Shown: in pieces, positions 1 to 52,238 of the stretch
How positions within the stretch are numbered: position 1 is the stretch's first letter
Layout: each line of letters opens with the position of its first letter
Assembly: GCA_023659985.1 (NCBI GenBank)
Contig: JAGXOH010000001.1
Location: 1 to 52,238 of the forward strand
Source: Candidatus Falkowbacteria bacterium LH_S3
GTDB lineage: Bacteria > Patescibacteriota > Patescibacteriia > Patescibacteriales > JAGXOH01
Direction: 5' to 3'
Length of the DNA: 52,238 nucleotides
Position numbers and translations under genes: made by a program
The notes under the pieces: model-generated
The model's input: only the letters and a program-made list of their open reading frames with translations
Told to the model about the DNA's origin: nothing
The model's database searches: none

Positions 1-250
1 TTTGGATTTTGGATTTCATTCAAATTTTGGTTTTAAGTTTTGACTTTTGGTTTTGCGTTTTGAACTTTGAATTTTGCGTTTCAACCATATTTTAATTTGG
101 TTTTGACTTTTGACTTTTGGTTTTGACTTTTGACTTTTGAGTTTTGAGTTTCAATTATATTTAATTTGGCATTAGGATTTTGGATTTTGGATTTCATTTA
201 AATTTTGGATTTCATTTAAATTTTGGATTTTGGATTTCATTTGATATTAT
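1..250. repeat. Family-A intergenic repeat array (T-tract heptamers TTTTGAC/TTTTGGA plus GGCATTAGGATTTTGGATTTCATT modules), forward orientation, cut by the window edge
   Basis: Read directly. The same word set recurs at 1411-1690 (inverted), 8531-8870, 22121-22228, 22328-22428 and 23740-23900. Confidence 0.85.
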
Positions 251-251
251 T

Positions 252-1361
252 TCATAATTTCCTATAACTTGTTGAACGACCTTGTCCAATCCGCTCAATC
301 TTTTTGAGACGCATTAATTTATCAATTGCCTGCCTAACAGTAGCATAAGCAACTTTTGTTTTTTTAGAAATTTCTCGTGGCGTGGCTCTATCAGTTTTTT
401 GAATGTAATCCCAAACAGCAAGTTGCTTCTTGGTAAGTAATCGTTCAATGTTCTCTTTAGAAAGCAAGTCAATGGCCATCTCTGATTGTTTTAAGAAAAT
501 GGTTAAAAAGAAATCCAGCCACGGAATAATATTTTCGTATCCTGTCTTATCCGCCGTTGCTAAAGCTTTGGCAAATAAAAATGTTTTTTGGCTTTTGCGA
601 AGTGCCACATAATACTCTGCCTTGTTATTTTCAATCAGCTTTTCATGCGAAACATAAGGCATATACCCATATCCTTCTTTTAGAAGCAACAGATTGGTTA
701 AAACACGGCTAAGCCGTCCATTACCATCTTTAAATGGATGAATTTGCAAAAACTCAACAAGGAAATTACCTACAATAAGAAGTGTATGATATTTTTTCTC
801 GGCAATGGCTTCTTGAGTCCACTCAATTAATTCCTGCATTTCTTTTGGCACAAGATAAGCCGGTGTGGTATCAAAAAGAACGCCAATAGATTCACCAGCC
901 GCGTTAATCATATGCACTTTATTCTCTTCTTTTTTGTAATCGCCTCTGTGAAGTTTATCTTTCTTTACATACTTTAAAAGCTCTTTGTGAAAATGCTTGA
1001 TAGTGTTCTCTGAAAACTTGAGAGATTTCCAAGAACCAAAAACATTTTCAAGCAATTCAAAATAACCTTTCGCTTCTTGCTTATCGCGATCAGTGAATTT
1101 TTGAATATCAATACCACGCATCAGTTTTTCAACATCCTCATCAGAAAGCTTAGCGCCTTCAATACGAGTAGAAGCGCCTGTTGAGGTAATCAAAACTGAC
1201 TGCTTGAGATTGCCTAAAACTTGAGGAGAAAACTGCGCCCCGGCAATCCATTGTCCTTTTAGTTCATCAATTTTTGTTATTTTTGACCAAATTTCAGCTG
1301 GTATCTGCTGAAGCCGTTGCTCTAACCTGCTCCGTTGTTTGAATTTATTATTTTTTGTCAT
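252..1361 (-). CDS. Fic/DOC family protein (probable AMPylase) with N-terminal inhibitory helix and C-terminal winged helix
   Basis: Canonical Fic motif HPFKDGNGRLSR. Auto-inhibition motif (S/T)xxxE(G/N) is present as STRIEG. C-terminal wHTH-like segment ATPREISKKTKVAYATVRQAIDKL. Confidence 0.9.
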   Translation of the reverse strand: MTKNNKFKQRSRLEQRLQQIPAEIWSKITKIDELKGQWIAGAQFSPQVLGNLKQSVLITSTGASTRIEGAKLSDEDVEKLMRGIDIQKFTDRDKQEAKGYFELLENVFGSWKSLKFSENTIKHFHKELLKYVKKDKLHRGDYKKEENKVHMINAAGESIGVLFDTTPAYLVPKEMQELIEWTQEAIAEKKYHTLLIVGNFLVEFLQIHPFKDGNGRLSRVLTNLLLLKEGYGYMPYVSHEKLIENNKAEYYVALRKSQKTFLFAKALATADKTGYENIIPWLDFFLTIFLKQSEMAIDLLSKENIERLLTKKQLAVWDYIQKTDRATPREISKKTKVAYATVRQAIDKLMRLKKIERIGQGRSTSYRKL

Positions 1362-1383
1362 AATTATAATTCAATATATCAAC

Positions 1384-1403
1384 TATAGCGGATTATAGCG
1401 GAT
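1384..1403. promoter_or_regulatory. Tandem 10-bp repeat TATAGCGGAT x2 just upstream of the fic start; possible operator
   Basis: Two perfect adjacent copies, followed by a partial TAT, lie 23 bp from the fic ATG. Confidence 0.35.
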
Positions 1404-1410
1404 TATTAAA

Positions 1411-1690
1411 ATGAATTCAAATTAAATATCAAATACTTAATAAAATCCAAAATCCAAAGCTCAAATGTCAAATTAAATATCAAAACTTAAAACTTAAAGC
1501 TAAAAGCTACAACTTAAAACTCAAAACTTCTACTTACTAAAATCCAAAGCTCAAATACTTAATAAAATCCTAATGACAAAATCCTAATGACAAATGAAGG
1601 TCAAATGACTAAATGTCAAATGTCAAATTAAATATCAAAACTTAAAACTTAAAGCTAAAAACTACAACTTACAACTTAAAACTTCTATTT
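1411..1690. repeat. Family-A repeat array, inverted orientation relative to 1-250
   Basis: Reverse-complement words (AAAATCCAAAATCC, GTCAAATG, AAAACTTAAAACT, AAATCCTAATGACAAA) mirror the array at 1-250. Confidence 0.85.
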
Positions 1691-1696
1691 AATAAA

Positions 1697-1795
1697 AATA
1701 ATGTCAACTCTAAATTTTATGCTTAATGCCGGATGCCGAAAGCATCAGGCGTTCAACATTCAACATTCAACAATTTTGGGGAAAGCAAAGTTTCT
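1697..1795. repeat. Family-B modular 3'-end repeat
   Basis: Modules ATGTCAACTCTAAATTTTATG, hairpin GCCGGATGC-CGAAA-GCATCAGGC, CAACATT heptamers and TTTTGGGGAAAGCAAA. Shared with 14390-14625, 25629-25790 and 50381-50520. Lies directly downstream of tRNA-Leu. Confidence 0.8.
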
Positions 1796-1880
1796 TGGTG
1801 CGGACGGTGGGATTTGAACCCACACAGGATACCCCACGTGGTCCTAAACCACGCGCGTCTACCAATTCCGCCACGTCCGC
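1796..1880 (-). tRNA. tRNA-Leu (anticodon TAG), CCA encoded
   Basis: The reverse complement GCGGACGTGGCGGAATTGGTAGACGC...GGTTCAAATCCCACCGTCCGCACCA folds as a class II cloverleaf. The anticodon loop is TTTAGGA and there is a long variable arm. Confidence 0.93.
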
Positions 1881-2015
1881 AAACAGGTTAATCAAAAAGC
1901 TCTGATCAAATAAATCAATAATATTCATCTCTATTTTTATCTATTTTCCTAGTGTTGTCAAATTGTGTTATAATTAAAATACTAAATTATAAAATAATAA
2001 TTAATCTTTAAACTT

Positions 2016-2351
2016 ATGGCCAGACAACAAGTTACTCAAAAAAAAGCGGCTGACAATAAAGACGTTAAAGAAAATACATATACTGCCGCTCTTTCCTATG
2101 TATGGATCCTATGCTTAGTTCCTTTATTTGGCAAACGGGATTCAAAATTTACACAATTCCACGCCAAACAAGGCTTGATTCTCTTTGCTATTGAGATTGT
2201 GGGCGGATTATTTTTCTGGGTCCCTATATTAGGACCACTTTTATTCTTGACATTGATGGTTATTTCCCTAATCGGTGTTCTTAAAGCCTTGAACGGCAAA
2301 TGGTGGAAAATACCTTATATCTACAAATGGAGTCAAAAAATCAAACTATAA
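2016..2351 (+). CDS. Small integral membrane protein (DUF4870/Tic20-like layout)
   Basis: 111 aa with three hydrophobic helices. The FHAKQGL motif follows the first helix. No enzymatic motif seen. Confidence 0.5.
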   Translation: MARQQVTQKKAADNKDVKENTYTAALSYVWILCLVPLFGKRDSKFTQFHAKQGLILFAIEIVGGLFFWVPILGPLLFLTLMVISLIGVLKALNGKWWKIPYIYKWSQKIKL

Positions 2352-2413
2352 AAACACTTGTGTAATAGACATTGCAAAAAAAACTGCTTTAATTATTGCT
2401 CATTACTATTTTT

Positions 2414-4798
2414 ATGTCCAAACTTATAAAATTCTTTGAAGAACTCAACAATAAAAATGTAGATAAAGTTGGAGGCAAAAACGCCTCTTTAGGTGAAATG
2501 TATTCCCAGCTTAAAAAAGAGGGGATGAAAGTTCCTAACGGTTTTGCTACTACTTCAGATGCCTATAGACATTTTATAAAACAATCCGGATTGGAAAAAA
2601 AGATTCGCAATATCCTTAAAGGTTTGGATACTGGCAATGTTAATAATTTAATGAAAAAAGGAGAGCGATTGCGAAAAACAATAATGAAAGCCCACATCCC
2701 CAAAGATCTGGAAAATGAAATCAAAGAATCTTATAAAAAACTATCCAAGCAATCCAAAACAAAAAATTTAGACGTAGCGGTTCGTTCTTCAGCTACAGCT
2801 GAAGATTTGCCAACAGCTTCCTTTGCCGGTCAACAAGAAACTTACTTAAATATCAGAGGAGAGGAAGAATTGTTAAAAGCTGTTAAGCGCTGTATTACTT
2901 CTTTGTTCACCACCCGAGCTATCTCTTACAGGGAAGATAAGGGGTTTGATCACTTTGATATTGCCCTATCAGTAGGAATACAAAAGATGATCCGAGCTGA
3001 CAAAGGTTCTTCAGGTGTAATGTTTACCATAGATACTGAATCCGGATTTCAAAACGCGATTTTTATTACCTCTATTTACGGACTGGGAGAAAATATAGTT
3101 CAAGGTAAGGTTAATCCGGATGAATTTTACGTCTTTAAACCAACAGGTGCTATTATCTCCAGTAAAATAGGCACTAAGAGCTTAAAAATGATCTACAATA
3201 AAAGCGTTGACAATCCTGTTCGCAATATAAAAGTAAATCAAAAAGACAGAAACAAACAATCCATAACAGATGACCAAATAAAACAACTGGCTAAATGGGG
3301 AATGCTCATTGAAAAACATTACGGCAAGCCCATGGACATAGAATGGGCTTATGACGGAAAAGAAAAACAATTGTATATTATTCAGGCAAGACCGGAAACA
3401 GTTCATAGCAATGGAAATCCCAATGTTATAAAAAAATATAAAATGAAAACGGGTGGCGAAATTATTACTGTTGGTCAAAGTGTGGGAACCCGAATCGGCA
3501 CCGGTACAGCCAATCGAATAATGAATGTATCTGACATTAAAAAATTTAAGAAAGGACAAGTCTTGGTAACCAGTATGACAGACCCTGATTGGGAACCAAT
3601 AATGAAGATAGCTTCTGCTATTGTGACTGATCAAGGAGGGAGAACTTGCCATGCTGCCATTGTTTCCAGGGAATTAGGCACCCCCTGTATCGTGGGCACT
3701 GAAGATGCTTCAGAAAAGATTAAAAACAAAAGTAAAGTAACTGTTGATTGTTCACAAGGAGAAAAAGGATATATTTACAAAGGAGAATTGGATTACGCAA
3801 TTGAAAAAACCAATATTAAAAACTTGAAACGACCCCAAACCAAAATAATGATGAATATCGGGGAACCGGATTTGGCTTTTAAAACATCCTTCACCCCTAA
3901 TGACGGCATTGGTTTAGCCAGGTTGGAATTTATTATTAATAATTATATCAAAGTTCATCCTTTAGCTTTGGTGGATTACCCTAAACTCAAAGACAAAAAA
4001 TTAAAAAAAGAAATTGATGAAATATCTAAAGGATATTCAAATAAAAAACAATTCTTTATTGATAAATTAAGCGAAGGCATAGCCTCTATCACAGCCTCGG
4101 TTTATCCTAAAGATGTTATTATCAGATTATCAGATTTTAAAACCAATGAATACGCCAACTTAGTAGGAGGCGAAAAGTATGAACTAAAAGAATCCAATCC
4201 TATGATGGGTTGGAGAGGAGCTAGTCGTTTCTATTCTGAGGAATTTCTTCCAGCGTTTGAAATGGAGTGCGCAGCTATGAAAAAAGTAAGGGAAGATATG
4301 GGGCTTAATAACTTAAAAACAATGGTCCCATTCTGCCGCACCCCGGAAGAAGGTAAAAAGGTTATTTCTATAATGAAAAAAAACGGGTTAAAACAAGGTA
4401 AAAACCATCTAGAGGTGTATGTAATGGCGGAAATCCCTTCTAATATCATTTTAGCTGAAGAATTTGCTAAGATATTTGACGGCTTCTCTATCGGAACCAA
4501 TGACCTCACTCAATTCACCTTAGGTATAGACAGAGATGCAGGCAACTCTTTACAGATAGCTGGTACGGATAACGCCAAGAATGAAGCTGTGAAAGATTCT
4601 ATAAAAAAACTTATTAAAGTAGCCAAAAAGAGAAAGAAAAAAGTCGGTATTTGCGGTCAAGCTCCCAGTGACTTTCCTGAATTTAATGAATTTTTAGTAG
4701 AAACCGGTATTGATAGTATTTCCTTGATACCAGACACTGTATTAAAAACCACGGTAATGGTTAACAAAAAAGAAGCTCGATTAAAAAAGAAAAAATGA
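2414..4798 (+). CDS. ppsA: Phosphoenolpyruvate synthase (pyruvate, water dikinase)
   Basis: ATP-grasp N-terminus, swivel-domain phosphohistidine motif GGRTCHAAIVSRELG, and PEP-utilizer C-terminus with GICGQAPS. I prefer the ATG at 2414 (MSKLIKFF) to the TTG at 2396. Confidence 0.92.
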   Translation: MSKLIKFFEELNNKNVDKVGGKNASLGEMYSQLKKEGMKVPNGFATTSDAYRHFIKQSGLEKKIRNILKGLDTGNVNNLMKKGERLRKTIMKAHIPKDLENEIKESYKKLSKQSKTKNLDVAVRSSATAEDLPTASFAGQQETYLNIRGEEELLKAVKRCITSLFTTRAISYREDKGFDHFDIALSVGIQKMIRADKGSSGVMFTIDTESGFQNAIFITSIYGLGENIVQGKVNPDEFYVFKPTGAIISSKIGTKSLKMIYNKSVDNPVRNIKVNQKDRNKQSITDDQIKQLAKWGMLIEKHYGKPMDIEWAYDGKEKQLYIIQARPETVHSNGNPNVIKKYKMKTGGEIITVGQSVGTRIGTGTANRIMNVSDIKKFKKGQVLVTSMTDPDWEPIMKIASAIVTDQGGRTCHAAIVSRELGTPCIVGTEDASEKIKNKSKVTVDCSQGEKGYIYKGELDYAIEKTNIKNLKRPQTKIMMNIGEPDLAFKTSFTPNDGIGLARLEFIINNYIKVHPLALVDYPKLKDKKLKKEIDEISKGYSNKKQFFIDKLSEGIASITASVYPKDVIIRLSDFKTNEYANLVGGEKYELKESNPMMGWRGASRFYSEEFLPAFEMECAAMKKVREDMGLNNLKTMVPFCRTPEEGKKVISIMKKNGLKQGKNHLEVYVMAEIPSNIILAEEFAKIFDGFSIGTNDLTQFTLGIDRDAGNSLQIAGTDNAKNEAVKDSIKKLIKVAKKRKKKVGICGQAPSDFPEFNEFLVETGIDSISLIPDTVLKTTVMVNKKEARLKKKK

Positions 4799-4856
4799 CA
4801 TCAAAAAAATCGCCAAAAAAATTGAGCAGGGAGTTTTTTATTTAAACCAATAAAAA

Positions 4857-5957
4857 TTAATCTAATAAATTAAATATTGCCTTTTCCTTAACTCTTTCAT
4901 ACCCCTCTAATTCGTTTAAACGCGATCTTTGTTTGTTCAAAAGATCTTCTTTAATCTCATCTCTGGTCTTACCTACGAATGATTCAATATTTTCTTCAAC
5001 TAACTCTCCCATTCCTTTATTTAAAAAGTCGGATATTTGAGAATAATTCTGCTTATCAGTATTGTACTTTTCAGCAAGAAGTTCTACTCTATTTACAGCC
5101 TTGTCAATAAAGGATCTTGTATCTGCTATTTCAACCCAAATATCTTGTAATTCTTTTAATGCACTCTCTTTTTTAAAATATTCCTTCCCCTCCTCGGAAT
5201 TAGCCAAATCCTTTAACACTTGAAAAGCCTCTCCGAATTTAGCCACTCCTACATCCAAATTAGGCTTCACTTTAAAATCGTCTAGTAACCTATCTTTTAT
5301 TTCACTGTTTGCAAATATACTTTTTAGTTGTTCAACTTTTTTGTCAACCTCACTTTCCTCAGATTCGTCAACCTCACTTTCCTCAGGTTCTAAAAAACCG
5401 GATATTTCATCTCCTCCATGCCTAAAAGCTCTAATATCTGCCTGTTTCGTGGCATCACCGGCATCTTTTAATAACCTATCTCCTTCTTGGTGTCCTAATT
5501 TATTCACAAGGCCTAAATAAGAAACATCAGCTAACATCACAAAAATATTTTGCTCCCAGAGAGCTTCCTCTTTTTGCTTTAATCTATCAAATAATTCTTG
5601 ATTGGATAATTCTTTTACATCCTGAATGCTAAGAATAGAGACTATTTTATCTGATATCGTTTTGTACATATCGTCCCTTTTTTCCAAGCCGGTTACACTA
5701 TCTATTTTTTTCTCTTCTATCTCTGCAATCGCCTCCTCCCTTTTACTGTTAGACTCTTCCAAATCTTCTGCCTCCTCCATTCTTTCATCTACCCATTCTT
5801 TTTTAAACTGTTCAAATTCTTGTTCTGTCATCTTATTTTTAAGCTGACTCTTAGTTTTATCAAATTCTTGCTCAAAATCTTTTCTGGCAAGATCTTTCTT
5901 TTTTTGTTCTTGGGAAATACCCATATCCTTGTCAGGAAAATTTTCTGGGTTAGACAT
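4857..5957 (-). CDS. Divergent GGDEF-like nucleotidyl cyclase domain protein (signature GGDEI) with charged coiled-coil N-terminus
   Basis: VMLADVSYLGLVNKLGHQEGDRLL matches the DxxxFKxxNDxxGHxxGD layout. RHGGDEISGFL sits at the GGDEF position. An acidic repeat (ESEVD) is inserted after the signature. Confidence 0.6.
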   Translation of the reverse strand: MSNPENFPDKDMGISQEQKKKDLARKDFEQEFDKTKSQLKNKMTEQEFEQFKKEWVDERMEEAEDLEESNSKREEAIAEIEEKKIDSVTGLEKRDDMYKTISDKIVSILSIQDVKELSNQELFDRLKQKEEALWEQNIFVMLADVSYLGLVNKLGHQEGDRLLKDAGDATKQADIRAFRHGGDEISGFLEPEESEVDESEESEVDKKVEQLKSIFANSEIKDRLLDDFKVKPNLDVGVAKFGEAFQVLKDLANSEEGKEYFKKESALKELQDIWVEIADTRSFIDKAVNRVELLAEKYNTDKQNYSQISDFLNKGMGELVEENIESFVGKTRDEIKEDLLNKQRSRLNELEGYERVKEKAIFNLLD

Positions 5958-5968
5958 AAAGAGAATTT

Positions 5969-7039
5969 TTATAATTTTTTATTAGCTAAAAATGTTAAAT
6001 CTTTTAAATTATTAAACTGTTTTTGTTTTGCTTTAAAATATCCGGCAGTAGCTATCATAGCTGCATTATCAGTAGTAAATTCAAATAAGGGGATAAACAA
6101 ATTAATGTCTTTGCATTCTTTTTTTATTTTATCACTAATATCCTGTCGTAATTTTTGATTGGCTGTTACTCCTCCGGCAAGCATTAGGGTTTTGGCATTT
6201 TTATCTTTAACCGCTTTTAAAGTTTTAGTTATCAAAACATCAATAATAGCTTGTTGGAATTCATAGCAATAATAAGATATTTTGTTGCGCCATTCACTGT
6301 CTTTCCGCAATTGATAGAGTAAGGATGTTTTTAGCCCTGAAAAAGAAAAATCATAATCAGGCGTATTATTCATCGGTCTTGGCAATGCCAAGGAGCTCCA
6401 CATCCCTTCTCTATGGTTTATTATATATTCTTGAGCTTTTTCAGAGATCACCGGCCCTCCAGGATAACCAAGTTCCATTAATTGAGCAGCTTTATCAAAA
6501 GCTTCACCAGCAGCATCATCCCTGGTAGTTCCCAAAACTTCATAATCTCCATGATCTTTCATAAAAACCAACATAGTATGCCCACCTGAAACAGTTAACA
6601 CTACAACAGGAAACTCAATATTGGATTCAATATAATCACCAATAAAATTAGCATAAATATGCCCTTCAATATGATTGATCCCTATAATAGGGATATCCCA
6701 AGCAAAAGACAATGCTTTAGCAGTTTCTATTCCTGTCATAAGAGAAGTTACAAGCCCAGGCCCTACAGTAACAGCTAAAGCTTGAATATATTGAGATATA
6801 TTATCCCTACTTACCCCTGACTCTTTAATAGCCTCATCAAGAACCGGAATAACATTAACTACATGTTCACGAGCAGCCACTTCAGGAATAACTCCGCTAT
6901 ATTTTTTATGAATATTTATTTGAGAAGAAACTGCGTTAGATAATACTTTTATCCTTTTATCGTCGCCTTTAATAATAGAAACAGCTGTTTCATCACAACT
7001 GGTTTCAATACCTAAAATCCTTTTTGATTCTTGACTCAT
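5969..7039 (-). CDS. tsaD: tRNA N6-adenosine threonylcarbamoyltransferase
   Basis: ILGIETSCDETAVSII N-terminus, metal-binding HIEGH, and Kae1/Gcp architecture throughout. Confidence 0.93.
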   Translation of the reverse strand: MSQESKRILGIETSCDETAVSIIKGDDKRIKVLSNAVSSQINIHKKYSGVIPEVAAREHVVNVIPVLDEAIKESGVSRDNISQYIQALAVTVGPGLVTSLMTGIETAKALSFAWDIPIIGINHIEGHIYANFIGDYIESNIEFPVVVLTVSGGHTMLVFMKDHGDYEVLGTTRDDAAGEAFDKAAQLMELGYPGGPVISEKAQEYIINHREGMWSSLALPRPMNNTPDYDFSFSGLKTSLLYQLRKDSEWRNKISYYCYEFQQAIIDVLITKTLKAVKDKNAKTLMLAGGVTANQKLRQDISDKIKKECKDINLFIPLFEFTTDNAAMIATAGYFKAKQKQFNNLKDLTFLANKKL

Positions 7040-7205
7040 ATATAAATTTTCTTTATACTTATTTTAATAAATGTAAAATGAACTTTAAAAATAGACTATT
7101 TCTTGTATAGCTTCGGTTACCCCGTTCTTTGCCAGAGGCGGGGTTTTATGGCTTTTAAATCACAATAATACATTAAAGTAGTTAAAACAAAACAATTTTT
7201 ATCAA

Positions 7206-7280
7206 GCCGCCATCGTCTAGTGGTTAGGACACCAGGTTTTCATCCTGGTAATCGGGGTTCGATCCCCCGTGGCGGTACCA
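7206..7280 (+). tRNA. tRNA-Glu (anticodon TTC), CCA encoded
   Basis: GCCGCCATCGTCTAGTGGTTAGGAC..CCAGG-TTTTCAT-CCTGG..GGTTCGATCCCCCGTGGCGGTACCA forms a cloverleaf by eye. Confidence 0.92.
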
Positions 7281-7333
7281 AATAGAATTTAATAGTTAGC
7301 TCCTATCTTAAATTCTACTCCTTCTTATAAGGG

Positions 7334-8410
7334 TTATTTTAACTGTTTTTTAAACCAATCCACCCAAGGAATTTCACCAGGATTTACATTGTTTAAAATA
7401 CTCAAATAAAAAGATATCCAACTACCAAGTTGCAACAATTCCATTGATTGTTCTATTTTATCTTTACCTTGTAATTTATATTGTAAAGATTCAATATTAT
7501 TTTTTTCCACCACTTCTTGAGTTAATTTGCTCCTATGTTGCACACGAGCATGATAAAACTTAGAATTAAAAAATAAAAATATCGTCCCGTTTTTGTTTTT
7601 ATTTGGATTTTTTAAGCTTTCTAATAAATAATGATTAAGATCTGGAAGGGGGAAATAAGTAGCGAAATTTTTACTGTTTTCACAAAATTGATTCCTTAAA
7701 GTATGTAAATTACCAATTAAAAATTCTCCTCCTACTAAAACAGGTTGCTTTCCTTTTAATTTGGAAGCTATTTTTTTAGCTACATTATTATCAATTTTAG
7801 TTGTAATAGCTAATTTTTTATTCCAAGTCTCCATTTTAACCGCCACTTCCTTTATCTTAATATCATCAATATTTAAAAAACCGATTTTTTTCAAAAGAAA
7901 CAAAATACCAAAAATTGAATACCCCAATCCCATCCGAGGCTGACCTGAAGGATTGTATTTAGGGTAAAAAATATAACCAGGAATATCATCTTTAATCATT
8001 AATTTTTCCAATTTTCCCCTAGATTTACCACTAGAAGTAATAGCTATTATCTTAGTTTTGGATTGAGCTATTTGCTTATAAGTATTCAAAACCTCTTCTG
8101 TGTTACCAGAGTAAGATGATAATATATACAAAGTTTTATCATCCACAAAAGAAGGAACTTGATAGCCAGGGCAAATATCCAAAGGCACATTTAAATTATC
8201 CGAAAACAGATGCTTAATAATATAAGCGCCTAAATTAGAACCCCCCATACCATTGAGGACTACTTTATTAACATTAGCATAACTCTTGGGAATTTTTATC
8301 AAATCAGAATCAACTAATGTCTGTTTAATTTGCTCTGACAATTTTTCAATTGATTCTGCTATAAAATAAGTATCTTGTTTGCGTATTTTTTGATAATTAT
8401 CTAAATCCAT
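7334..8410 (-). CDS. Bifunctional phosphoglucose/phosphomannose isomerase (SIS domain, archaeal-type PGI/PMI)
   Basis: NGMGGSNLGAYIIK SIS P-loop, a second SIS half, and a C-terminus typical of the bact-PGI_C type. Confidence 0.8.
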   Translation of the reverse strand: MDLDNYQKIRKQDTYFIAESIEKLSEQIKQTLVDSDLIKIPKSYANVNKVVLNGMGGSNLGAYIIKHLFSDNLNVPLDICPGYQVPSFVDDKTLYILSSYSGNTEEVLNTYKQIAQSKTKIIAITSSGKSRGKLEKLMIKDDIPGYIFYPKYNPSGQPRMGLGYSIFGILFLLKKIGFLNIDDIKIKEVAVKMETWNKKLAITTKIDNNVAKKIASKLKGKQPVLVGGEFLIGNLHTLRNQFCENSKNFATYFPLPDLNHYLLESLKNPNKNKNGTIFLFFNSKFYHARVQHRSKLTQEVVEKNNIESLQYKLQGKDKIEQSMELLQLGSWISFYLSILNNVNPGEIPWVDWFKKQLK

Positions 8411-8530
8411 ATTTATTTTGATTATTATATGCTTACTTAGTTTCCAACATTTAACGCAACAGTGTTATTACTAAAAGATTAACATTTTTCCTTATAAAAC
8501 ACAATTTCAATACGACTATTGTCATACAAT

Positions 8531-8870
8531 AAAATCCTAATGACAAAGCTCAAATGTCAAATGAATATCAAATGACTAAATGTCAAATTAAATATCAAAA
8601 CTTAAAGCTTAAAACTACAACTTAAAACTCAAAACTTCTTACTTCTTACTTCTTACTTTTTATTTGGCATTAGGATTTTGGATTTTGGATTTCATCTAAT
8701 TTTTGGTTTTGAGTTTTGCGTTTCAACCATATTTTAATTTGGTTTTAAGTTTTGACTTTGTTTTGACTTTTGACTTTTGACTTTTGAGTTTCAACTATAT
8801 TTCATTTGGCATTAGGATTTTGGATTTCATTTGTCATTAGGATTTGGTCATTGGTCATTAATGTCAAATG
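8531..8870. repeat. Family-A array arranged as a long imperfect palindrome (inverted half 8531-8640, TCTTACT x3 centre, forward half 8664-8870)
   Basis: Read directly. The block is bracketed by a 17-bp direct repeat, ATTTCAATACGACTATT, at 8504-8520 and 8992-9008. Confidence 0.85.
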
Positions 8871-9173
8871 TTGTAACCTTGTAGATTATAAATTAATGGT
8901 AATCAGAGAATAAATCCAAAAATTAATTAAAATCCATCGGTATGACATTTTTAAATTGCTCAGAGGTATGAAATTTCTAAATTGCCTTGACATTTCAATA
9001 CGACTATTTCTTGTATTGATTTGACTTTAAATCCGAAAAGAAACAAAATATAAATAATTGGTCACGAATTCAACTCATCAGTAAAGAAAAACAAAACAAT
9101 ACCATAAATACACAAAATAACTCATCAATCTACTAACTGGCAGAGACATAAATTTAGCTTTAAAACATTAACT

Positions 9174-10007
9174 ATGTTTAATTTTTTACACACATATCAT
9201 CCTAACCCCATTCTTTTCTCTTTTAACGAAATCAATGTTTATTGGTATGGATTTTTTATTGTAATCGGAATTATATTAGCTTTTGCTATAGCCTTAATAT
9301 TAGCTAAATACTACCACATAAAAAAAGAAGATATTATTGATTTAGCTTTTTGGTTGGTAATATTTGGAATCTTAGGGGCCAGATTATATCATGTAATCTT
9401 AGAGATTGATTATTACCTGAGTCAACCGATGCAAATTTTTAAAATATGGCAAGGAGGATTAGCTATACATGGGGCTATAATAGCCGGAATTATAGTTCTT
9501 TATTTTTTTACTAAAAAAAGGCGATTTAATTTCTGGATATGGGGTTCTATCCTGGTAACTGGCACCGCTCTGGCTCAAGCTGTAGGTAGATGGGGTAATT
9601 ATTTTAATCAAGAACTGTTTGGCAAACCCACAAACTCACCCTGGAGTATCCCTATTGATGTAATTCACAGACCAGCGGAATATCTTTCCATTAATTTTTT
9701 TCATCCAGCATTTCTCTATGAATCATTAGGAGATTTAGCCATATTTTTATTTATTGCTGGGGTGCATATCTATATTATCAAAAAGAAGAAAATTAAAGAA
9801 TTTTATTCTTTTATATTGGTAATATTGTATTTCATATTGTATTCTTTATTAAGATTTGCAACTGAATTCATAAGAATTGATGAGACTCCTATAGTGCTCG
9901 GTATACGCTCTCCTCAACTAATAAGCATTATTATAATTTTAATAGCGGTTATATTGCTAGTGGTGCCGCAAATAAGAAAACGAATATTGACAAGCAAAGA
10001 GACTTAG
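9174..10007 (+). CDS. lgt: Prolipoprotein diacylglyceryl transferase
   Basis: Polytopic membrane protein carrying the Lgt signature GRWGNYFNQELFGKPT. Confidence 0.92.
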   Translation: MFNFLHTYHPNPILFSFNEINVYWYGFFIVIGIILAFAIALILAKYYHIKKEDIIDLAFWLVIFGILGARLYHVILEIDYYLSQPMQIFKIWQGGLAIHGAIIAGIIVLYFFTKKRRFNFWIWGSILVTGTALAQAVGRWGNYFNQELFGKPTNSPWSIPIDVIHRPAEYLSINFFHPAFLYESLGDLAIFLFIAGVHIYIIKKKKIKEFYSFILVILYFILYSLLRFATEFIRIDETPIVLGIRSPQLISIIIILIAVILLVVPQIRKRILTSKET

Positions 10008-10100
10008 GATAAATTTGAAATTAATAATCGCGAATTCAAAATATAAAAAGAAAACAGGATAATAATATTTATTTTTTTATTATTTTATATTTATAATACC

Positions 10101-10175
10101 GCGGGCGTTGTATAGTGGTTATTACCCCAGCCTTCCAAGCTGGTGACGCCGGTTCAATCCCGGTCGCCCGCTCCA
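10101..10175 (+). tRNA. tRNA-Gly (anticodon TCC), CCA encoded
   Basis: GCGGGCG acceptor, anticodon arm CCAGC-CTTCCAA-GCTGG, T arm GCCGGTTCAATCCCGGT. Confidence 0.92.
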
Positions 10176-10185
10176 ATTTTAAATT

Positions 10186-10250
10186 AAGCGTAGCTTAATT
10201 GTTAAAAGTTGAAAGTTGAAAGAAAAAATGGTTAATTGTTAAAAGTTATA
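10186..10250. repeat. Family-B repeat (GTTGAAA/GTTAAAA heptamers)
   Basis: GCGTAGCTTAATTGTTAAAAGTTGAAAGTTGAAAGAAAAAATGGTTAATTGTTAAAAGTT lies between two tRNA genes. Confidence 0.7.
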
Positions 10251-10257
10251 TTACTGG

Positions 10258-10289
10258 AAAACTCGTGTTTATACACGGGTTTTGCTTTT
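10258..10289 (+). terminator. Rho-independent terminator after tRNA-Gly
   Basis: AAAACTCGTGT-TTAT-ACACGGGTTTT forms an ~11-bp stem, followed by GCTTTT. Confidence 0.6.
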
Positions 10290-10343
10290 AAGTAATTGAA
10301 AATTCAAAAATATTATGCTATTTTCAAAACAGCTAATAAAAAA

Positions 10344-10415
10344 CGGAGCGTAGTATAAAGGCTAGTACGCGCCCATGGGGTGGGTGTAATCTGGGTTCAA
10401 TTCCCAGCGCTCCGA
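10344..10415 (+). tRNA. tRNA-Pro (anticodon GGG), no encoded CCA
   Basis: C1-G72 acceptor (CGGAGCG/CGCTCCG) with A73, anticodon arm CGCCC-ATGGGGT-GGGTG, T arm CTGGGTTCAATTCCCAG. Confidence 0.85.
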
Positions 10416-10451
10416 CATTTTTTATTTTTACTGACTCCTTTTCTAAGGAAA

Positions 10452-11942
10452 ATGTATTATTTATCAATAAAAACTAACAACATGAGAGACTTAAAAGAAA
10501 ACGATGATAATCAGAAAGAAAATAATTTTTCTTATTCCAAAAAGAAAACTAAAATAAAAAAAATCGTATATTTGGTGCTTTTTTTTATCATTCTAATATT
10601 GTTTTTCTCTGTCGGAAGCTTTATATCCGGGGAAAATAAGGACTCTTTCCTAAATAAAATTCCTATTGTTAAAAATGTTAAACGTTTGGCTGAAAGTTCA
10701 GATAAAAAATTAAGTGGAGAAGAAAGAGGTAGAATTAATATTTTACTTCTGGGAATGGGAGGAGAAAATCATGCCGGAGGCAAATTAACCGATACTATAA
10801 TACTTGCCAGTATTAAGCCAAAAGAAAAAAAAGCCACTTTAATATCCATCCCCAGAGATCTAACTCTGCCAGTAGAAGGTAAGGGGAAACAAAAAGTAAA
10901 CAGTATAAATGCTTATGCCGAATTCAATGAAGAGGATGGAGGTATGGCTCTATCTCAATCCTTAAGCGACGTATTAAAAATGCCTATAGATTATTATGTT
11001 AAAGCCGACTTCCAAGGATTCGTGAATATAATTGATGAATTAGGGGGAATAAATATTTACGTAGAACAAACATTGAATGATTACAAATACCCAGTAAAGG
11101 GCAAAGAAAAAGCTGATGATTATGAAGAAAGATATAAACATTTGCACATAAATAAGGGCTGGCAAACAATGGACGGAAAGTTGGCTTTAAAATACGCCCG
11201 CTCTAGGCATACGGTCGGAGCTCAAGGATCTGATTTCTCAAGAGCCAAAAGACAACAAAAAATACTCAAAGCAGCCAAACAAAAATTTAGCAATACAAAT
11301 ATTATACTTAAGCCCTCTTTAATCTCTAATATTTTAAATGAATTAAATGAACACATAAGTACTAATCTGAAAATCTGGGAAATGATAAAATTATGGAATT
11401 TAGGTAAAAATATTGATACCAATAAAATAAAAAATGAAATTTTGGATAACAGCCCCTCTGGTCTCTTGGCAGTCTCAAAAACAGAAGATGGAGCTTATCT
11501 TTTAGTCCCTAAAAGCGGTGATTTTTCTGAAATTCAATATAAAATACAAAATATATTTTCTGGACCGGAAAGCAAAAATGAAAAAGACAGCCAAAGCCAA
11601 AATATAGCAAAAGGCGTTAAGATTTCCATAAGAAACGGGACTTGGATAAACGGATTAGCTGAAAAAACTGCTATAGAATTGGAAAAAGAAGGCTTTGATA
11701 TAGTCAGAGTGGGAAATAGTAGTAAAAAAAATTTCCAAACTTCGCTAATATACGATCTTGCTTTTGGAGAAAAAACCGAATCTCTTAAAATACTAAAACA
11801 AAAAACTAACGCCAATGTTTCCTTCACCTTGCCCCAATGGTTAATAGAAGATATAAACCGAGATGTTAAAAAAGAAAACAATCCGGAAAAGCCAAACTTT
11901 ATATTAATTTTAGGAAAAAATGCCAACAAAGAAATATACTAA
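10452..11942 (+). CDS. LytR-CpsA-Psr (LCP) family cell-envelope phosphotransferase with C-terminal LytR_C-like domain
   Basis: INILLLGMGGENHAGGKLTDTIILASI...ISIPRDL LCP core with an N-terminal TM helix. The track start at 10380 overlaps tRNA-Pro. The ATG at 10452 has an AAGGA Shine-Dalgarno sequence. Confidence 0.85.
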   Translation: MYYLSIKTNNMRDLKENDDNQKENNFSYSKKKTKIKKIVYLVLFFIILILFFSVGSFISGENKDSFLNKIPIVKNVKRLAESSDKKLSGEERGRINILLLGMGGENHAGGKLTDTIILASIKPKEKKATLISIPRDLTLPVEGKGKQKVNSINAYAEFNEEDGGMALSQSLSDVLKMPIDYYVKADFQGFVNIIDELGGINIYVEQTLNDYKYPVKGKEKADDYEERYKHLHINKGWQTMDGKLALKYARSRHTVGAQGSDFSRAKRQQKILKAAKQKFSNTNIILKPSLISNILNELNEHISTNLKIWEMIKLWNLGKNIDTNKIKNEILDNSPSGLLAVSKTEDGAYLLVPKSGDFSEIQYKIQNIFSGPESKNEKDSQSQNIAKGVKISIRNGTWINGLAEKTAIELEKEGFDIVRVGNSSKKNFQTSLIYDLAFGEKTESLKILKQKTNANVSFTLPQWLIEDINRDVKKENNPEKPNFILILGKNANKEIY

Positions 11943-13329
11943 AAAATATAATCCTAAGGAAAAACCGCAAGCGGTTATTTTTGGCAGAACTAACACAGGT
12001 AAATCAACCTTCTTTAACACTCTAAGCGAATCAAAAGAAGCTATGGTATCCCCAAAGGAGGGGGTAACCAGAGATAGTAATGTTGCGAATATTTATTGGC
12101 AAGGAGTGGAGTTTGAATTAGTTGATACCGGAGGTTTTATTGATTATTTGGATACAGAAGAACCGAACAAGAAAAAAAGAGAGAATACTATTGATGAAAA
12201 AGTCCAGAAACAAGCTTTAAAATATTTAAAAAAGGGGGATGTTATTATTTTTTTGCTAGACTCTAAAGTAGGTATCTTACCCCAAGATGAACAAATAGCG
12301 AATTTTTTAAAAAAAAGATACTCAAATCAAAAAAATAAAATAATAACTGTTGCCAATAAAGTTGATAAAGGAATAAGAGAACATCTTGAAGTAGCTATTT
12401 TCCATAAGCTAAACTTAGGGGAACCAATGCCTATTTCAGCCATCACCGGTTCTGGAACAGGCGACCTCTTAGATAGAGTAGTGGAAATTATTAAACAACA
12501 AGATAAAAAAACCATTCACAAAAAGGAAAAAAAAGAACCTGACAAAAGTATTGTTTCTGTCTGCCTAACAGGAAAACCCAATGTAGGCAAATCAACCTTA
12601 TTAAACTCTTTGTTGGATTATGAAAAGGTTATAGTCAGTGATATTCCTCACACAACCAGAGAACCGCAAAATGTAGAAATAACTTACAATGATCAAAGAT
12701 TAATTTTTGTTGATACCGCTGGCATAAATAAAAAAGCTCGCAAACCAAAAGATTTAGAAAAATACGGAATAGAAAGGTCACTGCAAGCTCTTGGCAAGGC
12801 TGACATATCTTTATTAATACTGGATATAACCCAAGAAATAACTCAACAAGAACGAAAACTCATAGATGAAATAATAAAAAAAAGAAAAAGTTTTATTATT
12901 ATAGCTAGCAAATGGGATTTAATTGATGATAAAAACACTTCCAAGTTTATTGATTATATTTATGGCAAACTCCCTTTTGCCACATGGGCACCCATAAAAT
13001 TTGTTTCTGCTTACACAGGGAAAAATGTAGACAAAATTTATGAATTAATATTGGAAATCAAGGAACAAAGGCAAGCAGAATTAAGTAAATCACAATTGGA
13101 TAAATTTTTAAATAAAATAATTAAAAAACACTCTCCTACAAAAGCCAAGGGATATAAAAGACCTTATATTTACGAGATAAATCAACCCAAAATAAATCCT
13201 CCCAAATTTGACATTCGTATAGGAAAAAAAGATACATTAAATGAATCTTATGTAAGATTCATTAAAAACCAACTAAGGGAGACCTTTGGTTTTAAAGGCA
13301 CGCCTATAAATATTGAAGTGGTAAGATAA
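11920..13329 (+). CDS. der: Ribosome-associated GTPase Der/EngA
   Basis: Two tandem GTPase domains (GRTNTGKST, DTGG; GKPNVGKST, DTAG, SKWD) and a KH-like C-terminus. Confidence 0.93.
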   Translation: MPTKKYTKKYNPKEKPQAVIFGRTNTGKSTFFNTLSESKEAMVSPKEGVTRDSNVANIYWQGVEFELVDTGGFIDYLDTEEPNKKKRENTIDEKVQKQALKYLKKGDVIIFLLDSKVGILPQDEQIANFLKKRYSNQKNKIITVANKVDKGIREHLEVAIFHKLNLGEPMPISAITGSGTGDLLDRVVEIIKQQDKKTIHKKEKKEPDKSIVSVCLTGKPNVGKSTLLNSLLDYEKVIVSDIPHTTREPQNVEITYNDQRLIFVDTAGINKKARKPKDLEKYGIERSLQALGKADISLLILDITQEITQQERKLIDEIIKKRKSFIIIASKWDLIDDKNTSKFIDYIYGKLPFATWAPIKFVSAYTGKNVDKIYELILEIKEQRQAELSKSQLDKFLNKIIKKHSPTKAKGYKRPYIYEINQPKINPPKFDIRIGKKDTLNESYVRFIKNQLRETFGFKGTPINIEVVR

Positions 13330-13340
13330 AATTCAAAATT

Positions 13341-13889
13341 ATGAAAATAATTGTCGGTCTTGGAAATCCTAAAAAAAAATATGAAAAAACCAGACATAAC
13401 GTCGGTTTTTTAGTATTGGATAAACTGGCTCATAAAAACGGACTAAATTGGAGGCAAAATAAAAAAGCTATCTCCCTGATAACTGAATATGAAGGTGATT
13501 TTTTGGTAAAACCTCAAACTTTTATGAATAATTCCGGGATATCAGTAGAATCTCTGCTCTCTTATCACCAACTTCTGTCCAAAAAATGGAAGCTATTTAC
13601 TAAGGAAAATACAGACTTAACCAATAACTTAATTGTTCTGCATGATGATATTGATTTAGCCTTAGGAAAATACAAAATTTCATTTTCCTCAGGTAGTGCC
13701 GGACACAAAGGAGTGCAATCAATTATCAATCATATTAAAACCAAACAATTCACTAGAATGCGCATCGGTATAGCTGGTAAAGAAAAAAATAATAATATCG
13801 CTACTCCCAATTTTGTTTTAAAAAAATTTAGCAAAAAAGAATTGCAAATTATTGATAATACCGCTTCTCAAATAATAGAAAAATTATAA
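13341..13889 (+). CDS. pth: Peptidyl-tRNA hydrolase
   Basis: IVGLGNPKKKYEKTRHNVGF N-terminus and the typical size. Confidence 0.92.
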   Translation: MKIIVGLGNPKKKYEKTRHNVGFLVLDKLAHKNGLNWRQNKKAISLITEYEGDFLVKPQTFMNNSGISVESLLSYHQLLSKKWKLFTKENTDLTNNLIVLHDDIDLALGKYKISFSSGSAGHKGVQSIINHIKTKQFTRMRIGIAGKEKNNNIATPNFVLKKFSKKELQIIDNTASQIIEKL

Positions 13890-14157
13890 AAAAATTGTTC
13901 AATAAAAAACACCTCCACCTAAGAAACATGATACCGCCTAGAAGCCGGAGATTACTTCATTTAAAGGTACAACCTAAGCCAAGGAGGGGGATGCTCAGAT
14001 TTTCCCTACTTCTAGGCAGAATCATTTTCCCTATATAAAAGAGCTGTTTTAAAATAAAATCAGGTGCCTACGAGCCTTGTCATTTTATTAGCCTACACCT
14101 GTTTTTGTAGTAACTATAACACTATATCATATATTTATATTTTAGTCAATAGATGTG

Positions 14158-14332
14158 GATAATGCGCATACACATTTGGCGGTTTTAGCAAGATAGAAAT
14201 GTTATCTTGATATATGTGTGTAAATATGCCAAAAACAAACATATTGAGAAATATAATAGAACCATTCAGGAAGAATTTATTGACTGGAATAAAATATTAT
14301 TAGAATATCGTATAAATTTAATAAAAAATTAA
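14158..14332 (+). pseudogene. DDE transposase C-terminal remnant, frameshifted
   Basis: Fragments SIDVDNAHTHLAVLAR and (PKTN)..HIEKYNRTIQEEFIDWNKILLEY sit in different frames. HIEKYNRTIQEEF matches the catalytic-E region of rve-type transposases. Paralogous remnants lie at 17396-17632 and about 46600-46725. Confidence 0.6.
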
Positions 14333-14389
14333 TAAAAGGTTAGTTTGGTATAATACAAAACGTTACAAAAATTGGTGTCAAACAAAAAT

Positions 14390-14625
14390 TGATGTCAACT
14401 CTGAATTTTATGATATAATTTTTTCAAACCTGTCAATGAATTTGCTTTCTCCCAAATTGCCAAAAGCCCAAAGCTGAATAAATTTTCCTCGTGTCTAACA
14501 GGCATAAGGAAAATTGCTCAAAGCTGAAAGTTGTAAGAATGCTTTCGGCATTAAATTTACCTTTGGCAAATTATACTTTCAACGTTCAACGTTCAACCAT
14601 TAAACTCTGCTTAATTTAATGAGCT
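14390..14625. repeat. Family-B modular repeat, long copy
   Basis: Modules ATGTCAACTCTGAATTTTATG, TTTGCTTTCTCCCAAATTG, GCTGAAA heptamers, hairpins AATGCTTTCGGCATT and TTTACCTTTGGCAAAT, CAACGTT heptamers, AATTTAATGAGC. Confidence 0.8.
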
Positions 14626-14783
14626 GGACTAATACAAAAAATAGCGTTACAGAGGAAATCTGATATAATTTTAAAAAGCTATGGCAAATTTACAAATAAT
14701 GCCTAAAAATTAATCATATAGTCTAGAACCTTAATTTTTATCTCATTGGAAATGAAATTTCTGATGAGAAAAACATAAAAGCT

Positions 14784-15152
14784 ATGTTTGGAGAAAAATT
14801 TAAAAAAGAAACTTCTTCTGAAAAAATTAAGCCAAAAACTTCTGAAAAGGCTGAAGGAATGAAAGAAACAGAGGAATAAGTTACTAAAGAAAAACAGGAA
14901 ATTAGGCTTGAGAATATTAAAGAAGCCCCTTTTCTTGATCAAGAGGTTAAACTTTATTTAAAGACCAATTCTTTGTACAAAAAAGGCATGGAAGATACTA
15001 ATGAGGATGTCCGTCGAGGCACAGCCAGATCTTTAGGAGGATTAGCTTCTGTTGATTCTGAATCAGCAGCTTCTTTGTATGAAAAAGGCATGGAAGATAC
15101 TGATGGGAGTATCTGTCTAAACACAACCGAATCTTTAGGAGAGTTTAGCTAA
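14784..15152 (+). pseudogene. HEAT/PBS-lyase-type repeat protein fragment with in-frame TAA at 14877-14879
   Basis: The 123-codon frame reads MFGEKF...KETEE*VTKEK... It contains two repeats, LYKKGMEDTNEDVRRGTARSLGGL and LYEKGMEDTDGSICLNTTESLGEF. Confidence 0.6.
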
Positions 15153-15293
15153 AACAATAAAAATTTCTGAAAAAGAAGTCAATACTGAAGAAAATTTCAA
15201 AAGCCTAATAAAAAGCTATGGTTTATCTCCAAAAAAAGAAGATAAAGATTAGAGAAGTATCCAATTTTAGGAGAGAGTTGGAAAAGTTAAAAT

Positions 15294-17342
15294 TTAACTC
15301 TCGGCTTTAGCTTGTTGCATTCTGTTTTTTAATTCCGCAAACGGCTCATGACCTTCATGGTTCTTCGTGAGATTGAAAGCAGGATTTTGTGGATCAACTC
15401 CATTTTCTTTACATGCCTTACAAAAATATGTTTCAAAATCGAAATTTTCGTCTAAAACTGAAAGGCGAAAGTTTGTTGCTGTAATGTATACTTCTTGCAA
15501 AATTTTAGCACGAATATTCCCAAATGACTCACTCCCAAATGAATTATAGTGTAGTGACGGTTCTTCCCCAAATCCAACCCCTACCATATTTTCGCCTTTT
15601 TTGCTTTTCACCTCTGCGGTGAACTGAGGTGTTCCTGAATCATCAAAAGCTTTGGTGTTATTGTTATAAAGATTTTCTATAATTTGTAAAGCCTGTTCTT
15701 CTTCTTCCGAATTAAAGTAAATAACCATTTTATCAAGACGATTAAATTCCTTGGCACTTCCACGCAAAGGGATTTTCATTTGACTATTCAGACCCTCATT
15801 TTTAAACTCTTCCACTGCTTGTTCGAAAACCTGTCCTACATATTCCGGATTTAAATTTAAGTAAAATCTGCCAATTCCTGCTTGCTCGTATATTCCCTTG
15901 TTTGTACTACAAGAAAACCAATGTCCAGGAGCCTTCGGCATAAGGTTCTCTCCTTCTTTTTCCTTTTTTTCTAAATTGTCTTTTGCCAATTTTACTGACT
16001 TGAAATACTCTTTTTCTAATTTTTCGACCTCTGAATTGTTCTCCTGATATTTTAAGTTGTCAATATTTCTATTGTAAAAATCGCGATAAAAAAGTCCAAC
16101 CAAACCTTTCCCTTTATATAATTCATCTTCGATCTCCTGCTGATGGTTTTCAACATATTCGTAAAAGTCCTCTATCGCTTGTTTCTTTTCTGGAGAATCT
16201 TCTATGGTTTCTATCTGCTCTTCTCTTGACTGTTTGGATTCTTCAGATTGTAAAATTGTACCATTTGTAGAATTTAAATCTTCTATGGAAAGATTACCAT
16301 CTTTTAATTCTATTTTTAAATGATCGCCGGAAACAGTTTTCGGAAGCTTAAACCCTAATGGATCTTGACGACCGAGGATAAATGAATCGTTTTCTCTGAT
16401 ACTCTTATATCCAGTAGTGGGATTCTTTTGATCAAAAGTTGCAGGATCAACAAGTAGATAGTCGGCCTTCCATGACTTGTATTCCTGAACATTAATAATT
16501 TTCAAGTGTTTTTCCGAGAGATGGACATCAATCGGTATTTCTGTATCTTCAACTTCTTTTTTCTCTCCCTTAAGTTCAAAACGCTCTGGCTGAATTTCTT
16601 TTTCCGGTCCCCCTTGTCCCCTTATTTCATCTAGCGCTAAACCTGATTTTTCTTTAATTTGATTGATTGCGCTTGCAAATTCTGAACCTAATTGCGAATC
16701 AGGAAATACTTGGCGCCAAGTATCTAAAAATTCTTGTTGCATTTGTATAACTCTTCTTGCCTCGTCTGAAGTTAGTTCTTGATTAGCAGCAGCAAATACA
16801 TTTTTTTTTACATAATCTCGTTGAGATGAGGAAATACTCCTATGATCTATTTTGTTTGTAATGTCAGTTAAATTTTCAATAATGCGCGTTTTATTTTCAT
16901 CAGAGGATACTGCACCAAATTCTTCATAAACTGGGGCTAAGACATCCACAACGCCTTGAGCTGCCTCCCGCTTATATTGTAATTGTTTCTCTTGTACTGC
17001 TTGTTCATGTTGTTCTTTTGTCCGTCCTTCTTGATAAACAACTCCAATTTGCTCATCAATGATCTGCCCTAGATCTTTTTGAACATCCTCGATAGTCGGA
17101 TATTTTTTGCGCAATTCGGTCAAGGTGCCTTGTACATCTATTGAACGCAATTCTTCTTGATTTGGCAAATACCCCTTCTCCATCACAGTTAAAATTTTTA
17201 TACCTCTCTTGTTTGTTTTTATCTGTTCAACTGCTTCAGCAAAAGGATTGGACTCTTCAGGCGATTTTTGAACTTCCGATTTATTTTGTTCTGGAGATTC
17301 AGGCGATGGCGAAGTATTAAATTGTTCCATTTTTTCTTTCAT
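15294..17342 (-). CDS. FHA-domain protein with large uncharacterised N- and C-terminal domains (C-terminal domain possibly HopA1/LanKC-lyase-like)
   Basis: FHA signature SFILGRQDPLGFKLPKTVSGDHLKIELKDGNLSIEDLNSTNGTIL. The C-terminal ~270 aa carry GRFYLNLNPEY...MKIPLRG...RLDKMVIYF. Confidence 0.75.
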   Translation of the reverse strand: MKEKMEQFNTSPSPESPEQNKSEVQKSPEESNPFAEAVEQIKTNKRGIKILTVMEKGYLPNQEELRSIDVQGTLTELRKKYPTIEDVQKDLGQIIDEQIGVVYQEGRTKEQHEQAVQEKQLQYKREAAQGVVDVLAPVYEEFGAVSSDENKTRIIENLTDITNKIDHRSISSSQRDYVKKNVFAAANQELTSDEARRVIQMQQEFLDTWRQVFPDSQLGSEFASAINQIKEKSGLALDEIRGQGGPEKEIQPERFELKGEKKEVEDTEIPIDVHLSEKHLKIINVQEYKSWKADYLLVDPATFDQKNPTTGYKSIRENDSFILGRQDPLGFKLPKTVSGDHLKIELKDGNLSIEDLNSTNGTILQSEESKQSREEQIETIEDSPEKKQAIEDFYEYVENHQQEIEDELYKGKGLVGLFYRDFYNRNIDNLKYQENNSEVEKLEKEYFKSVKLAKDNLEKKEKEGENLMPKAPGHWFSCSTNKGIYEQAGIGRFYLNLNPEYVGQVFEQAVEEFKNEGLNSQMKIPLRGSAKEFNRLDKMVIYFNSEEEEQALQIIENLYNNNTKAFDDSGTPQFTAEVKSKKGENMVGVGFGEEPSLHYNSFGSESFGNIRAKILQEVYITATNFRLSVLDENFDFETYFCKACKENGVDPQNPAFNLTKNHEGHEPFAELKNRMQQAKAES

Positions 17343-17395
17343 ATTTATAATTTATCACAATTTTTATTTTTATTCAAAGATCCACATTAAATCAT

Positions 17396-17632
17396 CTAAA
17401 ATCTGACTAAAAGGATGCCTGTTAAATCATTAAAAGTCGATATTAAAAAGAAGATTTCGGTCAGATTTTCAAACACTAACTTAAACTCTATTTCAGTCAG
17501 ATAGTTAAATAATTTGACACGAACCCATCTTAAACGCTCATCTAAAGCGTTATTTGGTAGTTTTGTACACATATCTGCGATTCTCTCATATTTTTTCCAA
17601 AACCGACAAATGTGTATGCACATTACCTTCAA
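17396..17632 (-). pseudogene. DDE transposase C-terminal remnant
   Basis: Contains EGNVHTHLSVLEKI (shifted frame) and ..LPNNALDERLRWVRVKLFNYL.., paralogous to 14158-14332 and 46600-46725. The 17429-17520 segment is repeated at 33075-33166. Confidence 0.45.
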
Positions 17633-17755
17633 TTTTTACTATGTTGGTCTGGTATAATTTAAGTTAGCCACATGCACTGAATTTTTTTGACACAAAATGT
17701 GAGTGAACTTGTTCTTTAATAGGCATTCCTTGTTTTCGGGTATTTTATTGCTTCT

Positions 17756-17786
17756 AAACACGACATACTATAAGTATGTCGTGTTT
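17756..17786. promoter_or_regulatory. Perfect 14-bp-arm palindrome AAACACGACATACT-ATA-AGTATGTCGTGTTT upstream of dprA; carries the TACTATAAGTA core
   Basis: Read directly. The same core recurs at 33195-33209, and the variant TACTATAGTA/TACTATAGTT at 51560-51569 and 39895-39904. Confidence 0.5.
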
Positions 17787-17946
17787 AATTTTTGGGAAAA
17801 TGAGGCAACAAAGATGCCACTTCATCTGTTAAAGTTAGTTAATTGTCCTATATTTTTAAAGCTGTTATAATTAAAGCTGTTATAATTTTAATTACAAAAC
17901 CGAAAATGTTTATGCCTAAAACAAAAATAACCACCTAAGTTTTATT

Positions 17947-19050
17947 ATGATTGACACAGAAGACCAAGATTGGATCCTACTAAGCGCTTTTGCTAAATTT
18001 GGGCCTAAAAAACTCACCAAATTACTTAACCACTTTGGTTCGGCAAAAAAAATCAAAGAAGCTGATATCAAAGAATTTGAGTACATCGGTATTAAAAAAG
18101 ATATTGCTCAAGAATTTAAAAATTTCGCCAGAAAAATAAACCTAGAGGAAATATTAAATACATTGGAAAAAGAAAATATTAATTTTATAAAAATTACAGA
18201 TAATGCCTACCCTGAGTTATTAAAGCATATTTATGATCCACCTTTCTTGCTATACTATAAAGGTCGGCTAAATTTAGACCAAAAAATTCCTTTAGCAATA
18301 ATCGGAAGCAGAAAACATTCTTATTATGGCAAACAAATAGCTGATTCCATAGTCCCAATTTTGGCGGAAAACCATATTGCCATTATAAGTGGAATGGCCT
18401 TAGGAATAGATGCCCTGGCTCATAAAAACGCATTAACAAAACAAGGCAAAACTTTGGCTGTTACAGGATCCGGATTAGATAAAGATAACATTTATCCACC
18501 TCAAAATCGTTCTTTATTGGACAAAATAATAAACTTTGGTGGAGCTATAATTTCAGAATTTCCTCCAGGCACCCCTCCTCTAAGGCAAAATTTTCCTCTT
18601 CGCAACCGAATTATTTCCGGAATGAGTTTAGGGGTGTTTATTATAGAAGCCGGTACTAAATCAGGAACATTGATCACTTGCAAACAAGCATTGGATCAAG
18701 GCAGAGAGATCTTTGCCTCACCCGGAAATATCTATTCATTCACCTCAAAGGGAACAAATAACATTATTAAACAAGGAGCTCATGTGGTTACCTCTCCAGA
18801 AGATATTTTAAATTTTTTTAATATTGATTTAAATGAAAACAAAACACTAAACAATAAAAAAAAGGAAGAATACTATTCACCAGAAGAATGCAAAATTTTA
18901 TCTTTTCTATCAACAGAGCCAATACATCTTAATCAATTAATAAAATTAACAGAGCTTGACACTTCTACTGTAAATAGTACATTAACAATATTGGAAATTA
19001 GAGATGTAATTAAACATATAGGTAATAAAAAATACATAAAAAACAAATAA
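17947..19050 (+). CDS. dprA: DNA-processing protein DprA (Smf)
   Basis: Rossmann-like core GSRKHSYYG...GMALGIDALAHKNAL...GTKSGTLIT, with a C-terminal wHTH. Confidence 0.9.
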   Translation: MIDTEDQDWILLSAFAKFGPKKLTKLLNHFGSAKKIKEADIKEFEYIGIKKDIAQEFKNFARKINLEEILNTLEKENINFIKITDNAYPELLKHIYDPPFLLYYKGRLNLDQKIPLAIIGSRKHSYYGKQIADSIVPILAENHIAIISGMALGIDALAHKNALTKQGKTLAVTGSGLDKDNIYPPQNRSLLDKIINFGGAIISEFPPGTPPLRQNFPLRNRIISGMSLGVFIIEAGTKSGTLITCKQALDQGREIFASPGNIYSFTSKGTNNIIKQGAHVVTSPEDILNFFNIDLNENKTLNNKKKEEYYSPEECKILSFLSTEPIHLNQLIKLTELDTSTVNSTLTILEIRDVIKHIGNKKYIKNK

Positions 19051-19157
19051 TCAATCTTTATTAGCTAAATTATAGGATTCCATTGCTTTATTATTTCATT
19101 TCTAAATTATTAATTTAAAACAATGGGATAATAAAACAATAGAACAATGGATATAAT

Positions 19158-21413
19158 ATGAACTTAATTATTGTAGAATCTCCAACTAAAGCTAAAACCA
19201 TAGCTAAATTCTTAGATAATAATTATCAAGTGAAATCCTCATATGGTCACATCCGAGATTTGCCCAAAAGCGAGACAGGCATAGACACGGAAAATAATTT
19301 CAAACCCAGGTATGTCATACCTGTTAAATCCCAAAAAACTGTAAACCAACTTAAAAAAGTGGCAAAATCGGCTGATAAAGTAATACTGGCAACAGATGAA
19401 GACCGTGAAGGAGAGGCTATTGCCTGGCATCTAACTCAAGCCTTGGAGCTCCAGGAGGAAAAAATAGAAAGAATAGCCTTTCATGAGATAACAGAAAATG
19501 CAATTAAAGAAGCCATAAAATCGCCCCACGGCATCAATATTAGTTTAGTCCATGCCCAACAAGCAAGAAGAATTTTAGATAGATTGGTGGGGTATGAATT
19601 GTCTCCTTTCTTATGGAAAAAAGTTGCCAAAGGACTGTCAGCCGGCCGTGTTCAAAGTGTGGCTGTTAGATTTATAGTGGAAAGAGAACGTGAAATCCAA
19701 GCTTTTAACCCAGAAGAATATTGGACCATAACCGCTGATTTAACTCCAAATGAAAAAGAAGAAAATCTTTGCTTCCAGTCCAGATTAAATAAAATCAAGG
19801 ATAAGACAGTTAAAAAATTGGAAATAAAAAATAAAGAACAAAAAGATAAAATATTAAAAGATCTAGACGGAGCTGAATATCAGGTTGCGAATATCCAAAA
19901 AAAGAAGATCAAAAAGAATCCGCCCACACCTTTTACAACATCCACATTGCAACAAACCGCAAACAAATGGTTGGGATTTAACGCCAAGCAGACCATGACC
20001 ATAGCTCAAAAACTATATGAAGGTGTCAATATCCAAGGCGAAGGACAAGTCGGTCTTATAACTTATATGAGAACTGACTCCCTTAATCTTTCCTCTGGAT
20101 TTTTAAAACAAACAGGGCAATATTTAACTGACAACTTAGGTGAAAAACATACTCCGGATAAACCCAGGATTTTTAAAACCAAAAATAAGGACGCTCAAGA
20201 AGCTCATGAAGCCATTCGTCCCACTAATGTGACTTACACCCCAAAATCATTAAAATCCTCCTTAGATACCAATCAACATAAGCTCTATAAATTAATATGG
20301 CAACGAACAATAGCTACTCAAATGTTAGCAGCAGAATTGGATTCTACCACTATTAATATTGATGCGGTTAATACAGATTATCAATTCCGAGCTACAGGAC
20401 AAATATTAAAATTTAATGGCTATTTAGCGATCTATCCGGAAAAAAGTCAAGAAATTCAATTACCAGAAATATCCAAAAATCAAAAATTGAAACTATTAAA
20501 GTTAGCAGGAGAACAACACTTCACTAAACCACCAGGAAGATATTCAGATGCAGGACTTGTTAAAAAATTAGAAAATTACGGCATTGGCAGACCATCTACT
20601 TATGCTCCTATTATTTCTAATATCATAACCAAAAATTATGTAAACCGAGATGAAAACAAGAAACTAACTCCCACTGATATAGCATTTGTGGTTAATGATC
20701 TTTTGGTTAAACATTTTTCCGGAATAATTAATTTTCAATTTACAGCAGAAATGGAGGATAATTTAGATGAAATTGCGACTGGAAATAAAAAATGGCAACC
20801 AGTAGTCAAAAAATCCTACGATCCTTTTCACAAAAACCTTTTAAATAAATATGAAGAAATTAATAAAAATGATATTATGCCTGAAAAAGAATCCAAAGAG
20901 GTCTGCGACAAGTGCGGAGCCAAAATGATTATTAAAACTGGCCGTTACGGTAAATTTTTGGCTTGCAGCGCTTTTCCTGACTGTAAAAACATCAAACCTT
21001 TATCAGAAAATGGAGAAAAAGATAACAAGGCTGATGAACAACTTAAAAAATTGCAAGAAAAATACAAGGATGAAATTTGCGATAAATGTGGTGCAGCCAT
21101 GGCTATAAAAAACGGAAAATACGGACCCTTCCTGGCTTGCACCGCCTACCCCAAATGTAAGAACATCAAAAGCATTGAAGAAAATAGTAATTCTACCGGA
21201 GTTACTTGTCCAGTATGTGGCAAAGGAGAAATTGTTCAAAAAAGAAGCAAGCAAGGTATCTTTTATGCCTGTAATCGATACCCTGATTGCAAAACAGCTT
21301 TTTCCGGCAAGCCTTTACAAAAAAAATGTCCAGAATGCGAAAACTTATTAATAGAGGATAAAAATGGAAATGTTAAATGTTCTAATAAACAATGCGAATA
21401 TAAAAAAAATTAG
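19158..21413 (+). CDS. topA: DNA topoisomerase I with four C-terminal zinc ribbons
   Basis: TOPRIM domain (IVESPTKAKTI, ATDEDREGEAI), an active-site region with YMRTDS, and four CxxC...CxxC repeats. Confidence 0.95.
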   Translation: MNLIIVESPTKAKTIAKFLDNNYQVKSSYGHIRDLPKSETGIDTENNFKPRYVIPVKSQKTVNQLKKVAKSADKVILATDEDREGEAIAWHLTQALELQEEKIERIAFHEITENAIKEAIKSPHGINISLVHAQQARRILDRLVGYELSPFLWKKVAKGLSAGRVQSVAVRFIVEREREIQAFNPEEYWTITADLTPNEKEENLCFQSRLNKIKDKTVKKLEIKNKEQKDKILKDLDGAEYQVANIQKKKIKKNPPTPFTTSTLQQTANKWLGFNAKQTMTIAQKLYEGVNIQGEGQVGLITYMRTDSLNLSSGFLKQTGQYLTDNLGEKHTPDKPRIFKTKNKDAQEAHEAIRPTNVTYTPKSLKSSLDTNQHKLYKLIWQRTIATQMLAAELDSTTINIDAVNTDYQFRATGQILKFNGYLAIYPEKSQEIQLPEISKNQKLKLLKLAGEQHFTKPPGRYSDAGLVKKLENYGIGRPSTYAPIISNIITKNYVNRDENKKLTPTDIAFVVNDLLVKHFSGIINFQFTAEMEDNLDEIATGNKKWQPVVKKSYDPFHKNLLNKYEEINKNDIMPEKESKEVCDKCGAKMIIKTGRYGKFLACSAFPDCKNIKPLSENGEKDNKADEQLKKLQEKYKDEICDKCGAAMAIKNGKYGPFLACTAYPKCKNIKSIEENSNSTGVTCPVCGKGEIVQKRSKQGIFYACNRYPDCKTAFSGKPLQKKCPECENLLIEDKNGNVKCSNKQCEYKKN

Positions 21414-21469
21414 AAATTGAAAAATGAGGTGAATAAGTTCAGATACATGTTGGACTCCAAAAAAAAATA

Positions 21470-21690
21470 AACTTCGCTTAGAAAATTAAGCAGCATTTTT
21501 TTCTTTCAACTTTTAACATTCAACTTTCGACAATTTGCCTTTGGCAAATAATCTAGTCTTCGCTTAATTTAATTTTTCTTTCAACTTTTAACATTCAACT
21601 TTCAACAATTAAGCATTTTTTTCTTTCAACTTTTAACATTCAACTTTCGACAATTTGCCTTTGGCAAATTTAATGAGCTTTGCTTAATTT
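21470..21690. repeat. Family-B repeat block containing a 57-bp perfect direct repeat (21493-21549 and 21613-21669) plus a partial third copy
   Basis: GCATTTTTTTCTTTCAACTTTTAACATTCAACTTTCGACAATTTGCCTTTGGCAAAT occurs twice. The block lies between the convergent 3' ends of topA and 21694-22119. Confidence 0.9.
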
Positions 21691-21693
21691 CAT

Positions 21694-22119
21694 TTATCCC
21701 TTTTTGCTTTTTCTTTTACCCAATAAGGAAGATGACTTTTTACTTGCGCTCACAGAAGAATTTTTGCTTGCTTTAGTTTTATTAGTAGATTTGGTATTGT
21801 TTTTCTTAGTTTTAGCTTTACTATTATTGTCAATCTTACCATCTTTTTTGGTCTTCTTTCTTAAAAATTCCACTCCTTTTTTAAATACATCAGTGATCAA
21901 AGAAAAATAAAAAGTTCCATTTTCTACCTGTTCTTTAATAAGATCTAATATCTCACCAATCTTAGAAAAATTTTTTCTGGCATTCCCAGTAATTTCAGAA
22001 AAATTCCTAAAAACAATTATCATATAAAATAAAACCCAACAAACAAAAAACACCAATAACGCTATGGAAACGGCTATTACAATGTTTAAAATATCACCGC
22101 TATTTTGAATTAGTTCCAT
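21694..22119 (-). CDS. Small membrane-anchored protein with Lys/Ser-rich tail (DUF948/YtxH-like)
   Basis: N-terminal TM helix, an amphipathic helix, and the tail KKTKKDGKIDNNSKAKTKKNN. Confidence 0.5.
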   Translation of the reverse strand: MELIQNSGDILNIVIAVSIALLVFFVCWVLFYMIIVFRNFSEITGNARKNFSKIGEILDLIKEQVENGTFYFSLITDVFKKGVEFLRKKTKKDGKIDNNSKAKTKKNNTKSTNKTKASKNSSVSASKKSSSLLGKRKSKKG

Positions 22120-22120
22120 A

Positions 22121-22228
22121 AATACTTAATAAAATCCAAATGACAAAGCCCAAATACTGAATAAAATCCTAATGACAAAGTCCTAATGTCAAATGAATAT
22201 CAAATGACTAAATGACTAAATGTCAAAA
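22121..22228. repeat. Family-A array, inverted orientation
   Basis: AAAATCCAAATGACAAAGCCCAAATACTGAATAAAATCCTAATGACAAAG...AAATGTCAAAATATTGTAACC, immediately upstream of the start of the minus-strand gene. Confidence 0.8.
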
Positions 22229-22327
22229 TATTGTAACCTTATAAGTTATAAATTATATGCCATGGGTTTCTGGCTTAATATCTTCTTTATGCGTTCAGCG
22301 TTGAGCAGTCAAGCTTTGCTTAACTAA

Positions 22328-22428
22328 TTTGGCATTAGGATTTTGGATTTCATTTGGCATTAGGATTTTGGATTTCATTTGGCATTAGGATTTTGGATTT
22401 CATTTAAATTTTGGTTTTACGTTTTAAG
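22328..22428. repeat. Family-A array, forward orientation; three perfect tandem 25-bp units TGGCATTAGGATTTTGGATTTCATT (22330-22404)
   Basis: Counted base by base. The array is interrupted at 22428/22429 by the IS and resumes at 23740. Confidence 0.9.
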
Positions 22429-23739
22429 GGTTGTTTATCAAATGAAATGAGAACGCCTCTCTTTCGACTTTAAATTGATTTTGAATGATAATTGTTTAAT
22501 CATTTTGGATTTTAGTTCTTTTTCAAAATAAATAGATAATTGTTCTTTTTTAAGATTCCATTCGGCCAAGATAAAGTAATTGATGTATGATTTTGGAAGA
22601 AATACTTTTTCATTTAGGATGTCAATGAATGGTTTGCCTGTTTGTTCTTTGTTTTCTTTAACCTGTCTGATGAAATAGATTTTAGGAATAAAATATTTCT
22701 TGCTCTTGGCTTCTGTTTTTGGCGCTTGATAATGGAGGTATCTCTGAGATGACAGATTAAACCATTCTAATTTTTCATCAACCTCTTCTACTGATTTGAA
22801 ATCAATTCTATTCCAGAATTTTCTAGCAAAGACAGAGTTATTTCCTTCAATTGATGCCTGTGAGAATGGTTTTCTTGGAACAGCAAAGATGGGAACGACT
22901 TGCTTTTGTAAAAGATAACTCATTGCTTTAGAAATATTCCTCTTACCAGAAGCGCTACCAATCATTGTAAGAGCGTTATCTACTTTTACAAAATCAGGCT
23001 TTTCAAATTTCTTAAAAAAGCGTTCGAACTGTTTAATAAAATTCTCTGCTGTTTGTCCCTTAATCCGCTTAAAATACCTTAATTTAGGCTCTTTCTTAAA
23101 AGAAAAGGTGATAAAATTGAGAGGTTCTGTCCTACCAGTAATGTATTTTTTGCCAATGAAATCCATTTCTAAAACTCTACCACCCAATAAAGTATAAATA
23201 GTATGTTCTGGATAACAGAGATAGCGAGCTGCTCCTTTGTTTCTGCCTTTCTTTCGTGTTGTTGAAAGCCCCAAGTCAGAAAGTATGCGGCCAATGGTAA
23301 TGAGGGGTGGTGCAGGACTGTCTGGATATTTCTCTCTCCACTTATCAACAATAGCTGAAGCTCCGGTGTAGAATTCCAAAGGTTCATCCTCTAAAGCTCG
23401 GTGGATTTCCTTAATTCTGTGCTCAGTAGTTTTGTCCCACTTCCGTCTTTTGCCTTGTGGCCAGCCTCTATCGTCTTTAGTGAAATCCTGATTGGGTGAT
23501 TTAGTCCAAACCATAACGAAGTTTGTAGAAACTCTTTCTTTCCTTATGATATCACGTTTAGATAATTTTTTTTAAAGAATAAATCATTGACCTTTCTTCT
23601 TAATTGAAATAATCTTTCTTTGTTCATAGAATTTAGTAAATTAGAGTTAAATTAGTCGACTACTTTAGTTTACTAATACTCTGAACAATTATCAAAGAGA
23701 GGCGTTCTCATTTCATTTGATAAACAACCTTTTAAGTTT
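22429..23739 (-). mobile_element. Intact insertion sequence, 1311 bp, with 36-bp perfect terminal inverted repeats and a 7-bp target-site duplication TTTTAAG
   Basis: IRL 22429-22464 GGTTGTTTATCAAATGAAATGAGAACGCCTCTCTTT equals the reverse complement of IRR 23704-23739. TTTTAAG is found at 22422-22428 and 23740-23746. Confidence 0.9.
22438..23514 (-). CDS. DDE (rve-like) transposase of the IS
   Basis: Candidate triad in LEMDFIGK, FVKVDNALT and SIEGNNSVFARKFW, with a basic N-terminus. The stop codon lies inside IRL. Confidence 0.75.
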   Translation of the reverse strand: MVWTKSPNQDFTKDDRGWPQGKRRKWDKTTEHRIKEIHRALEDEPLEFYTGASAIVDKWREKYPDSPAPPLITIGRILSDLGLSTTRKKGRNKGAARYLCYPEHTIYTLLGGRVLEMDFIGKKYITGRTEPLNFITFSFKKEPKLRYFKRIKGQTAENFIKQFERFFKKFEKPDFVKVDNALTMIGSASGKRNISKAMSYLLQKQVVPIFAVPRKPFSQASIEGNNSVFARKFWNRIDFKSVEEVDEKLEWFNLSSQRYLHYQAPKTEAKSKKYFIPKIYFIRQVKENKEQTGKPFIDILNEKVFLPKSYINYFILAEWNLKKEQLSIYFEKELKSKMIKQLSFKINLKSKERRSHFI

Positions 23740-23900
23740 TAAGTTTTGAGTTTCAACCATATTTCATTTGGCATTAGGATTTTGGATTTCATTTAATTTA
23801 ATTTTTGGTTTTGAACTTTGACTTTTGGTTTTGCGTTTTGAACTTTGAGTTTTGCGTTTCAATCATATTTTTGGATTTTAGATTTCATTTAAATTAATGT
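23740..23900. repeat. Family-A array, continuation after the IS, forward orientation
   Basis: TTTTAAGTTTTAAGTTTTGAGTTTCAACCATATTTCATTTGGCATTAGGATTTTGGATTTCATT... Confidence 0.85.
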
Positions 23901-23940
23901 ATAATAAAATAATCTTTTTAAAAATAATTAAGAACCTTTT

Positions 23941-24912
23941 ATGAGTAAATATATATTTCTATTACTAGTCACTTTATCTGAAGCCACTATTGGTGTTTTT
24001 GTCAAATTGACCGGAGGATACATTCCTATTTTTACCCTTAATTTTTACAGAGTGTTCTTCGCTCTTCTTTTTTTATTGGCGGTAGTTCCTTTTATTGATA
24101 AGAATTTCTGGAGAATTCCCAGAAAACACATTAGACCGATCTTAATAATAGGACTTTTGATAGCAGCTCAAATTAGCATGTTTAATATTGCTATGAGCTT
24201 GGTGCCTATTGCCAATGTGGTCATTTTTTGGAGTGTGGCTCCTTTTTTTGTTTTTATTTTTTCCACTCTTTTTCTTAAAGAAAAAATCCGCAAAGAACAT
24301 ATTTTAATCTTCTTGATAGCTCTAATTGGAATCTTAATAGCCAAACCGTTCGGCGGGGGAAATACTTTGGGAAATGCTATAGCCTTAATTGATGGCGCGG
24401 TATATGCCACTTTAGTTACTTATATGAGGTTTGAAGATAAAACCGAATCTCCGGGACTGGTGTTTTGGTTTATGTTTATGTCCTGTATTTATCTGCTTCC
24501 AGCCTTCTTTATTTTCGGTCCCGGAGACTTTTCTCACATTATTCACTATTCCGCATTAGGGCTCCAATTACCGGTTATTTTGTGGGTGGTTTGCCTGGGT
24601 ATGATCTCTACCGGAGTGGCTTACCTTTTTATAACTTTAACATTGAAAAATATAGAAGCTAGTATTTATTCATTAGTTGATATTATAGTCTCACCTATAG
24701 TAGCGGCATTTTTTGGTTATCTAATATTTAAAGAAATTCCTTCTATCAATATGATTTATGGGGGAGTATTGCTATTAATCTCCGGATTTTGGCTTACCAA
24801 TTTTATGACTGAAGGCCAGACCGGCTGGTTTTTCTCATTAATTTCTAATTTTAAAAAATGGACTCGGAAAGAACATCCCAGCCCTATGATTCGACATAAA
24901 AATATCAAATAA
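23941..24912 (+). CDS. EamA/DMT-superfamily transporter
   Basis: Ten predicted TM helices in two EamA-like halves. Confidence 0.75.
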   Translation: MSKYIFLLLVTLSEATIGVFVKLTGGYIPIFTLNFYRVFFALLFLLAVVPFIDKNFWRIPRKHIRPILIIGLLIAAQISMFNIAMSLVPIANVVIFWSVAPFFVFIFSTLFLKEKIRKEHILIFLIALIGILIAKPFGGGNTLGNAIALIDGAVYATLVTYMRFEDKTESPGLVFWFMFMSCIYLLPAFFIFGPGDFSHIIHYSALGLQLPVILWVVCLGMISTGVAYLFITLTLKNIEASIYSLVDIIVSPIVAAFFGYLIFKEIPSINMIYGGVLLLISGFWLTNFMTEGQTGWFFSLISNFKKWTRKEHPSPMIRHKNIK

Positions 24913-24918
24913 TATTTA

Positions 24919-25010
24919 TTATTGTTTTCTTTGTCTTAAAACTTCATATATTACTATAGCCCCTGCCACAGAAACATTTAGAAAGCTGATATTTCCTTTT
25001 TATGGGAATA
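24919..25010 (-). pseudogene. C-terminal remnant of a SpoU/TrmH-family RNA 2'-O-methyltransferase
   Basis: The minus strand reads (IPIK, shifted by an extra A) GNISFLNVSVAGAIVIYEVLRQRKQ*, the conserved knot/C-terminal motif. The rest of the gene is absent. Confidence 0.55.
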
Positions 25011-25022
25011 TTTTGTTAACAA

Positions 25023-25622
25023 TTACCCAATCATTCGGAATAGATATTGTCTCAATTCTTCAAAAGCTTTCCCTCTATGGCTTAAAAAATTTTTATCGCC
25101 ATCGTTCATCTGAGCAAAGGTAACATCACAACCTTTGGGTTGAAATATAAGATCATAAAGTAAACCCGGCCTGTTTTTCCCTTGAGGCTTTTCCGTTAAA
25201 CAGCCTTTCGCCTCTCCTTCAAAGACTTGATGTCCTCCTTTGGGAAAGACAAATACCAAGACGCTTTTAAAGCAAGCTGTTCTCTCTTTCTGGGGGACGC
25301 CTTTTATTTTCTCTAAAGTATAGTTTATCAAACTTAGGTCATCAGCTCCCTCGCCGGCCCATCTGGCGGTATGCACTCCTGGCTCCCCGTTTAGACAATC
25401 AATACATAATCCGGAGTCATCAGCTAAAGCATGCTTATCTGTTCGAGATGCCACAAAAAAAGCTTTTTTATAAGCATTCTCAAAAAAAGTTTCTCCATCC
25501 TCTTTCACTTCTTCGTTGACACCAACTTCAGAGGTGCTAAATATCTTAATATCTAAGTCTAAAAGCAAATCCTTCATTTCCTTTAACTTTCCTTGATTGT
25601 TAGTAGCGAAAATGATTTCCAT
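25023..25622 (-). CDS. rdgB: Non-canonical purine NTP pyrophosphatase (RdgB/HAM1 family)
   Basis: IIFATNNQGKLKEM N-terminus, FFENAYKKA, DDSGLCIDCLNGEPGVHTARW, SHRGKAF. Confidence 0.9.
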   Translation of the reverse strand: MEIIFATNNQGKLKEMKDLLLDLDIKIFSTSEVGVNEEVKEDGETFFENAYKKAFFVASRTDKHALADDSGLCIDCLNGEPGVHTARWAGEGADDLSLINYTLEKIKGVPQKERTACFKSVLVFVFPKGGHQVFEGEAKGCLTEKPQGKNRPGLLYDLIFQPKGCDVTFAQMNDGDKNFLSHRGKAFEELRQYLFRMIG

Positions 25623-25628
25623 AATGTA

Positions 25629-25790
25629 TTAGTCTAAGCTCATTAAATTTGCTTCCCCCAAATTGTTGAAAGTTGAAGGTTGAAAGTTGAAGGTTGAAAG
25701 AATAATTTGCCTTCGGCAAATTGTTGAAAACAAATTCATTGAACTTTGAGCAATGAGCAATAAGCAATTTGCTGAAAGCAAATTTTCTAA
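25629..25790. repeat. Family-B modular repeat
   Basis: GCTCATTAAATTTGCTTCCCCCAAATTGTTGAAAGTTGAAGGTTGAAAGTTGAAGGTTGAAAG, the UUCG-type hairpin AATTTGCC-TTCG-GCAAATT, and the hairpin AATTTGCTGAAAGCAAATT. Confidence 0.85.
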
Positions 25791-26917
25791 GCTTTGCTTC
25801 CTTTTATTTTGAACCACCAAGATGCTATAGCAGTGGACAGAGGCATGGATAATACAATACCTATACTACCGGCCAATGTTCTGACTATTTCCGTTGCTAT
25901 AGCCTCATTATTTATGATCTGTATCCAGCCGGTAAAAGCCGAATTTCCGCTGATAAATAAAAGTAGCAAGGGGAGAGACACACCTGCATAAGCCAGAAAT
26001 AAAGTATTGGTCATAGAACTTATATGTGAAACTCCCACCTTATATGCTCCTTTAAAAATTTCCTTACCCCCTAAGAACCTATTGGTATGAAAAATTTGTT
26101 CTACGGTGGAAACTTGGGAAACAACAACATCGTTTAAAACACCGAGTGTGCCAATAATAACTCCTGCTAACAATAATCCTCTAAAATTAACCACATGTTT
26201 ACCCATATTTATTATCAAGGTGGAATTTTGGCTGGTTATGCCGGTTAAAGATACCAAATCTACAAACAACCAAGAAAAAAATATGATAAACACCAAACTG
26301 GCAAATGTGCTCACCACCGCAATATGCGATTTTAACCTAAACCCCTCGGTTAAATAAATAATTATTAAAAGCATTCCAGTTGCCCCTACCAAAGTAGGTA
26401 TTAGCGGATCAACGCCGTTGAGGATACTGGGCACAATGTAGCCTATTATAATGGCAAATGTTGCCACCAAGCTTAGCATGGCGCGCAGCCCTTTAATCCC
26501 GCCCACGGCCAAAACCACGAATACAAAAACTCCGGCTAACCACAATAACGCTTTAGTCCGTACGTAATCAACGACATGAAAAGTAGAGTCGCCTTTATCA
26601 TTGTAATTAACAGCAACCCATACTTTATCTCCTATACTATACTCCTTATTCTTAACCACGGAAAAATCACCAATGCCTTCAAATTTGAATTCTTTATCTT
26701 TCCATTTCTCCTCCATCCCCCTGAGCATTAAATTTTGTTGAACGGTTTCTTGCCCATTGTCCAATTCTTTTTTCTCTTGTTTTAAAGTTTCAATGACCTG
26801 AGCTTTAAAAATTTCATCTTTATGGACCGACTGAGTGGTTTGGGCAGATACAAAGAAAGGAAATATTAAGGCGAATATAAAAAATACTAAAAAGGACCTA
26901 TGTTTTATAGTTGTCAT
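25787..26917 (-). CDS. YibE/F-family membrane protein
   Basis: Signal/TM helix, then a soluble beta-rich segment, then seven or more TM helices in the typical YibE/F arrangement. Confidence 0.65.
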   Translation of the reverse strand: MTTIKHRSFLVFFIFALIFPFFVSAQTTQSVHKDEIFKAQVIETLKQEKKELDNGQETVQQNLMLRGMEEKWKDKEFKFEGIGDFSVVKNKEYSIGDKVWVAVNYNDKGDSTFHVVDYVRTKALLWLAGVFVFVVLAVGGIKGLRAMLSLVATFAIIIGYIVPSILNGVDPLIPTLVGATGMLLIIIYLTEGFRLKSHIAVVSTFASLVFIIFFSWLFVDLVSLTGITSQNSTLIINMGKHVVNFRGLLLAGVIIGTLGVLNDVVVSQVSTVEQIFHTNRFLGGKEIFKGAYKVGVSHISSMTNTLFLAYAGVSLPLLLLFISGNSAFTGWIQIINNEAIATEIVRTLAGSIGIVLSMPLSTAIASWWFKIKGSKA

Positions 26918-26947
26918 AAATATATTATTATTTTACTCCTTTGTTTA

Positions 26948-28219
26948 TTAACCAAACATTATCCACCCCGGTTTTAATATCAACAAGATCCCAATTATTA
27001 ACATTACTATTCCCCCTATCAAGTTGGCCCATTTTGTATACTTACTACTAATAAATTTCATTTGCAAGGCGCTCATAGCCAACACAAAAATCACTACATC
27101 ATCCAAAATAAAAACTATAATATACAGAACCAAATAAACGTAATATTTCCAAGTGGCCAAATCAGACAAGCTTAGGATCTGAGTATACACCGCAGGCAAA
27201 CCGGCGCTACACACCAGCTCCACCATATTAACTGCCCCGGCTAATAAAATTATTCCTAATAAGGAAATAATAAAACTCTTTTTATTGATGATATCTTTGA
27301 GTTTTTGAAAAACCTTCTGTCTCTTTTTTCCGTCAGTAACCTTGCAAGATCCCTCTGGGTTAGTAATAAATTCTTTAAAGTGATAACCGCCGCTAGCCAA
27401 CGCTACCAGGCCGATCAAGATTCTTATCCATAAAATAAAACCTAAAAATAAAAATAAATTAAGCCAAGCGCTTAAAAATAAAAAATAGACAATGCCGGAA
27501 AATAGAATAAACGTTCCTCCCAGAATCCACATCTTTTTTTTGCTGTCCATTCCTAACAATAAACTGATCAAAAACAAAAGCACCCACATAGCACAAGGAT
27601 TAAACCCATCCAATCCCCCGACAATTATAGTTAAAGCAGGCAAAGAAAAATCCTTGGTCTGGATGGTGCCAAATAGAGGAAGCTTAATCTCCTTAGGTAG
27701 TTTCTCTTCATTCCCGCAACTTTGGCCATTTTGTTTTTGATTAACATCTTCCAATATGGGCTTCACCCTGTTAGAACACCCTTTTTCTGAATAATAATCC
27801 AATGTCGACCGAATTCGACTGCCAGTAGTTTTTTCGTTATAGAAACCAATAAAATGCTTATCTCCAATAATAAGCGCGGGGACGCCAGAAGTATTGATAT
27901 TTAATTGTTGAGCAATAGATGACAGCAATTTGGCGTTTTGAGGATGATTCCAGACCTCATAACTATGAATATTGATACGCGGATACTCTTCTTTCATTTT
28001 TTCCAAAAACTGTTCTTCTTTATGGCAATGAGGACATCCTTCTCCGTAAAAAAAATAAACGTCTATGCTATCAACCTCATTTTCTTCTTGCTGTAAAAAT
28101 TGATCTTCAGCGGCATTTACTTGATGAATAAAAGGAATATTTTTTGAAGTATAAAAAAATAGACTCAAAAATAAAAATAAAACTGCTGAAATTTTCCAAA
28201 ATTTATTTTTTGTAAGCAT
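26948..28219 (-). CDS. Thioredoxin-fold (CPHC) domain fused to a CcdA/DsbD-like thiol-disulfide transmembrane domain
   Basis: FFYGEGCPHCHKEE redox motif, and a membrane core with GGLDGFNPCAMWVLLFL. Confidence 0.75.
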   Translation of the reverse strand: MLTKNKFWKISAVLFLFLSLFFYTSKNIPFIHQVNAAEDQFLQQEENEVDSIDVYFFYGEGCPHCHKEEQFLEKMKEEYPRINIHSYEVWNHPQNAKLLSSIAQQLNINTSGVPALIIGDKHFIGFYNEKTTGSRIRSTLDYYSEKGCSNRVKPILEDVNQKQNGQSCGNEEKLPKEIKLPLFGTIQTKDFSLPALTIIVGGLDGFNPCAMWVLLFLISLLLGMDSKKKMWILGGTFILFSGIVYFLFLSAWLNLFLFLGFILWIRILIGLVALASGGYHFKEFITNPEGSCKVTDGKKRQKVFQKLKDIINKKSFIISLLGIILLAGAVNMVELVCSAGLPAVYTQILSLSDLATWKYYVYLVLYIIVFILDDVVIFVLAMSALQMKFISSKYTKWANLIGGIVMLIIGILLILKPGWIMFG

Positions 28220-28222
28220 AAT

Positions 28223-28534
28223 TTATTCTTCTTTTAATATTCTTATTGCCTTGCCGCTAATTAAAGCCGAAGTAATCTTCTTGTTGGCTGAAACCAAGAT
28301 CCTTTGAAAAGTGCTTTGCGAAATTCCCATTTTGCGCGCGCATTGTTCTTGATGTAAATTTTGAATATTTTTTAATCGTAACACTTCTAACTCCTCAGGA
28401 TAAAGAAACTCCACTTGCAAATTCCGCAATGGAATGCCCCCTGGTTTAAAATAGGACGCTTTAGGAGTAAAATCTATTTTACGCGGCGACTTTGGCCTTC
28501 CTCGAACTCTGCCGCAATTTCTATGTTTTTCCAT
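28223..28534 (-). CDS. DUF134 (UPF0251) putative DNA-binding protein
   Basis: GRPKSPRKIDFTPKASYFKPGGIP...LYPEELEVLRLKNIQNLHQEQCARKMGISQSTFQRIL matches the family layout. Confidence 0.8.
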   Translation of the reverse strand: MEKHRNCGRVRGRPKSPRKIDFTPKASYFKPGGIPLRNLQVEFLYPEELEVLRLKNIQNLHQEQCARKMGISQSTFQRILVSANKKITSALISGKAIRILKEE

Positions 28535-28720
28535 AGCTTTTATTATATATTAAATATTAAATTAAACAATGACACTAACAAAAGGATAAACCATTCTGAT
28601 AAGTTTACCCTTTTGAATTTTCTGCTTTATTGTCATCATCCATCTATTCTTTCTAAGACTTTTTTTTATCTAATACTCACTTTTCTCTCTTTGAATTTCA
28701 GCTAACTCTTCCTTGAATTT

Positions 28721-28903
28721 TTATTCTTCCTCATCCAATCCTCTTTTTTTGTCTTCAATAGTCCGTCCTTTTTGGTATCGACTCGACATGGAACTGTTGC
28801 CGAAGCCTTGTCTTCTCCCTCTATAACCTCTTCCACAAGGCCCCATCCTGTTGCCAGTCATAGGTCCCATACTCGAAGGACCGGTTCCGTCTCTTTTTGG
28901 CAT
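28721..28903 (-). CDS. DUF5320 family small protein
   Basis: MPKRDGTGPSSMGPMTGNRMGPCGRG is the family signature. I prefer the start at the internal M rather than the track start at 28930. Confidence 0.75.
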   Translation of the reverse strand: MPKRDGTGPSSMGPMTGNRMGPCGRGYRGRRQGFGNSSMSSRYQKGRTIEDKKRGLDEEE

Positions 28904-29077
28904 ATTTTTTTTATTTGTTTCACTAAACATTTATAAGGATAGCAAAACAAATTTATTAATTATTTACTCATTATTTATAATATATACCCAAAATTAAATT
29001 ATGTCAATACTCTAAAAAACCTCCTAGAATTTCGAGTCCCCAAAGGTTGCAAAAATGAAAGAATAACCTTTATATAA

Positions 29078-29755
29078 TTAAAATAAATATTTATTCCAAT
29101 TTTCTTCATCTATATCCTCAAGTTTATTCGCATCTGTTACCAGATATTTTCCGATAGCCGATCTTCTCAAAGTCCTGAGATAACCGCCACAACCCAACTT
29201 TTCCCCTATATCGTGAGTTAGAGAACGAATATAGGTGCCGGTTCCGCATTTTACATTAACCTTAACAATATTGCCATCTACACTAACTAAGTCTATATCA
29301 TATATGCGAACACTAACAGAACTCCTTTCCACTTCTATGCCTTCCCTGGCCATTTCATAAAGTTTTGTGCCTCTAACTTTCTTAGCGCTATACATAGGAG
29401 GAATTTGCTCAATAGTTCCAACAAAACTGAATAATGTATCCTTAATATCTTTTTCATTAACAGTATATGAATTATTCACATAGATTATTTTTCCTTCCTT
29501 GTCATATGTATCTGTTTTTGCACCTAAAAATATTTCCGCTTCGTATTCTTTGTCCAACTTCATAAACTTGCTTATATTTTTAGTGGCTTGCCTTCCGACG
29601 CCTACAATCAATAATCCAGTAGCCATAGGATCTAATGTCCCGGCATGGCCGATTTTCTTTATTCCAATTATAGCTCGCAATCTTTTTATAACATCATGAG
29701 AAGTAATTCCCTCTGGCTTGTTAATCAATATAAACCCACTTGTTGTTTTATTCAT
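29078..29755 (-). CDS. truB: tRNA pseudouridine(55) synthase
   Basis: GFILINKPEGITSHD, HAGTLDPMATGLLIV (catalytic Asp), PPMYSAKKV. The start at M24 avoids overlap with the upstream gene. Confidence 0.92.
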   Translation of the reverse strand: MNKTTSGFILINKPEGITSHDVIKRLRAIIGIKKIGHAGTLDPMATGLLIVGVGRQATKNISKFMKLDKEYEAEIFLGAKTDTYDKEGKIIYVNNSYTVNEKDIKDTLFSFVGTIEQIPPMYSAKKVRGTKLYEMAREGIEVERSSVSVRIYDIDLVSVDGNIVKVNVKCGTGTYIRSLTHDIGEKLGCGGYLRTLRRSAIGKYLVTDANKLEDIDEENWNKYLF

Positions 29756-29765
29756 TGATTTTTTA

Positions 29766-30053
29766 TTAAAATCTAATACTAAAATCGAGATAACCGACAA
29801 TCTTATCACTAAATTCATAATCAATACTGGTAACCGAAGCGGTCTGCGAACCTTGTCTGCACCATTTTATCATTTTCTTTAATTGTTCTTCTTCTCCTTC
29901 TGCCTCTATATACACAGAACCGTCTTTTTGATTTTTAGCCCAGCCAACAACATTCAACTCTTCAGCTTTTTGCTGAGCTGACTGCCTATAAAACACTCCT
30001 TGAACTTTTCCGTAAATTTGGATATTTACATGTTTCATATGTTTATATAACAA
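29766..30053 (-). CDS. acyP: Acylphosphatase
   Basis: IYGKVQGVFYRQSAQQKAEELNVVGWAKNQKDGSVYIEAEGEEEQL. Confidence 0.88.
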   Translation of the reverse strand: MLYKHMKHVNIQIYGKVQGVFYRQSAQQKAEELNVVGWAKNQKDGSVYIEAEGEEEQLKKMIKWCRQGSQTASVTSIDYEFSDKIVGYLDFSIRF

Positions 30054-30194
30054 ATTTTTTCTTTCTTATAAATATTCTATTAAGAATATTTTAAAAAATC
30101 AATCAATATTTGGTTTTGGCTATTAACAAAACATGGCTTAATATCATTTAATTAAGATGATCTACAATAATCATAAAAACAAAAGGAGGGGAAA

Positions 30195-30527
30195 ATGAAA
30201 ATTAAAATCCAATTACCGGAAAAAATTGAAGAAAGAATAAGTCATTTAGGATCATATTCCTACCTATTCTTGAAAGATGTGATAACAAACATAACCATGG
30301 AGCAAAATGGTGGAGATGTTAGTTGGAATCTTGTCAAAATTGAAGCTCTTAAAAAAATTGGAAGCAACTAGGGTGTGATCAAAGTATCAAAATCCAACAA
30401 AATCATTGAATGTGATCTACCTCCTAATGTTTCAGGACTGGTAGTAACCCTTTTAGAAACTGCTAAATCCAGATTGGAAAAGAAGATGTTAAGGAAATCA
30501 TTATTACTCGTTTTGAAATCTTTATAA
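30195..30527 (+). pseudogene. Hypothetical 110-codon frame interrupted by an in-frame TAG at 30369-30371 (the first 58 codons have a strong SD)
   Basis: AAAGGAGGGGAAAATG ribosome-binding site. The frame continues ...KKIGSN*GVIKVSKSNKIIECDLPPNVSGLVVTLLETAKSRLEKKML. Confidence 0.4.
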
Positions 30528-30584
30528 AAACATGAAAAATCAAATTATCAATCAAAGAGGCTTTGCTCCGATTGTGATAATAGG

Positions 30585-30617
30585 AATTCAGGACGTTTCC
30601 GGGAAACGTCCCGAATT
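30585..30617. repeat. Family-C hairpin element, copy 1
   Basis: AATTC-A-GGACGTTTCC-G-GGAAACGTCC-C-GAATT. Related copies lie at 32359-32381 and 47554-47584, and the A/C mismatch is conserved between copies 1 and 3. Confidence 0.8.
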
Positions 30618-30784
30618 TCCTCTTACGTCTCTAACGGGGCTAACGCAAAAGGATTCCCAAATTGTTATTGAAAATAAAAGCGAGAAGGCAAGATATGAAT
30701 CTCTTCAATTTGATAGTTTCGCAGCTGAAGAAAAATCGAGCAAAGTCTAAGCAAATGGATGTGTATAACTTTTTTACATTACGC

Positions 30785-30813
30785 TTGACAAACAATTTTA
30801 CATCGCTTACAAT
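30785..30813 (+). promoter_or_regulatory. Near-consensus sigma-70 promoter (TTGACA-17 nt-TACAAT) for the HNH/antitoxin/toxin operon
   Basis: TTGACA at 30785-30790, a 17-nt spacer, TACAAT at 30808-30813, lying 45 bp upstream of the 30859 ATG. Confidence 0.6.
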
Positions 30814-30858
30814 CAATTAAGTTAGGTTAAAATAATTATTAATTTTAATGTTAGAACT

Positions 30859-31068
30859 ATGGCTAAAAGAGAACGCTCACAAACAAAACTTCAAAAAGTT
30901 TTGGAACAAAAAGGATACTCTAAAGGCAAAGTACCGAAAGGCAAAGTTGCCCATCATGTTAAACCTGTTGCGGAAGATGGTAAGACAACTAAGAAAAATA
31001 TTAGAATTATTCCAAAAGAAAAACACAAAAAAATACACACTAACAGAAAAGAACGCAGTAGAATATAA
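30859..31068 (+). CDS. Mini HNH-motif protein (69 aa)
   Basis: VAHHVKPVAEDGKTTKKNIRIIPKEKHKKIH fits the HH...N...H(x3)H pattern. The overlapping frame 30848-31111 was rejected. Confidence 0.55.
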   Translation: MAKRERSQTKLQKVLEQKGYSKGKVPKGKVAHHVKPVAEDGKTTKKNIRIIPKEKHKKIHTNRKERSRI

Positions 31069-31070
31069 CT

Positions 31071-31847
31071 ATGCTTTCAAAATTTATTCAACAATTGCGA
31101 AAAAAGAATAATCTGACGCAGAATTTTTTGGCGTCCAAAATCGGCGTGTCTCGTCCGACCTATATGCAAATTGAACAAGGTAAACGGGACTTAACTATTA
31201 CTGAGGCAGAAAAACTGGCTTTTATTTTTGGTATTTCGTTTGAGGATTTTAGGCGTGCCAAAGATTCTTCCATTACTGCTGAAATTAAGAAGGAAAAAAT
31301 GAAATCAAAGGCAAAGAAACAAGAAATAAGAATCAGTGTGCCGCAAAAAAATCTTGAAAAATTTAAAGAAGTTTTGCTTTATATTTTATCAAAAGTTGGT
31401 GGCAAATCTAATGTTGGCGAAGCTGTGATTTATAAACTGTTTTACTTTATTGACTTTGATTTTTACGAAAAATTTGAGGAGCAATTAGTTGGCGCGACTT
31501 ACATTAAAAATCATTATGGTCCTACTCCTGTTGAATTTAAAACCGTTGTTGACGATATGATCCAAGGTGGTGAAGTTGTAAAAGTTAAAGAAAAATATTT
31601 TAATTATCCGCAAAGAAGATATTTAGCGGTCAGAAGGCCAAATCTTGATGTTTTATCCGGTCGCGAAATAGAACATATTGATGATGTTTTGGCGCGGCTT
31701 TCTGACAAAAACGCTAAAGAGATGGAAAATTATTCCCACGAGGATATTCCTTGGAAAACGGCGGAAGATGGCAAACCACTTTCTTATGAGAGTGTTTTTT
31801 ATCGTGACGAACATTACTCTGTAAGAAACTATGAAGACAGATTATAG
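31071..31847 (+). CDS. HTH(XRE)-Panacea (DUF4065/SocA-like) antitoxin
   Basis: N-terminal LTQNFLASKIGVSRPTYMQIEQGKRDLT. C-terminal KFKEVLLYILSKVGG...IYKLFYFIDFDFYEKFEEQLVGATYIKNHYGPTP is the typical Panacea core. Confidence 0.8.
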   Translation: MLSKFIQQLRKKNNLTQNFLASKIGVSRPTYMQIEQGKRDLTITEAEKLAFIFGISFEDFRRAKDSSITAEIKKEKMKSKAKKQEIRISVPQKNLEKFKEVLLYILSKVGGKSNVGEAVIYKLFYFIDFDFYEKFEEQLVGATYIKNHYGPTPVEFKTVVDDMIQGGEVVKVKEKYFNYPQRRYLAVRRPNLDVLSGREIEHIDDVLARLSDKNAKEMENYSHEDIPWKTAEDGKPLSYESVFYRDEHYSVRNYEDRL

Positions 31848-32172
31848 TGAAATGCCGGAGTTTTCCAAAGAATTTAACCGGTTTTCAAAAAAATATAAAT
31901 CATTGTCAGACGACTTGGAAGAGTTTAAACGCGTTGTTGATGTCGCGCCAATGGGAAATAGCAAGCATTTTAATGTCATTACGCGGAATGAACAATGTGC
32001 TGTTGTCAAAGCACGTTTGTTTTGTCGTTATTTAAAAGGATCGTCACTCCGAATTATTTACGCTTTTCATTATCAAAGTTATAAAATTGATTTTATTGAG
32101 ATATATTTTAAAGGTAAGAAAGAAAATGAAAATCGTGAAAGAATTCAAGCTTATTTGAAAAATTTTTCTTAA
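31831..32172 (+). CDS. RelE/ParE-superfamily-like toxin
   Basis: Overlaps the antitoxin stop. Contains KKYKSLSDDLEEF...VVKARLFCRYLKGSSLRIIYAF...IDFIEIYFKGKKENE, a RelE-like beta-core pattern. Confidence 0.6.
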   Translation: MKTDYSEMPEFSKEFNRFSKKYKSLSDDLEEFKRVVDVAPMGNSKHFNVITRNEQCAVVKARLFCRYLKGSSLRIIYAFHYQSYKIDFIEIYFKGKKENENRERIQAYLKNFS

Positions 32173-32186
32173 TTCAGCCACACTTA

Positions 32187-32281
32187 CCATCCATTTTGAT
32201 TTGTGGCGCAAATCAGTTGCTTGCTTGCGAAACCCTAAAGCAGAATAAATCTGCTATGGAGTAAGCGGATAAGGTGGATGG
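32187..32281 (+). ncRNA. Candidate structured RNA/DNA element (three-way junction); strand uncertain
   Basis: P1 CCATCCA/TGGATGG (32187-93 / 32275-81). P2 TGATTTG-TGGCG-CAAATCA (32197-215). P3 GCTTGC/GTAAGC (32223-28 / 32261-66). P4 AGCAGA-ATAAA-TCTGCT (32239-55). Confidence 0.3.
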
Positions 32282-32358
32282 GCGTTAAAAAATTGAAAGA
32301 GAATTGTATTTTAATTAACTCAATTAACTCAACCCGCCCGAGTTAATCAATAGAAACT

Positions 32359-32381
32359 GGGACGTTTCCCGGAGACGTCCC
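32359..32381. repeat. Family-C hairpin element, copy 2
   Basis: GGGACGTTTCC-C-GGAGACGTCCC followed by GGTCTTCGTTTCTTT. Confidence 0.8.
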
Positions 32382-32669
32382 GGTCTTCGTTTCTTTGCAG
32401 GAAGATTTTGTTTTTATTTCTCTATAGCTTTTACTAAAATATCTTTAAGTTTCGGAAATATGCTTTTTTTAAAGTTTTTTAATGTTTTTGACACATTGCT
32501 TCCTAAAAGCTTCTCTATTCCAAAACCTGTCTCTTTAGATAGACTTCTGTTTATGTGAGAGAAAGTTAAGTCTTGTACAATACAAAATGAGCTTCAAATG
32601 AAATCCATTTCTAACACAAAATGAGCCTGAATTAAGGTCTATTGTGTAATAAAGTGTGAGTCGTCATAA

Positions 32670-33026
32670 TTGAAGTATATGACAATACAAATGGACGACT
32701 CACACATTGTAAGTATTACACAAATTAAAGAATTTTTAAAGCTCAATAACAGTATTCAGTTTAAATCTGTTTCCAAGAAAGAAAGGAATCAGTGGCTGGA
32801 ACAGGTTATAATTCGGCTAAGATATTTTAAGCTAAGAAAGAAAGACAAAACCCTTGTAAAAAAATACATAATGCGAATAACTGGATTATCTGACTCTCAA
32901 TTAACTAGACTAATTGCCAGAAAAAAGAAGTTTGGTAAAATCTGGTTTAAATCAACCAGAAGACATTGTTTTCCAAAAAAATATACCCCAAAAGATGTAG
33001 CTCGCTTAATTGAAAAGAACAATTGA
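32670..33026 (+). pseudogene. N-terminal fragment of a transposase/integrase (HTH region only)
   Basis: ..HIVSITQIKEFLKLNN..FKSVSKKERNQWLEQVI..ITGLSDSQLTRLIARKKKFG..RRHCFPKKYTPKDV, with no catalytic domain following. A paralogous 43-aa fragment lies at 41226-41357. Confidence 0.55.
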
Positions 33027-33074
33027 TAAAAAGCTTGATAATCTTTACAAGGTCTATCAGAATAAAAATAAAAC

Positions 33075-33166
33075 ATTAAAAGTCGATATTAAAAAAGAAG
33101 ATTTCGGTCAGATCTTCAAAACTAACTTAAACCCTATTTCAGTTAGATAGTTAAATTGCTTGACAC
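33075..33166. repeat. ~92-bp repeat shared with 17429-17520 (transposase-tail remnant ending in TTGACAC)
   Basis: ATTAAAAGTCGATATTAAAAA(A)GAAGATTTCGGTCAGAT(T/C)TTCAAA..ACTAACTTAAAC(T/C)CTATTTCAGT(C/T)AGATAGTTAAAT, aligned by eye at roughly 90 percent identity. Confidence 0.8.
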
Positions 33167-33194
33167 AAGTATGGACTTTCTATTTTCTTTCTAT

Positions 33195-33209
33195 TATACT
33201 ATAAGTATA
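33195..33209. promoter_or_regulatory. Perfect palindrome TATACT-ATA-AGTATA 29 bp upstream of the LexA-fusion ATG; candidate operator
   Basis: Read directly. It shares the 13-mer ATACTATAAGTAT with the dprA-upstream palindrome. Confidence 0.45.
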
Positions 33210-33237
33210 AAATTAATAAAAAGTAAAGTCAAATATT

Positions 33238-36200
33238 ATGTTAACAAAAAGACAAAAACAAGTTTTAGACTTTATATCCTCGTATCATAAGAAAAAAGGA
33301 TATTCCCCCTCTTTGGAAGAAATACGCAAAAAATTTAAACTTGCTTCTGTTTCAACTGCCCATTTTCATGTAAAAAAATTGCAAGATTTGGGATTTATAG
33401 GAAAGCAAGACAACAGACCGAGATCAATTGATGTTTATGAAAGTGAAAAAATGGTTAATATTCCATTGCTTGGTTTAATTGCGGCCGGGCAACCTATTGA
33501 ACCAATACAAAGCCAAAACAGGGAAACAATTGCCGTTCCAAAAAGCAAAATATCTCACAGTGGTGAATTTTATGTTTTAAAAGTAGTTGGTGACAGTATG
33601 ATTGATGAAAATATAAATGACGGTGATTTGGTTTTGGTCAAACAACAAGATACTGCTGAAAATGGACAAAAAGTAGTCGCCCTTGTAGATAACTACGAAG
33701 CTACCTTAAAAAAATTTTATAAGGAAAAAAATTATGTAAGATTGCAACCAGCAAATAAAACAATTGAACCGATTATTATAAAGAGGGATAAAGAGCTAAC
33801 AATACAAGGTATTGTTATTGATGTAATAAGAAATGAGGAAGAAATACAAGCAGAAAAACTTTTGGAAAATAAAGAAATAAAAAGGAATAAAACGCTTCCT
33901 TTGAATAAAATTATTTTGGGAGATGCTGTTGAGGAATTAAAAAAACTGCCAAATGAAAGTTGTGATGTAATTATTATTGATCCTCCTTACAATATCGGAA
34001 AGGATTTCAATAATAATTTAGATAAACGAGAATTAAAAGAATACGTAATTTGGTGCAAAGAATGGATAAATGAATCAATTCGTGTAATGAAGCCAACTGG
34101 CACGATGTTTATTTATGGATTTAGTGAAATACTTGCTTATCTTTCCGTAGAAATTCCAATCAATAAACGCTGGCTGATTTGGCATTACACAAACAAAAAT
34201 GTTGCCTCATTAAATTTTTGGCAAAGAAGCCATGAAGCAATAATCTGTGCTTGGAAAGATAAACCTGTTTTTAATAAAGATGAAGTCAGGGAGCCATACA
34301 CCGAAGGATTTTTAAATGGAGCAGCCGGAAAAGTTAGGAAAGGAACAGCTGGAAGATTTAGCAGTAATGGGAAAGAAACTGTTTACAATGCACATGCGGA
34401 CGGGGCATTACCCCGCGATGTTATAAAAATCCCAGCTTTAGCTGGTGGAGCTGGTATGAATGAAAGATGGTTTATATGCAAAACTTGTAAAAATCAAGTT
34501 TTTGAACCAAGAGAATTAAAAAATCATACTGATCATGAAATAATTAAACACCCCACGCAAAAACCTCTTAAATTATCGCGAAAATTAGTAATGTCCGCTA
34601 CTCCCAAAAAAGACGGGGTTGTATTGGTACCCTTTGTTGGTACGGGCTCTGAATGTGTAGCGGCAAAAGAATTAGGGCAATCTTACATCGGCTTTGAAAT
34701 AAATCCCGATTATATTAAACTTGCCAAAAAATATTTGGAAAATCAACTTGTAAGCAAATCAACAAAAGAAAACGAATATATTTTTTCGAGTGAATATGTA
34801 AGTGAAGATCAAATCAAAGAGCTAACCTCTCGCTTGATTGAATTTAGAGAAAACAATTTATCGCGATACGCACTTGATATAAAAGATACGATTTATAGAA
34901 AAGAAATTTTAGATTCTGCAATTTTACAAAATGTATTTCTTTATATTGTTAAACAGAACGCGATAGAGGTAACAAATCAAAATGTCCAAGAAATTTTAGA
35001 GCAATTGCAGATTGATGGTGTAGGACTAGCTACGAGAGAAAAACAGGAGCTAGAAAAGATTTTGAATGTCTATAATTTAGAGGAGACAAAAGAAGACATT
35101 TTAGGATTTATTTATCAAAGTATTCGTCCACAAACTGATCGAAAAGAAGCAGGTCAATATTATACGCCGAACAAGGTTGTTGATTTTATTATTGAAAATA
35201 CCGGCATTGATATAGAAAAAGACAAAAATCTAACAATACTTGATCCGGCTTGTGGCTCTGGCCAATTTCTCTTGCGTGCCTATGACAAACTTTTAGCGCA
35301 ATATAAAAAACTTAGTACGTCAGATACAGAGGCTCATAAAAAAATTATAGAAAAACACCTTTACGGCATGGACATTGACCCCATTGCTTGCGCACTAACA
35401 AAGGCGAATCTTTACTTACGCAATCCAGATATCAAAGAGTTAAACTTTAACATTCATCAAGTAGATTTCCTCAAAAAGGATTATAATTTGATTGAACCTG
35501 ATCCTTTCCATAAAATCTATAATCAAATTGATTTTGTAATTGGTAATCCACCATGGGGAGCAAAACTTTCAAAGGAACAAAAGAGATATTTCGAAAAATA
35601 CTACAAGATTGGTAAGGTTGGTCTCAACACCTTTACACTATTTATTGAAAGAGCTTTAGATTTTCTGGAAAATAAGGGAAAGTTAGGATTTCTCATCCCT
35701 GAAGCCTACCTGAAAATCAAGGTTCATCAGCATTCTAGACTTCAGCTACTTCAAAATGGAAACATTCAAATGTTGGCTACAGGTGGGGAGATATTTAAAA
35801 AAGTATATGCTCCTTCACTTATCCTAATTTTTGAGAAAAATGAAAAAGATAAAAAAGATAATGATGTAATTATTAAAGAGAATGTATTCAACGGACACAT
35901 TAAAGAAACCAAGCTCGCTCAATCTTTATTTCAATCAACAGCAGATAATATTTTCAATATTAATTTTTCCGATGATACTTCGCAGATTCTTCAATACATT
36001 GATTCACAGGATAATAAATTTCTGAAAGACAATACTCTATTTGTTCTTGGAATAGTAACTGGAAATAATAAAAAATATCTTGTAAACAAACCTCTTACTA
36101 AAGAGCACAAGCCAATTATTGTCGGGAAAGATTTGAAAAAATACAAAATAAATTTTAGTGGTAATTACTTTGTTTACGATAAAGAAGAGCTTCAACAGGT

Positions 36201-36627
36201 TGCCCCAAAGGAATACTATGAAATACCAGAGAAATTGATTTATAAATTTATTGGAAAAAACTTGATTTTTGCATATGACAACGAACATCGGTTTTTTTTG
36301 AATAATACAAATGCGATAGAGCCCAAAATCCTCGGATTAGACATCAAGTATATTTTAGGAATACTTAACTCAAAGCTAATCCAATTTTATTATTCCAAAA
36401 TGTTTTTTACTATCCGTGTTTTGCGTGGTAACTTGGAAAGACTACCTATACTCAACGCTAGTAAAGAGAAGCAAAAAAGAATCATCGATCTTGTCAATGC
36501 AATAGAAAAAGATAATGGCAGTGAGTATGAAAATTTAGTTAGAAAGATTGATGAGGAAATTTTCAATCTTTACAAAATAGGGTCAGAGTGGAAAAATTAT
36601 ATTGAAGCAGAATTATCGAGACGATAA
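33238..36627 (+). CDS. LexA (wHTH + S24 peptidase) fused to a beta-class N4/N6 DNA methyltransferase and a gamma-class Eco57I/TaqI-like N6-adenine methyltransferase with TaqI_C-like specificity domain
   Basis: Residues 1-200 are LexA: PLLGLIAAGQPI (Ala83-Gly84), GDSM (Ser120), ATLKKF (Lys158). Residues ~225-500 carry IIIDPPYNIG, HPTQKPLKL and VPFVGTGSE. Residues ~635-1129 carry GQYYTP, LDPACGSGQF, VIGNPPWG and LGIVTGNNKKYL. There is no stop codon anywhere in the frame. Confidence 0.85.
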   Translation: MLTKRQKQVLDFISSYHKKKGYSPSLEEIRKKFKLASVSTAHFHVKKLQDLGFIGKQDNRPRSIDVYESEKMVNIPLLGLIAAGQPIEPIQSQNRETIAVPKSKISHSGEFYVLKVVGDSMIDENINDGDLVLVKQQDTAENGQKVVALVDNYEATLKKFYKEKNYVRLQPANKTIEPIIIKRDKELTIQGIVIDVIRNEEEIQAEKLLENKEIKRNKTLPLNKIILGDAVEELKKLPNESCDVIIIDPPYNIGKDFNNNLDKRELKEYVIWCKEWINESIRVMKPTGTMFIYGFSEILAYLSVEIPINKRWLIWHYTNKNVASLNFWQRSHEAIICAWKDKPVFNKDEVREPYTEGFLNGAAGKVRKGTAGRFSSNGKETVYNAHADGALPRDVIKIPALAGGAGMNERWFICKTCKNQVFEPRELKNHTDHEIIKHPTQKPLKLSRKLVMSATPKKDGVVLVPFVGTGSECVAAKELGQSYIGFEINPDYIKLAKKYLENQLVSKSTKENEYIFSSEYVSEDQIKELTSRLIEFRENNLSRYALDIKDTIYRKEILDSAILQNVFLYIVKQNAIEVTNQNVQEILEQLQIDGVGLATREKQELEKILNVYNLEETKEDILGFIYQSIRPQTDRKEAGQYYTPNKVVDFIIENTGIDIEKDKNLTILDPACGSGQFLLRAYDKLLAQYKKLSTSDTEAHKKIIEKHLYGMDIDPIACALTKANLYLRNPDIKELNFNIHQVDFLKKDYNLIEPDPFHKIYNQIDFVIGNPPWGAKLSKEQKRYFEKYYKIGKVGLNTFTLFIERALDFLENKGKLGFLIPEAYLKIKVHQHSRLQLLQNGNIQMLATGGEIFKKVYAPSLILIFEKNEKDKKDNDVIIKENVFNGHIKETKLAQSLFQSTADNIFNINFSDDTSQILQYIDSQDNKFLKDNTLFVLGIVTGNNKKYLVNKPLTKEHKPIIVGKDLKKYKINFSGNYFVYDKEELQQVAPKEYYEIPEKLIYKFIGKNLIFAYDNEHRFFLNNTNAIEPKILGLDIKYILGILNSKLIQFYYSKMFFTIRVLRGNLERLPILNASKEKQKRIIDLVNAIEKDNGSEYENLVRKIDEEIFNLYKIGSEWKNYIEAELSRR

Positions 36628-36801
36628 TTTTTTAATCTTCTCAAAAACTTCATTAGAAGTTATTTCATATTTTTTAAAATCAGCTATATTTTCTGTCTTG
36701 ATGTGCATTTGTCCTTCGTAACCTTGACCCTGCAACAGTACAGTTATTGCGCGCTTCGTTTTATATGTGTATACTAAGGTTATAAAGAGTTATAAAAAAT
36801 T

Positions 36802-38004
36802 ATGAATCAGGAATTACACCCAGAAACGATTAAATATATCAAGGCGGCGGATTTAAAACATCGCAAAAAATTGGGTCAGTATTTTACGTCACGCACACTC
36901 AGAGAAATTCTGTTCAGCAAACTACCTAAATTGAAAAAGCCTAAAATTCTCGATCCGGCAATTGGTACCGGGGAATTTTTAATAACTGCTAAAAAATATT
37001 ATCCGAATAGTCGAATTTATGGATGGGAAATTGACCCTGCTCTAGTAAATATCTCAAAACAAGTTGCCCCATATGCCCATATTGAGTGCGTTGATTCTCT
37101 TAAAAAACATGAGTATGGCAAATTTGATTTTATAGTAGGAAATCCTCCTTACTTCGAGTTCAAACCAGATCCAGAGACACGCACAAAATATTCAGAAATT
37201 CTCAACGGAAGAGTAAATATATATGGAATTTTCATCTACCAGGCAATACAACTTTTGAAAGATGGCGGGTACCTCGCCTTTGTAATCCCTCCCTCTATGA
37301 ATAATGGTGCTTATTTTTCGAAATTACGGAACTTTATAGTTGCTAATTGTAATATTGAATTTCTCTCAATTCAGCAAGTCCCTACTCTTTTTAAAGATGC
37401 TCTTCAGAGTGTTATGTTGCTTGTGCTTAAAAAAGCTCCAAATGTTGGAAGTTATATATTCAAAAAGAACGGTATTCTCATATTTAGTGAAGAAAGAGAA
37501 TATCTTGAAAATGTGTTTAAAAATAGCGTAACGCTCAGTGATCTTGGATACAAAGTTCGAACGGGAAAATTAGTATGGAACCAGAACAAAGATCGCTTAA
37601 CAAACACCCACAAAGGAAATACCGCCCTTATCTGGAGTCACAATATCACAAAAGGGAATATTGAATTAGGAAATCATGGGAGTAAATCACAATTTGTAAA
37701 GACAAATTTTTATGAGCAAGGACCAGTAATTGTAACGAATAGAATCATTGGTCAACCTCATAAAGGAAGTTTAAGAGCCGCTGTTGTTCCAAAAAATATG
37801 AAATTTGTAGCCGAAAATCATATCAATGTAATTTATCCTCCTGATAAGCAAACCCGCATGTGTTTTACCAATAAAAAAGTTTCTATTGAAAGCTTGGTTG
37901 AACAACTAAACTCTCCGACGAACTCCAAGATTTTGTTCCGAATAACTGGCAACACACAAATATCTAAAAACGAACTTGAAAAACTATTTCCCATCAAGGT
38001 ATAG
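36802..38004 (+). CDS. Gamma-class N6-adenine DNA methyltransferase (TaqI/Eco57I-like)
   Basis: LGQYFTSRTL, ILDPAIGTGEFL, GWEIDP, FIVGNPPYFEF, and a C-terminal TRD-like half. Confidence 0.85.
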   Translation: MNQELHPETIKYIKAADLKHRKKLGQYFTSRTLREILFSKLPKLKKPKILDPAIGTGEFLITAKKYYPNSRIYGWEIDPALVNISKQVAPYAHIECVDSLKKHEYGKFDFIVGNPPYFEFKPDPETRTKYSEILNGRVNIYGIFIYQAIQLLKDGGYLAFVIPPSMNNGAYFSKLRNFIVANCNIEFLSIQQVPTLFKDALQSVMLLVLKKAPNVGSYIFKKNGILIFSEEREYLENVFKNSVTLSDLGYKVRTGKLVWNQNKDRLTNTHKGNTALIWSHNITKGNIELGNHGSKSQFVKTNFYEQGPVIVTNRIIGQPHKGSLRAAVVPKNMKFVAENHINVIYPPDKQTRMCFTNKKVSIESLVEQLNSPTNSKILFRITGNTQISKNELEKLFPIKV

Positions 38005-38011
38005 CTCCAAC

Positions 38012-38938
38012 TCAAAGCAGAAATACTCTCTCGCAAAACGCGCTTAAACCAATACCATTTGTAAAACTTGCTTGTAGTCTAACAAGGGGGGTTTTTTCTG
38101 CCAAAATATGGTAGCTTTTATTTTTTATTTTTTCAGCAACTAACTCCCCCTCAATTAAACCCCTCATTGTTTCATTCCAATATAACCAGGGGGTATCTTT
38201 CTCCACGAGAACACTTAGTAGTGGTTTAGTTGATTTAATATCAAATATTTCTTCTAAGAATACTAATTTTTTCTTTTTTGGTAAGGCATTAAACAATTTA
38301 ACGCTTTTGTCTACTGCTAATTCCTGCACGGAGGTTCCATATCTTTTACCGATCTTTTGTATGGCAGGAAAGCAATACTTTGCATTCTTAATTTCATCCT
38401 GACTTTTTGTTGATATCTTAGCTAATTCACCTCCAGCTTTAGAAAAATCTTGTCTAATGTTTGCCCACATCTCTTTTAATTCTTTATCAATATTCAAACC
38501 CAAGAATTGTTTTAATTTTTCATAACCAAAATTTTTCTGAGTTCCAAGTCCCTGTCTTGTTGATTTCAAAGATACCCCTATTACAAAACCGGACTCAAAA
38601 GTTAAATCTAGATCTGAAATTGTTTCTTCTTCTTGCCATCTTCGTCCGATCCAATTAATAGTTTTTATTTTTCCATGAGTAGGTATAACATTAGAGTTTA
38701 ATTTTTCTATTAGAGCCGGCATTAAAATGCTGACCCTTTTATATTGTTCTTCGGTACGTTTTTCGCTATTTGGAAAATTAGAAATTATACTTTCCAGTTC
38801 CTGTTTTATTTTTTCTAGCTTATCTTTTTTTAGTTTATAAACATCGCTCAAGCCTATGGCTACAAGAACTTCAAACAAATCGGCTTTTGAGCGACTAGAC
38901 TTTCTCTTACTATCTTCAACTGTAATAATTTTGTACAT
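38012..38938 (-). CDS. Putative type II restriction endonuclease
   Basis: Convergent with the methyltransferase across an 8-bp gap. Candidate D-Xn-(S)xK element SDLDLTFESGFVIGVSLKS. No other family was recognised by eye. The start at M13 (38938) abuts the radC stop. Confidence 0.5.
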   Translation of the reverse strand: MYKIITVEDSKRKSSRSKADLFEVLVAIGLSDVYKLKKDKLEKIKQELESIISNFPNSEKRTEEQYKRVSILMPALIEKLNSNVIPTHGKIKTINWIGRRWQEEETISDLDLTFESGFVIGVSLKSTRQGLGTQKNFGYEKLKQFLGLNIDKELKEMWANIRQDFSKAGGELAKISTKSQDEIKNAKYCFPAIQKIGKRYGTSVQELAVDKSVKLFNALPKKKKLVFLEEIFDIKSTKPLLSVLVEKDTPWLYWNETMRGLIEGELVAEKIKNKSYHILAEKTPLVRLQASFTNGIGLSAFCERVFLL

Positions 38939-38942
38939 AATA

Positions 38943-39632
38943 TTAAAATAAATCTGGATTTTGATTCTGGACACTTAAGAAGTTGCTTCTGGTGATAATG
39001 ATATGATCAATAACCTTAATTCCCAAAACATTACCGCTATCTATGAGTTTTTTGGTAATCGCTAAATCTTCTTCTGATGGTTCTGGATCGCCTGACGGAT
39101 GATTGTGTACAAATATTACTGAGGCGGCTTTGCTCTTGATTGCTTCAAAAAAGACCTCTCTTGGATGAACCAGGCTGGAGTCGAGGATCCCGATTGAAAT
39201 TTCGTTTACTGGGCAATTACGAGAATTTAAAGCAATCACATAAAAATGTTCTTTGCTGTAATCTTTAACCCTACCTCGCATAAACTTGAAAACCCTTTCC
39301 GGATTTGTAAGTTCTTTGCTCTTATAAGAAGGCGTTTGAGTGGAAATTCTCCGGCTGATTTCAAAAACGGCTTTTATTTGTGCTACCTTTGTCTGCCCAA
39401 TCCCTTTAATAGATAATAATTCCTCAATGTTTGCTTCTGATAATTTTTGCAAACTTCCAAAATGGCTTAATAATTTTTGAGATGTTACGGTAACCGATTC
39501 GCCGGCAATGCCACGCCCTAAAATAAGTTGTAATAACTCTTGAGTCGAAAGTGCTTGTTCGCCAAATTCAGTCAATCGCTCTCGGGGGCGCTCTTCTTTT
39601 GGTAAATCATGAAGGGTGAATGATTTTGACAT
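38943..39632 (-). CDS. radC: RadC-like JAB/MPN domain protein
   Basis: HhH-like N-terminus (LSIKGIGQTKVAQI) and the JAMM motif HNHPSGDPEPSEED. Confidence 0.9.
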   Translation of the reverse strand: MSKSFTLHDLPKEERPRERLTEFGEQALSTQELLQLILGRGIAGESVTVTSQKLLSHFGSLQKLSEANIEELLSIKGIGQTKVAQIKAVFEISRRISTQTPSYKSKELTNPERVFKFMRGRVKDYSKEHFYVIALNSRNCPVNEISIGILDSSLVHPREVFFEAIKSKAASVIFVHNHPSGDPEPSEEDLAITKKLIDSGNVLGIKVIDHIIITRSNFLSVQNQNPDLF

Positions 39633-39634
39633 AG

Positions 39635-39850
39635 TTAGTTTAGATTCATTAGCTTATCTAAAGGTATTTTCAAAGCCCTAGCAATTTTCTCAATATTTTC
39701 TATCGTGATATTTTTTTCTGCACGCTCAATCATTCCAACATAAGTGCGATGAACACCTGCTCGTGTTGCAAGCTGTTCCTGAGAAAGTCCTTGCTTTATT
39801 CGTTCTTCTCGGACTTTCTTGCCAAATTTGATAAGGATTTCTCTTTTCAT
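39635..39850 (-). CDS. XRE-family HTH regulator, controller (C) protein-like
   Basis: GLSQEQLATRAGVHRTYVGMIERAEKNITIENIEKIARAL. It is 71 aa and the first gene of the XRE-radC-REase operon. Confidence 0.8.
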   Translation of the reverse strand: MKREILIKFGKKVREERIKQGLSQEQLATRAGVHRTYVGMIERAEKNITIENIEKIARALKIPLDKLMNLN

Positions 39851-39876
39851 ATTTGATAATTTTAGTATATCTTCTT

Positions 39877-39907
39877 GCTAATTGTAGTGCTACATACTAT
39901 AGTTAGC
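39877..39907. promoter_or_regulatory. Candidate C-box/operator: nested inverted repeats GCTAATT..AGTTAGC and TGTAG..CTACA, with the TACTATAGTT core
   Basis: GCTAATTGTAGTGCTACATACTATAGTTAGC lies 27-57 bp upstream of the XRE ATG. A TATACT -10-like box lies at 39864-39869 on the minus strand. Confidence 0.4.
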
Positions 39908-39937
39908 ATATAGAATTAACAAATTTGGGGATTTTCT

Positions 39938-40178
39938 TTGTATCGCCCGCGTTGGGCGTGGCGGGACAAGTGCGACTAAATATGAATAATAAATTTCCGC
40001 CGAAAAAAAATCGTGCGAAGCCTAAGCAGGCGGGCCCATAGCAAAACCTATGGCTTGCTATGGGGCAAGCAAAAAGAATTTTTGTTTACCCCGTAGTCAA
40101 ATGCGAAACATTTGTACTTCAGGGGCCGCCTGCCGAAGTGAAGCCTCGCCGCCCTGCTCGTTCAGAGCCGAGTCCTGC
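39938..40178. ncRNA. GC-rich, helix-dense non-coding segment (candidate structured RNA or foreign insertion); strand unknown
   Basis: Hand counts give about 50 percent GC at 40021-40080 and about 68 percent at 40121-40180, against a ~30 percent background. Helices: CCCATAGCAA/TTGCTATGGG (40035-44 / 40055-64), GCAGGCGG/CCGCCTGC (40026-33 / 40126-33), CAAATG-CGAAA-CATTTG (40098-114), CCCC/GGGG (40089-92 / 40122-25). Confidence 0.35.
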
Positions 40179-40198
40179 AAAAAAGTTTTCTTTTCCTT

Positions 40199-40327
40199 TT
40201 AGAAGAAAAAATCGGGCGCGCGCAAATTAAAAAATGCGAAGAAAACTTTTTTCCAATTTACAAAATATTCCCATGTTTTAATTGAACTTTTTAATGTTGC
40301 TATTAAATTTGCAAAATCTTTTTCCAT
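40199..40327 (-). pseudogene. N-terminal remnant (~30 aa) of a DpnII/MboI-family restriction endonuclease
   Basis: MEKDFANLIATLKSSIKTWEYFVNWKKVF resembles the conserved DpnII-family N-terminus (..TW.YFVDF.KV..). The frame then runs into unrelated GC-rich sequence and stops. Confidence 0.5.
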
Positions 40328-40331
40328 ACTT

Positions 40332-41165
40332 TTAATAATTAGTTACCAATACTTCTGTAATTTTCCCTCGCTTAGAAGCATCGGAGTTAATGGCGCGACC
40401 CGCCTGTACTTTTGTAATATTAACGCCTGTAATTTCAGAGTATATTTTATTAATAAATGAAGTATCGGAGTTTGAGAGTATAACGAAACAACCACATCTA
40501 TGTAGTTGTGCAAATGTATCCCTCAATTCTATCTGTTCTTTATCCAAAAAGGCTTCACTTGTGTAAGAAGTAAATGAAGCTGTTTTACTTACTGGATAAT
40601 ATGGCGGATCAAAATAAACAAAATCTCCTTTTTTAGCTTTTTTCAAAATTTCTCTGTAATCCTGTTTTTTTATCTCAACATTCTGTAATGATATTGATGC
40701 TTTTCTAAGATTAACTTCATCACAAATAAGAGGGTTTGTATATTTTCCATACGGCACATTAAAACCGCCTTTGTTATTTACACGGTACATACCATTAAAA
40801 CATGTTCTATTCAAATAAAACGAGATACAGTGTCTATATCAGAAAGGCTTTCCGGATTTTGCGCGCGAATTTCTAAGAAATATTCTTTATCTAATTTATA
40901 TTTTTTTAAGAGATTTTATAAGTTCATCAACATCATTTTTTATGACATTATACGTAATAACAAGTTCCCCATTTAGATCAGAGAATTCTGCTTTTTCAGG
41001 AAGTAAATCAAAGAAGAGAACAGCACCACCAACAAATGGCTCAAAATATTTGTTTGATTTTGAATCAAAATTAGCAGGAGGATATAGATTCAAAAGTCGA
41101 AATTGTTTGAGGACTTGTCTTTTTCCGCCAACCCATTTTACAAACGGCTTCGGAGTATATTCCAA
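40332..41165 (-). pseudogene. Dam-type (D12 class) N6-adenine DNA methyltransferase, disrupted by at least two frameshifts
   Basis: The N-terminal part KPFVKWVGGKRQ..FEPFVGGAVLFF, the middle part DKEYFLEIRAQNPESLSDIDTVSRFI, and the C-terminal part LNRTCFNGMYRVN...VYFDPPYYP are in three different frames. Confidence 0.75.
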
Positions 41166-41225
41166 TCCTAAGATGTCCCCTCTCTCGTCTTCTACAACAA
41201 TGATATTTTTTAAATCTCAATTTAA

Positions 41226-41357
41226 CTAAGTATTACTAATAAAATGGTATTTCTCTGAACGAGAAACTACTTTAATTTCAACTTTCCTTGTCCCTTGTAA
41301 AAATTCCTTGATATCGTTTATACTATCAATGTGTTTGGTATTCATAATGATTTTCAT
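41226..41357 (-). pseudogene. 43-aa N-terminal transposase fragment, paralogous to 32670-33026
   Basis: MKIIMNTKHIDSINDIKEFLQGTRKVEIKVVSRSEKYHFISNT* aligns with ..HIVSITQIKEFLKLNNSIQFKSVSKKERNQWLEQV. Confidence 0.5.
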
Positions 41358-41445
41358 AACACCATTATTGTAGAATACCTTTCACTTATGCAAATGGCCT
41401 CTTTAAGGGGTCATTTTGCATTAGAAACCGAGGGCTAGTTTAGGG

Positions 41446-41604
41446 TCATCTTGCATTGGAAAAGACTTTCGGTTTTTCTTCAAGAATCTTTGTGATATCA
41501 TCAAATAAATTATCTTTATTTGCGATATGGAAAAGCCTCCGAGCATAAATTGTACTTATGCCGAATGTATCTGCTATTTTTAAAATTGTTTGACTTTGTG
41601 TCAT
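41446..41604 (-). CDS. Possible 52-aa HTH-like ORF (below the track cutoff)
   Basis: MTQSQTILKIADTFGISTIYARRLFHIANK... It overlaps the subterminal repeats of the IS remnant, so it may be spurious. Confidence 0.25.
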   Translation of the reverse strand: MTQSQTILKIADTFGISTIYARRLFHIANKDNLFDDITKILEEKPKVFSNAR

Positions 41605-41608
41605 AAAT

Positions 41609-41701
41609 TTATTTTAAAAGTGTATCAATATTAACCCCTAACACTTTGGCGACCTTTCGCAAGGTTTTTAGTATAGGATTCTTGTTTTCCCCTGATTCCA
41701 T
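41609..41701 (-). pseudogene. Truncated XRE-family HTH (C-terminal half only) abutting the tRNA-Ser 3' end
   Basis: ..IIKMESGENKNPILKTLRKVAKVLGVNIDTLLK* corresponds to helices 3-5 of an XRE domain. The N-terminal half is missing at the tRNA boundary. Confidence 0.5.
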
Positions 41702-41718
41702 TTTAATAATTTCAAACT

Positions 41719-41810
41719 TGGCGGAGAGGGTGGGATTTGAACCCACGGTCCCACTGAAACGAGACGCCGCATTTCGAGTGCGGTGCATTCAGCCACTCTG
41801 CCACCTCTCC
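41719..41810 (-). tRNA. tRNA-Ser (anticodon CGA), CCA encoded
   Basis: The reverse complement GGAGAGGTGGCAGAGTGGCTGAATGCACCGCA-CTCGAAA-TGCGG, a long variable arm, and GGGTTCAAATCCCACCCTCTCCGCCA. Confidence 0.93.
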
Positions 41811-41856
41811 TGTAATTTTGAAAAAAATTGTACTATTTTAAATTCATGATTAATTA

Positions 41857-42609
41857 TCAGCTTTCTTTCATTTTCTCCACTTCCTCTTGAGTTAAATACC
41901 TCCATTCTCCTTCTTTAAGATCTCCCAATCTTAATCCATCTATACCAATTCGCACCAGATTTGTTACTGTTAAATTTAGAGCCTCAAACATTTTTCTTAT
42001 CTGCCTTTTCTTGCCTTGCCCCAGTATTATTTCAAATTTTTTATTTGCCAATTGTTTTACATTTTCAGCCCAAACAATCGGCATATCTTCCTCTATATTA
42101 ACACCTTGACTAAACCTGTTGATCACCTCATCCGGATCAAATTTATTTTCTTTAATAATTACTTCATAAACTTTTCTATGTCCAAAGGAAGGATGCATTA
42201 ACTTATTCCCAAGATCACCATCATTGGTAAGTAAAATCAATCCCCGACTGCCCTTATCCAACCTGCCTACAATAAAAACTCTGTTCTCTTTTAGTACTTG
42301 TCTGTTCTTTTTATCATTTTGCAACAGACTTAACACATTTTTTTCATCCTTAAACTCCTTGGTAGTACAAGTATACCCCCGAGGCTTGTTTAGCTTGATA
42401 TAAACATTATTTTTTTTAGGATCAATTTTTTTACCATTAACCCTGACATCATCCTTCTTGTCCACCTTTATGCCTGGACCGGCAGAGACGCCGTTAACCA
42501 AAACCGTATGTTCAATTCCTTGAGCGCTTTTTTTAATAATTTCCTCTGCCCTCCTTCTGGGACAATAACCAGAATCAGCAATAAATTTTTGTAAAGGGAT
42601 TTTGGTCAT
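41857..42609 (-). CDS. rRNA pseudouridine synthase (RsuA/RluB family) with S4 domain
   Basis: LQKFIADSGYCPRRRAEEII (S4 domain) and VGRLDKGSRGLILLTNDG (catalytic Asp). Confidence 0.88.
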   Translation of the reverse strand: MTKIPLQKFIADSGYCPRRRAEEIIKKSAQGIEHTVLVNGVSAGPGIKVDKKDDVRVNGKKIDPKKNNVYIKLNKPRGYTCTTKEFKDEKNVLSLLQNDKKNRQVLKENRVFIVGRLDKGSRGLILLTNDGDLGNKLMHPSFGHRKVYEVIIKENKFDPDEVINRFSQGVNIEEDMPIVWAENVKQLANKKFEIILGQGKKRQIRKMFEALNLTVTNLVRIGIDGLRLGDLKEGEWRYLTQEEVEKMKES

Positions 42610-42677
42610 AATATTATAAATTACTTATTGTTGTTAATAAAAATTTAAAATCACAACAATAGTTTCTATAATAACTC

Positions 42678-44156
42678 CTATCTATTCAATTTTTGATTTT
42701 TATTTCTGATGTGAATTAAACTCATCACAGCCACTAACACCCAAAACTGAACAGCCAGATCATTTTTAAAGTAAGGCACATCCACCAGTCCATGTATTAT
42801 AATAGTTATTAAAGCTCCTATCAAGCCACAAACTACAGCCCGATCTCGGCTCGGCAAACTCTTAAGACCGTAATAAAAATACTTAACAAACATCCACCCA
42901 AAAAGCAACACTCCTAAAATTCCCAATTCAATCCAAAAATTCAAAATAATATTATGAGGATACAAATAGACTTCTATAGGTTGCCAGTATTTAGCTTTAT
43001 ATTCATCCCCTCCCCATACTATCTTTCTCCTAAAATCCGAATCATTATCTTTATTAAAAAACAAACCTTCAGGCCGATAAGAGGCTACTGTTTCTTGGTA
43101 ATGAGCTACCCCAACCCCAGTCAGCCATCTATAGTCGTCTCTTAACATCTTCCAAGAACTGGCCCACTGCAACTGGCGTATTTCTCCTGACAGATCACTT
43201 AAAGTGGCTTTTTCCACCACATATTTTCTAACCGGAGTATAAAAATAGATAAAAGTTACGGTTAATAATAATACTAAAATAAAAACAAGTCTTACTCTCT
43301 TACTATACAAAAAACCAAAAACTATTAAAGCGACAATCACTCCTACAACCGCCCCCTCAGACCGAGCCCATCCTATTGCCAGCCAAGAAAATATTGTTGC
43401 AAAAAAACTAACAACTATAATCATCTTCTCCTGTTTAGTAATCTTTTCTATTTTATCTTTGTAAACCCTGTAAACTTTTTTTAACTTTTGTATTAACAAT
43501 CCCAGAGCCACCAAAGAAATAGGCGCAACAAACAATCCCACGGCGTTGGGATAATTATAAAAAGAAGTAATTCGATTAACCTCTGCTTCCCCCAAATATT
43601 CAACCGGAATCAGCCAACCAGTAAATTTTTGGAGTATAGCGAACACAGAAACAACCAAGGCAGATACACTCAAAGCCGTAGCCACTCTGTAAATATCTTG
43701 CCTGCGCTGAAAAAGATTTACTATTAAGATAAACACTAATAAGGGTTCAAAAAAATATGCCCGCCACAAGCCTAAAGCGTCCAAATCAAAACCGGCAATA
43801 GCTACGGCAATAAAAGAAATTATCAGCAAAGCTATCATTTCTAAAGCAAAAGGATAGCGATTTCTTTTTCTGCTATTGGCCAAATAATCCCTTATTTTAT
43901 AATCACCTTTTAAAAACTTAGTAAAATTAGTCTTAGTTAAAAACCACACACCGAAAGAAATCAATATCATCCCTTCTAAAACAGTGGAAGGCAATCCCAA
44001 TACCTCAAATCTGAATAAATAAGCCGGAAGAGAAGCAATCAATAGCAAAACAGCCCAATCAAGACGATATAGGGATAACAAAAGATAAAAAAATAAAAAG
44101 AGAAAGATGGCAATGTTCATAAAGATAATTAAAGACAACTCAAAGCTAAAAACCAA
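42678..44156 (-). CDS. O-antigen ligase/polymerase-like (Wzy_C) membrane protein
   Basis: More than ten TM helices and the characteristic loop WARSEGAVVGVIVALIVF. Confidence 0.7.
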   Translation of the reverse strand: MVFSFELSLIIFMNIAIFLFLFFYLLLSLYRLDWAVLLLIASLPAYLFRFEVLGLPSTVLEGMILISFGVWFLTKTNFTKFLKGDYKIRDYLANSRKRNRYPFALEMIALLIISFIAVAIAGFDLDALGLWRAYFFEPLLVFILIVNLFQRRQDIYRVATALSVSALVVSVFAILQKFTGWLIPVEYLGEAEVNRITSFYNYPNAVGLFVAPISLVALGLLIQKLKKVYRVYKDKIEKITKQEKMIIVVSFFATIFSWLAIGWARSEGAVVGVIVALIVFGFLYSKRVRLVFILVLLLTVTFIYFYTPVRKYVVEKATLSDLSGEIRQLQWASSWKMLRDDYRWLTGVGVAHYQETVASYRPEGLFFNKDNDSDFRRKIVWGGDEYKAKYWQPIEVYLYPHNIILNFWIELGILGVLLFGWMFVKYFYYGLKSLPSRDRAVVCGLIGALITIIIHGLVDVPYFKNDLAVQFWVLVAVMSLIHIRNKNQKLNR

Positions 44157-44191
44157 AAAAGCATTAAATCATAAATTACAAATTATAATTA

Positions 44192-44215
44192 CTAAAATTC
44201 AAAACGGTTTTGAAT
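44192..44215 (-). terminator. Rho-independent terminator after 44291-45262
   Basis: The palindrome ATTCAAAAC-G-GTTTTGAAT is followed by TTTTAG on the minus strand. Confidence 0.5.
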
Positions 44216-44290
44216 CTGTTATTTTAGTCATTGTAATTTATTTGGAATTTTTATATTGGGATTTATAATTTTTTAAAATCCACCTTCTAA

Positions 44291-45262
44291 TTATACACTC
44301 AACAACATATATAGCCCCATTCCTATTAAGGTGGCTCCTAAAACTTTTTGTATCCATACCCCTCCCCGGAATTGCTCTTTTAAAAATTTGGGATACTTGG
44401 TAGACAAAAAGAATACTATGAACATTAAAAAAACATATTGAGTTCCACGCAAAGAATTGATTAGGGCTACATTGCCCATACTAATGGCTAAATTAAGAAC
44501 AATAAACCCTAAGGCCGCTGATAGACGCACCACTAGGAAAAAGCTCAAATTTTTTGGCTGGCTAGTATGTTTTCTTCTTTTTTTAATCAGTTTTCTCCAA
44601 CTCGGCACGATTAATATTAATAAAGCTCCCACAAAACCTCCCATACGCGAAAAAACAAAACCGCCTATAAAAGGCTGAGTGGTATACACATATTTGATCA
44701 ATACATAGTAAGAAGCAAAAAAGAAGGCAGCCACCACTGAATTAATAATCAACCTTCTGGTGGGCCGATAATGAGCGTGAATGCCACCCATATAATCCCC
44801 GAATACACTTTTAATTTTTTCTTTGGCTTCTTTAAAAATATAAAATCTGGTTTTTCGTATGGATATTAATATCCCTCCTGCCACCAAAACAATAAAGGCC
44901 ACAAATTGTCTTTCAGTTAAAGTCTCCTCTAAAAAAATATAAGATAAAATAAAAGTAAATATGGGTATTAGCGCTCCGGCTATGGGAACCACTCTGGTGG
45001 CCTCGCTCTGATGAAGAGCCTTATACCAAAAAATTAAAGTTACCAAAAACAAAAAGCCGGCAGACATGCTAAGCATCAATTCCCCCAAAGTAGGAAACCA
45101 AGGATCAAACACCAATAAAAATAAATTAAAGATACTCCAAATACCTACATAAAAAGTATAAGTGACTGAAGAGTGATATTGCTTGGAAAGTAAATGCTTG
45201 TCAGCGGTATAAACACCTGCGCTAATAAAGTAAGCAAATAAAGCTGCAAATATCCAGGTCAT
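44291..45262 (-). CDS. Polytopic membrane protein, DMT/EamA-like
   Basis: About ten TM helices in two halves separated by a basic loop. Confidence 0.5.
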   Translation of the reverse strand: MTWIFAALFAYFISAGVYTADKHLLSKQYHSSVTYTFYVGIWSIFNLFLLVFDPWFPTLGELMLSMSAGFLFLVTLIFWYKALHQSEATRVVPIAGALIPIFTFILSYIFLEETLTERQFVAFIVLVAGGILISIRKTRFYIFKEAKEKIKSVFGDYMGGIHAHYRPTRRLIINSVVAAFFFASYYVLIKYVYTTQPFIGGFVFSRMGGFVGALLILIVPSWRKLIKKRRKHTSQPKNLSFFLVVRLSAALGFIVLNLAISMGNVALINSLRGTQYVFLMFIVFFLSTKYPKFLKEQFRGGVWIQKVLGATLIGMGLYMLLSV

Positions 45263-45323
45263 ATATTAGTAACCAGGAACCGGCGATCAAAGACCGGTAG
45301 CTAAAAAATAATTTTTTGGAATT

Positions 45324-46544
45324 TTAAATTTCTAATTTCCCTGATCTACATATCCTGGCATAAATTTTAGCGCTCTCTCTCGGCTTTCGTTCAAAAGTAT
45401 TCCTATCCACCTCATATAAACCAAATTTTGGCCAAAATCCTTCAGCCCATTCAAAATTATCCAAAAGAGACCAATAAAAATAACCCTGCACATCCACGCC
45501 TTCTTGTATGGCTCTATGAACATAATACAAATGATTTCTGATAAAATCAGACCGTTTGTCATCTTGGGCATCAGCCAATCCATTTTCCAATATTATCAAA
45601 GGTTTTTTGTATTTAGACAAATATTTGAGAGTATTATAAATACCTCTGGGATATATCTCCCAACCCATATCAGTCACTTGTTTATTCTTGTTTTTTTTAA
45701 AAGGAGGTCTCCGAATTATCCTGTCATGGAAATAATAATCCACTCCTATATAATCCAAATGATCTTTAATTCTGCGCAGAAACTTTTCATTCCAATTATA
45801 ATGGAATAGCTTGGCCAAACCTTTCTCTAGCAGGCACCATTTCCTGGCTGGCTGGAAATCATTGGTTAATTTAGTGATACTTACCCAAGAATCAGGATAG
45901 AATTGATGAATTAATTTATGGGTTTTATTATGAGCTTTTGCCAAATTATTCAGAACTTTGCGAGATTGAAAATAATTTCTTTTGTTAGGTGGGAATTCTC
46001 CGGTTAAATATCCATTGGAAACATGGACCATGGGTTCATTTAAGGTTACCCAATAATCAACTCTATCACCCAGTTCCTTAATAACGGTACTAACATATCG
46101 AGTAAAATAATTCACCACTTCTTTATTAGTCCAACCTCCTTTATTAGCCAACCACACTGGGTTAGTCCAATGCCATAAAGTTAATACTATTTTCAAATTC
46201 TTTTTCTTAGCCTCATCCAAAACCTTTTTATAATGCTCTATTTCCGCTTCATTAAACTTGCCTTCCTCAGGCTCAATCCGAGCCCATTCCACTCCCATAC
46301 GATAAGCATTGCAATTCAAGCTTGCTACCATATTCAAATCTTCTTCGTATCTATTATAGGAATCACAAGCTTTTCCGCAGATATACTCTTCCAGGTCCCT
46401 GCCCTGTTTCTGAAGCTTTTTTTTTCTTTCCGAAGAAGTCTCCCACTCACTCCAATCATTAGTGATACCACCTTCTATTTGATAAGCTGAAGTAGAGGTG
46501 CCCCAAAGGAAATTCTTTGGAAATTGTATAATGTCTTTACTCAT
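45324..46544 (-). CDS. Glycoside hydrolase family 1 beta-glucosidase
   Basis: FLWGTSTSAYQIEGG, acid/base TLNEP, nucleophile ILENG, and C-terminal WSLLDNFEW. Confidence 0.92.
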   Translation of the reverse strand: MSKDIIQFPKNFLWGTSTSAYQIEGGITNDWSEWETSSERKKKLQKQGRDLEEYICGKACDSYNRYEEDLNMVASLNCNAYRMGVEWARIEPEEGKFNEAEIEHYKKVLDEAKKKNLKIVLTLWHWTNPVWLANKGGWTNKEVVNYFTRYVSTVIKELGDRVDYWVTLNEPMVHVSNGYLTGEFPPNKRNYFQSRKVLNNLAKAHNKTHKLIHQFYPDSWVSITKLTNDFQPARKWCLLEKGLAKLFHYNWNEKFLRRIKDHLDYIGVDYYFHDRIIRRPPFKKNKNKQVTDMGWEIYPRGIYNTLKYLSKYKKPLIILENGLADAQDDKRSDFIRNHLYYVHRAIQEGVDVQGYFYWSLLDNFEWAEGFWPKFGLYEVDRNTFERKPRESAKIYARICRSGKLEI

Positions 46545-46599
46545 AACAAATTAAAAATCTAAATGATAAAATTCATTTTATTATATTAACTGTACCATA

Positions 46600-46725
46600 G
46601 GAAAGATAAAAAATAAATTCTTCAAGAACTCTACGCCCCATAGACACTGATCTAGCAAAGGAATTGCTACGCCGCCGGGAAGCTCTTTGGCAAAAAACCG
46701 CCATATGTGTGTGTACATTACCCTA
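46600..46725 (-). pseudogene. DDE transposase remnant, third paralogue
   Basis: The minus strand reads GNVHTHMAVFCQRAS....GRRVLEEFIFY. AAAACCGCCATATGTGTGTGTACATTACC matches 17594-17622. Confidence 0.45.
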
Positions 46726-46797
46726 AAAGCTTGACAGAATAATCCAGATATGTTAACTTCTGAAATAGATGAATATGTTCTTTAAAATACATAATTT

Positions 46798-46850
46798 CTG
46801 CGGCAATAAAGAGAGATTTAGCAATCTTAGATCCTTCTTTGTTGCTGCAG
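46798..46850. promoter_or_regulatory. 15-bp-stem hairpin (two G-U pairs) 33 nt upstream of the 46883 ATG
   Basis: CTGCGGCAATAAAGA ... TCTTTGTTGCTGCAG with a 23-nt loop. Confidence 0.4.
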
Positions 46851-46882
46851 AAAAGACAGTAACCATTTTCTATAATTAGAGA

Positions 46883-47479
46883 ATGAAAATTAACGAAAAA
46901 AAGGAGGAAAAAATGGAAAGAGAAAGAAAGCAGAAGTTGATAGTTCGTTGGTCCATTATGACAGGTAGTCTAATTGCTCTGTTTTGGGCAATTTGGTTCC
47001 TGATTGCTGGCGAAGTCCCAGCTGTCAGCAATATCAAGGTAACGGAAAATTGGACATATATCCTACCGTTTGGTATTTCACGCTGGTGGGATGTATTAGT
47101 CGGTCCGATTTTTTCGGCGATCATTATCTATTTTTTAACTAATGAAAAAATAGAGGAAAGTGAAGATCTAGATCTGGTCATCACACCGGTCATCGTGTGC
47201 GTCGCACTGGTCTCCACACTCGCCATACCGGGCGTCATAGCGGACGTCGCACTGGGGCTCACATTGGGGCTCACACTGATCGCCATGGTGATCGCCATAC
47301 TGAGCGTCGCACTGGAAGTCGGAATAGACATCGGATTAGCCATTTCACTAGGTGTTACACTAGTCTTCGGAATAATAATTTTCGGAATATTCTTTGGGCT
47401 GGTGTTTGGGTTGGTGTTTGGGCTAATTATTGCTCTTTGGAAACTATGTCATTTAGTTGTCCATTCCAGAATAATCTAG
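46883..47479 (+). CDS. Hypothetical membrane protein with an internally repetitive, GC-rich hydrophobic segment
   Basis: Charged N-terminus followed by TM helices. GTCGCACTGG occurs three times, at 47201, 47246 and 47306. AGGAGGAAAAAATG lies at the internal M11. Confidence 0.55.
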   Translation: MKINEKKEEKMERERKQKLIVRWSIMTGSLIALFWAIWFLIAGEVPAVSNIKVTENWTYILPFGISRWWDVLVGPIFSAIIIYFLTNEKIEESEDLDLVITPVIVCVALVSTLAIPGVIADVALGLTLGLTLIAMVIAILSVALEVGIDIGLAISLGVTLVFGIIIFGIFFGLVFGLVFGLIIALWKLCHLVVHSRII

Positions 47480-47509
47480 AAGCGGGTTAACAAATAATTT
47501 TTCTCAAAC

Positions 47510-47545
47510 CCCTGGTGGATGATAATTCTGCCAGGGACTTTTTTT
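47510..47545 (+). terminator. Rho-independent terminator
   Basis: CCCTGG...CCAGGG stem followed by ACTTTTTTT. Confidence 0.55.
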
Positions 47546-47553
47546 GGGAGAAA

Positions 47554-47584
47554 AATCAGGACGTTTCTAAGGAACGTCCCGATT
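47554..47584. repeat. Family-C hairpin element, copy 3
   Basis: AATC-A-GGACGTTTC-TAA-GGAACGTCC-C-GATT followed by TTCTTTCTTT. Confidence 0.8.
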
Positions 47585-47685
47585 TTCTTTCTTTATTATT
47601 TTCATTAATGATGCTATAATTTTTATATCCTTGTTATAATTACTAATAGTTGTTAACAAATTGAATCTGTAAATAATTAAGTCTT

Positions 47686-48252
47686 ATGACTATGAGAATT
47701 GGTGTTTCTGGCAATAGAGGAAGTTTCTCTGAAGAGGCTGCTCAACATTATTGTCTGGAAAACAAAATTAAAGATTTTAAGATAGATTACTTAGAAAATG
47801 TTTCTAACGTTTTAAAAGCTTTAAATGAAAGAATCGATAAGGCAGTGTTTCCAATAGAAAACTCTAACGGTGGTATTGTTTATGAAGCAGTTCAGGCTAT
47901 GAGTAAATACACTTTTAATATTGAAAAAATTTTTGAAATTGATATTAAAATGAATCTTTTGGTAAAATCAGGAGTTAATGCCGAAGATATAAAGCAAATT
48001 GTATCCCATCCCCAAGCCCTTAAACAATGTCGGATGTATTTAAAACGTAAGTGGCCAGAAACAGAACTAAAAGAATCCGCAGATACAGCAGGCGCTGCTC
48101 ATGACCTTAGTAAGGGCGTATTAAAAGAAGATTCAGCTGTTATCTCACCTAAAATTTGCGTTGATTTATATGGCTTAGAATTATTAGAAGAAAGCATCCA
48201 GGATCTTAAATTTAATTTTACTACCTTTATAATTGCTTCTCAAAATGAGTAG
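47686..48252 (+). CDS. pheA: Prephenate dehydratase, catalytic PDT domain only (no ACT domain)
   Basis: GNRGSFSEEAA, PIENSNGGIV and VSHPQALKQCRMYL. The protein is only 188 aa. Confidence 0.8.
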   Translation: MTMRIGVSGNRGSFSEEAAQHYCLENKIKDFKIDYLENVSNVLKALNERIDKAVFPIENSNGGIVYEAVQAMSKYTFNIEKIFEIDIKMNLLVKSGVNAEDIKQIVSHPQALKQCRMYLKRKWPETELKESADTAGAAHDLSKGVLKEDSAVISPKICVDLYGLELLEESIQDLKFNFTTFIIASQNE

Positions 48253-49276
48253 AGATAAAAAAACAATCGGGTTGATAGGGTTGGGTAATTTTGGCTTACT
48301 CTTAGCCGCTATTTTAAATGAGTATTATAATTTAAAAGTTTATAATTATTCTAAAGATTTAAATATTACTTCTAAAGCTGAGAAGATAGGTGTTAATTTA
48401 GTTGATTGGACAGAAATATATGATTGTGACGTAGTAATAGTTTCTACTCCCATATCTGTAACCAAAACATTAATAAAAAGAGTTGCGAAAAACTTAAAAA
48501 AAGGAGCTTTGCTTTTAGATGTTTGCTCAGTAAAAGAATATCCTTGTAAGTGGTTAGAAAAGTATGCTCCAAAAAGAGTGGAGATTATAGGAACTCATCC
48601 TATGTTTGGCCCTACCACTACAAAATTTGATCCAGATAAAAAATATTGGGAGATTAAAGGAAAACAAATAGTTTTATGCCCCCTGCGAGTAGGAAAAGAG
48701 AAACAGAAAAAGATAGAAGCTTTTTTAAAGAGTTTAGGTTTGGAAATTATTATTACTAGCCCAAGAGATCATGATTATCAAACTGCTAAGTCCTTAAATT
48801 TTGTTCATTTCCTAGGGCGCTCTTTAACTGAAGCAGGAATAACCGAACAAAAAATCTATACCCCAGGTTATTCTGATCTCTTAAAAATTCTTCCTCACAC
48901 CAACAATGATAAATGGCAGCTTTTTTGTGATATGAATAATTTTAACCCTTATGCACAAAAGGTTAGAAAGAAATTTACCAAAGCCTCTTTTGCAATAGAA
49001 GAAAAGATGGCTAAATCTAATGCTCTCGGGGAGATGGATTATAACCGCAAGATGATAGATAAAATAGATACAGCTTTGTTTGACTTGTTGGAAACAAGAA
49101 TGAAATATTCCCAAAACGTAGGAAAAATAAAAAAACAAGAAGGAGGATCAATCATAAACTCTAAGAGGGAAGATAAGTTGATTAAAAAACAGAGTAGCAG
49201 AGCAAAATTAAGTTCAGACTTTATTAGAAAAATTTATAAATTGATACTAAAAGAAAGCTATAAGAAACAAAAATAA
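48245..49276 (+). CDS. tyrA: Prephenate dehydrogenase with C-terminal AroQ-type chorismate mutase
   Basis: IGLIGLGNFG NAD-binding site, GTHPMFGP, and a C-terminal KIDTALFDLLETRMKYSQNVGKIK...REDKLI CM-type helix bundle. The ATG at 48245 overlaps the pheA stop by 8 nt. Confidence 0.75.
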   Translation: MSRDKKTIGLIGLGNFGLLLAAILNEYYNLKVYNYSKDLNITSKAEKIGVNLVDWTEIYDCDVVIVSTPISVTKTLIKRVAKNLKKGALLLDVCSVKEYPCKWLEKYAPKRVEIIGTHPMFGPTTTKFDPDKKYWEIKGKQIVLCPLRVGKEKQKKIEAFLKSLGLEIIITSPRDHDYQTAKSLNFVHFLGRSLTEAGITEQKIYTPGYSDLLKILPHTNNDKWQLFCDMNNFNPYAQKVRKKFTKASFAIEEKMAKSNALGEMDYNRKMIDKIDTALFDLLETRMKYSQNVGKIKKQEGGSIINSKREDKLIKKQSSRAKLSSDFIRKIYKLILKESYKKQK

Positions 49277-49279
49277 TAT

Positions 49280-50380
49280 ATGCTTTCAAAAAGAATTAAA
49301 AAAATAGAGGAGTCAGGTATAAGAAAGGTATTTGAAATGGCTTCTCAAAATAAGGGAGAATTGTTAGATTTTTCTATTGGACAACCACATTTTAAAACAC
49401 CGGAAAAATTAAAAAATGCTCTCTGTAAGGCCTCTCAAGATAATTATAATCATTATACTTCTACCAAAGGCCTTGAAGGTTTGCGTAAAAAAATAATAGA
49501 TAAATTAAAAAAACAAAACAAAATTAATGCTAAAGAGGAAGAGGTAATGATAACTAACGGAGTGAGTGGAGGTATCTTTTTAAGTTTTGCAGTCTTGTTA
49601 GATCAAGGAGATGAAGTTATTTTGCCTGATCCTTATTTTGTCTTGTATAAGCAGATTTTAGATTTTTTTGGGATTAAAACAGTTTTCTTGGACACCTATC
49701 CTGACTTTCATATTAATCCAGATAAACTAAAAGAATTAATAACAACCAAGACTAAGGCAGTGATAATTAATTCACCCAATAATCCGACAGGTATGGTTTA
49801 TGAGAAAGAGGAGTTGGAAGAAGTGGTTCAGATTGCTCAAGAAAATGACCTATTTATCTTTTCAGATGAGATTTATGAAAAGTTTGATTTTGACAATAGA
49901 TTTTTCAGTATTGGAAGTATCTATGATAAAACTATAACTTTAAATGGATTTTCTAAAAGTCATTTGGTTACTGGCTGGAGAGTAGGGTATCTTCATGGAC
50001 CTGCTTCAGTAATTGAGGCTATGAACAAACTACAGCAATATACCTTTGTTTGCGCTCCTGCTATAGGTCAGCAGGCAATTTTTTCTGAATGGGATGTTGA
50101 TTTGTCAAGTTATGTTAGTCAATATAGAAGCAACCGAGATTATTTAGTCTCAAACTTGGATTCCAAATTTAAGTTTGTAGATCCAGAAGGGAGTTATTAT
50201 GCCTTTATTAAAAATCCTCAGGGAATGAAAGATTTTTCTAAAAAATTAATTGAGAATAAGGTATTAGTAGTTCCAGGAAAAGTTTTCTCTAAGAGAAAGG
50301 GATATTTCAGGCTTTCTTTTGCTACTGAACAAAAAAAATTAGAGAAGGGGATTGATATATTAAATAAAATTGTAAAATAG
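49280..50380 (+). CDS. Class I/II PLP-dependent aminotransferase (aspartate/aromatic type)
   Basis: NSPNNPTG, SDEIY, and NGFSKSHLVTGWRVGY with the PLP-binding lysine. Confidence 0.88.
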   Translation: MLSKRIKKIEESGIRKVFEMASQNKGELLDFSIGQPHFKTPEKLKNALCKASQDNYNHYTSTKGLEGLRKKIIDKLKKQNKINAKEEEVMITNGVSGGIFLSFAVLLDQGDEVILPDPYFVLYKQILDFFGIKTVFLDTYPDFHINPDKLKELITTKTKAVIINSPNNPTGMVYEKEELEEVVQIAQENDLFIFSDEIYEKFDFDNRFFSIGSIYDKTITLNGFSKSHLVTGWRVGYLHGPASVIEAMNKLQQYTFVCAPAIGQQAIFSEWDVDLSSYVSQYRSNRDYLVSNLDSKFKFVDPEGSYYAFIKNPQGMKDFSKKLIENKVLVVPGKVFSKRKGYFRLSFATEQKKLEKGIDILNKIVK

Positions 50381-50520
50381 AGAAATTTGCTTCCCCCAAA
50401 ATTGTTGAAAATTGAAAGTTGAATGTTGAAAGAAATAAAAATAATTAATTGCTGAAAGCTGAAGGCTGAAAGAATGCCTAATACCGAAAGCATTAGGTAA
50501 TTTGCCAAAGGTAAATTTTT
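50381..50520. repeat. Family-B modular repeat
   Basis: AAATTTGCTTCCCCCAAAATTGTTGAAAATTGAAAGTTGAATGTTGAAAG, GCTGAAAGCTGAAGGCTGAAAG, the hairpin CCTAAT-ACCGAAAGC-ATTAGG, and TTTGCCAAAGGTAAA. Confidence 0.85.
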
Positions 50521-50558
50521 GTGGAAGTTTCTATTTTATAATTCATAATTTAGCTGTT

Positions 50559-51248
50559 ATGCAATATAAAAAAACATTTGTTATATCTCTTGGAGGGTCT
50601 CTTATAGTGCCTAACGAAGAAATAAATTGGCGTTTTTTGAAAAAATTCAGAAAACTGATACTCAATCAATTAAATACTGACAAAAAATTCTTTTTGGTAG
50701 CCGGTGGTGGTACTACTGCCAGAAAATACATCCAAGCCGCCAGTAAAGTAATAAAAATATCTCCGGATGATTTGGATTGGTTAGGTATCCACTCTTCCAG
50801 ATTAAACGCTCATCTATTGCGAACTATTTTTCAAGATCAAGCCCACCCGGAAATAATCAAAAACCCTACTATTCATATAGAAGCAAAAGAAAATATTATG
50901 GTTGGAGGAGGATGGAAGCCAGGCTGGTCTACTGATTACGTAGCCACCATGATAGCCCAGGAATATGAAATCAAACACCTGGTTAATCTCACCAATATAG
51001 ATTATGTCTACACCAAAAACCCTAATAAATACAAAGATGCTGAAAAAATAAAAGAAACCAACTGGAAAGATTTCAGAAAATTGGTAGGAGACAAATGGAC
51101 TCCTGGGCTTAACACTCCATTTGACCCTATTGCCACTCAAAAAGGAGAAAAATTGGGCTTAGAGGTGACTCTCATGAATGGTGGCAATTTGGATAACCTA
51201 AAAAAATATTTAAATGGAGAAACATTTAAAGGAACAATTATTAAATAA
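50559..51248 (+). CDS. pyrH: Amino-acid-kinase-fold UMP kinase (archaeal type)
   Basis: FVISLGGSLIV and FFLVAGGGTTARKYI. The ATG at 50559 is preferred because the track start lies inside the repeat. Confidence 0.75.
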   Translation: MQYKKTFVISLGGSLIVPNEEINWRFLKKFRKLILNQLNTDKKFFLVAGGGTTARKYIQAASKVIKISPDDLDWLGIHSSRLNAHLLRTIFQDQAHPEIIKNPTIHIEAKENIMVGGGWKPGWSTDYVATMIAQEYEIKHLVNLTNIDYVYTKNPNKYKDAEKIKETNWKDFRKLVGDKWTPGLNTPFDPIATQKGEKLGLEVTLMNGGNLDNLKKYLNGETFKGTIIK

Positions 51249-51322
51249 TATCTTAGAAACAATAAAACTTAACAGCTGTAATCAAAATTTTTATTTTTTA
51301 ACTGCCAACTTTCAAAGACAAT

Positions 51323-51351
51323 AAAAAGCAACCCCTAAAAGGTTGCCTTTT
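51323..51351. terminator. Bidirectional terminator between pyrH and the AbrB-like gene
   Basis: AAAAGCAACC-CCTAAAA-GGTTGCCTTTT. Confidence 0.6.
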
Positions 51352-51364
51352 ACTTGCCTCCAGA

Positions 51365-51529
51365 TTACCTGCTTCTCCAATCCCTAACTTCCAATCTACC
51401 CCTACCCTTGTCTTCCACTACGATCTTTTGCTTTTCTTTCCAGCCATATTTATCAATAAATGCTTTAGGTATTACCACGGTATAACTATATCCAGAGGTC
51501 TTGGTCAATTTAAGTGTGTGTTTAGACAT
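51365..51529 (-). CDS. AbrB/MazE/SpoVT-type swapped-hairpin small DNA-binding protein (54 aa; below the track cutoff)
   Basis: MSKHTLKLTKTSGYSYTVVIPKAFIDKYGWKEKQKIVVEDKGRGRLEVRDW matches the looped-hinge-helix pattern (..vviPk.....g...gd.v.v). Confidence 0.6.
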   Translation of the reverse strand: MSKHTLKLTKTSGYSYTVVIPKAFIDKYGWKEKQKIVVEDKGRGRLEVRDWRSR

Positions 51530-51541
51530 ATTATTAAATAT

Positions 51542-51576
51542 AGTACTTACTTTAGTACATACTATAGTAAGTACTA
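51542..51576. promoter_or_regulatory. Palindromic operator candidate AGTACTTACT..GTACATACTATAGTAAGTACT upstream of the AbrB-like gene
   Basis: 10-bp arms AGTACTTACT/AGTAAGTACT, with the perfect palindrome TACTATAGTA at 51560-51569. Confidence 0.45.
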
Positions 51577-51628
51577 CTTAAAAACAAAACCAAAAACAAT
51601 ATATTAAATTTACTAAGATATTTAAAAA

Positions 51629-52238
51629 TTAACAATATTTTTTAAACAATTTTCCTCGTTCCTTGTAATTGTTAAACACTCCAAAACTGGCACAACCAGG
51701 AGATAAGAGAATAACATCTCCAAAACCCCGTTTGCTTTTAGCAATCTTAACACCGTTTTTCATATCATAAACAATTTTAATTTTATTGCGAGGAAATCCT
51801 TGTTTTAATAATTCTTTTTTGAGCCGGACAGAACCCTGTCCTTTAAAAAGAACTAAATATTTAACCTTAGCCTTGATCTCTTTGGCTATTTCTTTAAAAT
51901 CAGACATTTTATCAGCTCCTCCTGCTAACAAAATAATCGGAGCACTAAAAGATCTTAAAGCCACTACTACCGATTCTGGAGTGGTGGCGAAACTATCATT
52001 AAAATATCTTACCCCTCCTTTGTAAGCGACCTTTTCCAATCTGTGTTCCAATCCTTTAAAATCAACAATTGCTTGTTTTATAATATTTTTATTGATCTTT
52101 ATTTGCTTAGTAACAATTTCAGCAGCAGCCACATTTTCTTTGTTGTGCTCACCCATTAAAGAAGTAGGTAAATCGGATTTGCTAAAATAGGAAAATTTGG
52201 CTTGAAACTTATATTTGGCTAATAAAGATTTAAGCTTT
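51629..52238 (-). CDS. murD: UDP-N-acetylmuramoylalanine--D-glutamate ligase, C-terminal part (gene runs off the window)
   Basis: GEHNKENVAAA, FKGLEHRLE, YFNDSFATTPES, LLAGGADK and LSPGCASF. The frame stays open to 52238. Confidence 0.85.
   Translation of the reverse strand, partial: KLKSLLAKYKFQAKFSYFSKSDLPTSLMGEHNKENVAAAEIVTKQIKINKNIIKQAIVDFKGLEHRLEKVAYKGGVRYFNDSFATTPESVVVALRSFSAPIILLAGGADKMSDFKEIAKEIKAKVKYLVLFKGQGSVRLKKELLKQGFPRNKIKIVYDMKNGVKIAKSKRGFGDVILLSPGCASFGVFNNYKERGKLFKKYC

Follow-up and report, generated by a model that had tools for sequence, protein, structure and literature searches.

The 52,238-nucleotide stretch of Candidatus Falkowbacteria bacterium LH_S3 DNA that we analysed (hereafter the window) encodes a 682-residue protein, P0001, which, judged by analogy with its homologues, we narrowly favour as being a soluble modular enzyme whose FHA domain delivers phosphoproteins to a phospho-Ser/Thr lyase of the HopA1/LanY type. 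To our knowledge, phospho-Ser/Thr lyases have so far been found in two settings only, namely type III effectors that disable the MAP kinases of eukaryotes and kinase-coupled lanthipeptide dehydratases. The clade that includes P0001 would provide a third setting, that of a free-standing lyase with its own pThr reader, sometimes accompanied by PP2C, in carriers whose searched genomes showed no Hanks kinases. If active, such an enzyme would offer a concrete means, inexpensive to test, of studying how episymbiotic bacteria of ultra-small size might interfere with host signalling, and protein chemistry would gain a new "phospho-eraser" that finds its own targets.

Domain architecture and the C-terminal module

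The initial annotation of this locus described an FHA-domain reading frame with a C-terminal domain that resembled, in its motif layout, the lyase domains of the HopA1 and class III-IV lanthipeptide synthetase family. The reading frame is intact, with no internal stop across the 682 residues of the minus-strand translation, and the four motifs by which the C-terminal domain had been recognised (GRFYLNLNPEY, MKIPLRG, RLDKMVIYF and GVGFGEEP) are all present. Approximately 27 full-length orthologues share 50–59% identity with P0001. The protein comprises three folded modules (Table 1), an N-terminal helical domain (residues 31–245), an FHA domain (residues 254–366) and a C-terminal module (residues 380–657); the model of the full-length protein has a pTM of only 0.41, so the relative placement of these domains is unreliable. 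A Pfam scan of P0001 returned FHA and HopA1 only, with no kinase or LanC-like cyclase domain, and inspection of the N-terminus by eye revealed no hydrophobic stretch resembling a signal peptide.

Table 1. Positions in the window of P0001, its predicted domains and residues, and the surrounding islet
Feature	Position	Strand	Remarks
Complete ORF of P0001, 682 aa, FHA-HopA1 protein	15294..17342	-	Stop codon included in coordinates
Pro/Ser/Glu-rich N-terminus, residues 1-30	17253..17342	-	Low confidence, pLDDT <50
All-helical N-domain, residues 31-245	16608..17252	-	Domain model pLDDT 93.6, pTM 0.87
FHA beta-sandwich, residues 254-366	16245..16583	-	From Pfam, strands in the model and invariant orthologue columns
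Predicted HopA1/LanY-type phospho-Ser/Thr lyase module, residues 380-657	15372..16205	-	Helical sub-domain and alpha/beta core
Predicted catalytic codons	15717..15869	-	R492 15867-15869, K523 15774-15776, R535 15738-15740, Y542 15717-15719
Inserted islet (pth-dprA interval)	13890..17946		pth and dprA 4057 bp apart in the window
Left copy of 27-nt inverted match	14160..14186	+	Inside dispersed short repeat
Right copy of 27-nt inverted match	17599..17625	-	92.6% identity; inside dispersed short repeat
HEAT-like frame, 123 codons	14784..15152	+	Inside islet; one in-frame TAA at codon 32

Three independent tests support the assignment of residues 380–657 to the HopA1/LanY family on the basis of sequence and modelled structure, and the likeness noted in the initial annotation holds in each of them. 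With regard to Pfam, residues 483–656 score 70.4 bits with the HopA1 family model (PF17914; cut-off 22.7 bits, E 2.2e-19), and the genome scan gave 73.9 bits for the same family. In profile-to-PDB comparisons, a profile built from 129 domains matched the LxmY lyase (E 2.6e-5) and HopA1 (E 4.1e-4), significance having been reached upon widening from a narrower profile of 62 domains that found LxmY at an E of only 0.17. Finally, the structure model is confident across the C-terminal module, which Foldseek matched to solved HopA1-family members with E values of 5e-7 to 2e-6. The closest solved structure is that of LxmY (9DK1-3 chain B), to which VIA-align fitted residues 380–656 over LxmY residues 13–366 (Z 16.6, 239 residues), and HopA1 (PDB 4RSX/4RSW) aligned across residues 384–657 (Z 14.1–14.3; aligned lengths for LxmY and HopA1, 211–239 residues). 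[quoted passage not shown] The likeness to OspF/SpvC, which the initial annotation had named for comparison, exists at the level of the fold only, as the profile of that family (PF03536) has no match in P0001 at E ≤1.

The FHA domain is matched by Pfam (PF00498) over residues 335–371, with 26.1 bits against a cut-off of 20.7. Its predicted pThr pocket consists of G324-R325, S338, H341 and T359-N360, and in an alignment of 24 orthologues G324, R325, S338, H341, N360, G361 and T362 are invariant. Position 339, next to the phosphate-binding Ser, is Gly in P0001 and either Arg (18 of 23) or His (5 of 23) in the other orthologues; altogether P0001 carries 28 lineage-specific changes at positions that are otherwise conserved. 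Both features weigh against the favoured reading. The best PDB sequence matches of the FHA module are chains from M. tuberculosis, whose FhaA (Rv0020c) and FhaB/FipA (Rv0019c) have the same GR...S..H...TN pocket. In the organisms with such pathways, FHA proteins act alongside Hanks kinases and a phosphatase of the PP2C type, whereas the orthologue carriers that we searched have neither.

For the helical N-domain, Foldseek against the PDB gave a best E of 0.6, the ESM Atlas no fold match with a TM of at least 0.5 and Pfam no match, and its protein-atlas feature scores of about 0.5 are uninformative. This domain travels with the lyase clade, recurring in other proteins of the clade both with and without an FHA domain (P0031, P0028, P0115 and P0091, amongst others). 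FHA fusions recur as well: Pfam detects an FHA domain in 19 of the 63 lyase-clade representatives that have N- or C-terminal extensions, and a custom FHA profile added 21 FHA-bearing clusters that do not belong to the orthologue group. The fusions lie on several separate branches of the clade, with the domain order reversed once, and a PP2C domain is fused in three representatives on one branch. We count this fusion pattern in favour of the proposed FHA-guided lyase. Our literature search found no paper describing an FHA-lyase fusion.

Predicted catalytic residues and comparison with known lyases

Residues R492, K523, R535 and Y542 of P0001 align with R189, K221, R231 and Y238 of LxmY and with R187, K219, R229 and Y236 of CaoY, and are identical to them throughout (the CaoY counterparts were mapped via the LxmY alignment, with CaoY numbering from PMC9486802). 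All four are invariant in the 24 orthologues, and their conservation is 90% or higher across 129 distant domains, most of which are less than 50% identical to one another. In CaoY the substitutions R187A and K219A abolish lyase activity and R229Q lowers it, while Y236 is the conserved equivalent of Y158 of SpvC (PMC9486802). The initial annotation had tied the lyase reading to equivalents of the catalytic Lys and His. Part of this expectation stands, in that the Lys base is present as K523, the equivalent of OspF Lys136; the remainder of the OspF-type Lys104/His106/Lys136 triad is missing, Lys104 being replaced by Arg492 and His106 by Tyr494 (a correspondence based on the CaoY-SpvC alignment of PMC9486802 together with our P0001-LxmY alignments). 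Because K523 is present and Arg492/Tyr494 is the arrangement of LanY, these replacements do not speak against membership of the HopA1/LanY family. CaoY, too, has R187 at the position of OspF Lys104 and lacks the His acid, yet is experimentally active (PMC9486802).

The LanY lyases CaoY and LxmY are thus related to P0001 by a common Pfam family, by the best structural match and by the same predicted catalytic Arg/Lys/Arg/Tyr set without a His acid. They differ in their surroundings, as LanY pathways include an APH-type kinase partner (encoded nearby and forming a heterodimer with the lyase), a precursor and a biosynthetic cluster, all of which are missing from the context of P0001. Moreover, P0001 combines its lyase module with an FHA domain and a helical N-domain and comes from Patescibacteria; the characterised LanY lyases compared here are from Streptomyces. 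A point against the favoured reading is that characterised LanY lyases, when expressed without the kinase partner, were poorly soluble or aggregated (PMC9486802).

Three further groups of enzymes bear comparison. HopA1, a type III effector of Pseudomonas syringae and the founding member of the Pfam family, agrees with P0001, in the profile alignment, at the positions GR, K, D..Y and R611 but has Met at the position of R535 and lacks an FHA domain. The N-terminus of HopA1 binds a chaperone for type III secretion, and we expect the small genome of the window to encode no type III secretion system. The OspF/SpvC/HopAI1 family (PF03536) has the same core fold, and Lys136, Arg148 and Tyr158 of the SpvC type correspond to K523, R535 and Y542; by analogy we propose that P0001 may carry out OspF/SpvC-like chemistry. 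OspF and SpvC dock their substrates via the MAPK D-motif, whereas P0001 has an FHA domain. In class III LanKC enzymes, as in P0001, the lyase is covalently joined to a substrate-handling module, but these enzymes combine lyase, kinase and cyclase in one chain and retain the Lys/His pair, and P0001 has neither a kinase nor a cyclase domain.

Proposed mechanism, substrates and alternatives

In the mechanism that we derive from the homologues, the FHA pocket (R325, S338 and T359/N360) would dock on a pThr of a multiply phosphorylated protein, and the lyase module would then attack a neighbouring pSer or pThr. K523, aided by Y542, would take the alpha-proton, R492 would stabilise the enolate, and R535, perhaps together with R611, would hold the leaving phosphate. 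The product of this beta-elimination would be dehydroalanine or dehydrobutyrine, which could not be phosphorylated again. In CaoKY and LxmKY the substrate is bound by the partner kinase; P0001 has no such partner, and substrate recognition would come from the FHA domain, perhaps with a contribution from the helical N-domain.

The approximately 27 orthologues are solitary genes in differing contexts, and we regard the gene as an accessory singleton that moves horizontally among Patescibacteria. No sequencing runs informative on habitat or expression were listed. Five orthologue contexts were all different and contained no kinase, no RiPP gene and no conserved partner gene; the neighbours are either housekeeping genes or mobile/defence islands, one orthologue (L002) adjoining a RhuM/Fic/type I R-M island and another (L035) a serine recombinase/AbiEii/type I R-M region. 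Likewise, three contexts of more distant homologues contained no kinase, cyclase, precursor or transporter. A Ser/Thr kinase elsewhere in the genome, as contemplated in the initial annotation, did not emerge, since the Pkinase model found no Hanks kinase in the window's genome and only an ABC1-type (ABC1/UbiB-like) gene on contig 21, below cut-off. Ten further carriers, including one with a closed genome, likewise gave no Hanks kinase with this model. The closed genome has no Pkinase, PP2C or APH (LanK-like) match, and its only FHA match is the orthologue itself; across the orthologue carriers searched we found no PP2C, and no FHA match outside the orthologue. We did not retain the absence of kinases as a statistical argument, where it is weak: of 101 genomes in the order, only 19 (approximately 19%) score above the Pfam cut-off for Pkinase, and kinase-free carriers are for this reason not distinctive.

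Carriers without a Hanks kinase, PP2C or another FHA protein nevertheless point to substrates phosphorylated by the kinases of another organism, such as the host of an episymbiont, or by an unrecognised kinase. We consider such an origin of the substrates the more likely one, and it is the weakest inference in our reasoning. Rather doubtful, though worth stating, is the further step that P0001 is an episymbiont effector, which would reach the host cell, find pThr on the host's Ser/Thr kinases or their substrates through its FHA domain, and destroy the phosphosites irreversibly. With a similarly tentative standing, an effector of this kind would do between bacteria what OspF/SpvC do to eukaryotic hosts. 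Counting against delivery to another cell, VirB4 was found neither in the window's genome nor in the closed carrier genome, where only type IV pilus ATPases turned up, and we found no protein-injection system.

That no secretion signal or injection machine was found would also suit an endogenous regulator, a reading that we regard as unlikely, in which P0001 would do a PP2C-like job by erasing Ser/Thr phosphorylation placed on the cell's own proteins by an unrecognised kinase or by atypical ones such as the ABC1/UbiB-like kinase present in the window's genome. The PP2C-lyase fusions of the clade fit a housekeeping "eraser" as well as they fit an effector. However, the failure to find the gene in 60 relatives and its location in an insertion (see below) make a core regulatory role unlikely, the orthologue carriers searched gave no other FHA match, no PP2C and no Hanks kinase, and irreversible elimination would be a costly means of self-regulation.

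It is distinctly improbable that P0001 is a pseudo-enzyme or phospho-dependent scaffold whose HopA1-like module would bind, but not catalyse elimination on, phosphoproteins or some other ligand, as may hold for HopA1 itself. We found no documentation in the literature of lyase activity for HopA1 proper, and Tyr494 stands in place of the OspF-type His acid catalyst; but conservation of the CaoY/LxmY catalytic set in so many divergent domains is hard to explain without catalysis, and CaoY is active with the same Arg-for-Lys, no-His arrangement (PMC9486802). We give little credence to the possibility that the gene serves in defence or counter-defence, reversing phosphorylation by phage-encoded or defence-system kinases: its patchy distribution and the two orthologues adjoining mobile/defence islands would suit such a role, but P0001 has no PADLOC match and no meaningful PHROGs match (best E 0.087), and the remaining contexts are housekeeping in nature and share no conserved partner gene. 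Finally, a LanY-like part in a RiPP pathway (class V lanthipeptide/thioamitide), with an APH-type kinase encoded elsewhere phosphorylating the precursor and the FHA domain holding the intermediate, is highly improbable despite LxmY being the closest solved structure and despite an APH-family gene in the window's genome, as that gene is located on a different contig, next to one for a GH57 glycoside hydrolase, the closed carrier without an APH-type kinase or PP2C argues against a lanthipeptide role, the five orthologue and three distant-homologue contexts lack a kinase, cyclase, precursor and transporter, and the domains fused in the clade are PP2C and FHA rather than RiPP domains.

The inserted islet

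Within the window, the P0001 gene stands between the genes for LytR, Der and Pth and those for DprA and TopA, and its flanks contain no kinase gene. The gene order Lgt-LytR-Der-Pth-DprA-TopA is kept, as judged by tblastn synteny, in a genome of the same genus (G001) and in one of the same family (G004), where Pth and DprA are separated by approximately 510 bp and 295 bp, respectively. As pth abuts dprA in these kin, the P0001 gene lies in an insertion of approximately 3.5–3.8 kb. We did not find the gene in 60 relatives, the same genus included, which supports its description as accessory; its placement in an islet is confirmed by the synteny.

The ends of the islet had been interpreted as transposase remnants (14158–14332 and 17396–17632). 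Repeats do occur there and include a 27-nt inverted match (Table 1), but they are copies of short dispersed repeats of approximately 100–140 bp, present on 10 contigs or more. A search of the genome found no full-length transposase ORF containing them, and the ORF at 17396–17632 has no Pfam match. An origin of the flanks from the window's intact IS was also considered and rejected, as they have no similarity to it. The HEAT pseudogene reported beside the gene survives as a frame interrupted by one TAA, but not as a confirmed HEAT match, its Pfam HEAT score of 22.2 bits falling below the cut-off of 23.5. The region of this frame contains an internal 80-bp repeat.

Domain architecture of the FHA-HopA1 protein

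Within P0001, the protein encoded by the FHA-HopA1 gene, Pfam identified a forkhead-associated (FHA) domain at residues 335–371 (26.1 bits against a cut-off of 20.7) and a HopA1-family domain (PF17914) at residues 483–656 (70.4 bits against 22.7; E 2.2e-19), each the single match to its family in the window's assembly (804 kb, 77.5% complete). Searches of NCBIfam and PDB sequences returned FHA-type matches alone (M. tuberculosis FhaB/FipA and Rv0020c). We modelled the full-length protein with AlphaFold2 from an alignment of 24 orthologues (mean pLDDT 73, pTM 0.41); the predicted domains are reliable, their relative placement is not. The above-threshold Pfam match and the modelled beta-sandwich agree with the initial annotation, which had placed an FHA module in the middle of a large protein.

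Features of P0001 and of the islet that carries its gene
Feature	Window position	Strand	P0001 residues	Remarks
FHA-HopA1 ORF	15294-17342	-	682 residues	2,049 nt; no internal stops (translation)
Disordered N-terminus			1-30	AlphaFold2 model
All-helical N-domain	16608-17252	-	~31-245	AlphaFold2 model
Beta-sandwich, FHA domain			254-366	AlphaFold2 model
Low-confidence linker			367-385	AlphaFold2 model
Helical and alpha/beta module			~380-657	AlphaFold2 model; low-confidence tail follows
Match to LxmY			380-656	VIA-align Z 16.6; chain residues 13-366
Match to HopA1			384-657	VIA-align Z 14.3
Match to LanKC lyase domains			436-655	VIA-align Z 9-12.5
Match to OspF/SpvC			449-654	VIA-align Z 8.4
Islet edges	14100-14400, 17343-17800			Short dispersed repeats
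Inverted match bracketing islet	14160-14186, 17599-17625			27 nt
HEAT-like two-repeat frame	14784-15152	+		One in-frame TAA, codon 32
Hairpin followed by T-run	17755-17787			33 nt, perfect; terminator scan
Segment upstream of FHA-HopA1 start	17343-17441			99 bp; resembles 33069-33166

The canonical phosphothreonine-pocket residues of the FHA domain (G324-R325, S338, H341 and T359-N360-G361) do not vary among the orthologues. Residue 339, beside the phosphate-binding Ser, is Gly in P0001 but Arg in 18 of 23 orthologues and His in the other 5, and P0001 differs in a lineage-specific way at 28 positions that are otherwise conserved, more than any other member of the family. P0001 is also the family's most divergent member and has an unbroken frame, so we do not read these differences as decay.

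Modelled by itself, the N-domain is predicted with confidence (pLDDT 93.6, pTM 0.87), and it has no structural relatives in the PDB (Foldseek best E 0.6) and no fold matches in the ESM Atlas (TM <0.5). Because it recurs in further proteins of the same lyase clade, both with and without FHA, the N-domain is an accessory module specific to this clade.

A putative LanY-type lyase module and its relatives

The C-terminal module is closest in the PDB, by Foldseek, to LxmY, the lyase subunit of the lexapeptide dehydratase LxmKY (9DK1-3 chain B; E 5e-7), followed by HopA1 (4RSX/4RSW; E 1e-6), with SpvC and OspF ranking below both. Sequence alone, as a profile of 129 domain homologues, retrieves LxmY (E 2.6e-5) and HopA1 (E 4.1e-4). 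The proposed resemblance to the HopA1 and lanthipeptide-synthetase lyase domains is therefore upheld by Pfam, by structural comparison and by profile matches; other authors have independently argued that PF17914 and the OspF family (PF03536) are homologous.

In profile alignments, R492, K523, R535, D537 and Y542 of P0001 correspond to R189, K221, R231, D233 and Y238 of LxmY, and its S606-F-G-x-x-R611 motif aligns with SFGQHR. These residues are invariant in 24 orthologues and at least 90% conserved over the 129 domains, which are pairwise mostly <50% identical. Since LxmY numbers are those of CaoY, another LanY-type lyase, plus 2, R492, K523, R535 and Y542 are equivalent to CaoY R187, K219, R229 and Y236. 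Phosphate elimination by CaoY is lost in R187A and K219A and impaired in R229Q, and its K219 and Y236 are the counterparts of SpvC K136 and Y158 (PMC9486802). CaoY has Arg in place of the OspF-type Lys104 and lacks His106 (PMC9486802); P0001 is alike, Arg492 replacing Lys104 and Tyr494 occupying the place of His106, and K523 provides the catalytic Lys equivalent. In full-text searches we found no paper on HopA1 together with an FHA domain, nor on a phosphothreonine lyase in Patescibacteria, and we rate P0001 as a further form of a known kind of enzyme, its lyase activity being predicted.

Metagenomes and MAGs yielded ~27 full-length orthologues (50–59% identity), all with FHA and HopA1, the named records being Candidatus Moraniibacteriota, 'Patescibacteria group' and one MAG labelled Saccharibacteria. 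A pattern-seeded scan of 185,579 species-representative genomes recovered only 4 orthologues, and PF17914 is present in 6 of 400 sampled Patescibacteria. The window's assembly is small and AT-rich (~33% G+C), sampled genomes of the same phylum being 0.7–1.3 Mb; we take Patescibacteria as its probable phylum. Five orthologue contexts differ from one another; in each the gene is solitary, with no kinase, cyclase or precursor peptide gene, and two adjoin mobile or defence islands. On one contig (L002, 12390–21580) the orthologue directly adjoins RhuM, RhuM+Fic and a type I R-M system with DUF3800, and on another (L035, 1–4798) a serine recombinase, AbiEii and type I HsdR.

When the C-terminal 283 residues served as query in an exhaustive search, 206 clusters (50% identity) were retrieved. 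Pfam detected FHA in 19 and PP2C in 3 of the 63 clade representatives having extensions, and beyond the orthologue group a dedicated profile detected FHA in 21 clusters, in one of which it follows the lyase; counts of members lacking FHA are soft, since many of the representatives may be incomplete. In a tree built from 141 lyase domains, rows with FHA are scattered, with at least three changes forced by well-supported branches, and PP2C-lyase fusions form one clade. This recurrent fusion to FHA and PP2C connects the lyase clade with signalling by Ser/Thr phosphorylation rather than with the synthesis of peptide natural products.

Individual architectures vary further. The metagenomic proteins P0131, P0141 and P0146 (the last on contig L027) have a PP2C phosphatase N-terminal to the lyase, two different phospho-erasers per protein; P0042 has the lyase before the FHA domain, and P0118 (1,951 aa) combines three HopA1-type stretches with an FHA domain. 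Two close relatives of 473–497 aa, P0025 and P0026 (57% identity; P0026 on a 90-kb contig), have the N-domain and FHA and lack the HopA1 module, and may be natural truncations, split genes or frameshifts.

Candidate function and substrates

The most economical reading of our analysis is that P0001 is an FHA-guided phosphoprotein lyase. The FHA reader would recruit a phosphothreonine-bearing protein, and the HopA1/LanY-type module would then, by beta-elimination, strip a pSer or pThr close by of its phosphate. Whereas the partner kinase recruits the substrate in CaoKY and LxmKY, FHA-based recruitment would stand in for that role in P0001.

No Pkinase match lies above cut-off in the window's genome (a 77.5% complete assembly), where the single weak match is an ABC1/UbiB-type kinase and one APH-family gene, on another contig, adjoins a GH57 glycoside hydrolase. 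Five orthologue-bearing genomes, one of them closed (1.19 Mb), have no Pkinase or PP2C match, and the FHA match in three of them is in each case the orthologue itself; APH is without a match in the closed genome, as is Pkinase in five further PF17914-bearing Patescibacteria. Pkinase matches are uncommon in the order as a whole (19 of 101 genomes above cut-off), so the absence of kinases in carriers is real but statistically not distinctive.

Patescibacteria are widely regarded as episymbionts. Since the carriers searched lack conventional kinases, an attractive target for the putative lyase would be phosphoproteins of the host. However, no signal peptide was evident when we inspected the N-terminus of P0001 by eye, and we found no injection system: VirB4 is absent from both the window's genome and the closed carrier genome, in which the only such ATPases are those of type IV pili.

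An accessory islet between pth and dprA

The gene order Lgt-LytR-Der-Pth-DprA-TopA is kept in a same-genus (G001) and a same-family (G004) genome, with Pth-DprA distances of ~510 bp and ~295 bp, respectively, against 4,057 bp in the window; the FHA-HopA1 gene thus lies within a ~3.5–3.8 kb insertion. P0001 was not found in 60 relatives (1 same-genus, 7 same-family and 52 same-order genomes), and the gene is, as proposed, accessory. The initial annotation had also described transposase debris and a HEAT pseudogene on its flanks. The insertion is real and its edges are repetitive, consisting of copies of ~100–140 bp elements dispersed on at least 10 contigs (among them C51, C26, C50, C84, C52, C74 and C11), but no transposase ORF in the window's genome contains these repeats, which we could not connect to any transposase. 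Inside the islet, the HEAT-like frame with its in-frame stop exists but scores 22.2 bits, slightly under the 23.5-bit Pfam cut-off. On C51, an unrelated ORF has a repeat copy as its 3' tail. A terminator-like hairpin lies between the islet and dprA, and the segment immediately upstream of the FHA-HopA1 start shares 91% identity with one upstream of a LexA-methylase gene in the same window.

Follow-up and report, generated by a model that had tools for sequence, protein, structure and literature searches.

A chimeric gene joining LexA to two DNA methyltransferases behind a candidate LexA operator in a Candidatus Falkowbacteria bacterium

The analysed stretch of DNA, here called the window, comprises 52,238 nucleotides of contig JAGXOH010000001.1 from Candidatus Falkowbacteria bacterium LH_S3. 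One open reading frame at 33238..36627 (+) starts with ATG and encodes 1129 amino acids without interruption. Profile searches of the 1129-aa protein matched LexA_DNA_bind (residues 2-62), Peptidase_S24 (76-194), N6_N4_Mtase (243-498; PF01555, 3e-35), N6_Mtase/Eco57I (619-903) and TaqI_C (958-1071); the second methyltransferase module matches PF02384 (3.3e-33), PF07669 (4.8e-20) and PF12950 (2.3e-26). In the translation of the first methyltransferase DPPY precedes FxGxG, the order of the beta class. The second contains DPACGSG, then NPPW, plus a TaqI_C target-recognition domain, and is a gamma-class Eco57I/TaqI-like N6A enzyme. The single frame, its three modules and the motif order of both methyltransferases (DPPY before FxGxG; NPPW) are as a first-pass annotation of this DNA had described them. 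The gene has the following parts.

33238..36627, + strand: chimeric LexA-betaMTase-gammaMTase gene (ORF call and domain matches)
33241..33423, + strand: LexA winged-helix DNA-binding domain, residues 2-62 (PF01726, 3.6e-15)
33463..33819, + strand: Peptidase S24 domain, residues 76-194, with Ser120 at 33595-33597 and Lys158 at 33709-33711
33484..33489, + strand: predicted self-cleavage site Ala83-Gly84, aligned to E. coli Ala84-Gly85 and invariant in the family alignment A1
33964..34731, + strand: beta-class N6/N4 DNA methyltransferase module, residues 243-498 (domain match), inherited with LexA from a P0122/L113-type gene
34738..34742, + strand: recombination junction, GAAAA microhomology, codon 501
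34738..36624, + strand: P0001/P0006-type LexA-gammaMTase segment, starting just past the parent's LexA; helical region, gamma MTase (35092-35946), TaqI_C (36109-36450)

The N-terminal part had been called a complete LexA with a winged helix-turn-helix, Ala83-Gly84, Ser120 and Lys158, and the LexA profile and alignments bear this out. Residues 2-199 match positions 4-201 of the 203 in the LexA equivalog model NCBIfam TIGR00498 (185.9 bits, cutoff 110.95), and the LexA part aligns over its full length with LexA of T. maritima (3k2z, 1.6e-36) and E. coli (7b5g/1jhh). In the alignment to the E. coli protein A83-G84 corresponds to Ala84-Gly85, S120 to Ser119 and K158 to Lys156. A83, G84, S120 and K158 are all invariant in alignment A1, which answers the question of conservation that the same annotation had raised. 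The recognition helix SVSTAHFHV is common to the window LexA and the family. Between the window gene and L113, dN/dS is 0.087 in the DNA-binding domain, 0.032 in S24 and 0.028 in the methyltransferase; by this measure the cleavage and catalytic residues of S24 are under strong purifying selection. Cleavage had been expected to release free methylase; a cut at Ala83-Gly84 would take off the 83-residue DNA-binding domain alone and leave S24 on the methylases.

Comparison with close relatives shows that two LexA-MTase genes were combined into the window gene, a chimera formed by in-frame illegitimate recombination. Residues 1-500 derive from a 510-aa LexA-betaMTase of the P0122/L113 type, with 93% amino acid identity over residues 1-501 and 86.6% nucleotide identity to L113 over 33167-34742. 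Residues 501-1129 derive from an 826-aa LexA-gammaMTase of the P0001/P0006 type; the gamma segment is 65-82% identical at the amino acid level to residues 217-825 of P0001-P0008. Homology to L113 stops at 34742, homology to L002 begins at 34738, and L113 itself continues past the junction for 9 further codons before its stop. The motif LENQLVS comes directly after LexA in the P0001-P0008 proteins, and the supposed helical linker between the methyltransferases is instead the helical region native to the N-terminus of the gamma-MTase parent. The exact chimera is known from the window's organism only.

Each parent has its own partner nuclease, an overlapping RE_TaqI gene (TaqI family) for the beta parent P0122 and R231 for the gamma parent (P0006). 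R231 is a 231-aa enzyme with a PADLOC REase_II match (2.2e-41) and a PD-(D/E)XK fold, for which NhoI is the best match. The recombination event eliminated the first nuclease along with the second LexA, and a later deletion truncated the second nuclease. The region downstream of the gene contains the following features.

36613..36726, - strand: what is left of R231, the cognate Type II restriction endonuclease: its last 38 codons, 87% identity
36741..40255: another mobile R-M cassette, brought next to the gene by a deletion (90% nucleotide identity to L116-L124)
36802-38004, + strand: gamma MTase of the downstream cassette, a different cassette from that of the chimera
38012-38938, - strand: 308-aa ORF of the downstream cassette, candidate nuclease, conserved in position
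38943-39632, - strand: RadC of the downstream cassette
39635-39850, - strand: C-protein of the downstream cassette (PADLOC Control_protein, 8.6e-23)

The minus-strand frame noted in the first-pass annotation thus exists as the end of R231, and it lacks the catalytic D102/E115/K117 region. The loss of an intact partner nuclease is likewise confirmed: 38 codons of R231 are left, the RE_TaqI partner has no remnant in the window, and tblastn of the window found none of R205 and R229, partner nucleases of beta MTases. The description of the neighbourhood as free of an intact partner holds for the cognate enzyme; however, a methyltransferase and a candidate nuclease do adjoin downstream, in the other cassette. 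In L116-L124 the homologous cassette is preceded by a free-standing 220-aa LexA. The 308-aa ORF has no Pfam, NCBIfam or PADLOC match and its single-sequence structure model (pLDDT 36) is unusable, so its candidate nuclease role is taken solely from its conserved position in the cassette.

The upstream region contains a promoter and a candidate operator.

33075..33166, + strand: copy of a dispersed repeat of about 90 bp (family D11, 88% identity; other copy at 17410-17520)
33172..33177, + strand: -35-like hexamer TGGACT, with a 17-nt spacer to TATACT; 9 of 12 consensus positions
33176..33194, + strand: direct repeat CTTTCTAT-TTTC-TTTCTAT (units 33177-33183, 33188-33194) that occupies the promoter spacer, a candidate LexA operator
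33195..33209: palindrome TATACT-ATA-AGTATA (TATACTATAAGTATA), its left arm being the -10 box of the plus-strand promoter

The same -35/-10 arrangement is present in L113 and L007. Homology to the unfused parent L113 starts only at 33167; the dispersed repeat, which ends in TTGACAC, takes the place of native DNA upstream of the promoter, and L113 has a TGTGGATAA box in its position. Since the native upstream DNA is replaced at 33166 and both nucleases are lost, the window copy may be on its way to decay. Taken with the parentage, these features show an orphan double methylase behind what by its layout is a LexA-type promoter.

The likely operator is the direct repeat TTTCTAT-N4-TTTCTAT between the -35 and -10 boxes. 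It is the best match of the positional weight matrix (PWM) in the whole window, with 18.5 bits, or 17.4 when the window is left out of the model. The pattern TTCKR-N6-TTCKR occurs in 18 of 24 upstream regions of fused genes, against 0.095 expected, and the same direct repeat precedes free-standing lexA genes of Patescibacteria and viruses. Published LexA boxes include direct repeats, GTTC-N7-GTTC in Alphaproteobacteria, and the repeat in the window has the same form (PMC8565304). The PWM also retrieves TTCGC-N6-TTCGC repeats at high-GC recA promoters. As the motif was found by comparing the family's own promoters, its assignment to LexA is based on position and likeness to known boxes. Elsewhere in the window the PWM found no strong box except a second match of 15 bits at 41466-41484, which lies within small ORFs beside tRNA-Ser and is probably due to chance.

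The operator had originally been placed at the palindrome. The palindrome is indeed present at 33195-33209 and conserved in L113. However, it equals the -10 box plus, as its right arm, an opposing -10-like hexamer that belongs to a predicted minus-strand promoter. The palindrome recurs in only about 5 of 25 family promoters; beyond L113, similar ones are limited to L002, L015, L019 and L068. Within the window the motif shows no enrichment (6 matches at up to three mismatches, against 3.8 expected). The L003 recA promoter lacks it, and a similar sequence at 17764 forms the core of a hairpin with a 14-bp stem. The broader claim, that the gene stands behind a conserved LexA-type candidate operator, survives with the direct repeat as that operator.

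LexA is fused to beta, gamma, C5, Dam-type (D12) and PspGI-like methyltransferases in over 110 protein clusters and at 21 genome loci, nearly all of them from Patescibacteria. Among the 120 best homologs 116 are LexA fusions; AAGxP is present in 111, GxSM in 115 and the lysine motif in all. All 21 fused loci lie on low-GC contigs labelled Patescibacteria/CPR, Omnitrophica or unclassified, and LexA of other phyla has about 200 aa, in a genome scan biased towards fused sequences by a query alignment built from fusions. One other triple-domain protein, P0010, was observed. By gene order, the fusion genes are M genes of Type II R-M systems, usually followed by a convergent restriction endonuclease gene: 16 of the 21 fused loci have an abutting or overlapping convergent ORF, and about 11 of 24 neighbours match restriction-enzyme families. 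P0006-type relatives carry a 71-aa C-protein, as does the cassette next to the window gene. No second LexA-type gene was found at any fetched locus; recA is present in the fusion-carrying host L003. We found no description of this architecture in the searchable full-text literature, in line with the first-pass annotation; on the other hand, public databases already contain hundreds of such proteins under the bare name 'transcriptional repressor LexA'. The LexA-MTase family of Patescibacteria is apparently large and undescribed.

The reading that we favour, with somewhat better than even confidence, combines the origin from two LexA-MTase R-M genes with autorepression through the direct repeat and RecA-triggered derepression; taken by itself, this regulation is plausible. 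The LexA moiety would dimerise through its S24 domain, and the dimer would bind the direct repeat filling the -35/-10 spacer of its own promoter, so that the methylase would repress its own synthesis. On entry into a naive host this would give a burst of methylase and then a low steady level, the logic being that of C-proteins or of the HTH at the N-terminus of M.SsoII. RecA filaments on single-stranded DNA would cause self-cleavage at Ala83-Gly84 and detach the 83-residue DNA-binding domain; the promoter would then be derepressed and more S24-methylase made. In an intact system protection would thereby be raised while the chromosome is cut or damaged. In the window copy only the methylation output would be left.

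Several known systems share parts of this scheme. The LexA SOS repressor (E. coli; T. maritima 3k2z) has the full-length equivalog match, winged helix-turn-helix, Ala-Gly bond and Ser/Lys dyad in common with the window protein. LexA has an operator in its own promoter, and the window gene has a candidate one, of the direct-repeat form GTTC-N7-GTTC known from Alphaproteobacteria. In contrast, the window protein has 1129 aa, is fused to methyltransferases and belongs to mobile R-M cassettes beside nucleases, whereas LexA is typically a free-standing regulator of about 200 aa for recA and repair genes, and the eight lowest-GC recA loci show no strong box. M.SsoII, M.Ecl18kI, M.EcoRII and M.MspI are methyltransferases with an N-terminal regulatory HTH; in both cases a DNA-binding domain at the N-terminus of the M enzyme represses, or is predicted to repress, the M promoter. 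However, the window domain is not homologous to that of M.SsoII and differs in fold and operator type, and the whole LexA with its self-cleaving protease adds a possible DNA-damage input. In R-M systems with C-proteins (C.PvuII, C.AhdI, C.Esp1396I; PADLOC 'Control_protein') a dedicated transcription factor also times M and R expression, but a C-protein is a small HTH protein of its own that acts chiefly on the C/R operon and does not sense RecA. Lambda CI and SetR of SXT are cleavable S24 repressors tying mobile-element expression to the host SOS signal, similar to the free-standing 220-aa LexA of the neighbouring cassette in other genomes; unlike the window LexA, they are not fused to the enzymes they control. 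Restriction alleviation of EcoKI after DNA damage, that is, proteolysis of HsdR by ClpXP, may be a functional analogue in which damage tips the balance from restriction to protection, although this is a Type I system and degradation of the nuclease subunit is a wholly different mechanism.

R-M systems must hold methylation ahead of restriction, and their sensing and correction of self-damage are only partly understood. Were a methylase to carry the cell's own sensor of DNA damage, it would tie SOS directly to R-M homeostasis, in a testable way. More tentatively, at somewhat less than even confidence, the fusions may constitute a widespread undescribed layer of Type II R-M control in Patescibacteria (CPR) and mobile elements, where RecA-triggered methylase cleavage would couple DNA damage, self-restriction or phage attack included, to the balance of methylation and restriction, a portable LexA module would be swapped among all major methyltransferase classes, and the window chimera would be a snapshot of this shuffling. 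The lineages concerned are, to our knowledge, largely devoid of CRISPR and depend on R-M systems. The annotation 'transcriptional repressor LexA' hides the methyltransferases and may inflate inferences about LexA and SOS in Patescibacteria.

A rather unlikely alternative is that the organism relies on the fused protein as its main or sole SOS repressor, with the methylase as a passenger and the operator as the general Patescibacteria SOS box. Nearly all closest Patescibacteria LexA homologs in the genome scan are indeed fused, but the query alignment biased that scan to fusions; the direct repeat precedes free-standing lexA genes too, the recognition helices are alike, and NCBI names the fusion proteins LexA. 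However, an identical fusion cassette occurs in different contexts and beside a tRNA gene and a serine recombinase, fusions are usually paired with nucleases, and in a neighbour-joining tree (no support values) the LexA domains of fusions group separately from most free-standing ones of Patescibacteria and viruses. The PWM found no strong site at the eight lowest-GC (Patescibacteria-like) recA loci, a small sample of uncertain taxonomy, so that a link of the candidate operator to a wider SOS regulon is at best tentative.

It is unlikely that the LexA module is a dimerising DNA-binding autoregulator only, C-protein-like, with self-cleavage lost or without a role. The operator and promoter logic would suffice to explain the fusion, and regulatory N-terminal HTH domains of M.SsoII and similar enzymes work without cleavage. 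On the other hand, virtually all of about 116 fusions with five methyltransferase classes retain Ala-Gly, Ser and Lys, the S24 domain has a dN/dS of 0.032, and dimerisation alone would not maintain the dyad and the scissile bond.

Damage-induced cleavage that raises protection also has an opposite, which we consider improbable: cleavage could inactivate or destabilise the methylase, damage or phage infection would lower protection, and the nuclease would kill the cell or the invader, as in abortive infection. E. coli degrades both LexA fragments once cleavage has occurred (ClpXP/Lon), and the new C-terminus ...LLGLIAA resembles an ssrA tag. L020 has a DpnI-type nuclease under the control of a same-clade LexA in a shared operon; induction thus need not always favour protection. 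However, derepression would simultaneously boost methylase synthesis, and the window has no nuclease left to act.

The type IIS-like reading suggested in the first-pass annotation, with each strand of an asymmetric site modified by a different one of the fused methylases, is very improbable. Two methyltransferase domains of different classes do share one chain, as in M.FokI, the fused double methyltransferase of a type IIS system, and P0010 is another triple-domain protein. However, the modules come from two independent systems: in close relatives each occurs by itself, with a LexA and a nuclease of its own (the TaqI-like enzyme for P0122, R231 for P0006), they were joined at microhomology 9 codons short of the parent's stop, and no type IIS nuclease is present. 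Equally remote is an artefact, a missed stop, a frameshift (both raised by the first-pass annotation) or a chimeric contig, as might be suspected from a chimera seen in one organism: the identical 1129-aa protein is present in a second assembly (Logan contig SRR14170916_261), 5-7 bp of microhomology are too short to mislead an assembler, and the LexA-MTase junction is conserved in hundreds of proteins.

The gene at 33238..36627 (+) is a single uninterrupted frame encoding 1129 aa, as the first-pass annotation had described, and its product combines a complete LexA with two methyltransferase (MTase) modules. The following Pfam domains were found, all far above threshold:

LexA_DNA_bind, residues 2-62
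Peptidase_S24, residues 76-194
N6_N4_Mtase, residues 243-498
N6_Mtase/Eco57I, residues 619-903
TaqI_C, residues 958-1071

Residues 2-199 score 185.9 bits against the NCBIfam LexA equivalog model (cutoff 110.95). In a phmmer search against PDB the first 200 residues align end to end with the LexA proteins of T. maritima (3k2z, 1.6e-36) and E. coli. The proposed self-cleavage site Ala83-Gly84 and the dyad Ser120, Lys158 coincide with the scissile bond and the catalytic dyad of E. coli LexA, and all four residues are invariant in a 20-sequence alignment of the family.

The fusion is neither an artefact nor unique. The identical protein with the same neighbours is encoded on an independently assembled Logan contig and is also present in NCBI. 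In a search of 5.8 billion proteins, 116 of the 120 best relatives listed are LexA fusions. About 100 of these have approximately 621 aa and a PspGI-like N4/N6 MTase. Nine relatives (P0001-P0009) are LexA-gammaMTase-TaqI_C proteins of about 825 aa, with 68-79% identity to the C-terminal 56-60% of the window protein; other gamma-class types have 623, 759 and 890 aa. The triple architecture of the window protein recurs once among the listed relatives, in P0010 (1176 aa, 31% identity). The motif AAGxP is found in 111 of the 116 listed fusions, GxSM in 115, and the lysine motif in all; in those pattern misses that were inspected, Ala-Gly is still present.

When one genome from each species was searched with the 20-sequence alignment as query, 80 loci were obtained. 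In 21 of them the LexA homolog has 471-627 aa, and every one lies on a low-GC contig labelled as Patescibacteria/CPR, Omnitrophica or unclassified. The remaining 59 homologs (167-215 aa) come from many phyla. In the fused loci that were checked, Pfam places one of three MTase types at the C-terminus: beta N6_N4, C5 cytosine or D12 (Dam-type). Fusions were also found on two IMG/VR viral contigs. In a neighbor-joining tree of LexA domains, the fused forms make one cluster with the partner types intermixed, and most free-standing LexAs of Patescibacteria and viruses fall outside it. This grouping is only suggestive, as the tree has no support values.

Judged by genomic context, the fused genes encode the methylases (M) of Type II restriction-modification (R-M) systems. 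In 16 of the 21 genome loci, the next ORF (170-380 aa) is convergent and lies 0-8 bp from the 3' end of the fusion or shares up to 9 bp with it; at the remaining five loci the next ORF is co-directional. Pfam matches among 24 pooled neighbours include RE_Bsp6I (3), MvaI_BcnI (2), RE_AlwI, RE_TaqI, RE_NgoFVII_C, MutH, RE_BsaWI and HNH, and two of the 24 are second MTases. The gamma-class relative P0006 is followed by a 231-aa ORF, here called R231, and by an HTH gene of 71 aa. A PADLOC model for Type II restriction enzymes hits R231 at 2.2e-41, and residues D102, E115 and K117 of R231 are invariant. Its AlphaFold model is confident (pLDDT 88.8), with the restriction enzyme NhoI and other PD-(D/E)XK nucleases as the best PDB matches.

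At one locus (L020, 6001-7380), a LexA of 196 aa that belongs to the fused clade but is itself free-standing lies 19 nt ahead of a methylation-dependent restriction enzyme of the DpnI family. The pair resembles a Type IIM system under LexA control and without a methylase, which argues that this LexA clade is an R-M regulatory module and more than an MTase appendage. A SMODS cyclase (CBASS-like) operon adjoins the P0006 cassette (L002/L003 5693-7918; L003 2423-5157). In L002 the whole block lies beside a HinfI R-M system, and in L003 it is next to recA, on the far side of a tRNA gene and of a large serine recombinase; thus this defence island is mobile. Genes of a 98-aa GIY-YIG protein are divergent from several LexA-MTase genes (L012 5582-5939; L113 878-1174; L114 187-483), and in L012 this gene carries a separate copy of the direct-repeat box described below.

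When the upstream regions of 24 fused genes are aligned, a direct repeat TTTC(G/T)(G/A)T-N4-TTTC(G/T)(G/A)T stands out. It follows a -35-like hexamer and ends at, or 1-2 bases before, the -10 box TATAAT/TATACT. Of the 24 regions, 18 contain the loose pattern TTCKR-N6-TTCKR; the expected number is 0.095, and none of 1000 shuffles gave more than 2. The window repeat (33176-33194, between TGGACT and TATACT) is the best match to the positional weight matrix in all 52 kb, scoring 17.4 bits with the window excluded from the model. The same repeat precedes free-standing lexA genes in Saccharibacteria (L081) and on viral contigs (L089, L091); the viral fusions have it in inverted orientation, just downstream of the -10 box. 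Fused and free LexAs have similar recognition helices.

Direct-repeat LexA boxes GTTC-N7-GTTC are established for Alphaproteobacteria (PMC8565304). At metagenomic recA promoters of high GC content the matrix also picked up TTCGC-N6-TTCGC repeats, which served as an unplanned positive control. These repeats, (A/G)TTCGC-N6-TTCGC at L163, L176, L188, L195, L196, L162 and others (GC 0.56-0.61), have the same form as the alphaproteobacterial box. No strong site was found at the low-GC recA promoters retrieved.

The first-pass annotation had proposed another operator, the palindrome TATACT-ATA-AGTATA. It is indeed present at 33195-33209, but it consists of the -10 box and an opposing -10-like hexamer, and comparable palindromes occur in only about five family promoters. 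The opposing hexamer is part of a promoter predicted on the minus strand (33204-33232 in the window), for which a conserved AAGTCAA close to the start codon provides the -35 box. This element, AAGTCAA(T), is found 5-20 nt ahead of the start codon in the window and at the equivalent positions in L007, L016, L018, L002 and L113. Its opposite strand reads TTGACT, 17-18 nt from the -10-like hexamer, so that the predicted promoter faces that of the LexA-MTase gene. The element could drive antisense transcription or be an inverted operator half-site; L006 carries an inverted copy in full. A perfect hairpin with a 14-bp stem upstream of dprA (17751-17781, AAACACGACATACT-ATA-AGTATGTCGTGTTT) has a core resembling the palindrome. 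Most LexA-MTase promoters have a DnaA-box-like sequence TGTGGATAA(C) (other strand TTATCCACA) at or just upstream of the -35 box; a repeat element stands in its place in the window.

DnaA-box-like element, upstream of fused genes in L008-L013, L016, L017, L022, L037, L048, L049, L113

Comparison of the window gene with its unfused relative L113 gives an overall dN/dS of 0.039. The linker stands at 0.244, the DNA-binding domain at 0.087, S24 at 0.032 and the beta MTase at 0.028. Both LexA and the MTase have been under functional constraint.

The LexA moiety would repress its own gene via the promoter-embedded direct repeat, and DNA damage would cause derepression through RecA-stimulated self-cleavage at Ala83-Gly84. 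The initial suggestion that cleavage releases free methylase needs correcting, as the methylases would remain joined to the S24 dimerisation domain and only the 83-residue DNA-binding domain would be freed. Induction may protect the genome or, through a destabilised methylase, may sensitise it, and the proteins may in addition act as the SOS repressor of the host. A full-text literature search found no description of LexA-methyltransferase fusions, in line with the initial claim of novelty, but the proteins are already in databases as 'transcriptional repressor LexA', 'SOS regulatory protein LexA' or under a methylase name. The arrangement resembles two known kinds of control, R-M autoregulation via a DNA-binding domain fused to M and SOS control of mobile-element genes.

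The window gene itself is a chimera of two LexA-MTase genes, of value as a way into the family. The representative of its 90% cluster, P0122, is a LexA-betaMTase of 510 aa that ends in a stop codon and has 93% identity over residues 1-501; an overlapping TaqI-family nuclease gene follows it in three metagenomes. The peptide LENQLVS stands directly after the LexA C-terminus in P0001 and after the beta MTase in the window. At the join, the parental sequences ...ATATAGAAAAAGC... and ...CCTAGAAAATCAGC... give ...TATTTGGAAAATCAAC... in the window, in frame, at a short microhomology, nine codons ahead of the stop codon of the beta-MTase parent. Since the two halves match the P0122 and P0006 loci and meet at this microhomology, the two methylases do not form a type IIS pair, as had been suggested, but derive from two separate LexA-MTase genes.

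The surrounding island contains the following elements:

31071-32172, HTH-SocA/Panacea antitoxin-like gene (258 aa) overlapping a 113-aa ORF without family match; likely a toxin-antitoxin pair at the left edge
32670-33026, start-poor 118-aa ORF without family match, just upstream of the repeat
33075-33166, second copy of a dispersed ~90-bp repeat
33167-34742, 86.6% DNA identity to the P0122-type locus
34738-36725, 73% DNA identity to the P0006 locus
36613-36726, last 38 codons of R231, where a minus-strand remnant had already been noted
36741-40255, 90% identity to a separate cassette that is widespread (400-aa gamma MTase, 308-aa ORF, RadC, 71-aa C-protein)
40332-41165 (-), Dam-type (D12) MTase split into two ORFs (89 and 160 aa), probably a pseudogene
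41719-41810, tRNA-Ser (CGA) bordering the island, with small HTH ORFs between it and the split MTase

No trace of the TaqI-like partner nuclease was left in the window, and the copy is a degenerate, orphaned chimera. Homology to the L113-type parent ends at 33167, exactly where the repeat abuts the LexA-MTase promoter. The repeat, whose other copy is at 17410-17520 (88% identity over a 49-nt core), ends in TTGACAC and possibly marks the end of a mobile element. The downstream cassette, found on dozens of metagenome contigs (among them L116-L124), is elsewhere flanked by serine recombinases and preceded by a free-standing 220-aa LexA/S24 repressor with a Cys-Gly site, divergent from the MTase gene and lost in the window. 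The position of RadC between the C-protein and the putative nuclease (308-aa ORF) is unusual. Together, the parental matches, the R231 remnant, the separate cassette and the upstream repeat show a reshuffled R-M island that has kept its methylases and lost its nucleases.

Elsewhere in the window, AT-rich short repeat families (TTTTGGATTTCATTT..., GGTTTTGACTTTTGA...) recur between genes (13-260, 1406-1686, 8514-8882, 22120-22448, 23757-23871). A 682-aa protein (15294-17342 (-)) has both an FHA domain and a domain of the HopA1 effector family, a combination that is unusual for a bacterium with a small genome.

Follow-up and report, generated by a model that had tools for sequence, protein, structure and literature searches.

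Cassette and island systems built around large serine recombinases include the tycheposons of Prochlorococcus, which are tRNA-linked, and SCCmec and the enterococcal cassette chromosomes with ccrAB. Invertible segments with an adjacent serine invertase are found in phage P1 (the C segment, with Cin) and phage Mu (the G segment, with Gin), and the yeast 2-micron plasmid carries long inverted repeats together with FLP. Restriction-modification systems are regulated by controller (C) proteins, with the involvement of antisense RNAs from reverse promoters, and pR and pL of coliphage 186 form a face-to-face promoter switch. The closest published description that we have found of the feature discussed here is that of Furuta, Abe and Kobayashi (2010; PMC2853133), who described restriction-modification units with 26-65-bp inverted repeats and 8-bp target duplications. 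Other restriction-modification units in the same work carry an integrase at a tRNA gene, and the units were interpreted as mobile forms of restriction-modification systems.

The DNA analysed here, called the window below, is a stretch of 52,238 nucleotides from Candidatus Falkowbacteria bacterium LH_S3. The assembly consists of 803,827 bases in 116 contigs, with a GC content of 33.9%. A preliminary description, made from the letters alone, picked out a GC-rich segment at 39938-40178 in the place of a lost DpnII-type endonuclease gene, and proposed that it is either an inserted RNA gene or mobile RNA element, or foreign DNA. The reading that we favour, with a probability of roughly 0.75, is that 39993-40252 and the control region of an XRE-family regulator gene (39875-39976) make up a truncated arm, the XRE-proximal one, of an integrative element of cassette type that is widespread in the Patescibacteria. 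Of the original proposals, membership of a mobile element is supported, and the idea of a structured RNA gains some indirect support from covariation, a wobble-pair bias and a conserved promoter directed into the segment. A self-contained inserted RNA gene of some 240 nt is not supported: the segment is the inner two-thirds of a DNA repeat module of about 330 nt. A search of the Patescibacteria literature found no published description of the arm family, which is apparently undescribed and widespread in these bacteria.

The observation itself is real and far from chance. The segment has 51.9% GC against a window mean of 33.1%, about 4 standard deviations above the mean of 241-nt windows, and is thus, as first described, a GC-rich island in an AT-rich background. 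Its four 60-nt lines have 47, 53, 38 and 68% GC. The only other equally GC-rich place in the window, 47040-47440, encodes an ordinary membrane protein and was ruled out as a related feature. The folding-energy z-score of 39938-40178 is -3.33 for the + strand and -5.59 for the - strand, and none of 200 dinucleotide shuffles was as stable on either strand. The structural elements listed in the preliminary description are all present: a long-range pair, 40026-40037 with 40122-40133 (12 nt, 92% complementary); a perfect 10-bp hairpin (40035-40044 with 40055-40064); a GGGG/CCCC helix, contained within an 18-nt pair (40058-40075 with 40079-40096); a CAAATG-CGAAA-CATTTG hairpin (40098-40114); and GAAGCCT repeats at 40017 and 40140. 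An inverted duplication of 14 bp, thought to mark the junction with the nuclease gene, is also real and is longer (25 nt, 40176-40200 with 40231-40255, 84% complementary). It is not a scar of the junction; it is stem P3 of a four-way junction, described below, that is kept in all relatives. The feature reaches past 40178, to 40252.

The segment had been thought to contain no ORF longer than about 20 codons. This is incorrect, as + strand ORFs of 38, 50 and 56 codons cross the region, and they could be taken to mean that the GC-rich DNA is a fragment of a coding gene from a GC-rich donor. We give this almost no weight. The ORFs have no Pfam match and run across stems that covary in relatives; substitutions preserve base pairs and not reading frames; indels are frequent; and parts of the sequence recur at several non-coding sites, always with hairpin symmetry. 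No coding fragment was found, and the fold beats its shuffles. The earlier view of the segment as non-coding, structured and foreign to its AT-rich surroundings is upheld. An Rfam search, proposed as a first check, turned up no family. Across the whole window Rfam 15 gave nothing but tRNAs above the gathering threshold, the best matches of an 801-nt stretch at permissive E-values were at chance level (E at least 0.5), and five full-length relatives matched no family.

Homologues are found. BLAST locates the core, 40126-40252, in relatives of the same order at 72-87% identity (83-87% for the matches that speak for family membership), the copies typically lying 4-7 kb apart in pairs of opposite orientation, and the arms of different elements are approximately 70-92% identical to each other. 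A covariance model of the four-way junction, designated R1, was built from 11 copies. Of 316 genomes of the order, 37 are hit by it; they represent 29 of 96 genera, and each has between 1 and 9 matches. R1 gives no match in the eight other genomes searched from the family of the source organism. This patchy distribution indicates that the arm family spreads horizontally. A 27-mer, spanning the end of the P3 5' strand and the start of the loop, is present exactly in more than 119 genome contigs. These are mostly labelled Patescibacteria/CPR, with Giovannonibacteria, Kaiserbacteria, Wolfebacteria, Falkowbacteria, Magasanikbacteria and Sungiibacteriota among them; a few matches are in bins labelled as other phyla, and may be mis-binned.

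The preliminary description also suggested looking for the same element elsewhere in the genome, and partial or decayed copies are indeed present on other contigs. Positions 40126-40236 recur with 77% identity at C105:6664-6773, in a decayed copy beside a frame-shifted XRE gene and a methylase; 39990-40035 recur with 79% identity at C82:322-369; and another decayed copy is at C30:5133-5305. Hairpins resembling H1 of the arm (see below) occur alone on C39, C67, C21, C56 and C82.

A complete arm is about 330 nt long, with about 50% GC. In order from the inside of the element outwards it contains a terminator-like hairpin, a hairpin H1, a four-way junction (P1-P4) and a tail. The inner edge, CCGCCGAAAAAAATCGGGCGAAGCCCGA, reads TCGGGCTTCGCCCGA followed by T7 on the opposite strand, and was called as an inward-facing terminator in three loci (L062, L024 and L012) by the terminator scan. 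The stem of H1 varies by compensation, being GCAGGCGGGC/GCCCGCCTGC in L030, GCAAAAGGGC/GCCCTTTTGC in L024 and L016, and GGGCGTGGCGG/CCGCCACGCCC in L023; two or more alternative modules can form its tip. Within the junction, P1 is the closing stem, P2 a hairpin on the 5' side, P3 a long stem round an almost invariant, AT-rich loop, and P4 a variable hairpin on the 3' side. The tail, GTTCGAA...CCGCCA, reads ...GGGATTTTG..AAAGTTCGAAT...CCGCCA, and resembles the part of a tRNA from the T-loop to the CCA end.

The pairing was assessed on 38 distinct best-strand copies. Paired cells amount to 92.5%, compared with 76% in shuffles and 54-68% when the partners are slid by 1-3 columns, and 29 of the 32 base pairs are changed on both sides. 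Homologues with compensatory changes, which the preliminary description had proposed as a test, are present. In full-length copies 6 of the 7 pairs of P1 are changed on both sides, and all five pairs of P2 covary. The most conserved part of a 63-sequence consensus is the block formed by the end of P3 and the loop, the sequences having been selected by the 27-mer from that block.

The window copy can be described against this plan. The regulator gene at 39635..39850 (- strand; Pfam HTH_3, E 7e-19) is the first gene of an operon of XRE, RadC and a 320-aa protein. Next to it, a promoter-like site found by the promoter scan, TTGCTA-17-TATAGT at 39875..39903 (+ strand; here called the antisense promoter), is directed into the GC-rich stretch, with the XRE gene behind it. 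The promoter in the XRE sense is only weakly recognisable at this locus, and directly upstream of it, at 39944..39976, there is a GC hairpin with a GGGACAAG block. When the XRE-upstream regions of 12 loci are compared by eye, this block is homologous to a conserved block in the relatives, and comparison of the left and right arms of L023 places blocks of this type inside the cassette and outside the inverted repeat. The arm proper begins with the inner-edge motif TTTCCGCCGAAAAAAAATCGTGCGAAGCCTAAG (39993..40025, + strand), a degenerate copy of the family CCGCCGAAAAAAATCGGGCGAAGCCCGA in which the pairing of the stem has been lost. Hairpin H1 occupies 40026..40133 (+ strand), its stem being the long-range pair noted above, from the inverted pairs of the repeat finder. 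Its tip is branched, 84 nt long (40038-40121), and carries three small hairpins, and this branched variant is related to those of L016 and L015.

The 5' strand of P1, AGCCTCGCCGCC, lies at 40142..40153 (+ strand), identified by eye against a MAFFT alignment of relatives; its 3' partner is lost. It is followed by P2 (40154..40170, + strand; CTGCTC-GTTCA-GAGCCG, with one mismatch), located by the covariance-model match, and by P3 (40171..40252, + strand; strands 40171-40196 and 40237-40252), seen both as an inverted pair and by the covariance model, with its near-invariant loop TTTTAGAAGAAAAAATCGGGCGCGCGCAAATTAAAAAATG at 40197-40236. The sequence TTTTCTTTTCCTTTTARAAGAAAAAAT is exact at 40186-40212, and its continuation CGGGCGCGCGCAAAT is present. 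Model R1 matches 40154-40257 on the + strand with 94 bits (E about 1e-18), corresponding to positions 14-117 of 152. Positions 118-152 have no counterpart, the match stopping at P3. The window copy thus keeps the 5' strand of P1, P2, P3 and the loop, and is without P4, the 3' strand of P1 and the tail. The arm is broken at 40252/40253, and the sequence from there on is the reverse complement of DpnII codons 25 to 1.

These first 25 codons of the DpnII-type endonuclease gene occupy 40253..40327 (- strand; Pfam DpnII positions 2-26, E 2e-4). The 42-codon ORF that contains them, 40199-40327(-), has a weak DpnII match of 21 bits, under the 23-bit cut-off. Beyond it is a frame-broken D12-class Dam methylase (40332..41165, - strand; Pfam MethyltransfD12 in two pieces, E 1e-35 and 3e-13), which is the partner of the lost DpnII nuclease. 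The C-terminal half of a second XRE gene, found by tblastn at 41612..41718 (- strand), abuts the 3' end of tRNA-Ser(CGA) (41719..41810, - strand; ARAGORN and Rfam), whose 3' end is towards the island. By tblastn this XRE fragment has 55-64% identity to the cassette XRE proteins of L024 and L062. It is followed in the same direction by a 52-aa ORF (41446-41604), with the Dam gene and the DpnII stub further on.

In relatives, arms normally occur in pairs around gene cassettes. Ten elements have arms forming inverted repeats, with 95-100% identity along the main stretch and, in places, 91-93% further out. These stretches are about 150-380 nt long, and the two arms of a pair are 2.4-7 kb apart. 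All pairs in the order sample, and 5 of 5 in the CPR-wide sample, are oriented '- ... +'. The cargo between the arms spans 2.6-7 kb, differs from element to element and consists mostly of restriction-modification or other defence genes. One element carries NgoPII and Dcm with a SMODS gene; a Type III restriction-modification system and a Type IIG enzyme resembling Eco57I occur in others. NOV_C, large unknown proteins, QueC-like and ThyA-like (thymidylate-synthase-like) genes, a radical SAM enzyme, and a glutamate dehydrogenase with an aminotransferase are also found.

The genes flanking the arms follow strict orientation rules. On the inner side, at a distance of 200-400 nt, a divergent XRE gene is found at 11 arms in the order sample and at 12 of 51 in the CPR-wide sample, and never in the same orientation as the arm. 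On the outer side, a large serine recombinase with Resolvase, Recombinase and Zn_ribbon_recom domains is found in the orientation of the arm at 5 arms in the order sample and at 9 of 60 in the CPR-wide sample. The single exception is L070, in which the recombinase is on the inner side and in the opposite orientation. Few tblastn seeds were used for the recombinase and XRE, and 40 of 60 outer and 37 of 51 inner sides in the CPR-wide sample are blank, so that the full architecture is documented for a minority of arms.

It could be argued that the arm is a dispersed palindromic repeat of the REP/MITE type, whose link to cassettes is incidental and whose pairing is kept by hairpin processes at the DNA level. 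Such a repeat might well show sub-modules occurring alone, as the H1-like hairpins do, solo arms (G251 and G149 are examples), and arms often placed at contig ends. The strict orientation rules for pairs, XRE and recombinase, with one exception, are hard to reconcile with this. Moreover, the centre of the palindrome is its most conserved part and the stems compensate, which is the opposite of what is seen in transposase-bound terminal repeats. No transposase or RAYT gene was found among the cargo ORFs scanned with Pfam, and informal inspection of a set of arm boundaries revealed no target-site duplication. We therefore consider a REP/MITE-type repeat quite improbable, and prefer to regard the arms as integral parts of a cassette.

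The outer ends of the elements suggest how such a cassette might be attached to the chromosome. The 3' end of a tRNA often faces the tail of the arm, as in L062 and L063. L061 and L064 have their recombinase gene between the two copies, here termed a and a-prime, of a 147-nt inverted repeat. In L061, ATTTTCAC... comes directly after both the end of tRNA-Ser, ...GGTTCGAATCCCTCCCTCTCCGCCA, and the arm tail, ...GTTCGAATATCAATCAAAAAACACCGCCA; L064 has the same junction pattern with a tRNA-Val-like end. The junction of tRNA end and a, and that of arm tail and a-prime, thus have the same sequence to the right of CCGCCA (CCACCA in L064).

On the basis of this mimicry and these shared junctions, we hypothesise that the tail and the following a form the attachment site of the recombinase on the element. 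A complete element runs in the order tRNA, recombinase with its own repeat, arm, XRE, cargo and a second, inverted arm. Outward transcription of the structured core would start at the conserved promoter opposite that of XRE. The excised circle would consist of two unique segments, recombinase and cargo, lying between long inverted repeats, and the two near-identical arms would let the cargo invert or be exchanged. The orientation of the cargo relative to the recombinase does differ between L028 and three other elements (L023, L061 and L012). In addition, contigs break at arms and some are bounded by arms at both ends; these last would fit flip-flop isomers.

The setting of the window arm is canonical: it points at tRNA-Ser, with the XRE gene inside. 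The tRNA gene is 1.46 kb from the arm, in the expected orientation and next to rluB. The gene order rluB, tRNA-Ser, arm, XRE is the same as that of L062, from another family of the order, and the L061 element is likewise at tRNA-Ser. tRNA-Ser(CGA) thus appears to be the chromosomal attachment site of the arm family in this lineage. In a relative of the same genus (G001), tRNA-Ser is on a 2.4-kb contig, too short for an empty-site comparison. A pattern search of the window for CCTCTCCGCCA found it in the tRNA-Ser itself and nowhere else, giving no second tRNA-end repeat. With filters off, a search of 28000-43000 with R1 also matched the arm site on the opposite strand, and returned no partner arm, all remaining matches having E of 0.3 or more. 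The assembly yielded no homologue of the recombinase; it is just 77.5% complete, and the gene could therefore exist elsewhere.

A further question is whether the arm acts as RNA or as DNA. A promoter-like site corresponding to the antisense promoter of the window scores at least 9/12 in all 12 loci and at least 10/12 in six of them, a score of 10/12 being reached by 4.8% of random windows. It is often TTGACA-17-TAnnAT, and overlaps the start of XRE, face to face with the XRE promoter. Among paired cells on the + strand, G-U or U-G outnumber A-C or C-A by 55 to 21 (29 to 11 once sequences are clustered at 85% identity; naive binomial p about 0.006), in an alignment that was made with a model built on the + strand and that may therefore inflate the G-U count. 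The wobble bias, the conserved promoter into the arm, and the approximately 50% GC of the arm in a 33% GC genome suggest that the sense strand of the arm (+ in the window) may be transcribed. Against this, the terminator-like hairpin acts on the strand opposite to the arm sense, and the inverted-pair arrangement and the tail are features at the DNA level. RNA and DNA roles of the arm are mutually compatible.

Two more specific proposals did not fare well. A promoter within the conserved loop was dropped, as inspection by eye gave only weak 8/12 matches on either strand. The idea that the arm is an obligatory 5' leader of the recombinase mRNA is weakened, since the recombinase genes have a promoter-like site of their own right at the ATG, without a Shine-Dalgarno sequence, and the arm need not be their leader.

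We put forward tentatively, and with more doubt than conviction, that the arm encodes a structured RNA, about 300 nt long and of a new class, in which H1 is joined to the junction with its invariant AU-rich loop. The RNA would come from the conserved promoter facing that of XRE and would be active in the life cycle of the cassette. If this is true, it could for example couple the XRE switch to the action of the recombinase, or act as a two-sided transcriptional insulator, and the cassettes would be RNA-assisted serine-recombinase elements and not plain integrative islands.

For the window itself, a rival of the preferred reading is that the segment is a still-functional ncRNA gene: an RNA of about 340 nt, comprising H1 and the partial junction, would be made from the promoter at 39875-39903, and its nature as a DNA repeat would be secondary. 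The RNA would act on expression of XRE or of the restriction genes, for example as antisense or decoy, a suggestion that we likewise consider unlikely. The promoter conserved in 12 of 12 loci and pointing into the sense strand of the arm would be expected of such a gene, as would the excess of G-U over A-C on that strand (about 3:1), the region of 52% GC in a 33% GC genome, the strong covariation, and fold z-scores of -3.3 to -5.6. However, the family fold cannot form in the window copy, which is without the 3' strand of P1 and without P4; the hairpin flanking H1 is degenerate; and the covariation stems from intact relatives, not from the window copy. In addition, the lower fold z-score is on the - strand, opposite to the strand favoured by the wobble pairs, whose G-U count may itself be raised by the + strand model alignment. 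Overall, a functional ncRNA gene is an unlikely explanation of the window segment, although less so than the repeat or coding-fragment explanations.

The preferred reading, that of a truncated arm, also bears on the lost nuclease gene. The preliminary description had the segment begin where homology to DpnII ends. The two do coincide, in that the end of the arm falls at the truncation of DpnII, but this is the broken outer end of the arm and not its start. Nor does the junction resemble a clean insertion into DpnII: the arm is itself truncated, and the picture is more that of a deletion or rearrangement by which two adjacent cassettes were joined. With the parts beyond P3 missing, no partner arm or recombinase gene found, the inner stem degenerate and the break fused to DpnII, the segment is probably a decaying relic, inactive as an RNA gene, that marks where two cassettes meet.

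The simplest reconstruction that we can infer has two cassettes. An older one, consisting of XRE and then Dam and DpnII, would have lain at tRNA-Ser; DpnII was probably its last gene, at the same tRNA, and the XRE fragment at 41612..41718 is probably a remnant of it. A second cassette would lie beyond the older one, with the arm, XRE, RadC, the 320-aa putative nuclease and a converging methylase. A deletion at the junction of the two would then have taken the end of DpnII, the outer part of the arm and anything between them. It is also possible that 40252/40253 is a mis-join at a repeat in this 116-contig MAG. The arm reading has the merit of accounting for three oddities of the window together, namely its GC-rich island, the loss of DpnII and the stray piece of an XRE gene next to tRNA-Ser.

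The genomes of Patescibacteria are tiny, and little work has characterised the mobile elements in them. The arm family is apparently a common vehicle that moves restriction-modification and defence genes between distant lineages. The arm module could serve as a marker for cassette boundaries and for new defence cargo in CPR metagenomes, and would explain the assembly breaks at arms. The family is also a candidate source of a compact system of recombinase plus site.

It is instructive to return to the systems noted at the outset. As in the units of Furuta, Abe and Kobayashi (PMC2853133), restriction-modification genes here lie between inverted repeats and show a link to an integrase located at a tRNA gene. 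The repeats of those units, however, are imperfect and unique to each unit, whereas the arms are long (about 250-480 bp), near-identical within an element (95-100%) and internally structured, with a core that is common to many CPR lineages carrying unrelated cargo. In further contrast, the tails of the arms mimic the 3' end of a tRNA, the recombinase module has an inverted repeat of its own, and no target duplication was noticed at the arm boundaries inspected.

With tycheposons and SCCmec the cassettes share a large serine recombinase beside swappable cargo at a fixed site, which is a tRNA gene in tycheposons, and also tandem accretion that leaves decayed remnants. To our knowledge, in none of these systems is the cargo flanked on both sides by long structured inverted arms or by a tail that mimics a tRNA, and we know of none in which the recombinase gene is inside its own inverted repeat. 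The arrangement of two unique segments between long identical inverted repeats, with a recombinase gene alongside, recalls the P1, Mu and 2-micron systems. It differs from them in that the recombinase is of the large integrase type, and not a small invertase or a tyrosine enzyme. It differs from P1 and Mu also in its cargo, which is defence genes and not tail-fibre alleles, and inversion is here proposed from sequence comparison. Finally, as in C-protein systems, a small regulator of the XRE/C type comes first in the restriction operon, with a convergent promoter over its start; unlike in those systems, the putative antisense transcript would here enter a conserved, structured module of about 300 nt.

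The window carries a probable second trace of a cassette. The C-terminal half of an XRE regulator gene lies at 41612-41718 on the reverse strand, starting exactly at the 3' end of tRNA-Ser (41719-41810, also reverse). It is 55-64% identical to the XRE proteins of the cassette family, which are nearer to it than to the intact XRE gene beside the window's arm (39635-39850). A half gene with cassette-like identity at the end of a tRNA suggests an older cassette, whose arm and XRE N-terminus would have been lost by deletion at the attachment site.

Relics are also found elsewhere in the same genome (G000). Contig C105 (6440-6700) has an XRE gene whose reading frame shifts around a C10 homopolymer. 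It neighbours an N4/N6 methylase and abuts an AT-decayed arm fragment, which differs from the window copy mostly by G-to-A and C-to-T changes. A full-length but AT-drifted copy of the four-way junction, at C30:5133-5305 on the reverse strand (46 bits), is a further relic, of the same subtype as the arm of L064, a locus from a relative. Within the window, the only other region at about 52% GC is 47040-47440, which is the repetitive Gly/Ala/Val/Ile-rich portion of a 198-residue putative membrane protein; no Pfam match was found for this protein.

Hairpins of the H1 type (GGGC-AAAAAGGAAGGGGGTTGGGGGGAAGGAATTTTT-GCCC) occur without an adjoining four-way-junction match at five sites in G000 (C39:33652, C67:3076, C21:~11282, C56:~3040 and C82:~358), where further GC-rich hairpins adjoin them. 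It seems that arms are assemblies of smaller modules that are also found singly. In the records of two relatives the arms are broken by runs of N, inside the junction loop in L027 (~7337-7351) and just beyond the four-way junction in L029 (~2145-2189); at these places the repeat is either masked or unresolved.

The window and locus L023 of genome G028 have a neighbourhood in common that extends past the arm. The methylase beside the G028 cassette (L023:5881-7500), partnered with a TaqI-type nuclease, shares 77% identity with a part of the window's LexA-methylase fusion, namely its first methylase domain (compared with window 33832-34737).

The large serine recombinase gene is flanked by a 147-nt inverted repeat of its own, with copies 96-99% identical to each other, in L061 (489-635 and 2060-2206), L064 (405-551 and 2021-2167) and L023 (1-51 and 1535-1585). 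One copy contains the last ~20 codons of the gene and the other a pseudo-copy of them, and both are immediately preceded by a tRNA-end-like core, CCGCCA or CCACCA. At L063:6002-6054, the tail of an arm and the tRNA-Leu 3' end are linked by a perfect 25-nt palindrome. It looks like a recombinase module reduced to its two ends, with exactly the recombinase gene missing between them.
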